NCBI RefSeq assembly: GCF_002075285.3 | Contig: NZ_CP021983.2 | Coordinates: 2,790,001 to 2,822,000 of the forward strand | DNA length: 32,000 bases | Direction of reading: 5' to 3' | Source: Halomicronema hongdechloris C2206 | GTDB taxonomy: Bacteria; Cyanobacteriota; Cyanobacteriia; Phormidesmidales; Phormidesmidaceae | Shown here: positions 1-32,000 of the stretch, piece after piece | How the letters are laid out: every line of letters begins with the position of its first letter | How positions within the stretch are numbered: position 1 is the first letter of the stretch | Notes under the pieces: generated by a model | What the model saw: the letters and a program-made list of their open reading frames with translations, nothing else | Database searches by the model: none | What the model was told of the DNA's origin: nothing | Position numbers and translations under genes: made by a program

Positions 1-784
1 CAGCGAACCCATGCCCAAGGTCTTCTTCCAAGGCTTCGGCGAAGAATCCCTAGACTTCGAGCTCTGGGTATGGGTGGAATTTTCTCGCCGCTTCGACGTC
101 CAGAGTGCCCTCAACTTCACCATCGAATATCTCCTGCGGCAACAGGGGCTAGAACTGGCCTGCGCCCAGCACGACATCTGGGTGCGCAGTTCCGAAGATC
201 TAATCAAACGCCTGATCGAGCGACAAGAGCGCACCTCAGCCCCCACCGCCACTGCCCCCAAGCCGCCGCCGCATCCCCCCGCCCTACGAGATCTACTGCG
301 GTCAGTCAGCTACTTCGAGCAGTTTAGTGATTTAGAACTGCGTCGCTTGATCGAAATTGGCCACCATCGCCGTCTGCTGCCCAACACCGTCTTGTTTCGA
401 GAAGGCGACAGCGGCGACGCCTTTTATATTGTCCTGGAGGGGCAGGTAGACATCATTGCCGAGACGACCCAAGCCACCTTAGCCTCCTTGGGGGCTGGAC
501 AGTTTTTTGGCGAGGTCGCCCTGCTGCTAGGCATCCCCCGCACCGCCACCGCCAAAACCGTCGAGCCGACCCTGGTATTTGTGATCCATCGCCAGGGATT
601 TTCGCTGCTCTTGCATCAGTATCCACAACTGGCCGATGCTATCCTACAAGCCCTAGAACACCATCAACAAGAACTGGCAGAGCGCCAGCAACAACTGCGG
701 GCCGACGGCATTGACATTGCCGACACCGATGCCAATCCGGTGCTCTGGGCCAGCCGCCGCCTCAAAGAAATTTTTAGCCTCTAG
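1..784 (+). CDS. Mechanosensitive-channel (MscS-type) C-terminal region fused to a cyclic-nucleotide-binding domain; 5' end lies outside the window
   Basis: The ORF is open to the window edge. It has cNMP-binding signatures FREGDSGDAFYIVLEG and FFGEVALLLGIPRTATAKT. The preceding PKVFFQGFGEESLDFELWVWV resembles the MscS C-terminal domain. Confidence 0.75.
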   Translation, partial: SEPMPKVFFQGFGEESLDFELWVWVEFSRRFDVQSALNFTIEYLLRQQGLELACAQHDIWVRSSEDLIKRLIERQERTSAPTATAPKPPPHPPALRDLLRSVSYFEQFSDLELRRLIEIGHHRRLLPNTVLFREGDSGDAFYIVLEGQVDIIAETTQATLASLGAGQFFGEVALLLGIPRTATAKTVEPTLVFVIHRQGFSLLLHQYPQLADAILQALEHHQQELAERQQQLRADGIDIADTDANPVLWASRRLKEIFSL

Positions 785-865
785 CAGCAGAGAGAAAGAC
801 GGACTACTGATATCAAATCCGCTAAGATGACCGACATTACGGTGATTTATAACAACTGCAATGCG

Positions 866-960
866 TCATTCCAGGCAAGCGCAGCGCGACCCGGAATCCA
901 GGTCGAGCACTCCGGACCTAGTCGAGATTTTTGCCCTAGATTCCCGCCTATGCGGGAATC
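866..960. repeat. Two REP-like palindromic units (ATTCC..GGAAT hairpins) in the intergenic region
   Basis: There is an imperfect hairpin attccagg(868-875)/cccggaat(890-897). There is also a perfect 9-bp hairpin gattcccgc(939-947)-ctat-gcgggaatc(952-960). The listed ORF 847..1104 translates these units. Confidence 0.4.
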
Positions 961-1157
961 GTCCATGGCGCTGACGCGCCACACCAAACGATGAAAATCG
1001 TGTCTATTTTCAGAGCAATGACAGATAAACGTTTTCCCAGGTTGATTAACCAGATTTCGTATTAGGCTATCGATACAAATCGCTACAGCATCAGCGATAA
1101 CCACGAGCTAGAAGTCCCTCATGAAGAGAGCGCTAGGGGACTAGGGCAGCGGCAGCA

Positions 1158-1775
1158 TCAACCCGCCAGTCGTTGCCACAACCGAGTGATCTCCGCCAGC
1201 ATGGTTTGAACAATCTGTTGAAAAGCCTGATGCTCGGCGGCATTGGCGGCATCTCGTTCCGCTGCCCGTTGGCGATCGGCCCTGGCATCGGCGAGTAGGG
1301 TATTGAATCGTTGATCGGTTTCGGCCTGTTGGGCTGCCAGTCGCTGCAGCAACTGGTCGGTTTCGGCCTGTCGCTCAGCCTGCTGCTGCTGGGACTCGTC
1401 GATGTGCTGCCCTAGGTTACCGATCATCTCCACCACATCATCAATGGAGGTGCGTAACTGCTGGTCGCCCTGTTCTTGTCGTCGTTGTATGGCGACAATC
1501 TCGTTGCTGTTGGCCTCAATGGTCCTGGCACTGGATTCGACCAGGGCTTCTAGTCTGGTGAGGGCTTGGTGATGGAAGGCCTCATAGGCTTCTTGCCGTT
1601 GTTGTACAGCAGTGATGTCGTTGCTGTTGGCCTCAATGGTCCTGGCGTTGGATTCGACCAGGGCTTCTAGTCTGGTGAGGCTCTGGTGGTGGGAGGCATC
1701 GTTGGCCGCTTGCTGTTCTGCCAGGTTGGCCAAGATGGTTTCAATGCGGTCTAGGCGGTTGTTGCTGTTGGTCAT
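1158..1775 (-). CDS. Coiled-coil hypothetical protein with internal tandem repeats
   Basis: 205-aa ORF rich in Q/A/E/R with a heptad-like composition. It contains a duplicated 39-aa block (HHQ.LTRLEALVES.ARTIEANSN.I..) and a repeated QQAETDQ motif. Confidence 0.7.
   Translation of the reverse strand: MTNSNNRLDRIETILANLAEQQAANDASHHQSLTRLEALVESNARTIEANSNDITAVQQRQEAYEAFHHQALTRLEALVESSARTIEANSNEIVAIQRRQEQGDQQLRTSIDDVVEMIGNLGQHIDESQQQQAERQAETDQLLQRLAAQQAETDQRFNTLLADARADRQRAAERDAANAAEHQAFQQIVQTMLAEITRLWQRLAG
1501..1692. repeat. Intragenic tandem duplication, period 117 bp (39 codons)
   Basis: 1501-1575 and 1618-1692 are near-identical (tcgttgctgttggcctcaatggtcctggc...ctagtctggtgagg). A second short repeat, tcggtttcggcctgt, occurs at 1315-1329 and 1357-1371 (period 42). 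Confidence 0.85.
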
Positions 1776-2106
1776 CGCGGTGGGGGTGCCAATACAGCCT
1801 CATTATCGCCTATGGGCGGGATGGCATCATTATTGGCGTTGCTGAGTGGGTAGGGCGGGCAAATTCATGGCCGCTAATCTCAGCAACGCTCGAGGTTCTG
1901 GGCTTGCCCACCAATTCTTTGAAACGGTGGGCATTGAGTAAATGACGAGTATCATTCAGCAAAGGCAATGCACACCCCCTATAAATCCTCTGATCTGCCG
2001 ACGTAATATTCCGGACAATTTTTTGTGAAAGCGTTGCAACTCGTGACTCTCGTTAGCTGTCAAAAACTGTCTGAGGTGTTGCGACCTAGGTTATGAAGAA
2101 ATCTTT

Positions 2107-2600
2107 TCAAAGGTCCAATATAAATTGTTTGATCCGCTCAAAGGCTGAGTTGTTGAAATCGAAATATCCTTTTAATGCAGCTTCTCCTAATCGTCTGTCA
2201 GGTTTTGATCGTGTAGCTAACCAAGCGTGAATCTTTGCTTTTGATAAAGCACTTGGAAGCTGACTAGTGCAATCATAAACACATTGAAGATATTGATCAA
2301 TACATCTGGCCTCATATTGAGAGATAGATGACAGGCATAAATCCTCTAACATTCCTGGGCCTGAAGAATTCGGCAAAATAAGTATCGAGGTCTTTAGTTC
2401 TCCAGTTCTCCTGGGCCACAGGAACTAAGACTATTGGGGGCAGAGAAACTGTTCTTGCGTAAAGCTTCCCTAACACTTTGGAAAGAAGAATTACATGAAT
2501 CATCTGCGTCTCTAGTAATTCCAATACTAGATAAATCATCAAATCCTGGCCTAACCTTAAGCGATTTCAAATAACTTCTAAGATTATCTTTTCCCCCATA
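2107..2600 (-). pseudogene. 3' portion of a TOPRIM-like gene (DUF3226/DUF4276/RloB/AriB-like), separated from its 5' part by an IS630 insertion and additionally frameshifted
   Basis: The reading frame YGGKDNLRSYLK...IGITRDADDS (DxD motif) continues exactly from the 5' fragment at 3748-3887 once the IS and one TA are removed. A further frame change near 2394-2430 separates it from ...ILPNSSGPGMLEDLCL... (ORF 2107..2376). Confidence 0.6.
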
Positions 2601-3747
2601 TAGCAACCCTAAATGAGTTTAGAATGGGTAGTATATAAATATCATCAAGCTGTCAATACAGTTGTACTCATGAATAGTTTTCAATTAGAACACCAACAAA
2701 AAGTAGATAATCGTGCTATTCTATCAGACTTTATAAGTAGTAATCCTGATTCAAGAGAGCTTAAGCGAGCATTGGCTGTAAAAATGGCATTGGAGGGTGA
2801 GCCATATTTTAAGATTACCAAATTTCTGGGAATAAACAAGTCTTTTATTACATATTGGAAGAACAGATTCGAAGCACAAGGCATTGAAGGTATTAAACTC
2901 GGCTACCAAGGATCAAAAAGTTACCTAACCCCAGATGATCGTACAGAAATTATCTCGTGGCTGAGAACCAGAAACTACTGGAACTTTGATGAATTAGTTT
3001 CATATTTAGATGAACATTATGATGTGATTTACAAGTCTAAGCAAAGCTACTATACACTTTTTTCGGAAGCAGGTATTAGTTGGAAGAAATCTCAAAAAAC
3101 CAACCCGAAATCTGATCCAGCTCTAGTCAAAAAAAAAGAGAAGAAATCCAAGGATTTATCCGTCAAAACCAGTTCAAAATTGAGTCTGGGGAATTGATTG
3201 TACTTTTTTTGGATGAGTGTCATCTCCTTTGGGGTGATGTTTGTGGATATGTCTGGGGCAAGACAGATATGCGAATCGAAATCCCTATTACAAACGAGAG
3301 AATCAGGCAAACATATTATGGCGCATTAAACTATCAAACAAAAGAATTTATTTTGCATCCTTACGAGAAAGGGAATGGAGAGAATACAGTTGCTTTTATG
3401 AAGTACTTGCAGGAACAAAATCCTGGGAAGCAAATCGCATTAATTTGGGATGGCGCTAGTTATCATAAGTCACAAGAGATCAAAGATTTTTTAGCTACAG
3501 TCAATCATGGGAAGGAAGAGACAGAATGGCAATTCAAATGTATTCTATTTGCACCCAATTCACCAGAACAAAATCCAGTGGAAGATGTTTGGTTACAAGC
3601 CAAAAATTCATTGAGAAGATTTTGGAGGTTGTGTCGTTCTTTCCCCGCTGTAAAGTATCTGTTTGAGTTCTTTATAGATCATCAAAAGTTCGATTTTTCT
3701 AAAATAGAAGAATATTCACCTTGTTCATAAATCAACTGGGATTGCTA
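2601..3747 (+). mobile_element. IS630-family insertion sequence (1147 bp), apparently intact
   Basis: Terminal inverted repeats are tagcaaccc (2601-) and gggattgcta (-3747). It is flanked by a TA duplication (2599-2600 and 3748-3749). The interrupted host ORF is restored in frame on excision. Confidence 0.85.
2613..3730 (+). CDS. IS630-family DDE transposase, two overlapping frames joined by a -1 shift at an A9 run
   Basis: OrfA (2613..3197) is an HTH-type N-terminus. OrfB (frame open from 3116, ends 3730) carries LFLDECH ... WDGASYHKS ... APNSPEQNPVEDVW (DDE triad context). The A9 run at 3129-3137 lies in the overlap. A -1 slip gives ..VKKKREEIQGFIRQNQFKIESGELIVLFLDECH. An alternative ATG is at 2670. 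Confidence 0.8.
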
Positions 3748-3887
3748 TATTCCTCTGCTTCAACATCATCAATACTCAGAAATCTTATAAAAGCTTGTAA
3801 AAAATTACGCTCATCAATTCCTTCTCCAATAATGAGCTTTGGTTTGTTTAAATCCTTAATTTGAGATAGAGTGGTATTAGCAACCAT
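3748..3887 (-). pseudogene. 5' portion of the TOPRIM-like gene disrupted by IS630
   Basis: The ATG at 3887-3885 lies 2 nt after the upstream ATPase stop. Translation is MVANTTLSQIKDLNKPKLIIGEGIDERNFLQAFIRFLSIDDVEAEE(Y), containing a TOPRIM-type acidic motif (IIGEGIDE). Confidence 0.6.
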
Positions 3888-3889
3888 TA

Positions 3890-4966
3890 TCAACGCATTT
3901 CAAAATTCATGTCAATGGATGTAGAAATAGTTTCACAATCGTAAGTCTTAGCCTTAAGTGAGCCATCTTTGCGGTCAATTCTATGATAGCTGAAGTCATA
4001 CTCCTCATCATTGCTAAAAGCTCTATGGGCAGCTCGAATACACTCAAGACTATGAGTTGTGGCAAATACTTGAACATTTGAATCTTGCGCTGCTTGTTGA
4101 ATGGCCTTCCATGCATCTTCTAAGACAGAGTAATGTAGACCATTTTCAACTTCATCAATAAGTACTCTGCCATTGGAGGCATCAATTATGGCTAGTAAGA
4201 TTGAGAGTAATCTTGACAGTCCTTCTCCCATAAAGTTAAGAGGAACTAGCTCCCCAATTCCAATGTCTGAAAAGATCATTGGTTGACCGCTTTCTAGCAA
4301 TAGAGTCAGGCGCTTTATTCTAGGTTCCACAAAACGTAGAGAACGTAGAATGAAATCTTGCTTATTTTCTTTTTCAGCCTTGCTAAATCTTTCTGCCTCT
4401 TCAGAGGGTGATCTTGTACGAGAAGATAAAAATATACCTTTCTGAAGGGGTATTCCCCCCGCTCTTTCTATCTCAAGCTCGCCTTTTATGCCTGTGAAAA
4501 GTCTTGATTTATATACTTCCTCTGCAATGGAATATGTCAGTAATATCTCTTTGCCCGCGATATCCTCAGATGTTGTCAAGGCTTGGGGGATGTCTTCTGC
4601 TGAGCCTTTTATATCTAGAATACTTTGATTGAACTTGGAATAGGCTATAGTCAGTCTTCTTTCTTCGCTTTCGGTATATCGTTCAATAATTTCGATCATG
4701 GAATTAATTCTTGCATCTCTGAATAGCCACTTCCAGGGACCTTCTAATAGAGAGCTATTTTGAATTCTAAATTGTTGAATTCCTCTGAAGGCATTGAGTC
4801 TAATGAGTAGTTCTGGATTATTGGGTCCTAAACTCAGAAATAAGGATTCAAGGAGTGTTGTTTTTCCAGTATTATTTTTTCCTCCGATCAAGTTTATCCT
4901 GGACAGTGAATCGAATTTAAGCTCTTGGAAGCATCGAAAATTCCTGATTTGAAAACTAGATAGCAT
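3890..4966 (-). CDS. ABC-type/AAA_15-AAA_21-like ATPase (OLD/AriA/RloA-like partner of the TOPRIM gene)
   Basis: Walker A is GGKNNTGKTTLLESL and Walker B is VLIDEVENGLH, followed by FATTHSLECI. It is the first gene of a tightly coupled two-gene operon. Confidence 0.75.
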   Translation of the reverse strand: MLSSFQIRNFRCFQELKFDSLSRINLIGGKNNTGKTTLLESLFLSLGPNNPELLIRLNAFRGIQQFRIQNSSLLEGPWKWLFRDARINSMIEIIERYTESEERRLTIAYSKFNQSILDIKGSAEDIPQALTTSEDIAGKEILLTYSIAEEVYKSRLFTGIKGELEIERAGGIPLQKGIFLSSRTRSPSEEAERFSKAEKENKQDFILRSLRFVEPRIKRLTLLLESGQPMIFSDIGIGELVPLNFMGEGLSRLLSILLAIIDASNGRVLIDEVENGLHYSVLEDAWKAIQQAAQDSNVQVFATTHSLECIRAAHRAFSNDEEYDFSYHRIDRKDGSLKAKTYDCETISTSIDMNFEMR

Positions 4967-5046
4967 GATTGATTACGGGAAAAATTTAAAGGCTCTTTGG
5001 ACTAAACTATGCTGACTGCATTACTAAAAACCTCGAATCCCTTATG

Positions 5047-5254
5047 TAGCAATACTTGTAGGCCTTAGAAACTCAAACAGAGTCACGAATGCTGCAAAAT
5101 CCTGCACCGTAAAGATTCTAGCGATTTTCGGGGCTGTATTGCATACCCTAGCCGGAAGACCCAATTTAAATCTGTTTTGCCAATTCACAGTGGTAATTAC
5201 CTGTCCCAGAGGAAAGTATGGTAGTGTCTGTCAAATAAACTGGAATTGCTGATA
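5047..5254. mobile_element. Possible IS630-derived relic or MITE (about 0.2 kb)
   Basis: The right end tgtcaaataaactggaattgctgata (about 5229-5254) resembles the IS right end tgttcataaatcaactgggattgcta (3721-3747). The left end tagcaatac (5047-) resembles the IS left terminus tagcaaccc. No transposase ORF lies between them. Confidence 0.3.
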
Positions 5255-6011
5255 AGCCGTACACGCTGAAGATCTAGCTGCTTCACATGTCTTTTGGATA
5301 TCGACTTTATAGATGTTGGAGAATTCCATGATGCCATCACACTCGTCAATTAGGCAGCCAGTATTGGCATTGGTTTATCTTACTGTAGCTGGCAACCAAT
5401 GGGGGTAGCTCACTACCCTGCCGATTCAGCAGGCGTTAGGAGCTATTGATTTTGTGAAGTCTGGTTCGACTCTCTTAGACCCAAACTAGCTAAATGTGTT
5501 TGTAATATACAAGAGGGCTTGCCCTCACCTGGATGGCTAGCTCTTCTCCGAGAATAGAGCAACCGCCACCATGGCAGCCTATTGCGGTATTGCTACCTCC
5601 CTAAATGGACGGGGCACCGGGTTTATGCCGAATCGCGGCAATGGCTAGCAGCGTACTTCTGGGGGTTTGGTCGGGGCGTTCTGGAATACTTCAGCTTGAG
5701 CGGTGAGTTAGCGCCCTAGGGCGATCTACTGCTGGGTTTTGGCTCTGGCTTCATTGGCTTGAGCAATTTTAGTTTGCTCTTCAGCAATATCTCTCTGCCG
5801 CTTGGCGTCTGCTTCTTGGTCTTTAGCTATCTGCTATTGCTGTTTTGCGATCACAGTCTGGCACCGCGCTTTTGCTGCTTCTTCCTGCCCTCGCTGCCGT
5901 CGTTGCGCCTCTGCTGCTCGAGCCGCTTCCGCTTGTGCTAATGCCGTCTCCGCAAGAAGAGTACAGAGCTACTGGATCTACATAAATTCTGAGGCCTTCG
6001 CAGTATGAAAA

Positions 6012-6082
6012 TCCCCCAATCCCTCTTACTCGGGATGTACATGGTGACGATGTACACGGTAAGGAGCTGAGGGATTGGGGGA
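6012..6082 (-). terminator. Long inverted repeat, candidate terminator downstream of the DM13 gene
   Basis: 14-bp perfect arms tcccccaatccctc (6012-6025) and gagggattggggga (6069-6082) with a 43-nt loop. On the minus strand the structure is followed by ATTTTCAT. Confidence 0.4.
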
Positions 6083-6152
6083 GATCTTCGCGATGGGCTT
6101 TCCCAATCGCAACTTGCTACCAGGTCTGAGCACAGGCCGTACTAGCAGCCGA

Positions 6153-6635
6153 CTAGAGGGGAGCGTAGCCGAAGGTGACGTTGAACTGGCGGCACCAGAT
6201 GCCGACGGCTTGATAGTCCTCTAGATCGATATCATCAGGGATCAGATACCGTTGGGTTCCCTCGAAACTCTGCAACGGCGCTAGGGTAACGTAATCCCCT
6301 TCCTCTAGATTGACGGGTACCGTAGAGCCAGTGTAAAGCACCACCTGCACGTCGGGTCCCCGAGCCGTATCGAAGGCGTCGTCAAAGACCAGATACCGCT
6401 GGTCGCCTTCGGTGACGATGCTGGCGGTGCCGGTGGTGGCATGGTCTTGTTCGACAGTGACGAACTCTCCTGCAGTCTGGGCTGCAGCCAGTTGGGTGGG
6501 AGTGGTCAGGGAGGAGGCACTGGCGGTTGGATGGATGAGGGCGTTCATGTCTATGGGTTTGATGCCATTGGCCGCGGTGGTGGCAACGGTGCCTAAGGCC
6601 AGAACTGATAGAGTAGCTAGTGCAAGACGACGCAT
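6153..6635 (-). CDS. Secreted DM13-domain protein
   Basis: N-terminal signal peptide MRRLALATLSVLALGTVATTAA. The C-terminal pattern (GEFVTVEQDHATTGTASIV...YLVFDDAFDTARGPDVQVVL...VGIWCRQFNVTFG) is typical of DM13 domains. Confidence 0.65.
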   Translation of the reverse strand: MRRLALATLSVLALGTVATTAANGIKPIDMNALIHPTASASSLTTPTQLAAAQTAGEFVTVEQDHATTGTASIVTEGDQRYLVFDDAFDTARGPDVQVVLYTGSTVPVNLEEGDYVTLAPLQSFEGTQRYLIPDDIDLEDYQAVGIWCRQFNVTFGYAPL

Positions 6636-6830
6636 GGATAAGTCTCCGTAATGATGTCAATGCTGTGAATTGCCATCGAAACCATCCCTATCCTGGGCGG
6701 CTCGATTGAGGAAAGGTTGATAGCTGTCTGAGAAATTTTGAGCATTGGCTGAAAATTTGATGAAGGATAAGACGATGGCCGTCACACTTTGCCAGGAATT
6801 GCACTATTCCCTAGAGCCTTCCCTTTGAGA

Positions 6831-7451
6831 ATGCCCATGTGCCATCAGCCGTCACCCCCCGCTGTGCGACAGTTCAACGCAGAAATTCAGTTTTTACTCA
6901 AACCCCATAACCCTCACGCCCGTTCGCTGCTGGCGTTCATTCGCAGAAGCCTGAAGCAGTTTCGGTTGGATAGTCACCTGACCGAGATTGATATCTTCAC
7001 GGAGGCTTATTTGCGGGGGATTCAGTACCTACAGCAGGCGGGGAACTCGATCCGCCACCCCAAGGCTTGGATGCGGACCACGGCCTATAACGTGATTCGG
7101 GAGTTGCATCGCAACCAGAATCGCTATGCGGCCTTGGCCTACGATGACTTCATCGAGAATGATCTGGGTCGTCAGGTGGTGGCCCAGGACCAACAGGCAC
7201 AACTGGTGGATGCCCAGGAAATCGATACGGATATTTATGCCGTGTTGCAGGCGTTGGGGGCATTGGCGGCGTGCGATCGCATCTTGATTGACCTGAAGGT
7301 GATCAACGGCCTCAGCTGGCGGGAAATTCGGCAATGGTATGGGCAGTGGTTCGATGACGCCCCGCCCAGTGAAGCTACTCTGCGCAAGCGCGGGCAACGG
7401 GCGCTAGAGCGGCTGCGACAGCAATATCACAGGCTGCGTCCTCATTTGTAG
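6831..7451 (+). CDS. Sigma-70 family (ECF-like) RNA polymerase sigma factor
   Basis: Region-2-like WMRTTAYNVIRELHRNQNRY and region-4 HTH LSWREIRQWYG...ATLRKRGQRALERLRQ. The start is uncertain (TTG 6789, ATG 6831 or 6837). Confidence 0.65.
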   Translation: MPMCHQPSPPAVRQFNAEIQFLLKPHNPHARSLLAFIRRSLKQFRLDSHLTEIDIFTEAYLRGIQYLQQAGNSIRHPKAWMRTTAYNVIRELHRNQNRYAALAYDDFIENDLGRQVVAQDQQAQLVDAQEIDTDIYAVLQALGALAACDRILIDLKVINGLSWREIRQWYGQWFDDAPPSEATLRKRGQRALERLRQQYHRLRPHL

Positions 7452-7495
7452 CAGTGATACCCAGACTCGGTTTAACCGGGTGTTTTCAGAATGCT

Positions 7496-8023
7496 TCAGA
7501 GTCCCAGTGCCGACTGAGTCGCCGGGTCAATTAGGCCGCTGGTGGTGAGGGCATGGGCCTGTTGAAACTGGCTCAGGGCGGCTTGGGTGCGGGGGCCGGG
7601 CACGCCATCCAGGGGACCGGGGTCAAAGCCGTGGGATTTGAGCTGTTGTTGAATCTGGCGGGTACCGCTGTTGAGGCTCTCTTGGATCTCTTGAATCAAC
7701 TCGCAGGACTCGTCGTTGCTGGCGTCCTCGGTTAGTAGTTCCCGCAGGCGGGCCTTTAAGTTCTCGTTGATGAAGGCATAGACGCGGGTCTCGCTGCTAA
7801 GACCCAGGGCATGGTCTAAGAAATGGTCGGCTTCATGAATCCAGAAATCTAGGTGGCCATCGGTCTCGGCCATGGTCAGCAGTTCCCCCAGACGATTGGC
7901 ATCGGCCTCAGACAGATGCGATCGCACCGCCAGGGCACAATATTCATGGATTCGGGCCAGGTACTGGCTATCTAGAAGAGCCCTAAGGTCAGCGTTCACA
8001 GCGATGTGATTGGACGTAGGCAT
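7496..8023 (-). CDS. Peptidoglycan-binding (PG_binding_1) domain protein
   Basis: The C-terminal QQQLKSHGFDPGPLDGVPGPRTQAALSQFQQAHALTTSGLIDPATQSALGL matches the PG-binding repeat. The likely start is MPTSNH (8023) rather than 8104. Confidence 0.6.
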   Translation of the reverse strand: MPTSNHIAVNADLRALLDSQYLARIHEYCALAVRSHLSEADANRLGELLTMAETDGHLDFWIHEADHFLDHALGLSSETRVYAFINENLKARLRELLTEDASNDESCELIQEIQESLNSGTRQIQQQLKSHGFDPGPLDGVPGPRTQAALSQFQQAHALTTSGLIDPATQSALGL

Positions 8024-8325
8024 GGTGTTACACAATCTGAGTAATACGGTTCCCGAACAGAGATAGCGTAGGCCAGTCAGCGGCGGACAGAGCCCGTCGG
8101 TCAACCGCCGAGTCTTAGCAGGGCGACGGACCCCCTCCTGTGAGCGACTACCTAGGACTCTGCGGCAGAAATAACGCCTCTATTGACTAGAGTGGAAAGG
8201 CTGCATTGATTCAGGATCTCCCTTTCTGCCTTCCACCTTCCTACTTCTGCCTTGGCAACCTAGGCGCTGGCTGCAGTACGCTATCCCAGGGGATAGTGCA
8301 GAAACGGCGAGGCCTGTGACAGGGG

Positions 8326-9570
8326 CTAGGCACCGCCTAGGGGCAGCACCCGCACGATGGCGGCGGCCGCGATCTGCCGTTGACCGATGGGCACCACCGC
8401 CAAGCCATTGGTCTGGGCCAGATTGATTAAATTGCCAGAGCTGTGGCTACCGGCCGCTAGGCGAAAGCTATAGCCGTCCTGGCCCGCCCGTAACTGGCCC
8501 CAGAGGTAGGTCTCCCGTTGCCCCCCGGCCCGTAGGGGCTGCTCGTTGGTAGCGGGGACGAAGGCCGGACTCCAGCCCCTGGCCTGGCCCGAGAGTTTGC
8601 GCAGGGCGGGGGCCACAAAGCGCCAGAAACAGACCAGGGCCGAAACCGGGTTGCCCGGTAAGCCGATGTAGAGGCTGGGGGTGTGCGCTAGGGTGGCGAC
8701 GGTGAGGGGTTTCCCCGGCTTCACCGCGACGGCCCGAATAGGGAGGGTGCCGCCCAGATCCTTGAGGATGGTATCGACATGGTCGTAATCCCCCCCGGAG
8801 ACGCCGCCGGAGGAGAGGACCAGGTCGGCCTGGGTCAGGGCCGATGCGATCGCAGCGCGCAATTGCGGTGGATCATCGGGCACGATGCCCAGGCAGAGGG
8901 GCTCCCCTCCAGCCTGACTGACCAGGGCCGCCAGGGCATACTGATTCGAGTCCACAATTTGGCCGGGGCCCAGGGGCGTCTCCAGCGAGACCAACTCACT
9001 GCCAGTGGAGAGCAGGGCCACCCGAGGGCGGCGATAGACCGGCACCTGAGCACACTGAGCCGCCGCCAGCACGGCAATATCAGCCCCCCCCAGGACCCCT
9101 CCCGCCGGCAACAGGGGATCGCCGGCTCGATAGTAGCTGCCCCGCTGGCGCACGAAGGCCTGGGGCTGGGGGGCTTGCAAAATATGGACTCGGCCAGACT
9201 GGGCCTGGGTGTGCTCCTGCATCACCACCGTGTCGGCCCCGGCCGGCAGCATGGAACCGGTGAACAGACGGGCCGCCTGCCCTGGGTGCACCGTTTGCTG
9301 GGGCACCTGACCGGCCGGGATTTCCTCGATTAGCGTCAGCACCACGGGCGCCTCGGTGGTGGCCCCCTGGACATCCTGGCAGCGCACGGCATAGCCATCC
9401 ATGGCCGAGTTGTCCCAGTGGGGAAAGTCCAGATGGCTGCTGATCTCAGCCGCCAGCACTCGGCCCAGGGCCTGGGGCAGCGGCACCTGCTCTCGATCCT
9501 GTAGTGGATCTAGGGGCTGAACCAGCTGCAGAATCAGGGCTTCGGCCTCGGTGGCAGGCATCATGGCCAT
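8326..9570 (-). CDS. moeA: Molybdopterin molybdotransferase MoeA
   Basis: Motifs NSAMDGYAV, TGSMLPAGADTVV, STGSEL, SSGGVSGGDYD and VAVKPGKP. The start at M26 (9570) avoids overlap with the upstream gene end (9578). Confidence 0.85.
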   Translation of the reverse strand: MAMMPATEAEALILQLVQPLDPLQDREQVPLPQALGRVLAAEISSHLDFPHWDNSAMDGYAVRCQDVQGATTEAPVVLTLIEEIPAGQVPQQTVHPGQAARLFTGSMLPAGADTVVMQEHTQAQSGRVHILQAPQPQAFVRQRGSYYRAGDPLLPAGGVLGGADIAVLAAAQCAQVPVYRRPRVALLSTGSELVSLETPLGPGQIVDSNQYALAALVSQAGGEPLCLGIVPDDPPQLRAAIASALTQADLVLSSGGVSGGDYDHVDTILKDLGGTLPIRAVAVKPGKPLTVATLAHTPSLYIGLPGNPVSALVCFWRFVAPALRKLSGQARGWSPAFVPATNEQPLRAGGQRETYLWGQLRAGQDGYSFRLAAGSHSSGNLINLAQTNGLAVVPIGQRQIAAAAIVRVLPLGGA

Positions 9571-9577
9571 GGAATCC

Positions 9578-11653
9578 TCAAGATGACGTCGAGGCGGGCA
9601 GGGCGGCTCGCTCTGGGATAGGCCGCTGCTCATCGGCATCGGCATCGGCGAGTAGCCAGCCCCGCAGCCAGCGCGCCACAGTCCGCTGGGCCAGATCGCC
9701 GACGATGCGCTGCCCCATGGAGTGGGTCTCTGGCCGCATCAATAGGTCTGGGAGTCGACTGGCTAGCAAGGTGGGGTCAAACCCCTCCGTATCCCGCAGG
9801 ATGGCCAGAATGTTGACGATGTGCTGCCAGTCCTCCTCGGCTGGGGGGGCGCCGTTTTTGCCGGCGGTCTCAGCCTGGGCAGGAGCCTCGCCCCAGCCGA
9901 AGCGTTCATAGAGGGTGTGGCTGAGCAGGTGAGGCAGGTGCTGACCCAGCTGATCCAGGGTGCGCACGGCTTCAGCGGCGATGCGATCGCGAATGAAGCG
10001 GCCCCGCTCGGAGTATAAAAACTCGATGGTTTGATCTAAGACCTTGGCCAGGTCATAGTCCTCGCTGTTGCGGGCATTGCGCAGCAGGTTTTCCAAGCGG
10101 TTCCAGCGAAACCGGTCATCCTTGAACAGCAGTTCCCGCAGCGAGGTGCGCAACTCTGGGGCCGGATCCGTCAACAGTCGCTTCGAGACATAGGGATAGG
10201 CCTTGCTGAGCACCTTGAAGTTGGGATCTACATTGATGGCGATACCCTCCAGGGTGACCAACGAACGGATGATCAGGGCATAGTAGGCCGGCACCCGGAA
10301 GGGATATTCATACATCAGGGCCGAGAACTCATCGGTGATGCTCTTGAAATTCAACTCGGCCACGCTGGCCCCCAGGGCGTTGTTGAAGACCTCGGCCAGG
10401 GCCGGAATGATTGGCCGTAGGTCGGTATCGGGGGTGAGGAATTCCAGCTTGATGTAGTCCTGGGCCAACCCTTCGAAGTCGCGGTTGACCATGTGCACCA
10501 CCGCCTCGATCAGGCCGTAGCGCTGATAGGGCTTCACCTGGCTCATCATGCCGAAGTCGAGGTAGGCCAGTTTGCCATCGGCGGTGGCCAGCAGGTTGCC
10601 GGGGTGGGGGTCGGCATGGAAGAAGCCATGTTCCAGCAGCTGCCGCAGGGAGCATTGCACGCCGATCTCGATCAGATGGGTGGCGTCGATGCCCCGAGTT
10701 TGCAGTTCGCTCAACTTCGTCAGCTTAGTGCCGTCGATCCACTCCATGGTCAGCACCCGACGGCGAGTGTACTGACGATAGATGCGGGGCACATAGATGT
10801 CATTCAGGTGGCCGTAAAGCTTGGCGAAGCGCTCGGCATTCTGAGCCTCGTGGGCATAGTCCATCTCCTCGAAGATGCGGGCCCCAAACTCATCCATGAT
10901 CCCCACCAGATCGCTGCGAATCTGGGGAATGTAGTCGGTGCCCAGCTGGGCCAGCAGCCGTAGGATATAAACGTCCAGGGTAATGCGCTGGGCCAGGTCG
11001 GGCCGTTGCACCTTGACGGCTACCACCTCACCGCTGTGCAGACGGCCTTTATATACCTGCCCCAGGGAGGCGGCGGCCACAGGGTCTGGGGTCAGGTCGG
11101 CGTAAACTTCGTCTGGCGGAGCCCCCAACTCGGTCTCGATGAAGTGGTAGGCCAACTCATTGGCAAAGGGGGGCAACTGGTCCTGCAAGCTGGAGAGTTC
11201 GTCTAGAAAGATGGGCGGCACCAGGTCGGGCCGAGTGGAGAGGGCCTGGCCCACCTTGATATAGGCCGGTCCCAGATCCGTCAATAATTCCCGCAGCTGC
11301 ACGGCTCGCTGCCGCTGCCGTTGCTCGCTTTTGCCCTGGCGGCGATCCCACCAAATCGTCAGATAAAAGGTGGCGAAGGGCCACAGAATACTGAGAAATC
11401 GCCAGACGATCTGCCAGGGGCGACGGCGATAGTAAGCTGCGATCGCATCGGGGTCGTAGACCCGCAATTGTTCAAAAATGCTCTTGCCAGCGCTCCCCGA
11501 TGATGCTGGGAACGGCGCTAGGGCGCCGCTATCGTCAACCACTGGCTCACTGGCCACCGTAACCGTCGCACTTGGTGAATCTGACCCGGAAAAATGGGGC
11601 GATGCCATAGCCGTCCTCGAAGACCCGTCCAGGGGAGTGCTTGTCAACGTCAT
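9578..11653 (-). CDS. ABC1/UbiB (AarF) family atypical kinase
   Basis: Motifs AAASLGQVYKG, VAVKVQRP, FFHADPHPGNL and YLDFGMM. The N-terminal extension and the start codon are uncertain. Confidence 0.85.
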   Translation of the reverse strand: MTLTSTPLDGSSRTAMASPHFSGSDSPSATVTVASEPVVDDSGALAPFPASSGSAGKSIFEQLRVYDPDAIAAYYRRRPWQIVWRFLSILWPFATFYLTIWWDRRQGKSEQRQRQRAVQLRELLTDLGPAYIKVGQALSTRPDLVPPIFLDELSSLQDQLPPFANELAYHFIETELGAPPDEVYADLTPDPVAAASLGQVYKGRLHSGEVVAVKVQRPDLAQRITLDVYILRLLAQLGTDYIPQIRSDLVGIMDEFGARIFEEMDYAHEAQNAERFAKLYGHLNDIYVPRIYRQYTRRRVLTMEWIDGTKLTKLSELQTRGIDATHLIEIGVQCSLRQLLEHGFFHADPHPGNLLATADGKLAYLDFGMMSQVKPYQRYGLIEAVVHMVNRDFEGLAQDYIKLEFLTPDTDLRPIIPALAEVFNNALGASVAELNFKSITDEFSALMYEYPFRVPAYYALIIRSLVTLEGIAINVDPNFKVLSKAYPYVSKRLLTDPAPELRTSLRELLFKDDRFRWNRLENLLRNARNSEDYDLAKVLDQTIEFLYSERGRFIRDRIAAEAVRTLDQLGQHLPHLLSHTLYERFGWGEAPAQAETAGKNGAPPAEEDWQHIVNILAILRDTEGFDPTLLASRLPDLLMRPETHSMGQRIVGDLAQRTVARWLRGWLLADADADEQRPIPERAALPASTSS

Positions 11654-11796
11654 TAAATCAAAATTTGCTCCTGTAAACTATTGTAACGAATTGCGCCGGA
11701 GCACGACGGGACAAAGCGGTGGAGAGTGGAAAGAAAGCTGTACCCTCAAAAGATAGATGCTTCTCGGATGTCCTATCCATCGCAGCCAGGCTGGGT

Positions 11797-13548
11797 ATGC
11801 TAACCTCCCTTCACATCGAAAATATTGCCCTGATCGATCATCTCCATCTGCAGCTCCAACCTGGGCTGAATGTGCTCACCGGTGAAACCGGTGCCGGTAA
11901 GTCCATTATCCTGGATGCCATTGATGCCCTGTTGGGAGGCAAGGCCAGCCAGCGGTTAATCCGCAGCGGCGCCAAAAAGGCCTTTCTAGAGGCCACCTTT
12001 ACCCTGTCACCCGATCTGAAACGTTGGCTGCAGACCCACCATCCCCAGATTCCCCTGAGTCATGAATTGGTCTGTAGCCGAGACCTCACCGCCGGGCGTG
12101 GCACCGTCCGCAGCCGCTCTCGCCTCAACGGCACCCTGGTCAATAAGGCCCAGATCGAAGCCCTACGCCCCCTGCTAGTCGAGATCACGGCCCAGGGACA
12201 GACCCTACAGGTGGGCTCCCCCGACCGGCAACGGGATTGGCTGGATGGCTTCGGGGGAGAATCTCTGACGCGGCAGCGCCAACAGGTGACCCAACTCTAC
12301 AATGCGGCCCTAGAGGCTCAACGGGCCCTGGAACGCCGTCGCCAGGCCGAGCAACAGCGCTTGGAACAGCTGGACTTGTTTGACTATCAGAGCCGGGAGC
12401 TGACCGCGGCCAACCTAGACGATCCCGACGAACTAGACCAGCTGCAGCAAGAGCGGCAACGGCTGAGCCATAGTGTAGAGCTGCAGCAGCAAAGCTATCA
12501 GGCCTATCAGATCCTCTACGAGAACGAGACTGGCGGCGAGGCCTGCGCCGACCTGCTGGGCAAGGCAGAATCCCTGCTGAGCGACATGTTCAACTTCGAC
12601 CCCACCATTGCCCCCACCCTGGATCTTGTCAGCAATGCCCTGGCCTCTGTGGAAGAGGCTGGTCGCCAGATCAACGCCTACGGTGACACCATCGAGAGCG
12701 ATCCCCAGCGGCTGCAAACGGTGGAAGAGCGCCTCAGCCAGCTGAAGCAATTGATCCGCAAGTACGATCGATCCTTGGCGGAGTTAATCCAATATCGCGA
12801 CGAGCTGCAGGCGACACTAACGGCCATGGAGGGCGACGGCCAGTCCCTAGAGGCCCTGGAGCAGGCCTATCACACCCGCCGCCAGCACCTACTGGCCGCC
12901 TGTGCCGAGTTAACCCACCAGCGCCAGCAAGCGGCCCAGTCACTAGAAGACACCCTGGTCGCCGAACTCAAACCCCTGGCCATGGAACGGGTGCAATTTC
13001 AGGTCGATCTGCGCCCCATGGAGCCCACGGCCACTGGAGCCGATAGGGTTCGCTTTCTGTTCAGTCCCAATCCAGGGGAACCATTGCAACCCCTGGCTGA
13101 GACTGCCTCTGGGGGGGAAATGAGCCGGTTTCTGTTAGCCCTAAAGACCTGCTTCTCGCGGGTAGATCCCGTAGCTACCTTGATTTTCGATGAAATCGAT
13201 GTGGGCGTCTCAGGGCGGGTGGCCCAGGCCATTGCCGAGAAGTTGCATCAGATTGCCCGTCAGCATCAGGTGCTCTGCGTCACCCATCAACCCATCGTGG
13301 CGGCCATGGCCGACATCCATTTCCAGGTGGATAAGCAGGTCGTCGATGCCTCGGCCCAGACTGGTCGAGCCCCGGGCCAGGGCGACCCTGACGATAGCGT
13401 GCGTACCGTGGTGCGAGTAACTCCCCTAGATCGGTCGCAGCAACGGCAAGAACTGGCCCAACTGGCTGGCGGTCAATCCCATCAACAATCCCTCACCTTT
13501 GCCGATGCCCTGCTGGCCCAGGCCGATACTATTCGTCAGAAAAAATAA
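11797..13548 (+). CDS. recN: DNA repair protein RecN
   Basis: MLTSLHIENIALID start, Walker A GETGAGKSI, long coiled-coil middle, signature SGGEMSRFLLAL and Walker B LIFDEIDVGVSG. Confidence 0.9.
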   Translation: MLTSLHIENIALIDHLHLQLQPGLNVLTGETGAGKSIILDAIDALLGGKASQRLIRSGAKKAFLEATFTLSPDLKRWLQTHHPQIPLSHELVCSRDLTAGRGTVRSRSRLNGTLVNKAQIEALRPLLVEITAQGQTLQVGSPDRQRDWLDGFGGESLTRQRQQVTQLYNAALEAQRALERRRQAEQQRLEQLDLFDYQSRELTAANLDDPDELDQLQQERQRLSHSVELQQQSYQAYQILYENETGGEACADLLGKAESLLSDMFNFDPTIAPTLDLVSNALASVEEAGRQINAYGDTIESDPQRLQTVEERLSQLKQLIRKYDRSLAELIQYRDELQATLTAMEGDGQSLEALEQAYHTRRQHLLAACAELTHQRQQAAQSLEDTLVAELKPLAMERVQFQVDLRPMEPTATGADRVRFLFSPNPGEPLQPLAETASGGEMSRFLLALKTCFSRVDPVATLIFDEIDVGVSGRVAQAIAEKLHQIARQHQVLCVTHQPIVAAMADIHFQVDKQVVDASAQTGRAPGQGDPDDSVRTVVRVTPLDRSQQRQELAQLAGGQSHQQSLTFADALLAQADTIRQKK

Positions 13549-13563
13549 CCTCTACACTTTGGA

Positions 13564-15177
13564 GTGGAAAACCTAGCGTCCCGTGTGCCCATGTCCTGGT
13601 TGATGGTGGTGGAATCGGCCCTGGAAGATCCAGCGATTGAAGCGAACCTGCGCCAATTCTGCTTGGTACTCCTGGTATCCCTGGGGGTTGCGACCCTATC
13701 GCGGGTCCTGACCCTGCTGCGCAACATTCCCTACACGCTGTTGTTGTTGCTGGTGGGGCTGGGGCTGGCCATTTTAGATGTGCGCCTGGTTAACCTCTCC
13801 CCAGAGCTGATTCTATTCATCTTCCTGCCACCGCTATTGTTTGAAGCCGCCTGGAACCTAAACTGGCAAAGCCTCAGGCGTGATTTTATTCCCATTCTGC
13901 TCTATGCCGTCGTCGGAGTGCTGATCAGCATTGGCGGCCTAGTGCTGGGCCTGGGCACCCTGGCCGGGGCGTCTCTAGCCACGGTGCTGTTGGTGGGGGC
14001 CAGCCTATCGGCTACGGATCCGGTCTCGGTAGTGGCCCTGTTTCGAGAACTGGGGGTGGATAAACGCCTCACCACCCTAATGGAGGGGGAAAGTCTGTTT
14101 AATGACGGGGTGGCCGTGGTCGCCTTCAATCTGCTGGTGGGGTTGGCCCTGGGAGTCGAGCAATTCGACGTCTCGGTGACCGTGGCTCGCTTTTTGGTCT
14201 TCGTCGGCATCGGCACTGGCATCGGGGCCCTGATTGGCTTCGGCATTTCCTTTCTGACTCAGCGCTTCGACTTGCCCCTAGTCGAGCAGTCCCTCACCCT
14301 GGTATCGGCCTATGGTACCTATCTGGTGGCCGAGGAACTGGGCGGCTCTGGGGTAATTGCCGTGGTGACTACCGGCCTGATCTTGGGTAACTTCGGCTCC
14401 CGCATCGGCATGAATCCCCGCACCCGCCTGGCGGTGTCAGAGTTCTGGGAGTTCGTGGCCTTCTTCGTCAATTCCATCGTGTTTCTGTTGATTGGCGATC
14501 AGGTGAAATTCGAGGGGTTAGCCAATAATCTCAATGTCATCGGCATTGCCATCGCCATTATTTTGATCACCCGGCTGGTCAGTATTTTTGGCCTTGGTGC
14601 CCTGAGCAACTGGCTGGTGCAGGCGAATATTCCCCGTCAGGGCCAGACCGTGCTCTGGTGGGGGGGGCTGCGAGGATCGGTGTCAGTGGCCTTGGCCTTG
14701 AGTGTGCCGGTGAGTCTATCCCAACGGGAAGAGATCATCGCCATCGTGTTTGGGGTGATGTTGTTTACCCTGCTGGTGCAGGGGCTGACCACCCAGCCCC
14801 TGTTAGAAAAGCTGGGGCTACTCGGGGATGAACCACTGCGCCAGGAGTATAAGCAGATGGTGGCCCATCGGGTGGCCATGAATCGGGTGATGCAGCGACT
14901 GAGAGATCTGAAGCAGCGCCAGGAAATGGACCCGGAATTATTGGGCTATCAGATGGCCCTGGTGGAAGGTCAACTCAATGAGGTCAACGAAAAGCTGACC
15001 AAGTTAGTCCGTCAGAATCCCGAGATTCAAGCCTTCGCCACCCAGCAGCTGCGGGATGAATTGTTGGCGATCGAATCGGACACCTACGCCGAGTTCATTC
15101 GGGCCGGACAAATTAAGGATGAATTGAAGCCCCTGCTGCAAGAGGTGCTGCCGGATCGATTGGGGGAAGAGCATTAG
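13564..15177 (+). CDS. CPA1-family Na+/H+ (cation:proton) antiporter, NhaP-type, with C-terminal soluble tail
   Basis: Polytopic hydrophobic protein with LSATDPVSVVALFRELG, ESLFNDG and WGGLRGSVSVALAL motifs. The start is GTG 13564 or ATG 13591. Confidence 0.85.
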   Translation: MENLASRVPMSWLMVVESALEDPAIEANLRQFCLVLLVSLGVATLSRVLTLLRNIPYTLLLLLVGLGLAILDVRLVNLSPELILFIFLPPLLFEAAWNLNWQSLRRDFIPILLYAVVGVLISIGGLVLGLGTLAGASLATVLLVGASLSATDPVSVVALFRELGVDKRLTTLMEGESLFNDGVAVVAFNLLVGLALGVEQFDVSVTVARFLVFVGIGTGIGALIGFGISFLTQRFDLPLVEQSLTLVSAYGTYLVAEELGGSGVIAVVTTGLILGNFGSRIGMNPRTRLAVSEFWEFVAFFVNSIVFLLIGDQVKFEGLANNLNVIGIAIAIILITRLVSIFGLGALSNWLVQANIPRQGQTVLWWGGLRGSVSVALALSVPVSLSQREEIIAIVFGVMLFTLLVQGLTTQPLLEKLGLLGDEPLRQEYKQMVAHRVAMNRVMQRLRDLKQRQEMDPELLGYQMALVEGQLNEVNEKLTKLVRQNPEIQAFATQQLRDELLAIESDTYAEFIRAGQIKDELKPLLQEVLPDRLGEEH

Positions 15178-15249
15178 CAGCGCTATCTCAGATCCAGCAA
15201 TGGTCAGAGTTGCGATGGCCGCAGGCCGGTCTGCGACCCTCGCACGGTG

Positions 15250-15292
15250 ATCTCGCTCGGGTAGAAGGCTGGAGGATGCGATCGCAGCGGCT
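15250..15292. repeat. Copy A of a 43-bp direct repeat (att-like) at the left edge of accessory region B
   Basis: atctcgctcgggtagaaggctggaggatgcgatcgcagcggct matches 20105-20147 at 40/43 positions, with weaker similarity extending about 15 nt upstream. Confidence 0.8.
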
Positions 15293-15557
15293 CACTAACC
15301 TCCACAGGTATGGGGACAACTGCAGAATGGTGGAACCATAATCTACTGAGATAGGGTAACTATCATCACAGTCTACGTTGTTATGCTCCGGAGGTAGGTT
15401 ATCCATAAGAGCAATCTTTGAAATTTTCTTGAACTATCTTCAACCCGGAAGCTTTTTCGCAGGGTACCTCAACTAGCATGAAGGCAAGCTAGTTCAAACA
15501 TGATTGCCAATGAGATCGCAGCTATGAATAATTTTTACTTTCAACAGGAACTGACGT

Positions 15558-16238
15558 ATGGAAACTAAGATGAGTAGACCTGTCAAACGACAAGCATTAG
15601 AAGTGGATACCTTAGACACTCTTTTTCAGGATTTAACCTCGTTTACTGCCAGAAATTTTCAACGAGAAACCATAGAAGCGATTTTACAGGGAGCCTTAGA
15701 AGGTAGCTTCAGGGGGACGCTCTTGCGGGCACCCACAGGGTCTGGCAAAACGGAAACAGCTGTATCCCCCTATCTGTTCGCAAGGACGTTAAGCATAGAG
15801 TTTCCTAAAAAACTGATTTATGTAGTGCCGTTAAGAACTTTGGCCAATAGTTTACGGGTAAGAACCCAGGGTCTGGTAAATGATTGGGCGAAGAAACACC
15901 TGCTCAATCGCCCACTGGCAGTCACACTTCAAACTGGAGAAAATCCTGAAGATCCAAGATTTGAAGGAGATATTATTTTCTGCACGATTGATCAAATGTT
16001 AAGCAGTTTTCTGAATATTCCATATTCAGTAGGTCGTGGTTCTGCCAACGTGAATGCAGGTGCTATTTTTTCTTCTTACTTAGTTTTTGACGAGTTGCAT
16101 TTGCTTGATCCAGAGCGCTCCTTTGCAACCCTTTTGAAGGTTTTAGAGCAAGTGAATGGGATTTCTCCTTTTTTGTTAATGACTGCGACTCTGACAGATG
16201 AGCTAGCAGGTGAAATTCAGAAGGTAGTTTCCCAATGA
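15558..16238 (+). CDS. Cas3-like DEAH helicase, N-terminal RecA lobe (first part of a split gene)
   Basis: Walker A LLRAPTGSGKTETAV, motif Ia VVPLRTLANSL, motif II VFDELHLLD and motif III LLMTATL. It ends in an ATGA overlap with the next ORF. Confidence 0.8.
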   Translation: METKMSRPVKRQALEVDTLDTLFQDLTSFTARNFQRETIEAILQGALEGSFRGTLLRAPTGSGKTETAVSPYLFARTLSIEFPKKLIYVVPLRTLANSLRVRTQGLVNDWAKKHLLNRPLAVTLQTGENPEDPRFEGDIIFCTIDQMLSSFLNIPYSVGRGSANVNAGAIFSSYLVFDELHLLDPERSFATLLKVLEQVNGISPFLLMTATLTDELAGEIQKVVSQ

Positions 16239-18331
16239 AAGTTATTGAAGTGCAATCATCAGATTTACAGAAAATAGAGGGCGATCGCTGTCGCACTTTT
16301 GCCGCCATTGAGTCTCCATTGACTGCCGATTTAATCCTTCAGGATATTCGTGAGCATAATCGCAGACGAGTTATTGTTCTTTGCAATGTCGTATCTTTAT
16401 CCCAGGGATTATTTCAGGACTTAGTCAATCACAAAGATTCTGATAGGTTAGAGATTACGCTGCTCCATTCCCGCTTTTTACCCGAAGACCGAAAGGAAAA
16501 AGAAGCGGATTTGGAAAGGAGGTTTGGAAAGGAGTGGCAACAGCAGGATGACGGTAAATGTCATGTGTTGATATCAACTCAGGTAATTGAGGTGGGCATC
16601 AATATCACCTGTGAGGTCATGCATACCCATCTATCGCCGATGAGTTCTTTATTGCAACGCGCCGGACGCTGTGCCCGGTTTGGGGGTAGGGGTGAGGTCA
16701 GAGTCTACCGTGAGATTCAGGTCGGAGGCGACACGCCAGCTTTGACGGAGGCTGATATTGCCGAAGATGTTGACGAGCAGGGTAAGCAGACTGGGAGGAA
16801 ACGGCAGTTCTTACCCTATGAAGATGAAATCTGCAATTTAACCTGGAAGGTCTTAAAGCAGCATGACTCTTCAGTTCCAGTGGGTTTCAACATTGAGGAA
16901 GACTGGGTAAACGAAGTTCACGAAGATGAGTCACAATTACAAATCAAGCGCAGACAAAACAATCGCAAGAGCTTTATCACTCGATTTGAGGATGCTATTT
17001 TTCGAGGTGATCGCTCGGCTTCCCGTGACTTAATCCGCTGGGTTGATAACCGCAATATCTTTGTTGCCAGAGAACCCATTCTTATTGATGGTGAAAGCTC
17101 CGAAGTATCTATCGATGAATTAGAGCCGTTCTCTTTGCCGAGAACAACACTCTGTAAAGCCTTGAGAGATTTTCAGGAATTGGGAAATCAAAGTTGGCTA
17201 TTTAAGCGCATTGAATCACCCGCAGACAAGAAAGCTGAAACCTATAGTCAGCCTATCCTCAGCGACATTAACACCACTAAAGACATTATCTTTAGCACCC
17301 GTATTCTGGTGAATCCTGAATATGTGTTCTACAGCAAGGATGTTGGCCTAAGAATTATCGTTGATCCTGAGCCATCAAGGGATGGCGAGCCTTTTGTTTC
17401 GCAGCCCAAGCAGAAAAAGACTGTCATCAATCAGTATCAGTACCACATGGATACCTACGTTGAGCATTTAGCGTTGATGTGGCGATGCTGGAATGAAGCC
17501 TGCTACGAACCTTATGTCAGTGTAAAAGATGAGATTTGTGAGGCAGGAGGTCGTTTTATTCGAGAGAAGGTCTTGCCAGATTACAAAATTACTGAGTCTG
17601 AATTACGACAGATAGAGACTACAGCCCTGTTTGAAATTCTGGTGTTCCTGGCAGTTTTAACCCATGACCTCGGCAAGCTTCAGCAACCTTGGCAGGATTC
17701 CATGCGATTATGGCAAAAAATTGCTTACGAAGAGTTTCGATCTGAAACATTCAAGGCTCACAATCCCAGGTCACTCTTGCTAGCCCACACAGATTATGAC
17801 CCTAATGATAAAGAAACGAAGGACGTAGAGGGAAGAACTCAAAAACAGCGAATGCGAATTCATGAGACGACCGATCCACGTCCCGGACATGCCATTGAGA
17901 GTGCATTTCTGGGTTGGGAATTTCTGGACGCTCAATTCGTGCCTCTACTTGAGGATCACTTTGATCTTGATGAGGAGCAAATCAATAATCTTCTCAGTGT
18001 TGTCATCATGGCTGCGGGGAGACATCATTCAGCCTGGACGAACGGTTGGCAATTATCTGAGGTGGCGACGAAGCAGAGCATCAGGCTCCATCCACAAGCG
18101 AACCAGGCTGTTGCCAAAAGTTGGACAGCTTTATTGAATAAACTCAATCTGCCCTCCTCCATTGCGCTTCCCTCAAAGCCTTTCCACTTCAATCAAACAG
18201 AATATGAGGTCGGCGTTACCCGCCTGGACTGTTTTGAACCCGATGACCTGGAATATCAACAACTCTATGCTCTGGTGGTGAGGGCTCTGAGGCTATGTGA
18301 CAGCCGATCAGTGCAAATCAACCATCCTTGA
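16235..18331 (+). CDS. Cas3-like helicase C-terminal RecA lobe plus C-terminal HD nuclease domain (second part of a split gene)
   Basis: Helicase motifs LHSRFLPEDR, ISTQVIEVGINI and LLQRAGRCARFG. HD-domain motifs are YVEHL, LTHDLGKLQQPWQ, GHAIES, AAGRHHSAW and LRLCDSRS. Confidence 0.8.
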   Translation: MKVIEVQSSDLQKIEGDRCRTFAAIESPLTADLILQDIREHNRRRVIVLCNVVSLSQGLFQDLVNHKDSDRLEITLLHSRFLPEDRKEKEADLERRFGKEWQQQDDGKCHVLISTQVIEVGINITCEVMHTHLSPMSSLLQRAGRCARFGGRGEVRVYREIQVGGDTPALTEADIAEDVDEQGKQTGRKRQFLPYEDEICNLTWKVLKQHDSSVPVGFNIEEDWVNEVHEDESQLQIKRRQNNRKSFITRFEDAIFRGDRSASRDLIRWVDNRNIFVAREPILIDGESSEVSIDELEPFSLPRTTLCKALRDFQELGNQSWLFKRIESPADKKAETYSQPILSDINTTKDIIFSTRILVNPEYVFYSKDVGLRIIVDPEPSRDGEPFVSQPKQKKTVINQYQYHMDTYVEHLALMWRCWNEACYEPYVSVKDEICEAGGRFIREKVLPDYKITESELRQIETTALFEILVFLAVLTHDLGKLQQPWQDSMRLWQKIAYEEFRSETFKAHNPRSLLLAHTDYDPNDKETKDVEGRTQKQRMRIHETTDPRPGHAIESAFLGWEFLDAQFVPLLEDHFDLDEEQINNLLSVVIMAAGRHHSAWTNGWQLSEVATKQSIRLHPQANQAVAKSWTALLNKLNLPSSIALPSKPFHFNQTEYEVGVTRLDCFEPDDLEYQQLYALVVRALRLCDSRSVQINHP

Positions 18332-18370
18332 ATCTGTCAAAGACCATTTTATTAACGAGGATCTGAACCG

Positions 18371-18625
18371 ATGACCTACCTGCAAGAACAACAACTGCTA
18401 GAGCGCATCACCATCAACCCTGACATTTTTGGCGGTAAGCCGATTATTCGAGGGCGCAGGTTAGCAGTAGAACACATTTTAGGAATGCTAGCGGCTGGCG
18501 ATTCTGTGGAAACGCTACTAGAGGGCTATCCCTGGTTAGAACAGGAAGACATCCAAGCTTGTCTGGTCTACGCTCATCGTCTCATTGGCCATGAGCGGGT
18601 TGAGCCTCTCCTGATCGAGGCTTAA
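18371..18625 (+). CDS. DUF433-family antitoxin-like protein
   Basis: ITINPDIFGGKPIIRGRRLAVEHILGMLAAGDS..LLEGYPWLEQEDIQACLVYA is the characteristic DUF433 pattern. A GAGGA SD precedes the ATG, and there is a 2-nt gap to the next gene. Confidence 0.75.
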   Translation: MTYLQEQQLLERITINPDIFGGKPIIRGRRLAVEHILGMLAAGDSVETLLEGYPWLEQEDIQACLVYAHRLIGHERVEPLLIEA

Positions 18626-18627
18626 CC

Positions 18628-18890
18628 ATGAAGCTTTTACTCGATAGCTGTGTTTGGGGAGGTGCCAAATTACCTTTATCTGAAGCGGGTCATGATGTCG
18701 TTTGGGCCGGGGATTGGGATAGCGACCCAGGAGACGCAGAAATTCTGCTAACGGCCTATCAGGAAGGACGGGTGCTGGTGACGATTGACAAAGACTTTGG
18801 TGAGTTGGCCATCGTGCGGGGCACCCCCCACTGCGGCATTATTCGATTGGTCAACTGGAAAGCGCGACAACAGGCCATCGCCTGCTTATA
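18628..18890 (+). pseudogene. DUF5615-family (PIN/Mut7-C-like) toxin gene, last 9 codons displaced by IS630
   Basis: MKLLLDSCVW...AEILLTAYQEGRVLVTIDKDFGEL...GIIRL is the DUF5615 pattern. Removing 18891-20026 joins it in frame to 20027-20054, giving ...ACLYQYLDGSPE* (96 aa in total). Confidence 0.7.
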
Positions 18891-20024
18891 CCAATTACAA
18901 GTGAGTATGCGCCATAGCAAAAGCGCATACTCAGAAATCAGGAAGTGCCATGGGTCGTCCTCTCAAGATTGCGATCGCCGAAAGCGAAGACCGCCTCAAA
19001 AAGTCCCTGCAAGGAGCGCGTACAGCGAGCCAAAAAGAACGGTTGCAAATGCTCTACTGGCTCAAAAGTGGACAGATTGATCGGCGCGATGAATTAGCCC
19101 GTCGCTTAGGGCGAGACAACGCCACCGTGACTCGCTGGCTCGGCAAGTACCGTCAAGGTGGCCTAGCACGATTACTACATGAGGGTAAAGCCCCTGGCAA
19201 AACGCCTCAGGTGCGCGGCCAAGCGTTAGCGGCCTTGAAAGCTCGATTGGCACAACCCCAGGGATTTCGTAGCTATGGAGAGGTGCAGCAGTGGCTGCAG
19301 GCGGAGTGGGGCATCGAGTTGTCCTACACGGCGGTTCATCAACTGGTGCGCTATCGCCTCCGAGCCAAGCTGAAAGTGCCTCGGCCTCGAAGCGTTAAGA
19401 CCGACCCAGCGACCCAAACCGCGTTTAAAAACCCTCCCCTTAGCGATGCGGGAACTGCAGCGATTGCAGGGCGGTCAACGTCGGGTGCGTTACCTATGCC
19501 AAGATGAGACCCGCTTAGGACTCAAAACGATTGCTGGCCGATTACTGACGGCCCCCGGCATCAAACCCATCGGACCTCAGCAGTGGCAACGAGAGGCCTT
19601 TTACCTCTATGGAGCAGTATGGAGCAGTCGAACCTCTCAGGGGCTTCAGCTTCTTCTACGAGTTCTCCCACCTCGACAGCACTTGCTTTCAGGAATTCCT
19701 CAACCAGTTGTCGGCGCAATTAGGGTCAGACCTTGCCCTGTTGAAACTCGACCGTTGCAGTGCCCACTGTGCCAAAGCCCTGGAATGGCCTGAGAACATC
19801 ATCCCGATTTTTCAACCGCCGCACTCGCCCGAACTCAATCCCATTGAGCGGGTTTGGCAAGCCCTGAAGCAGCCTTTGCGCTGGCAGAATTGCCCGTCCC
19901 TGGCGGCATTAAGGGGTGAGGTAACAGAGGTGCTAGAAACCCTGACCCCAGAGCATTTGATGTCCTTGACTTCCTATGATTTCGTCTTGGAAGCCCTATT
20001 GAGCGCAGCCTTATAAGTAATTGG
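18891..20024 (+). mobile_element. IS630-family insertion sequence (1134 bp), decayed
   Basis: Terminal inverted repeats are ccaattac (18891-) and gtaattgg (-20024). It is flanked by TA (18889-90 and 20025-26). A 10-bp perfect hairpin gagtatgcgc/gcgcatactc (18903-18932) lies upstream of the transposase ATG. Confidence 0.8.
18950..20016 (+). pseudogene. IS630-family transposase broken into three frames
   Basis: The HTH part is 18950..19507, the DE-containing part (VRYLCQDETRLGL) is in frame 19446.., and the C-terminal part (QPPHSPELNPIERVW) is 19609..20016. The lesions are a +1 frame change around the A5/C-run at 19427-19439 and a 10-bp tandem duplication atggagcagt at 19609-19618/19619-19628. 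Confidence 0.8.
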
Positions 20025-20104
20025 TATCAGTACCTGGATGGCTCACCTGAATAATTCAGGCTAAGCGACCTGAGAGACGCAATCGTGATGCGATCGCATG
20101 GGGA

Positions 20105-20147
20105 ATCTCGCTCGGGTAGGAGACTAGAGGATGCGATCGCAGCGGCT
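20105..20147. repeat. Copy B of the 43-bp direct repeat
   Basis: atctcgctcgggtaggagactagaggatgcgatcgcagcggct lies in the same orientation as copy A. It sits between the displaced DUF5615 3' end and the WYL regulator stop. Confidence 0.8.
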
Positions 20148-20214
20148 GCTGAGAAATCTATCCAGATCGCATCCAATTGGTTGAATATCTCTGGATCAGA
20201 GATCCACAACTGAC

Positions 20215-21165
20215 TCATCCCTGATGATTTCGATAAGCCCTTTCATATTCCTTCAGTAGCTGGTTAGCCATCCACTGAGGCTCAAGAACCTTGACGTTGC
20301 TACCATATTGCAGCATTCGTTGACGGAACCAAAACCAATGGTCTTCAGAGGTTTCAATATCGACGAATCGTTGATCCGGATCCCGATACAGTTCAACTTC
20401 GTTGGTTCGGCGGGGTTGGTAGTGGGCCAAGGGGCCACTCATACGGTATCGCACCTTTTCTGTCGGGAAGCTGAGTCTGGACCAGAGAGTATCTGAAGCA
20501 GGGTAAACCTTGAGGATACGATCAATGCGAAAGATCAGGTTTTGCTCGATGCTGGGCTGCTTTTCACTGTAACGAGGTGAAAAGTTAGAGATATGGGCAA
20601 ATAGGTATAGCAAGCCGTTGTGAAAGCGGAGTTCTGAGAGATCGCAGTCCCAGTTATTGGTTTTACCGGAACTGCTACGGTATCGAATGACGTAGCGACA
20701 TCCTCGCTGAAAGCGGTCTTGTAATTGTTTAACCGTCTCTTCTAGCTTAGTCTCGCTGTAATCAACAGGAGGACTAAAGGCAACTTTGACTTGGGATGGC
20801 TCAACGGGCTCACTTAGCTTGCCAATATGGAGTAGGTCACTGGCCTGGGCAGAGAAGCCCATATCGCTGAGGACATATGCTGCAAGTGCCAGAGAGTCTC
20901 TTTGCTTGGGAGAAAGCAGGACTGGGAAAGAGGACTCCACCAACTCGTAGGGGCGGTTAGGAGCACTGCTAATTGTAAAGCCACAGTCCCTGAGCTTCCG
21001 GATGGCTCGGCTAACTTTCTGATCAATGTCATTAGAGGACTGGCCATGCCGGTCTAGAAAATCCGTCATTCGGAGGCTCAATGCCTCACGGGTGAGAGGT
21101 TGCTCTGATAGGCACCTCAAGATTTCGAGGGAAAAGGCCAGAGAATGTAGCTTCGCGTCACTCAC
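20215..21165 (-). CDS. HTH-WYL-WCX transcriptional regulator, divergent from the cas operon
   Basis: N-terminal wHTH (LEILRCLSEQPLTREALSLRM), a central WYL-like beta region (RYVIRYRSSSGKTNNWDCDLSELRFHNGLLYLFAH) and a C-terminal extension. WYL regulators are known next to cyanobacterial type I-D loci. Confidence 0.7.
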   Translation of the reverse strand: MSDAKLHSLAFSLEILRCLSEQPLTREALSLRMTDFLDRHGQSSNDIDQKVSRAIRKLRDCGFTISSAPNRPYELVESSFPVLLSPKQRDSLALAAYVLSDMGFSAQASDLLHIGKLSEPVEPSQVKVAFSPPVDYSETKLEETVKQLQDRFQRGCRYVIRYRSSSGKTNNWDCDLSELRFHNGLLYLFAHISNFSPRYSEKQPSIEQNLIFRIDRILKVYPASDTLWSRLSFPTEKVRYRMSGPLAHYQPRRTNEVELYRDPDQRFVDIETSEDHWFWFRQRMLQYGSNVKVLEPQWMANQLLKEYERAYRNHQG

Positions 21166-21480
21166 TAGGAGGATGAGGTGGTGAGCAGCATGAGCAGTAG
21201 AGGGGACTCCAAATCATACACTTGCTCTATGTTTCAGTCCCGCCTGGCAGGATTCTGGTAAGTCGAGTCTTGATTCGGGTATCCCCTCCATGGCACAGAA
21301 TAGCATTCTACCCAGAAGCATGGAGAATAATTTGTGGTAATAGAACAAGTATATAAACCACTGTGCTACCTTAAATAAAAGCAGGGCCACACCAAAGCGG
21401 CGCAGCCCTCAAAAAACGCAGTTAGTCCACAGCTTCCAACTCAGACAACTGCTAACTCACAATATCCACGGAGGATACTC
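21166..21480. promoter_or_regulatory. Divergent intergenic control region (WYL regulator / cas operon)
   Basis: 315-bp AT-richer spacer between divergent genes. It contains a TATATAAA box near 21350 and a GGAGGA SD at 21469-21474. No operator could be defined by eye. Confidence 0.35.
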
Positions 21481-21747
21481 ATGAATTATAGCTTCAACTT
21501 CGGAGACTATAATGCCCCCCTGGCATTAGGCCTCAGAACGGAAGAAGTAGAAAAGATAGTGCCCTTGATTACCCAGCAAGCGATCACCGGCAAGTTGATC
21601 AGAGAGATGGCATCTCAAGGCGCCTTAGAAGTACGTTATCCACTTGGCAGTCTGGATATCAGGCCATCGGTTGAGGAAAAGGTCAATGGTCGTTGGCGAT
21701 GGGATATCTGGATTAAGCCAACGGCAGTTCATTTTCTTGGGAAATAG
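21481..21747 (+). CDS. Small hypothetical protein (88 aa) preceding cas3'
   Basis: It has a strong SD (GGAGGA, 6-nt spacing) and an ATG start. I recognise no family. Confidence 0.5.
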   Translation: MNYSFNFGDYNAPLALGLRTEEVEKIVPLITQQAITGKLIREMASQGALEVRYPLGSLDIRPSVEEKVNGRWRWDIWIKPTAVHFLGK

Positions 21748-21766
21748 CTTCTTTCTAAATCTACTG

Positions 21767-21837
21767 GGTGGCTTCTGTGAGCTTTACGGAAGCCACCTCC
21801 TACGGATAGGAGATGTTGTCTTTTTTTGACGACATCT
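21767..21837 (+). other. Twin hairpins between the small ORF and cas3'
   Basis: Hairpin 1 is ggtggcttc (21767-75) / gaagccacc (21789-97) with a 13-nt loop. Hairpin 2 is agatgttgtc (21811-20) / gacgacatct (28-37) with one G-U pair and a T7 loop. Confidence 0.45.
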
Positions 21838-21884
21838 AATTTGGTACTGGTATTACTATCGACCCAGATACCGGAATATAAATC

Positions 21885-24005
21885 ATGAAAGTTTTTCTTA
21901 AACCACTATATTCCAAGCTCAATGATGGGCCAGGGAACTGCCCTCTTGGGTGTCAAGAGAAGTGCCGAGTTGCTGAAAATTCAGATCTAAAGCCCCTAAA
22001 AGGCCAGTCTTGTGCCTTATCTTTACACCAGGCCCTTACCTGGGAAGCTGTGGTGCAAGGGGATACTGACGTAATCTTTAATACGGCGGCAACTGGGGAT
22101 GGGAAGTCTCTGGCTGCTACCTTACCTATTCTCTTGAATAAGAACCTCCGGATGGTGGGAATGTATCCCACTATCGAGCTGGTTGATGACCAGGATAGAA
22201 GTCACCGGGACAGTGATACCCGAAAGGGCTGGCATTCAACGTTTGGCTTGAATGCGGAAAAACGCATTGATCGTCTTTATGGTGAAGAACTTAGCCGTCG
22301 GGTACGCGATGGAGAAAGTAATCGGTTTCAAGAACTGCGCAAAGCAATCGAGAATAAGCCTCTGATATTAACTAACCCAGACATTTTTCATTTGATCACG
22401 CATTTTCAGTATAAGAACCCTGCTTATGGAGATTTTGAGCTTCCTTTGTTAATGGCTGAGTTTCCAGATTTCTGGTTATTTGACGAATTTCATATATTTG
22501 GACCACATCAGGAATCAGCTGTCATTAACAGCATGGGCTTTATTCGGCGGTCTCAGCGACGCAAGCGACGGTTCTTATTTACCTCTGCAACTCCCAAAGA
22601 TTCTTTCGTAAAACAACTTAAGGCAGCCGACTTTGGGGAACCCAAAATCATTCCTGGAAACTATTCAGATCATCCACAAGACGGATATCGAAAAATTCTT
22701 GAACCTGTCGAACTTGAATTTATGCAGCTCAAAAAACAGGATGTTTTGGAGTGGTTACAGGGGAAATACCACGAAGTCTATGAATGGCTAGCAAATGAGC
22801 AACGAGGGCGAGGACTAATCATCCTCAACTCAGTAGCTCAAGCTGGCAGAGTTGTTGATTTGCTGAAAGGTTTATTTCAGAACTCGGTAGAGGTCGAGGA
22901 AATTAGTGGGCGGATGGATCGAGCTTCTCGTCAGGTAACTCAGGAAAAATTGAAACATTCCCGGAAACCTGTCCTGGTAATTGGTACATCGGCTGTAGAT
23001 GTTGGTGTAGATTTCAAAATTCATCTGCTGATTTTTGAAAGTAGTGACTCTGCCACTGTTATCCAACGACTCGGCAGGTTGGGGAGACATGAAGGTTTCA
23101 AGCATTATCGGGCGATTGCGCTACTGCCAGAATATGCCTCCTGGATTTTGGGCAAATTGAAAAAACAGCTCACTGAAGGGGCAAGCGTTGACCGTGAAGA
23201 GCTTCGCGATACCATCATTGACGCTTTTGATGCCCCCAAAGAGTTTCAGGAATATCGTCGGGAGTGGGGTGTAGTTCAGGCTCAAGGGATGCTGTCGCAG
23301 TTAAAAGCCAAAGAATATGCCAAGGTGATGCAGCCCGTCTACGAGCGCATCGCCAAAGATTTACAGCCTCTTTATGGCAGCAACATCATAGGCTTTGCCC
23401 AAAGAAAGTTACGAGATTACGATAAATCAGTCGCTGAGGCAATCCAGACCGAGTTGATTCGCTTTCGTGGTGGTACCAGTATCCAGGCTGCTGTATGGGA
23501 TGAGAACCGCTTTTACACCTACGACTTGCTCAGACTGTTGCCTTATACCCTGGTCGAAGTATTGGACGAAGCCGAATTCCTAGAAGCTGCCTATCGCAGA
23601 GGCTATCGGGACTACACCTTCCAATATGCCCAAGTGTTCTTAAAAGTACAGAGGTGGGTTGATGAGCGTATAGATATCCAGCTACGGACTGGACGGGATA
23701 GTAGCGAATTGCAATGCTGTGACTTAATTTTGCTTGGCAAACTCAGACTGTCTCAGCATCCCCAAGCCGATGTTATCAACTGCATGAGTCGCAAGAAGTT
23801 TCTTAGCTTCCTAGTACCAGGCGATTACTGGAAAGTGAGAGATGCCCTTAGAGTTGGTCCACTTTTTGGTTTGTATCCATTGTTAGATAGCTCCGAAAAA
23901 TCCTATGCCTGTGCTTTTGGGCAAGATGCTTTGCTACTTAAAGCGTTGAGAAATGGGCGCTTAAGCAAACTCTGCCGCCAAAATTCAGCCCCAATGTTTT
24001 TTTAG
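21885..24005 (+). CDS. cas3: Type I-D Cas3' helicase (no HD domain)
   Basis: Walker A NTAATGDGKSLAA, motif II LFDEFHIFG, motif III FTSATPK, GTSAVDVGVDF and motif VI QRLGRLGRHEG. It is the first gene of the cas10d-csc2-csc1-cas6 operon. Confidence 0.85.
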   Translation: MKVFLKPLYSKLNDGPGNCPLGCQEKCRVAENSDLKPLKGQSCALSLHQALTWEAVVQGDTDVIFNTAATGDGKSLAATLPILLNKNLRMVGMYPTIELVDDQDRSHRDSDTRKGWHSTFGLNAEKRIDRLYGEELSRRVRDGESNRFQELRKAIENKPLILTNPDIFHLITHFQYKNPAYGDFELPLLMAEFPDFWLFDEFHIFGPHQESAVINSMGFIRRSQRRKRRFLFTSATPKDSFVKQLKAADFGEPKIIPGNYSDHPQDGYRKILEPVELEFMQLKKQDVLEWLQGKYHEVYEWLANEQRGRGLIILNSVAQAGRVVDLLKGLFQNSVEVEEISGRMDRASRQVTQEKLKHSRKPVLVIGTSAVDVGVDFKIHLLIFESSDSATVIQRLGRLGRHEGFKHYRAIALLPEYASWILGKLKKQLTEGASVDREELRDTIIDAFDAPKEFQEYRREWGVVQAQGMLSQLKAKEYAKVMQPVYERIAKDLQPLYGSNIIGFAQRKLRDYDKSVAEAIQTELIRFRGGTSIQAAVWDENRFYTYDLLRLLPYTLVEVLDEAEFLEAAYRRGYRDYTFQYAQVFLKVQRWVDERIDIQLRTGRDSSELQCCDLILLGKLRLSQHPQADVINCMSRKKFLSFLVPGDYWKVRDALRVGPLFGLYPLLDSSEKSYACAFGQDALLLKALRNGRLSKLCRQNSAPMFF

Positions 24006-24018
24006 ATTGCAAATTACA

Positions 24019-27003
24019 ATGACTCTCCTACAAGACTTACTCACCACTACGCTGCAAGAAGAGCCCGATCCAGTTATTCAGAGGTTTGTTGAAACTGTGG
24101 TGCCCGCAATGGAACAGGAATTTGCCCTCGTTCCTGCTCTAGGGGGTTCTGATGCGGTACATCGTTACCGGCTCCGGGATGATCCATTTTGTGAAGAGAA
24201 AGTCCAGCGCTGGAACCAAAGTGCAGACCAAAGCTTACTAGTTCATGTCATCAATGCCATCCTAACAGCCTGGAATTTACAGACTTTTCTAGATGAGGAC
24301 AAACAGCTTACTGAGGAAGAGAAAAAACTGTTATGCTTGGGGCTAACGCTCCATGACTACAACAAATACTGTCAGGGGGAAGAAGAAGATGCACCCAAGA
24401 CCCATGAGGTTTCAGAGATCTTAGGGCTTTGCCATAAATTAGGGCATAAGCTGAACTTTACAGATTTTTGGCAAGACTGGGAAAATTATCTTGGTGATAT
24501 AGGTTTTCTAGCTCAGAATACACAGTATAAGACCGGAACCAATCCCAGGTTAGAAGTTTGGAATCCCAAGATTACTGATCAGAGAAGATTGAAAAATCCA
24601 CTTCGACCTCTCCTTGCTTTTGGGGATATTGCAGTTCATATGAATGACCCAGCGGATATCGTTACACCAAAGGAAGGCAACCAAAGTAGATCTCGCGGAC
24701 ATGCTTTAAGAGAACATCTGGAAACACTTCAAATAGAGAGAAAATTAGTTTATCACCGTTTGAGAGACTGCACTGGTCTGCTCACTACTGGCATCCACAA
24801 CGCTGTTTTACACTTCACTGAAGATTTAGACTGGAAACCCATCTTATTTTTTGCTCAAGGTGTCGTTTATCTAGCGCCGCTAGATTCAGAAACTCCAGAT
24901 CGAGAAACTATTCAAGCTGTGCTTTGGGAGCAAATCCAGCAGTTGCTAGCCAACAAAATGCTAAGTGGAGATATTGGGTTTAAGCGCGACGGCAAAGGTC
25001 TTAAAGTTGCTCCCCAGACTTTAGAAGTATTCAAGCCAGCTCAACTTATTCGTGGATTACCAGATGTCATCATCGCAAAGGTTGGGAACGCCAAGAATCC
25101 AGCTACACCTAAACGGTTAGCATCCTTAGAGTTAAGCGATACAGAGTGTCAAAAGCTTGAACCTGCGGCAGATTTAAGAAGTGATCGCTTAGCAGAGCTA
25201 ATTTTTTTAGCCCAAAAAGAGTTTTTCGGAGCCTGCCCTGACTTTGTACCCTGGGTTCTCAAATATTTGGGAATTGAACAAGGTATTTCACCAGAACAAA
25301 CTCAGGTTCAGTCAGGGGGAGTTAATTATGGTTGGTACCGTGCAGCAGCTTATTATATTGCTGTTACACAGAAAAACACTCTTGACAATGAGGAACTGGA
25401 GAAAATTCTAGAAAACCTGGCCTATAGCTTGGCTGATTGGGCAGAAGAGAATGATCTACTACCAGAATATAAAAGCCCAACCCAAGACGTTTTTCATCGA
25501 TATCTAAATCAAAATTTGGAAGTTTCAGGTTGGGAACCATGTCTAACATCATTTGATGATGAACTGTCGGCCTATACTGCGGCCAAAACCAAGGCTTCTA
25601 AGCAACCTATTTGCTCACTTAGCTCAGGAGAGTTTGCCTCAGAAGACCAAATGGACTCTGTTGTACTGTTCAAGCCGCAGCAATACAGCAACAAGAACCC
25701 CTTAGGTGGCAGACATATTAAGCGTGGCATCTCCAAAATTTGGTCTTTAGAAATGCTGATTAGGCAAGCTATGTGGGCTGTTCCTGCTGGCAAACTTGAA
25801 GATCAAAGACCTGTGTTTCTTTATATCTTCCCAGCTTATGTCTACTCGCCTCAAACAGCCAAAGTAGTTCGGGTTTTAATGGATGAACTCAAGGATCGCA
25901 TCAATTTCTGGGATATCCGTAAGTTTTGGCAAGAGAACAATATGGATATCCAGGCTTTGAGGTCATATTCGTGGTTGGAAGAAGAATCAGAAGCGGGGCG
26001 TTTCGGCAATCCAAACTATGGTCGTGGAGATAGGCGAGATTTACCGTTTGTAGCTATCACATATACAACAACACGAGGAAAAACGGTTACAGATGCCTGG
26101 ATTGAACCGGCTTTCCTGGCAATGGCTCTACCTATGCTGTTGGGGGTCAAGGTAGTGGCTTCAACCAGTCCGGCCCCGCTTTATAGCAGCGATAGCGAGT
26201 TTCGAGAGTCAGTAAAACTCGATGGGCCAGCAGGCTTTTGGAACTCGCTAGGCTTACCCAACTCATTGCATCTGGAGGAATGGTTACAGAATCGGGTTCA
26301 GCGGCTAGATGAATTACTGAACCGCTTGATGATCGCCTATGCCTTACATCTTGATTGTGAAGGAGATCCCCCAGATCCACGATGGAGAGCTTTCGCCAAT
26401 ACGGTCAGGGACATGATGACAGATGTCTTAAACATCTTCTCACTTGCAGCATCTCATTTTCGAGAGTTGAAACGAGAACCTTACCCAGATGAAGTTGGAC
26501 GCTACTGGCGCTATGCACAAATTTGGACAGAGGGAAATACCAATATGCAGAAAAAATTGAAGATTACGAAACAGCTTGTGACTGAATATCGCAAGTTTTA
26601 CAGGGTCAATCTAAGCGAATCGAGTCATGCCATCCTTTTACCTCTATCTAAGGCACTGGAATTGATACTGTCGGTACCAGAAGATTGGGATGATGAAGAG
26701 CTTATTTTGCAGGGTTCTGGTCAGCTTCAAGATGCCCTGGATCGCCAAAAAGTATACCGACCTATCCTTTCGGATAAATCTCTCCCTTACCAGGAACGTA
26801 AGGTTCAGGAATTAGAAGCTATTCAGGCATTTGTGACAACTTGCGTAAAAGATTTGTTTGGCGAAATGTGTAAGGGCGATCGCGCTCTACTCCAAGAAAA
26901 CCGCAATCGCATTAAATCGGGTGTCGAATTTGCCTACCGTTGGCTCACTCTGCAAGAAAGCCAAGCCGAAACTAAAAATCAAAAAACTGAAGGAGAAAAA
27001 TAA
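24019..27003 (+). CDS. cas10d: Type I-D large subunit Cas10d with N-terminal HD (Cas3'') domain
   Basis: About 1000-aa protein immediately after cas3' and before csc2, with the HD motif LGLTLHDYNKY near the N-terminus. An alternative TTG start is at 24007. Confidence 0.8.
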   Translation: MTLLQDLLTTTLQEEPDPVIQRFVETVVPAMEQEFALVPALGGSDAVHRYRLRDDPFCEEKVQRWNQSADQSLLVHVINAILTAWNLQTFLDEDKQLTEEEKKLLCLGLTLHDYNKYCQGEEEDAPKTHEVSEILGLCHKLGHKLNFTDFWQDWENYLGDIGFLAQNTQYKTGTNPRLEVWNPKITDQRRLKNPLRPLLAFGDIAVHMNDPADIVTPKEGNQSRSRGHALREHLETLQIERKLVYHRLRDCTGLLTTGIHNAVLHFTEDLDWKPILFFAQGVVYLAPLDSETPDRETIQAVLWEQIQQLLANKMLSGDIGFKRDGKGLKVAPQTLEVFKPAQLIRGLPDVIIAKVGNAKNPATPKRLASLELSDTECQKLEPAADLRSDRLAELIFLAQKEFFGACPDFVPWVLKYLGIEQGISPEQTQVQSGGVNYGWYRAAAYYIAVTQKNTLDNEELEKILENLAYSLADWAEENDLLPEYKSPTQDVFHRYLNQNLEVSGWEPCLTSFDDELSAYTAAKTKASKQPICSLSSGEFASEDQMDSVVLFKPQQYSNKNPLGGRHIKRGISKIWSLEMLIRQAMWAVPAGKLEDQRPVFLYIFPAYVYSPQTAKVVRVLMDELKDRINFWDIRKFWQENNMDIQALRSYSWLEEESEAGRFGNPNYGRGDRRDLPFVAITYTTTRGKTVTDAWIEPAFLAMALPMLLGVKVVASTSPAPLYSSDSEFRESVKLDGPAGFWNSLGLPNSLHLEEWLQNRVQRLDELLNRLMIAYALHLDCEGDPPDPRWRAFANTVRDMMTDVLNIFSLAASHFRELKREPYPDEVGRYWRYAQIWTEGNTNMQKKLKITKQLVTEYRKFYRVNLSESSHAILLPLSKALELILSVPEDWDDEELILQGSGQLQDALDRQKVYRPILSDKSLPYQERKVQELEAIQAFVTTCVKDLFGEMCKGDRALLQENRNRIKSGVEFAYRWLTLQESQAETKNQKTEGEK
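26545..27003 (+). CDS. cas11d: Candidate nested small-subunit gene (cas11d) translated from an internal start in cas10d
   Basis: An in-frame ATG at 26545 is preceded by GAGGGA (26530-35, 9-nt spacing) and would give a 152-aa helical product, MQKKLKITKQLVTEYRKFY.... Internal translation of Cas11 from large-subunit genes is established for type I-D. Confidence 0.4.
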   Translation: MQKKLKITKQLVTEYRKFYRVNLSESSHAILLPLSKALELILSVPEDWDDEELILQGSGQLQDALDRQKVYRPILSDKSLPYQERKVQELEAIQAFVTTCVKDLFGEMCKGDRALLQENRNRIKSGVEFAYRWLTLQESQAETKNQKTEGEK

Positions 27004-27005
27004 AC

Positions 27006-27998
27006 ATGACTATCCTCGAATCCCTCAAGCCTGAATTCCACAGCACCTTTCCTCGCCTCGCCTCTGGCAAATACGTTCACTTTTTGATGGTGCGCCATAG
27101 CCAATCCTTCCCAGTCTTTCAAACCGATGGTGTGTTGAATGTAGCTCGTACTAAGGCAGGCTTAGACACTACTGATAAATTCAGCCGCTTGGTTATGTTC
27201 AAACGCAAGCAGACCACACCAGAGCGATTAGCAGGGCGTGAGCTGTTGCGCTCACTGGGCCTAACCACTGCTGACAAAGAAAACAAGGAAAGGTTTTGCG
27301 AGTACAACGGCGAAGGCTCCTGTAAAAAGTGCCCCGACTGTATTATCTATGGCTTTGCCATTGGCGATAGTGGTTCTGAGCGCTCCAAAGTTTACTCAGA
27401 CTCAGCCTTCTCGCTCAGCCCTTACGAACAGTCCCATAAGAGCTTCACCTTCAATGCTCCTTTTGAGGGAGGCACCATGAGCGAAGCAGGGGAAATGCGA
27501 AGTGCCATCAATGAACTCGACCACATCCTACCCGAGGTCAATTTTCCTACAGTAGAAACGCTACGAGACCCCACCTATGAAGGCTTTATCTACGTCCTGG
27601 GTAATCTGCTCCGTACCCGCCGCTATGGGGCACAAGAGTCGCGTACAGGCACCATGACTAATCACCTGATTGGTATTGCCTTTGCGGATGGAGAAATCTT
27701 CAGTAATTTATACTTCACCCAGGCACTCTATGACGCGCTCAAAAATGATCTAGATGCCCCAATTGACGAAGTGCGAAATAAAGCTCAGGAAGTAGCAGCA
27801 ATCCTATTGGCTCAAGAACCCGTGCGGAAGACTCAGCAAATCTTTGGAGAGCAGCTAGATAGCTTGCTGGCAGAAGTTACAGCTATCTACCAAGACGAAG
27901 CCCAGTCACAGACCGTCCTTAGCATCTTGTACCAACAAACCCAAACCTATGCCGAAACCTATGGGGCAAATTCAGGCAAGAAAGGCAGACGCAAGTAA
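27006..27998 (+). CDS. csc2: Csc2 (Cas7d) backbone subunit
   Basis: MTILESLKPEF...KYVHFLMVRHSQSFPVFQTDG and the cysteine cluster GSCKKCPDCIIYGFAIG. An AGGAG SD lies 10 nt upstream, and the position after cas10d fits. Confidence 0.85.
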   Translation: MTILESLKPEFHSTFPRLASGKYVHFLMVRHSQSFPVFQTDGVLNVARTKAGLDTTDKFSRLVMFKRKQTTPERLAGRELLRSLGLTTADKENKERFCEYNGEGSCKKCPDCIIYGFAIGDSGSERSKVYSDSAFSLSPYEQSHKSFTFNAPFEGGTMSEAGEMRSAINELDHILPEVNFPTVETLRDPTYEGFIYVLGNLLRTRRYGAQESRTGTMTNHLIGIAFADGEIFSNLYFTQALYDALKNDLDAPIDEVRNKAQEVAAILLAQEPVRKTQQIFGEQLDSLLAEVTAIYQDEAQSQTVLSILYQQTQTYAETYGANSGKKGRRK

Positions 27999-28018
27999 GT
28001 ATCTGGAGGATAGATAAG

Positions 28019-28777
28019 ATGCTTTACCAATGTGATTTGACCCTCCACGATAACGTCTTTTTTGCCACTCGCGAAATGGGGACGCTGTTTGAAACTGAAA
28101 AGTACTTGCATAACTGGGCTTTAAGCTATGCCCTTTTCGAGGGACAATACCTCAATCGCCCTTACCGATTGCAGGGAGAATACGCTCAAAAACCCAATTA
28201 TTTGGATAGCAGCCACGAACAGAGCCTACATCCGCTGAATGAGACTGGGATATATGTTTTTCCTGCACAACCGCTGCAGTGGGCCTACCAAGTCAACACG
28301 TTTAAGGCTGCTCAGGTGAACTACTACGGCAAATCGAAACAGTTTGGCGATAAAGGCGCTGACCGCAACTACCCCATTAACTTTGGGCGAGCTAAAGAGT
28401 TAGCCGTAGGCAGCACCTACCGGACCTACATCATGGCAAAGGATCAGGCTACCTTACCAGACTGGCTGCAGCAAAAGGATGACGACAAACGCCGGACCTG
28501 GATTCGTCTAGGAAAGTGGGCTGCCAAAATCCATATTCAGGCCAAGTCTATTGCAGGCGAGACAACTGGTTCCGGCACATTTATTTGTCGCCATCCTCTT
28601 AACCCTTTAGATTTGGCAGTATCTATTCGATTAATGGTCTACAACCGCATTGTGATGCCGCCCGTGAGTTTAGTGAGCCAAGCACAATTAGAAGGTGAAT
28701 ACTGGAGGCTTCCCGATGAAACCTGCCTACCCATTGGCTGTTACTACGGGGCAAGATATATGGCCAACGCCTCATAG
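28019..28777 (+). CDS. csc1: Csc1 (Cas5d) subunit
   Basis: The MLYQCDLTLHDNVFFATREMG...YLHNWALSYALF N-terminus is typical of Csc1. There is a GGAGGA SD at 28005-10. Confidence 0.8.
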   Translation: MLYQCDLTLHDNVFFATREMGTLFETEKYLHNWALSYALFEGQYLNRPYRLQGEYAQKPNYLDSSHEQSLHPLNETGIYVFPAQPLQWAYQVNTFKAAQVNYYGKSKQFGDKGADRNYPINFGRAKELAVGSTYRTYIMAKDQATLPDWLQQKDDDKRRTWIRLGKWAAKIHIQAKSIAGETTGSGTFICRHPLNPLDLAVSIRLMVYNRIVMPPVSLVSQAQLEGEYWRLPDETCLPIGCYYGARYMANAS

Positions 28778-29561
28778 ATCTACATCACTCTATTCCATCG
28801 TGGTGCAATTGGCGGCGGCTGGCCAAGGCCGCTTCCCGGCTACCTTAGGGCGGGCAATTCACTCTCAGGTTCTAACCTGGTTGCAGGCAGGAGATTCCTC
28901 TGTAGCCCAGGCTGTCCATAGTACTCAGGTTTCCCCCATGAGCCTTTCAGGACTGGTAGGACGTCGCCGTAAACAAGGCACTCGACCAGATGACGAGTTC
29001 TATTTTCGCATTGGTCTACTGAATGGAGACCTGCTGGAACCCTTATTGGCAGGCTTAGATACCTGGGGGACTCAACCCATTTCTCTGGGCAATTTCCCCT
29101 TTGTTTTGCGAGGGGTAGAAGCGTTACCCGGTGAGCATAAGCAGGTCCAGATTGGCAACTACCATCTATTGAGCAAGACCAGTCCAGTCAGTGATGATCT
29201 TTCCTTGGAGTTGAGATCGCCCACCGCCTTCAAGCAGGGTAAAAAAACAATCCAGCCATTTCCGTTGCCAGAGTTGGTCTTTGGCAGCCTCCTACGCCGT
29301 TGGAATGCCTTTGCCCCGGAGGATCTGCAGTTTTCCCAAATTGAGTGGCAGGGTATGGTGTCTGCCTTTGACCTCAAAACCCGTGTGCTTAGGCTTGAAG
29401 GTGGCCCTCAAATTGGTTCTGTGGGCTGGATAAGGTACCGTTTCCTTGATGCCGAGCAAGCCCGAATTGCTTCTGTGCTAGCTCAGTATGCCTTCTTCGC
29501 TGGAGTTGGCTACAAAACTACGATGGGCATGGGGCAAGTGCAGTCGCTTAATCATGCCTAG
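28716..29561 (+). CDS. cas6: Cas6 (type I-D) crRNA endoribonuclease
   Basis: LYSIVVQL... beta-strand start and the C-terminal glycine-rich loop FFAGVGYKTTMGMGQV. The start is uncertain (GTG 28695 or ATG 28716), and both overlap the csc1 3' end. Confidence 0.75.
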   Translation: MKPAYPLAVTTGQDIWPTPHRSTSLYSIVVQLAAAGQGRFPATLGRAIHSQVLTWLQAGDSSVAQAVHSTQVSPMSLSGLVGRRRKQGTRPDDEFYFRIGLLNGDLLEPLLAGLDTWGTQPISLGNFPFVLRGVEALPGEHKQVQIGNYHLLSKTSPVSDDLSLELRSPTAFKQGKKTIQPFPLPELVFGSLLRRWNAFAPEDLQFSQIEWQGMVSAFDLKTRVLRLEGGPQIGSVGWIRYRFLDAEQARIASVLAQYAFFAGVGYKTTMGMGQVQSLNHA

Positions 29562-29597
29562 CCCTCTCATGTCCTGCCATACCCTTGCGCGATTATC

Positions 29598-29858
29598 ATG
29601 ACGATTCAAGACCTGATTGCAACCCTCAGTCAATTTGACCCCAACACCCCAGTCGTCATCAGTGGATACGAAGGCGGGTACAACGATGTCAGTGTCGTCC
29701 GTCCACTAGAGATCCAACTCAATGTCAATAACAAACATTACTACGGGGCTCATCACTGTGTAAAAGGCACCCTTGTTCCCGATGTTCCCCTAACCTCGGT
29801 GGTTTATCTTGGAGGCTTCAATCCCATTAGTGATGCACCAGAACTGTCCTATCACTGA
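29598..29858 (+). CDS. Small hypothetical protein (86 aa) inserted between cas6 and cas4
   Basis: ATG-initiated ORF MTIQDLIATLSQFDPNTPVV.... I recognise no family. Confidence 0.45.
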   Translation: MTIQDLIATLSQFDPNTPVVISGYEGGYNDVSVVRPLEIQLNVNNKHYYGAHHCVKGTLVPDVPLTSVVYLGGFNPISDAPELSYH

Positions 29859-29934
29859 ATTGAGCGGGCTAACAGCAAAATACTCTTAACCCCAGCCTTC
29901 GACACCCTAAATCCAAGCTATTAGGAGATCTCCC

Positions 29935-30210
29935 ATGCGTAAAGCCACGATTGTCAGGGCTACTCGCGATCGCCAGCTAGAAATCTCGCCCGAAATTCAG
30001 GCTCAACTCAACCGAGGGGATGAATACCTGATTTGGCAGTCAGGTGACAGCATACACCTGCAAAAAATTCATAAGCCATCCTCCTTTGAAGATCTCATGG
30101 CCAGAGTGGATGCCCTCGGGCCAGATCCCGACCAGCTCAACATGGAAGAAATCACCAACCTGGTCAAAGAAGTGCGGCGAGACATGCAACAGAGTAATCA
30201 TCAAGAATGA
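29935..30210 (+). CDS. AbrB/MazE/SpoVT-type antitoxin-like protein
   Basis: RDRQLEISPEIQAQLNRGDEYLIWQSGDSIHLQK fits the swapped-hairpin AbrB pattern. There is an AGGAGA SD upstream, and the stop overlaps (ATGA) the start of a PIN relic. Confidence 0.55.
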   Translation: MRKATIVRATRDRQLEISPEIQAQLNRGDEYLIWQSGDSIHLQKIHKPSSFEDLMARVDALGPDPDQLNMEEITNLVKEVRRDMQQSNHQE

Positions 30211-30356
30211 ACCTCGTCATTGATACCAATGCGATCGCAAGTAGCGTCGACGCAATTGTAACTGGTGATCTCGACCTACTAGTGCTCACCGAATTTTCCG
30301 GCATTCCTATCCTCACTCCCCAGGACTTCTTCACCCGCTATTTTCCTGACCAATAG
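30207..30356 (+). pseudogene. Internally deleted PIN-domain toxin relic (49 codons)
   Basis: MNLVIDTNAIA (PIN N-terminal acidic motif) is fused directly to SSVDAIVTGDLDLLVLTEFSGIPILTPQDFF (PIN_3-type C-terminus). The catalytic middle is missing, and a HIP1 site (30231-30238) sits at the junction. Confidence 0.55.
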
Positions 30357-30371
30357 CAACCTTCACCAGTC

Positions 30372-30953
30372 ATGCAAGACGATTATCTTCCCCTGGCTTA
30401 CCTCAATGCCTGGGAATATTGCCCCCGCCGCTTTTACCTGGAATACCAACTGGGGGAAATGGCCGACAACGAACACATTATTCTGGGGCGCCACCTGCAC
30501 CGGGTCGTAGACGACGAAGGCCAACAGTACGACGGCGATATCTTGACGCGACGCCACCAGTGGGTGTGGAGCGATCGTCTCCGAGTCAAAGGCGTCATCG
30601 ACTTGGTCGAGCAGCAAGGGGATCAGCTCATCCCCGTAGAGTTCAAGAAAGGAGCCATGGGACGGCACCTGAGTGATCACTTTCAGCTTTGTGCCGCCGG
30701 GCTCTGCCTGGAAGAACGCACTCAACAGCCCATCACCCATGGCGAGATTTTTTATCACAGCAACCGACGACGACAGCACGTTCCATTTACCCCAGAGCTG
30801 CGTCAGGCGACAGAAGACGCCATTCTAGCCGCCCACGATTCGTTGAATGCCCCCATTCCTAAGCCGATTACCAACAAGCGCAAGTGCCAGGCCTGTAGCT
30901 TGCAGGGGATCTGCCTGCCGTTTGAAGTCAACCTTCTTCGCGAAACCACTTAA
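30372..30953 (+). CDS. cas4: Cas4 (RecB-like nuclease with 4-Cys cluster)
   Basis: YLNAWEYCPRRFYLEY, D...VEFKKG (D-ExK) and C-terminal CQACSLQGIC. Confidence 0.85.
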   Translation: MQDDYLPLAYLNAWEYCPRRFYLEYQLGEMADNEHIILGRHLHRVVDDEGQQYDGDILTRRHQWVWSDRLRVKGVIDLVEQQGDQLIPVEFKKGAMGRHLSDHFQLCAAGLCLEERTQQPITHGEIFYHSNRRRQHVPFTPELRQATEDAILAAHDSLNAPIPKPITNKRKCQACSLQGICLPFEVNLLRETT

Positions 30954-30955
30954 CG

Positions 30956-31933
30956 ATGACTACGCTCTACGTTACCCAACCCGACGCTGTTCTCAGCAAA
31001 AAATACGAAGCCTTTGCCGTCGCCCTGCGCCAAGAGGATGGGTCCTGGCAGAAACGCTCTGTCCCTGCTCAAACAGTTGAACAGGTCATTCTCATGGGTA
31101 ATCCCCAGATTACAGGGGATGCCCTCACCTATGCTCTGGAACTGGGGCTACCGGTTCATTACCTGACCAGTTTCGGGAAGTATTTGGGCTCGGCCCTGCC
31201 GGGGCACTCTCGCAACGGTCAACTGCGACTGGCCCAATACGCTCTCCACATAGATCCAGACCGGCGATTGGCACTAGTTCAAGCCATTGTGGAGGCAAAG
31301 ATTCATAATCAGTTCAGTGTGCTCTATCGCCACGGACAATCCGATAACCCTCTGAAGCATCGGAAAAAAGCGACCCGGAAGCAGAAGACTCTGGACAAGG
31401 TTCGCGGCATAGAGGGGATGGCGGCCAGAGAATATTTTGCCTGCTGGCCTGCCATGCTCAAGCAAGATTGGGGGTTTACCGGGCGCAATCGCCGTCCTGC
31501 TAGAGATCCGGTCAATGCTTTGCTGAGTTTTGCCTATGCCCTGCTGCAGGTACAGGTTACGGCAGCTATCCATCTGGCAGGGCTAGATCCCTATGTTGGC
31601 TATCTCCACGAAGTACACCACGGACAACCGGCGCTGGTACTGGATGTGATGGAAGAGTTTCGTCCCCTTATTGCCGACAACTTGGTGCTAGCGGTGATCA
31701 ATAACCGCGAGATTCAACCTCAAGACTTTACTGAGAGCCTGGGAGCCTATACTCTATCCGACCGTGGCAGAAAAACCTTCCTACAAGCCTTTGAACGCAA
31801 AATGACGGATGAGTTCAAACATCCGGTATTTGATTACCGCTGCACTTATCGGCGAGCCGTTGAACTTCAGGCCAGGTTGCTCAGTCGCCATCTTCAGGAG
31901 GCTATTCCCTACAAACCTCTGATGCTGCGCTGA
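30956..31933 (+). CDS. cas1: Cas1 integrase
   Basis: MTTLYVTQPDAVLSKK..., GMAAREYF, RRPARDPVNALLSFAYALL and GLDPYVGYLHE motifs. It starts 2 nt after the cas4 stop. Confidence 0.9.
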   Translation: MTTLYVTQPDAVLSKKYEAFAVALRQEDGSWQKRSVPAQTVEQVILMGNPQITGDALTYALELGLPVHYLTSFGKYLGSALPGHSRNGQLRLAQYALHIDPDRRLALVQAIVEAKIHNQFSVLYRHGQSDNPLKHRKKATRKQKTLDKVRGIEGMAAREYFACWPAMLKQDWGFTGRNRRPARDPVNALLSFAYALLQVQVTAAIHLAGLDPYVGYLHEVHHGQPALVLDVMEEFRPLIADNLVLAVINNREIQPQDFTESLGAYTLSDRGRKTFLQAFERKMTDEFKHPVFDYRCTYRRAVELQARLLSRHLQEAIPYKPLMLR

Positions 31934-32000
31934 CCTTTGTACCTGCCGCTTCAGTACATCGAATGTTGTTGCTCCTTCCATAATCCTGCAATGGCCATCA

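Follow-up and report, generated by a model that had tools for sequence, protein, structure and literature searches.

A 43-nt direct repeat brackets a block with a split cas3 and a toxin-antitoxin gene pair in a defence island of Halomicronema hongdechloris C2206. Among the explanations considered, it is most likely that the two 43-mers are scars of the recombination that inserted this cas3/toxin-antitoxin block; that they are recombination junctions of the attL/attR type has about an even chance of being right. A block bracketed by repeats is an ordinary kind of island border. The original prediction, made from the DNA letters alone, had proposed tandem insertions into one attachment site, an interpretation that was partly supported by the present analysis and is kept here as a candidate reading.

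A direct repeat with sharp boundaries

A repeat search of the window, i.e. the whole 32-kb stretch of DNA analyzed, returned the two copies as family D5: copy A, ATCTCGCTCGGGTAGAAGGCTGGAGGATGCGATCGCAGCGGCT, at 15250-15292 (+), and copy B, ATCTCGCTCGGGTAGGAGACTAGAGGATGCGATCGCAGCGGCT, at 20105-20147 (+). As predicted, the copies are identical at 40/43 positions and lie in direct orientation. All three differences, at positions 16, 19, and 22 of the repeat, are A/G transitions; they are central in the 43-mer, with 15 identical bases on one side and 21 on the other. The ends of the repeat are sharp, as seen in a MAFFT alignment, and the 100-nt flanks of copies A and B scored no higher than shuffled sequences. 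Each half of the repeat, as well as an R/Y-degenerate version of it, matched the window only at these two places, and shuffled controls gave no matches in 100/100 cases. The next-best ungapped match to the 43-mer in the window (25/43) was equal to the shuffle maximum, and a third copy was not found within the 32 kb. The 43-nt direct repeat is confirmed as real, and chance is not its explanation.

The right arm of both copies includes HIP1 (GCGATCGC), at 15278-15285 in copy A and 20133-20140 in copy B. HIP1 was observed 13 times in the window, where 0.56 copies were expected, and its extended context, GATGCGATCGCAGC, was found again at ~8843 and ~11436. As the right arm is a recurring HIP1 context, the distinctive information resides mainly in the left 27 nt of the repeat (24/27 identical), which are unique to the two sites in the window. 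The 10-bp HIP1 palindrome is the sole dyad symmetry in the 43-mer.

The repeat could instead belong to a family of short dispersed intergenic repeats with HIP1, specific to H. hongdechloris, with two members located in these spacers by happenstance and serving at most as substrates for homologous rearrangement. Short repeats are abundant in cyanobacterial genomes, and HIP1 is over-represented 15- to 300-fold (PMC5861425). The recurrence of the right arm at two more HIP1 sites, the resemblance of central mismatches between identical arms to family variation, and the lack of the sequence in the empty site of a sister lineage also agree with such a family. However, the 32 kb holds ~25 intergenic spacers and only two copies, both on module borders, and an R/Y-tolerant pattern of the 43-mer had no match in 185,579 species-representative genomes or in the JGI metagenomes, which include sister-lineage contigs. 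No copy was present in the viral contigs, plasmids, and phages searched, or across the 21.6 kb compared of sister locus L092. These results argue against a widespread high-copy family. Neither a hairpin, REP-like fold, or other fold signal nor inverted copies or MITE-like terminal inverted repeats were detected for the 43-mer. We regard an origin as a strain-specific dispersed repeat as rather unlikely, though still a serious alternative. The 43-mer is also missing from related type I-D loci, split-cas3 loci, and the sister locus; it is thus specific to the present site and belongs to neither module in those relatives.

The left edge of the island

The last backbone gene encodes a Na+/H+ antiporter (ASC71701.1; 13591..15177, +; Pfam Na_H_Exchanger, 1e-67), 100% identical to the H. 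hongdechloris protein. In the sister lineage (~84% nt identity; L092-L096), a convergent acyltransferase gene lies 117 nt beyond the antiporter gene, whereas 19 annotated genes are found in C2206 between the orthologues ASC71701 (antiporter) and ASC71721. All of the DNA to the right of 15181 thus makes up an inserted defence island. Homology with the sister at the DNA level ends at 15181 (blastn against L092), and copy A, starting 72 nt past the antiporter stop codon (15175-15177), is located 68 nt inside the left edge of the island. The intervening GC-rich spacer of 72 nt (15178..15249) shows no relation to the left flank of copy B and could not be aligned to the spacer of the sister.

At the right edge of copy A, the GC content (150-nt windows) dropped from ~0.6 to 0.40-0.46, which bears out the predicted transition from GC-rich to AT-richer DNA, and GC3 was 0.65-0.79 for the backbone vs 0.37-0.46 for cas3. 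The compositional boundary does not extend to the two modules, which overlap in GC3 (0.37-0.46 vs 0.39-0.56) and cannot be separated by composition, so the predicted "stepwise" accretion would be an interpretation and not a result. A relative with an empty site, suggested as a check in the original prediction, is provided by the gene order of the sister. The best gapped match of the 43-mer in this site was 22/31, equalled by 8% of control windows, and is not a recognizable single copy, but at ~84% identity a diverged copy may escape recognition. No tRNA or conserved gene end was found as insertion target.

The bracketed block and the type I-D locus

Copy A is followed by an AT-rich region (15293..15557, +) that holds a promoter-like site at 15504-15532 and is free of WYL and integrase gene remnants. 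Downstream of it, a split type I-A-like Cas3 is encoded by a DEAD-box ORF for the N-terminal part (15558..16238, +; Pfam DEAD; PADLOC Cas3a1), which shares 82% aa identity with L083/L084 and is full length compared with its homologues, and by a full-length ORF for the C-terminal part of the Cas3' helicase (16235..18331, +), which also matches an HD domain (Cas3-HD) weakly at its C-terminus. Elsewhere among cyanobacteria, the split cas3 stands at the head of complete Cas8a/DevR/Cas5a loci, whereas it is an orphan here, with no cas8, cas7, or cas5 after the second ORF. A DUF433 antitoxin-like gene (18371..18625, +; Pfam 2.7e-24) and a DUF5615 (PIN-like) toxin gene (18628..20054, +) come next, the latter interrupted by an IS630-family element (18891..20024, +) into segments 18628-18890 and 20027-20054. 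The element carries HTH and DDE_3 ORFs with an extra frameshift and has terminal inverted repeats (CCAATTAC... and ...GTAATTGG) and a TA target duplication; without it, a DUF5615 protein of 96 aa is restored. The IS630 entered the toxin gene secondarily and did not belong to the original module.

Copy B is separated from the restored DUF5615 stop by a 50-nt spacer with its own HIP1 at 20090 (20055..20104), and ends 67 nt before the stop codon of a minus-strand gene for a WYL/WCX transcriptional regulator (ASC71707.1, XM38_026610; 20215..21165, -). This gene is divergent from the type I-D cas operon (21481..32000, +), which consists of a small ORF, cas3', cas10d, csc2 (cas7d), csc1 (cas5d), cas6, two small ORFs, cas4, cas1, and the start of cas2. 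The operon is collinear with other cyanobacterial loci at 75-89% aa identity, and in three further genomic contexts WYL and type I-D together form a collinear unit of their own. Copy B is thus located, as predicted, between the cas3/toxin-antitoxin and type I-D modules, at the seam of two units found apart in other cyanobacteria. Homology of the type I-D locus with relatives ends at ~20234, and the preceding 87 nt (20148..20234; the 67-nt spacer and the last 6-7 WYL codons) share no homology with the type I-D loci of relatives. Hence, the type I-D block shows no visible end at the repeat.

In relatives, the position occupied here by copy B is associated with integrases: L086 has a tyrosine integrase directly beside the WYL gene, the last 20 codons of this integrase persist at the same place in L085 (19/20 aa), and the P0125 contig has a different integrase after its WYL gene. 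No integrase-family match was obtained among ORFs of at least 60 aa at 13.5-32 kb and at least 90 aa before that, in agreement with the original prediction, nor was a remnant of the relatives' integrase found in the window.

Several observations argue for attL/attR-like junctions: the sharp direct repeat with unrelated flanks and only two copies in 32 kb, the foreign nature of the bracketed DNA, the GC fall at copy A, the location of copy B at the seam, and the integrases of relatives next to the WYL gene. Against them stand the window free of any recombinase gene or remnant, the lack of a significant match in the empty site of the sister, the end of sister and type I-D homology 68 and 87 nt away from the repeats instead of at them, and the HIP1 palindrome as the only symmetry, with no fold signal. 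The three mismatches are also central, where a classical tyrosine-recombinase core is expected to have an identical overlap. Furthermore, DUF433/DUF5615 pairs adjoin the WYL gene in L088-L091, although only 50% identical, and the toxin-antitoxin pair might be part of the type I-D block instead of going with cas3.

Full tandem accretion is a more specific version of the att-like reading, in which the type I-D island would have entered a 43-bp attB lying between the genes for the antiporter and the acyltransferase, and the cas3/toxin-antitoxin element then the resulting attL. It predicts a third copy past cas2 and the CRISPR array, beside the 3' end of XM38_026750. The 19-gene block between genes adjacent in the sister, the copies at left border and seam, and the integrases at the WYL end of related loci are consistent with this, as is the accession numbering, by which at most a few genes lie between cas2/array and the acyltransferase gene. 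However, type I-D homology fails to reach copy B, the spacer of the sister holds no recognizable attB, and the two modules are alike in composition. Tandem accretion is a tentative and rather unlikely reading.

Two functional explanations were considered for the 43-mer. A coding fragment, such as the displaced end of a small gene duplicated by DNA insertion into it, would account for differences confined to every third base; all differences are synonymous in one frame per strand (SRSGRRLEDAIAAA or AAAIASSSLLPERD), and a minus-strand 63-aa ORF covers copy B, its ATG overlapping the WYL stop codon. However, three differences fall in one codon phase by chance in ~1 in 9 cases, and a stop codon directly precedes copy A in both synonymous frames. 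The listed ORFs over the repeats read them in different frames (SRCDRILQPSTRAR vs AAAIASSSLLPERD), as noted in the prediction. No match of at least 9/14 to either peptide was found among 87 loci and 360 homologous proteins, no small ORF follows WYL in relatives, and the C-terminus of the acyltransferase is intact and bears no relation to the repeat. A coding origin is very improbable. A regulatory element, e.g. a WYL operator or a terminator beside both CRISPR-related transcription units, would suit the proximity of both copies to cas-related units and of copy B to the WYL gene. Yet copy B is downstream of the WYL 3' end, outside the divergent promoter region (21166-21884), copy A precedes the cas3 ORF by ~265 nt, the sequence is missing from related type I-D and split-cas3 loci, and no terminator-like or promoter-like features were found in the 43-mer. 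A regulatory role is the least probable explanation, hardly to be expected.

For the preferred reading as recombination junctions, we infer an origin of the repeat by an insertion event with the following direction, order, and catalyst. A segment of ~3.7 kb would have entered by conservative recombination between two 43-bp sites, one on the incoming DNA and the other, similar but non-identical, at the defence-island edge closest to the antiporter gene. The segment would have carried the promoter region, the intact split type I-A-like cas3, and the DUF433/DUF5615 pair, and the event would have duplicated the 43-bp site. The IS630 would have landed in the toxin gene later, giving a bracketed segment of 4.85 kb. 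Both cas3 ORFs are full length though the repeats differ by 7%, which fits recombination of already-differing sites better than decay of an exact duplication. As the module encodes no recombinase, the reaction would have to be catalyzed in trans, possibly by a tyrosine integrase like that located directly beside WYL in related type I-D loci, or by host recombination machinery acting on short HIP1-containing homology.

Comparison with known systems

Integrated genomic islands flanked by attL/attR direct repeats include integrase-less cis-mobilizable elements (CIMEs), which form by tandem accretion at one att site (PMC5704250). Like these islands, the present block comprises foreign DNA with a composition shift between imperfect, same-orientation repeats of tens of bp; it lacks an integrase and lies beside a second island, and a related lineage has an empty site. 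It differs from them by a window devoid of any integrase, by the lack of a tRNA or conserved gene end as target, by an empty site with no recognizable single copy, and by mismatches in the center and not in the arms.

XerC/XerD (dif-like) modules and IMEX are small accessory modules, often with toxin-antitoxin genes, located between short recombination sites and devoid of their own recombinase. The present module is similar in size, cargo, and implied dependence on a host enzyme, but the 43-mer does not have the dyad-symmetric 11-6-11 architecture, with symmetry only in the 10-bp HIP1 palindrome, and the sites are direct here and inverted in dif modules. The H. hongdechloris genome paper lists two XerD genes, with no dif site predicted (PMC6416890).

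Cyanobacterial SDRs and MITEs (cited in PMC5861425) are likewise short, non-coding, intergenic, and possibly HIP1-associated, but only two copies were seen here and none in the other genomes searched, and the 43-mer has no terminal inverted repeats, target-site duplication, or hairpin. HIP1 in homology arms reportedly makes integration more efficient, in a way that resembles Chi (PMC5861425; bioRxiv 10.1101/2024.09.10.611283). The homology arms in those experiments were much longer, and HIP1 accounts for only 8-14 of the 43 repeat positions, but both copies carry HIP1 in a 12-nt extended context, and such a Chi-like effect would provide a possible route for short-homology Campbell-type insertion.

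Sequence and boundaries of the 43-nt repeat

The two copies of the 43-mer form a direct repeat, as the original prediction had stated: copy A (15250-15292) and copy B (20105-20147) lie on the same strand, 4855 nt apart, and are identical at 40 of 43 positions. The three differences are all A/G transitions at repeat positions 16, 19 and 22 (window 15265, 15268 and 15271 in copy A; 20120, 20123 and 20126 in copy B), with a spacing of exactly 3 nt, and the longest identical stretches are 15 and 21 nt. Alignment of 250-nt stretches with MAFFT revealed sharp edges, with no extension beyond the 43 nt, and the 100-nt left and right flanks of the two copies gave local alignment scores equal to the shuffle mean. 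When either half was searched with up to three mismatches, or an R/Y-degenerate version was used, only copies A and B were matched in the window, with no match in any of the shuffles. The next-best ungapped match in the window was 25/43, the same as the shuffle maximum, and no degenerate further copies were found within the 32 kb. Sharp bounds, the lack of shuffle matches and a next-best match at shuffle level thus demonstrate that the repeat is real, non-random and present in two copies within 32 kb.

Each copy contains a HIP1 site (GCGATCGC), of which 13 were observed in the window against 0.56 expected, an excess diagnostic of a cyanobacterial source. The context GATGCGATCGCAGC was found again at two other HIP1 sites in the window, so the distinctive part of the repeat is its left 27 nt. 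The sole symmetry in the 43-mer is TGCGATCGCA. No inverted copy was found in the window, and neither terminal inverted repeats nor a stable hairpin of the REP/SDR/MITE type was found at the 43-mer. Neither strand of either copy folded consistently better than its shuffles (z-scores of 0.0, 0.2 and 1.2, with a lone -2.1 on a single strand of copy B). A search of the repeats and their surroundings for tRNAs (ARAGORN) and Rfam families (gathering and E-value thresholds) gave no hit. A function of the 43-mer as a regulatory site is considered very unlikely.

The 3-nt spacing of the differences, which are synonymous in one frame on each strand, could be explained if the 43-mer were a fragment of coding sequence. 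However, a shared codon phase is expected by chance in about 1 in 9 cases, a stop codon precedes copy A in both of those frames, and no peptide match was found in relatives, which leaves this a weak and quite improbable lead. The two long ORFs that overlap the copies use different frames on the shared DNA, in agreement with the original prediction.

Pattern searches of 185,579 species genomes and the JGI metagenomes, including the sister lineage described below, retrieved no true copy of the 43-mer from these collections, of which the source chromosome is not part. Two patterns gave no match in viral contigs, and BLAST against plasmids and phages returned only chance matches of ~20 nt. A second metagenome pattern gave a single match (contig L087), which lies inside a soil adenylate-cyclase gene and was dismissed as chance. 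The 43-mer is also not in the supplement of the genome paper (PMC6416890). These empty collections argue against a widespread high-copy repeat family, not against a strain-specific one. A strain-specific family of short dispersed repeats is the main rival to a recombination origin of the pair, and were it correct, the finding would shrink to a coincidence at an island border. We consider it unlikely, as the 32 kb hold two copies and no degenerate ones, with neither hairpin nor inverted copy.

The bracketed module and the island around it

Copy A lies between the Na+/H+ antiporter gene (13591-15177; 100% identical to ASC71701.1 of H. hongdechloris C2206), which has the backbone genes DM13, MoeA, ABC1 kinase and SMC-like ATPase to its left, and a split cas3. 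The latter consists of a DEAD ORF (15558-16238) and a Cas3' ORF with a weak C-terminal HD-domain match (16235-18331), and its best PADLOC model is Cas3a1. The two ORFs overlap by ATGA, and the split is natural and conserved in many cyanobacteria. A toxin-antitoxin pair of DUF433 and DUF5615 genes is located between the split cas3 and copy B, together with an IS630 element (18891-20024) with a TA target duplication. Copy B lies between these genes and a WYL regulator gene on the minus strand (100% identical to ASC71707.1/XM38_026610), which is divergent from a type I-D operon of the order cas3', cas10d, csc2, csc1, cas6, cas4, cas1. The cas3 is an orphan: its partner effector genes are absent, yet both ORFs are full length, and it adjoins a complete type I-D system that has a cas3' to itself. 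The surroundings of the module hold no remnant of a WYL, cas8, DevR or integrase gene, and a domain and remnant search of the whole window revealed no integrase, as originally predicted.

The IS630 element carries an extra frameshift and interrupts the DUF5615 toxin gene nine codons before its end. It swaps the last nine toxin codons for 64 IS-derived ones, which may have inactivated or altered the toxin. With the element taken out, the toxin reading frame ends at 20054, leaving 50 nt up to copy B. The IS thus came later, and the repeats at first enclosed a segment of ~3.7 kb.

The 90% cluster of the antiporter contains a third member (protein P0362) from metagenomes, encoded on contigs L092-L096 of a sister lineage. 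These contigs are collinear with window 6153-15181 at ~84% nucleotide identity, and the homology stops 4 nt past the antiporter stop codon. In the sister contigs, the antiporter is followed by 117 nt and then a convergent acyltransferase gene, and cas3, the toxin-antitoxin pair and the type I-D locus are absent at this position. The acyltransferase orthologue in H. hongdechloris is ASC71721.1/XM38_026750, with an intact C-terminus, and by accession order 19 annotated genes lie between antiporter and acyltransferase, ~17 of which correspond to the window plus cas2. As the two genes are adjacent in the sister lineage and 19 genes apart here, gene order indicates that the region from 15182 to a few kb past the window is an inserted defence island. 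What the sister demonstrates is an empty site for the island as a whole; it does not do so for the 4.85-kb module by itself.

Base composition changes at the same border. GC content in 150-nt windows drops from ~0.6 to 0.40-0.46 at 15290-15350, coinciding with the right edge of copy A, and the predicted position of this copy at a composition transition is thereby confirmed. GC3 is 0.65-0.79 in the backbone, 0.37-0.56 in the island and 0.37-0.46 in cas3. The cas3 module was not separable from the type I-D block by tetranucleotide and GC3 comparison.

Neither the repeat nor its flanks showed significant similarity to the 117-nt spacer of the sister, in a comparison where identity between the lineages is only ~84% and roughly half of the intergenic spacers in the backbone resist alignment. 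The best match of the 43-mer in this spacer was 22/31 with two gaps, a score equalled by 8% of control windows. A weak similarity, including the 9-mer TGAATATCT, was observed between window 20175-20208, on the right flank of copy B, and L092 11600-11635; with a shuffle p of ~0.05, uncorrected for eight comparisons, it is not significant. The 72-nt left spacer and the 43-mer together measure 115 nt, which is near the 117 nt of the sister and likewise not significant. In a set of 63 more distant relatives, the genes that follow the antiporter show no conservation, and the largest cluster, of 12 loci, is uninformative.

A second island of lower GC content (0.34-0.43) was observed at window 2000-5500. 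It carries an intact IS630 (ORFs 2613-3197 and 3194-3730; inverted repeats 2598-2624 and 3724-3750) and an AbiLi/PDC-M38A-like AAA ATPase gene (3890-4966; PADLOC 1e-61). It is missing in the sister, where window 959 to 6153 corresponds to L092 1477 to 2505, and no direct repeats were found flanking it. Nearby, a 117-nt tandem duplication (1473-1706; 84% identical) and a 42-nt tandem duplication (1312-1395) both lie inside a minus-strand ORF (1158-1775) with no Pfam match. The supplement of the genome paper lists this 117-nt repeat at 2791501-2791713, which together with two of its IS630 entries places the window at ~2,790,001-2,822,000 of the chromosome (PMC6416890). An SMC/AAA_23-like ATPase gene (11719-13548) matched the PADLOC model 'mad3' (1e-29). 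It is syntenic beside the antiporter in 35 relatives as part of the conserved backbone, and is therefore probably not a mobile defence gene.

The two blocks in other cyanobacteria

Homologues of the split cas3 (47-83% amino acid identity) head complete loci in other cyanobacteria, with the order (WYL)-DEAD-cas3'-(TA)-Cas8a-like-DevR-Cas5a-like-cas6-cas4-cas1, where TA is the toxin-antitoxin pair. These loci are type I-A-like and use Cas1d. Loci collinear with the WYL/type I-D block, at 75-89% amino acid identity, occur in Nodosilinea sp. LEGE 07298 (L086), a Spirulina MAG (L085) and JGI metagenome contigs (L088-L091), and the neighbourhood of the block differs in each of them. The two blocks are thus separate modules elsewhere, and the earlier placement of copy B between the Cas3/toxin-antitoxin module and the type I-D locus was correct. 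The 43-mer was found in none of these type I-D or split-cas3 relatives, and it therefore belongs to this chromosomal site rather than to either module.

The WYL end of the type I-D block is associated with mobile genes in several relatives. In L086, a 534-aa tyrosine integrase gene (10878-12482) converges on WYL and ends 10 nt after its stop codon, and in L085 the last 20 codons of the same gene are kept at an identical position (10878-10937; 19/20 amino acids). An ancestor of this type I-D lineage was thus linked to an integrase. A different integrase gene, with a product of 391 aa, lies 334 nt from WYL on the contig encoding protein P0125. L088-L091 carry a DUF5615/DUF433 pair convergent to WYL (~11255-11846 in L088), which matches the pair of the window in position and orientation. 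DUF433 is 50% identical to its window counterpart and DUF5615 is not detectably similar, which would fit either repeated acquisition of one toxin-antitoxin family or rapid divergence. In these contigs, ParE-like, IS200/IS605 and NERD-helicase genes come after the pair. The integrases and toxin-antitoxin pairs at this end point to the WYL edge, where copy B sits, as a place where mobile DNA has landed repeatedly.

The relatives match the type I-D block only as far as ~20234, inside the last WYL codons and 87 nt from copy B, so that the block does not visibly terminate at the repeat. As the DNA homology ends in the WYL tail, the 3' end of this gene was probably replaced by a rearrangement. The last 6-7 WYL codons (20215-20234; …YRNHQG*) are unlike the tail conserved in L085 and L086 (…LKTYEKHPDP*). 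At the other side of the operon, two small ORFs of 86 and 91 aa with no Pfam match lie between cas6 and cas4 (29598-30210) and are kept in L085 and L086 (52-80% amino acid identity), where the cas6-cas4 interval also carries HepT/MNT or PIN toxin-antitoxin genes.

Origin of the repeats and comparison with known systems

The most economical reading, to which we give about even credence, is that the repeats are the junctions of a conservative recombination event that inserted the cas3/toxin-antitoxin segment at the island edge nearest the backbone. The cas3 ORFs are intact and the copies have diverged by 7%, a combination explained more readily by recombination of attP with attB, or between two similar sequences, than by an initially exact duplication with later decay. 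It suggests that the two parental sites already differed before the event. The reaction may have been catalysed by a tyrosine integrase acting in trans, in line with the integrases of relatives, or by host homologous recombination on the short HIP1-containing homology. Chi-like stimulation of integration by HIP1 within homology arms has been reported (bioRxiv 10.1101/2024.09.10.611283); in the present repeat, the identical stretches measure no more than 15 and 21 nt.

The original prediction had offered a specific version of the recombination-junction reading, in which tandem insertions into one att-like site built the island stepwise. In its favour, the whole 19-gene block is inserted between two genes that are neighbours in the sister, and the copies mark the left border and the module seam. 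Against it, the homology of the type I-D block ends at ~20234 and not at copy B. Tandem accretion is considered rather unlikely. In a far bolder scenario, which we regard as very improbable, the HIP1-centred 43-mer would be the recombination site of a recombinase-less cassette system, with host enzymes shuttling defence modules at the edge of a CRISPR-Cas locus. Candidates for such enzymes are two orphan XerD-like recombinases, in a phylum without a known dif site, or HIP1-stimulated RecA recombination. If true, dif modules or integron cassettes would have a cyanobacterial counterpart, and HIP1 would take part in assembling islands.

Should the repeats prove to be att-like junctions, they would show piece-by-piece assembly of a cyanobacterial defence island. 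The orphan but intact type I-A-like cas3 and its toxin-antitoxin pair would be a discrete unit beside the type I-D system that may still be excisable, and the 43 bp would provide a concrete site for finding the responsible recombinase and similar cassettes in other cyanobacteria. Either way, the result is local and descriptive, and current understanding is not overturned.

Several known elements were compared and rejected. Transposon target-site duplications are exact, 2-15 bp long and abut terminal inverted repeats, whereas the present repeat is 43 bp with three mismatches, and no inverted repeat is common to the two ends of the DNA that it brackets (from 15293 and up to 20104). A XerC/XerD dif-type site (~28 bp) has two 11-bp inverted arms and a 6-bp spacer, and the only symmetry here is TGCGATCGCA. 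CRISPR repeats or leaders are regular with spacers of 30-40 nt; here, 4855 nt separate the two copies, and the window contains no array. A MITE was rejected on the lack of a hairpin, terminal inverted repeats and an inverted copy. A classical core site is disfavoured on three counts: the mismatches sit in the middle of the repeat and not towards its ends, the 43-mer has no dyad symmetry besides HIP1, and the window is without an integrase.

The arrangement is most readily set beside the attL/attR sites of genomic islands and integrase-less cis-mobilizable elements (CIMEs) formed by accretion (PMC5704250), which it resembles; the 43-mer pair is a candidate member of this class. A site-specifically integrated island would be expected to encode a tyrosine or serine recombinase at one end; the window has none, and related type I-D loci carry an integrase beside WYL. 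As in such islands, direct repeats bound the inserted DNA on either side, a related genome lacks the insert at the corresponding locus, which holds for the island as a whole, and the composition breaks at a repeat, namely copy A.

Follow-up and report, generated by a model that had tools for sequence, protein, structure and literature searches.

A naturally split Cas3, probably orphaned, upstream of a type I-D CRISPR-Cas module in the cyanobacterium Halomicronema hongdechloris

Results and discussion

Two overlapping open reading frames upstream of a type I-D CRISPR-Cas module in Halomicronema hongdechloris C2206 are, judged from their sequences, the two halves of a single Cas3 encoded by a naturally split gene. 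They lie in a 32,000-nucleotide stretch of contig NZ_CP021983.2, which was analyzed as a whole and is referred to here as the window. The explanation that best accounts for the evidence overall, and which we consider likely, is a naturally split two-chain Cas3 whose split is conserved and which was orphaned in this genome by replacement of its effector module; the ORF pair, its motifs, the I-D locus downstream and the missing cognate Cascade genes are not a chance pattern.

Organization of the cas3 gene pair

The pair, located on the forward strand at 15558-18331, is composed of ORF1 (15558-16238, 226 aa), the N-terminal half of cas3, which carries the RecA1 lobe with motifs I, Ia, II (DELH) and III (TAT), and ORF2 (16235-18331, 698 aa). 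ORF1 corresponds to XM38_026560 / ASC71702.1, for which RefSeq places the start at Met5 (222 aa), and both ORFs were entered as intact genes by GenBank and RefSeq. The two frames meet in the sequence TCCCAATGAAAG, where the start codon of ORF2 (ATG) and the stop codon of ORF1 (TGA) overlap as ATGA (16235-16238, forward strand). With respect to ORF1, ORF2 is in the -1 frame, and its ATG is preceded at a distance of 10 nt by the purine run GAAGG. The frame of ORF2 is open only from 16214 on, with 22 nt of it ahead of the start codon. A preliminary description of this DNA had proposed a 226-aa lobe-1 ORF and a 698-aa ORF holding lobe 2 and the HD domain, joined by this overlap, and had given the same limit for the second frame; both statements were confirmed, by the ORF listing and sequence and by a frame check, respectively.

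Within ORF2 the RecA2 lobe of the helicase spans 16235-16730 (forward strand, residues about 1-165, motifs IV-VI with QRAGRCAR), as delimited by matches to Cas3-like_C_2 at residues 44-149 and to cas3_core at residues 42-165. It is followed on the same strand by a middle accessory or linker region (16731-17446, residues about 166-404), conserved in the family and rich in invariant alignment columns, for which no profile match was obtained, and by the C-terminal HD nuclease domain (17447-18331). The best sigma-70-like promoter match (TTGCCA-17-AATAAT, 15504-15532, forward strand) lies 26 nt 5' of the ORF1 ATG; it agrees at 10 of 12 positions and is the top site in 15100-21900, as a consensus match only, with no function implied.

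Assignment to the Cas3 family

Reading of the translations revealed in ORF1 the motifs APTGSGKT (I), PLRTLANS (Ia), FDELHLL (II) and LMTATL (III), and in ORF2 the motifs LISTQVIEVGINI (V) and QRAGRCARFG (VI); an SF2 DExH helicase core is present, its motifs I-III falling on RecA1 and its motifs IV-VI on RecA2. The HD set LTHDLGK, LAHTDYD, GHAIES, GRHH and LCDSRS was also read from ORF2, and the HD ligands H411, H477-D478 (in LTHDLGK), H518, H552, H597-H598 and D689 were all invariant among 31 aligned homologues.

The profile search against Cas3 subtype models and non-CRISPR defence families that the preliminary description had advised placed the protein inside the Cas3 family, and its claim of a Cas3 with N-terminal helicase and C-terminal HD domain held by motifs, Pfam, NCBIfam and PADLOC alike. 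ORF1 matched Pfam DEAD (4.6e-16) and ORF2 matched Cas3-like_C_2 (8.7e-27), Helicase_C (4.4e-11) and Cas3_HD (1.5e-3). With cas3_core the halves scored 70.8 (ORF1) and 95.8 bits (ORF2), each below the cut-off of 102.45, and a fused orthologue reached 177.4 bits. Residues 459-684 of ORF2 matched NCBIfam cas3_HD (TIGR01596; 1.4e-8) with 35.0 bits, under the cut-off of 43.45, and PF18019 gave 19.1 bits, under its cut-off of 23.1; two PADLOC Cas3-HD models were matched at 3e-10 and 4e-9, and the PADLOC matches of the pair were almost exclusively to Cas3 models. When the structure predicted by AlphaFold for the fused homologue P0004 was searched with Foldseek, the top structures were all Cas3 proteins: 4qqx (E 9e-16), 8wtk, 9g44 and, at 26% identity, the type I-A Cas3' of Pyrococcus furiosus (7tr8), whose identity to the helicase core (25-26%) was the highest among solved structures. 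Assignment as a type I-D Cas3' (TIGR03158) was rejected, with 17.8 bits for ORF1 and 13.1 for ORF2 against a cut-off of 69.1 and an HD domain present.

Conservation of the split among relatives

The four nearest relatives, 52-68% identical to the window pair, are all split: L084 (68%, 1-nt overlap), L002 (63%, ATGA), L085 (61%, ATGA) and L086 (52%, 209-nt gap). Among 101 non-redundant cyanobacterial homologues, 80 are split at the inter-lobe position and 21 are fused, and in the split ones the break always falls on one aligned residue; the distant non-cyanobacterial relatives (25-36% identity) are fused in 40 of 40 non-redundant cases. The junctions take many forms, with overlaps of 20, 14, 4 and 1 nt, gaps of 2-22 and 51-757 nt, all three relative frames and in-frame stops; many loci have a 2-nt spacer or an overlap of 1, 14 or 20 nt, and about a dozen have gaps of 100-757 nt. 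In each split locus ORF2 has a start codon of its own, ATG or GTG, at the aligned position, and more than 100 stand-alone RecA1 proteins of 200-225 aa have been called independently in public annotations. No description of a Cas3 cut between its RecA lobes was found in the literature searched.

In a bootstrapped, distance-based Neighbor-Joining tree rooted on the distant fused relatives, the window clade (bootstrap 95) groups with the fused pair L003/L004 (bootstrap 100) as its sister and stands apart from a 57-member clade that is entirely split (bootstrap 86). Taken at face value, this topology requires either that the gene was split independently at least twice or that it was re-fused many times; a single ancient split followed by several re-fusions may be an alternative history compatible with the distance tree. 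Since the nearest relatives share the split while the somewhat more distant L003 and L004 are fused, the split event is ancient and was retained. These comparisons show the separation into two ORFs to be an old trait that selection has maintained in a cyanobacterial type I CRISPR-Cas family.

The preliminary description had also entertained a very recent 1-nt deletion, that is, a single-nucleotide indel near 16214-16238 that has just inactivated a one-piece cas3 and left the two ORFs as decaying remains. In line with this, the junction of the fused L003 and L004 (57-58% identity) differs essentially by a frame shift and an Ile to Met change, and the Cascade partners of the pair have been lost from this locus. 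Close single-ORF orthologues with a one-nucleotide difference had been named in that description as the mark of a plain pseudogene, and taken literally this test has a mixed outcome: L003 and L004 are single ORFs, but all the nearer relatives are split, and they share the split with the window at a distance at which synonymous sites are saturated (dS 1.4 to >2.9 or undefined). Moreover, both ORFs are open throughout (226 and 698 codons), the split recurs in the 80 cyanobacterial loci mentioned above, and the window copy retains 205 of the 206 columns invariant in 81 sequences (85/86 in ORF1, 120/120 in ORF2). The recent deletion is thereby refuted as proposed, and we regard a frameshift pseudogene as very improbable; the functional two-chain Cas3, from the other reading of that description, is strongly favoured, as the nearest relatives are split and the split has outlasted the saturation of synonymous sites.

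Values of dN were 0.11-0.28 (against the nearest relatives, 0.11-0.15 for ORF1 and 0.21-0.26 for ORF2), with dN/dS of 0.05-0.15 where computable. Non-synonymous change on the window branch is calculated to be about 1.8 times that on the branch of its sister L084 (0.137 versus 0.072 in ORF2; 0.072 versus 0.041 in ORF1), an excess that could reflect some relaxed constraint or merely a difference in lineage rate. Orphan copies do decay, as seen in at least one of them elsewhere, L028 (Calothrix PCC 7103), a pseudogene that has gained an extra stop.

Programmed -1 ribosomal frameshifting in 16214-16235, yielding one full-length Cas3 from a gene that is split only in appearance, would agree with an ORF2 that is in the -1 frame, overlaps ORF1 and is open for 22 nt before its ATG. 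However, an X_XXY_YYZ slippery heptamer is absent, as read by eye, from the ORF1 frame of GGTGAAATTCAGAAGGTAGTTTCCCAATGA; the related split loci use every relative frame and in-frame stops, and their gaps of up to 757 nt could be bridged by no frameshift. Given also the separate, aligned start codon of each split ORF2, we consider this extremely improbable.

The cognate operon and its relation to known types

Among 87 informative loci, defined as those with at least 4 kb of downstream sequence, the gene pair heads a complete type I operon with a Cas8a-like/cas7/cas5 module in 78. The cognate order is cas3N, cas3C-HD, (small ORF), Cas8a-profile large subunit, cas7 (DevR family), Cas5a-profile cas5, cas6, cas4, cas1 and cas2, where some loci have the small ORF (74-112 aa) ahead of the gene for the large subunit and cas6, cas4 and cas1 are separate genes. 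The cognate large subunit matched the PADLOC model PDLC01417 (Cas8a, labelled CAS-I-A; 4.9e-31 and 3e-51) and the cognate Cas5 matched PDLC01390 (Cas5a, same label; 2.3e-67 and 7.4e-57). No NCBIfam or Pfam model recognised this large subunit, which is named 'hypothetical protein' in every source name encountered, the RecA1 half being named a generic 'DEAD/DEAH box helicase'. In cyanobacteria the adaptation module of these systems is of I-D type (Cas1d, Cas4d, Cas6d).

These operons bear on the suggestion of a stand-alone helicase-nuclease defence gene, outside CRISPR and merely resembling Cas3. Such a gene would fit a window without Cascade genes of its own, as well as 7 other loci that lack them within 10 kb, and ORF1 has weak PADLOC matches to BrxHI, SngC, PbeA and DpdJ. 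Nevertheless, the strong PADLOC, NCBIfam and Pfam matches are all to Cas3 models, and in the 78 loci the pair is the first unit of a full cas operon lying directly 3'; the orphans are scattered over the tree and form no clade, one of them (L028) being the pseudogene, and no monophyletic orphan group with conserved non-cas neighbours was seen. A stand-alone gene is thus not supported, and its probability appears to be very low.

The closest known systems include the one-piece orthologues of this Cas3 family, represented in cyanobacteria by P0004/L003, L004, L005, L007 and L011 and in non-cyanobacterial metagenomes by L119-L165. They share with it the domain order (RecA1, RecA2, accessory region, C-terminal HD) and the operon partners (Cas8a-profile large subunit, DevR-family Cas7, Cas5a-profile Cas5), the nearest fused ones being 57-58% identical to the window pair and the distant ones 25-36%; they are single polypeptides, whereas in the window the loop between the lobes is precisely where the gene is divided into two ORFs.

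The association with type I-G (formerly I-U) made in the preliminary description stands for the helicase-first, HD-C-terminal order, which is that of the I-G Cas3 (TIGR02621 / Cas3g), TIGR02621 being also the top-scoring NCBIfam model for both ORFs. It fails for membership: ORF1 scored 73.1, ORF2 106.8 and the fused P0004 181.3 bits where the cut-off demands 400, and the HD part of the window protein is left unmatched by TIGR02621. Type I-G has the partner set Csb1, Csb2, Cas8u2 and a Cas4-Cas1 fusion, in contrast to the Cas8a/Cas5a-profile proteins, DevR Cas7 and separate cas6, cas4 and cas1 of the homologous loci.

Type I-A, with Cas3' and Cas3'', also spreads the Cas3 function over two polypeptides, and the cognate large subunit and Cas5 match models labelled as I-A; however, the I-A cut falls between the whole helicase and the HD domain, while the window protein is cut inside the helicase with the HD domain fused to lobe 2, and the cyanobacterial adaptation module of the cognate family is of I-D type. 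In type I-D, where Cas3' is accompanied by a Cas10d bearing the HD domain, helicase and nuclease are likewise on different chains, and its cas4 and cas1 genes are closely related to those of the cognate family and stand in the same order; its HD domain sits on the large subunit, that of the window on Cas3. Outside CRISPR, the reverse gyrase of Nanoarchaeum equitans is a naturally split, two-gene enzyme and likewise a multidomain nucleic-acid motor made as two polypeptides that must reassemble; that split parts whole helicase-like and topoisomerase domains, whereas the window cut runs between lobes sharing one ATPase site.

Probable replacement of the effector module in H. hongdechloris

No copy or remnant of the cognate cas8, cas7 and cas5 was found anywhere in the window by tblastn, in agreement with the earlier statement that no Cascade genes accompany the extra cas3, and an H. 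hongdechloris protein was absent among the best 120 (at least 55% identity) of 263 relatives of the L084 large subunit in a database that contains the proteins of this genome. Their place is taken by a toxin-antitoxin pair, an IS630-like element, a WYL regulator and a full I-D module. Directly after cas3, on the forward strand, lie a DUF433 protein (18371-18625; PF04255, 2.7e-24), the putative antitoxin of the inserted pair, and a DUF5615 protein (18628-19080; PF18480, profile positions 1-89 of 110), the PIN-like putative toxin, whose 3' end has been replaced by insertion sequence with its left end at 18885. The IS630-like element (18885-20030, forward strand) has 28-nt imperfect terminal inverted repeats and a transposase broken into three ORFs (18950-19507, 19446-19793 and 19609-20016). 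A WYL/WCX regulator (20215-21165, reverse strand; PADLOC WYL 8e-17) is divergent from the I-D operon; the WYL gene of L076 is 47% identical and has the same position.

The complete I-D module (21885-31933, forward strand) stands at the usual place of the cognate cas8-cas7-cas5. Its genes, all on that strand, are cas3' (21885-24005; TIGR03158, 195.8 bits), cas10d (24007-27003; TIGR03174, 688 bits; HD motif LTLHD), csc2 (27006-27998), csc1 (28019-28777), cas6 (28695-29561), cas4 (30372-30953) and cas1d (30956-31933). Beginning 3.55 kb past the ORF2 stop, it lies where the preliminary description had located it (about 3.5 kb downstream), and the cas3 pair is, as stated there, additional to the module's own Cas3' and Cas10d HD domain. 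Just 5' of the I-D cas3', a small 88-aa ORF without Pfam match (21481-21747, forward strand) is a homologue of the cognate-locus small ORF (E 1.5e-11 to L084); homologues lie 100-160 nt 5' of the Cas8a-like gene in L003, L007, L025, L041, L046, L050, L061, L062, L065, L069, L078, L084, L086 and L088. With 45% GC in the cas3 pair and 46.5% in the I-D genes, the two make up a single low-GC island next to flanking genes of 58-60%.

Since the effector module is absent and an I-D module stands in its place, the window pair is probably an intact orphan, left by effector-module replacement in a shared low-GC CRISPR island. With the full operon found in 78 of 87 loci, orphan status would be peculiar to this genome and not to the family.

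Alternatively, the split Cas3 might work with the neighbouring I-D system, for instance as a processive helicase-HD shredder for the I-D Cascade, the locus being a functional hybrid and no leftover. L076 (Nostocales ELA583) has the same order of split cas3, mobile-element gene, WYL (reverse strand), cas3', cas10d, csc2, csc1 and cas6, although its cas3 falls in the separate split clade of 57 members; the orphan cas3 has stayed intact in both loci, the pair and the I-D genes of the window share their low-GC island, and the adaptation genes of both system types are closely related (Cas1 69-78% identical). On the other hand, this arrangement occurs in only 2 of the 87 informative loci, mobile elements separate the cas3 pair from the I-D genes in both, the I-D system has its own Cas3' and a Cas10d with HD motif, and the Cas8a-like protein has no detectable similarity to Cas10d. 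Normally, Cas3 is recruited specifically by the large subunit of its own system, which also speaks against a hybrid. We therefore regard such a partnership as unlikely, and favour an orphan left by module replacement.

A model for the two-chain Cas3

The AlphaFold model of P0004 (pLDDT 79.7, pTM 0.82) places the split in the loop that joins helix 194-203 to strand 208-211, and the accessory region of this fused homologue comprises helices 400-469 and a beta-rich domain. In the proposed two-chain enzyme, chain A is the RecA1 lobe, responsible for ATP binding and hydrolysis through motifs I-III, and chain B holds the RecA2 lobe with motifs IV-VI, the accessory region and the C-terminal HD nuclease, the break lying in a surface loop that joins the two lobes. 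Both chains would be made from one transcript, with ORF2 translation coupled to ORF1 termination at the ATGA, and would assemble non-covalently, the ATPase cleft forming between them. The heterodimer would then act as any Cas3: recruited to the Cascade R-loop, it would nick DNA with the HD domain and degrade it during translocation.

A broader proposal, which we hold tentatively and at slightly less than even chances, is that RecA lobes on two polypeptides are the normal, selected state in most cyanobacterial members, having arisen more than once at the same loop, and that the intact orphans beside I-D modules, in the window and in L076, might be trans-acting shredders for a non-cognate Cascade. 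If true, a helicase ATPase site can form from two chains in vivo, and the split may give a control point, such as stoichiometry or assembly-dependent licensing of a dangerous nuclease.

Significance

In the most abundant CRISPR type, Cas3 serves as the motor that shreds DNA, and it is under development for making large genomic deletions. A natural inter-lobe split site in about 80 non-redundant cyanobacterial loci, probably invented repeatedly, indicates that this motor tolerates two-chain delivery and may even benefit from it, and offers a design that split or inducible Cas3 tools could adopt directly; a mechanistic question that follows is what holds the heterodimer together and whether its assembly is regulated. 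The analysis further exposes an under-annotated type I family: with a large subunit called hypothetical and a RecA1 half under a generic helicase label, automated CRISPR typing will miscall these loci. Finally, the window probably shows the modular evolution of class 1 systems directly, with a Cas8a-like effector type replaced by a I-D one within a single CRISPR island.

Domain content of the split Cas3

Judging from motifs and profile matches, the two overlapping ORFs jointly encode a complete Cas3. ORF1 (15558..16238, +; 226 aa) is the RecA1 half and carries helicase motifs I, Ia, II (DELH) and III (TAT), while ORF2 (16235..18331, +; 698 aa), comprising RecA2, an accessory region and the C-terminal HD half, carries motifs V and VI plus the full set of HD ligand motifs (LTHDLGK, LAHTDYD, GHAIES, GRHH and LCDSRS). 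The ATGA at 16235-16238 is common to the end of ORF1 and the start of ORF2, whose reading frame is open no earlier than 16214. Pfam matched ORF1 to DEAD (4.6e-16) and ORF2 to Cas3-like_C_2 (8.7e-27) and, weakly, to Cas3_HD; the NCBIfam cas3_core model scored 70.8 bits with ORF1 and 95.8 bits with ORF2, which also matched cas3_HD (1.4e-8), and the PADLOC models matched by the ORFs were almost exclusively Cas3. The preliminary description of the pair was accurate. Both genes are annotated as intact, ORF1 as ASC71702.1 (XM38_026560; RefSeq name "DEAD/DEAH box helicase") and ORF2 as ASC71703.1 ("helicase-related protein" or "Cas3").

The domain order is the same as in type I-G Cas3, and an association with type I-G/I-U had been suggested; however, the pair falls below the cut-off (180 bits combined vs 400) and the partner genes are different, so the window Cas3 is not a type I-G Cas3. 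A type I-D Cas3' identity was also rejected for the pair.

Split and fused Cas3 among relatives

With ORF2 as query we retrieved numerous proteins of 675-735 aa without a DEAD domain and numerous others of 885-935 aa with one. We fetched 165 homologous loci, placed both halves by tblastn and then inspected the junctions; in the genome-collection scan, peptides of the window proteins alone gave nothing, and a second scan used an alignment. The non-redundant cyanobacterial relatives comprised 80 split and 21 fused genes, and all 40 non-redundant distant relatives (25-36% identity, from non-cyanobacterial metagenomes) were fused. All four of the homologues closest to the window protein are split: L084 (68% identity to the window ORF2) with a 1-nt overlap, L002 (63%) and L085 (61%) with an ATGA, and L086 (52%) with a 209-nt gap.

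The break site is constant in the alignment, Met1 of the window ORF2 corresponding to residue 1 of nearly all split ORF2s, and the DNA geometry of the junction is variable: the halves stand in any of the three relative frames and are joined by overlaps of 20 nt, 14 nt, ATGA and 1 nt or separated by spacers of 2-22 nt and gaps of 51-757 nt. Programmed frameshifting was rejected because of the diversity of junctions and the lack of a slippery site. Two Allocoleopsis-like loci, L009 (7776-8536) and L024 (1550-2310), contain a 757-nt insert between the cas3 halves.

The fused gene at locus L003 reads LMTATLTDELVKEIQGVVKD-IKILKV at the junction and the window reads LMTATLTDELAGEIQKVVSQ up to the stop, followed by MKVIEV; comparison of the two indicates that conversion amounts to a frame shift plus a change of Ile to Met. 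The frame-shift origin considered in the preliminary description is thus upheld as to its nature and not as to its date, since it happened long ago and not recently.

Position of the cut in the structure

An AlphaFold2 model of P0004, the fused homologue encoded at L003, was obtained with a pLDDT of 79.7 and a pTM of 0.82, and its residue numbers were transferred via the alignment. In this model the junction falls at residues 206/207, in a short loop between a helix (194-203) located after motif III and a strand (208-211), which places the cut in the linker between the two RecA lobes. Foldseek matched the model to Cas3 structures, including the T. fusca I-E Cas3 (E 9e-16), 8wtk and an I-F2 Cas3; the highest sequence identity among these matches was to the P. 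furiosus I-A Cas3' (25-26%).

Selection and phylogeny

The dS values separating the window from its closest relatives have reached saturation (1.4 to >2.9 or undefined), with dN at 0.11-0.28 and a dN/dS, where computable, of 0.05-0.15. We aligned 81 non-redundant cyanobacterial sequences and counted a column as conserved when no more than one of them deviated; on this measure the window retains 85 of 86 conserved columns in ORF1 and all 120 in ORF2. The window branch calculated from pairwise dN is ~1.8 times as long as that of L084, a possible though unproven hint of relaxed constraint after partner loss.

In a Neighbor-Joining tree (100 bootstraps, rooted with fused outgroups) the fused form is found in the basal cyanobacterial lineages. 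An all-split clade unites the window with L084, L002 and L085 (bootstrap 95), the sister of which is the fused pair L003/L004 (bootstrap 100); another clade, made up of 57 sequences from Nostocales and Oscillatoriales, has no fused member (bootstrap 86), and L086 and L088 represent additional split lineages amid fused ones. Two histories would give this pattern: the gene was split independently two to four times at the same loop, or it was split once and then re-fused many times. In both, the gene passes between the two states and neither state has been lost, an argument for split and fused Cas3 being nearly equivalent in function. Old, recurring and maintained by purifying selection, the split strongly favors a two-chain Cas3 over the alternative that the window gene is a recently formed 1-nt deletion pseudogene.

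The cognate type I system

Members of this family normally head a full type I operon, and in 78 of the 87 loci covering 4 kb or more of downstream DNA its other genes directly follow the pair or the fused cas3. Its large subunit (~600 aa) matches the PADLOC Cas8a model at 4.9e-31, and at 3e-51 in one of the distant loci, this being the sole model detecting it (e.g. L003 13240-15057), with no match in Pfam or NCBIfam; among the matches listed, all of its homologues with a source name are called "hypothetical protein". The remaining genes encode a DevR-family Cas7, a Cas5 matching the PADLOC Cas5a model, cas6, cas4, cas1 and cas2, the adaptation genes being of the I-D kind in cyanobacterial loci (cas1_CYANO, 419 bits) and Cas4b/Cas1b in distant bacteria. 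Two other identities were rejected: that of a Cas10d without its HD domain, because the large subunit shows no similarity to Cas10d, and that of the Synechocystis 6714 type I-B system, which has a solved Cascade structure, because neither the large subunit nor Cas7 matches any PDB chain.

The split cas3 of many Nostocales loci begins directly after a type III module with large RAMP proteins and Csx19 (L001 1-6938; L035 7056-9353; L047 6449-8671; L052 7079-9373; L077 6972-9122), type I and type III systems thus being contiguous there.

Orphan state in Halomicronema hongdechloris

The pair had been described as lacking Cascade genes of its own, and indeed a search of the window relaxed to E = 10 detected nothing left of the cognate cas8, cas7 or cas5; the DNA flanking the pair could not be aligned to the flanks of relatives. 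The type I-D locus downstream (21885-31933, +) is genuine and complete up to the window end, with the HD motif present in Cas10d. No CRISPR array was found in the window, that of the I-D system presumably being located past 32000. When the L084 large subunit was used as query against a database that includes H. hongdechloris proteins, none of these appeared among the best 120 of 263 matches (at least 55% identity), making a cognate Cascade elsewhere in the genome unlikely. Sequence comparison indicates an intact cas3 copy that has lost its partners.

ORF2 is followed by a toxin-antitoxin (TA)-like DUF433/DUF5615 pair, an IS630-like element (18885-20030), a WYL regulator (minus strand), an 88-aa ORF (21481-21747, +) and the I-D operon. 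The IS630-like element, bounded by 28-nt imperfect terminal inverted repeats (18885-18912 and 20003-20030), is inserted in the 3' part of the PIN-like DUF5615 gene, which it truncates; its disrupted transposase spans three overlapping ORFs, and its GC content (55%) is host-like and different from that of the surrounding cas genes. The location of the DUF433/DUF5615 pair after cas3 resembles that of the TA pairs found between cas3 and the Cas8a-like gene in L002 (MNT/HEPN, 11674-12320) and L086 (HicAB, 3080-3535), and small mobile modules seem to have a hotspot at the cas3-to-effector junction.

The 88-aa ORF, located just 5' of the I-D cas3', has a conserved RWRWDI motif and no Pfam match. It is homologous (E 1.5e-11) to a small ORF preceding the Cas8a-like gene, such homologues (74-112 aa) being present 100-160 nt 5' of that gene in fourteen cognate loci; its possible roles include those of a small regulator and of an accessory subunit. 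Its homology and position suggest that the I-D effector genes replaced cas8-cas7-cas5 in situ, downstream of the small gene.

The gene order of the window is repeated in a sole other locus, L076 (Nostocales ELA583), with a YhgA-like transposase gene instead of the IS; its cas3 falls in the other split clade. Another seven loci lack Cascade genes over a distance of 10 kb. In one of these, L028 (Calothrix sp. PCC 7103; 10001-12043), the orphan cas3 has an ORF2 broken by an extra stop (169 aa + 493 aa), an example of decay after orphaning.

GC content and other features of the window

GC content is 45% in the cas3 pair and 46.5% in the I-D genes, against 58-60% for the genes immediately upstream and 54.6% quoted for the whole genome in PMC6416890 (chromosome of strain C2206, 5,577,845 bp); from ~15.2 kb to its end the window is therefore one low-GC island. 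A second one (2000-5000; 35-39% GC) contains an IS630-type transposase in two ORFs (2613-3197, HTH; 3194-3730, DDE_3) and an OLD/AbiEii-like AAA_15/AAA_21 ATPase (3890-4966, -) that may be a defence gene. A 609-aa SMC_N/AAA_23 ATPase with RecF/RecN-like head domains (11719-13548, +) lies directly 5' of a Na+/H+ exchanger (13564-15177), and we saw no link of either to the cas genes. A 117-nt tandem repeat in two copies (1473-1706; 84-88% identical) is found inside a 205-aa ORF (1158-1775, -) that also has a 42-nt repeat nearby and no Pfam match. The ~800 bp between the I-D cas6 and cas4 (29561-30372) hold no plus-strand ORF of at least 110 aa, and a minus-strand ORF (30363-30779) overlaps the I-D cas4.

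Proposed mechanism and significance

We propose that ORF1 and ORF2 are co-transcribed, possibly from the promoter-like site at 15504-15532, the top-scoring one in the region, and that translation of ORF2 would be coupled at the ATGA, where a GAAGG run 10 nt 5' of its ATG is common to the window, L002 and L084. The two chains would then join non-covalently into an active ATPase, and the orphan state would have arisen through replacement of the effector module. At present the orphan pair may be inert, may serve the I-D system or may act alone.

In the searchable literature, "split Cas3" refers to the helicase/HD division of types I-A and I-D, and no description of a Cas3 cut between the RecA lobes was found there. 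Rather than a single odd gene, the pair is a local orphan copy of an apparently undescribed two-chain Cas3 variant, widespread in a cyanobacterial type I family whose annotation is poor.
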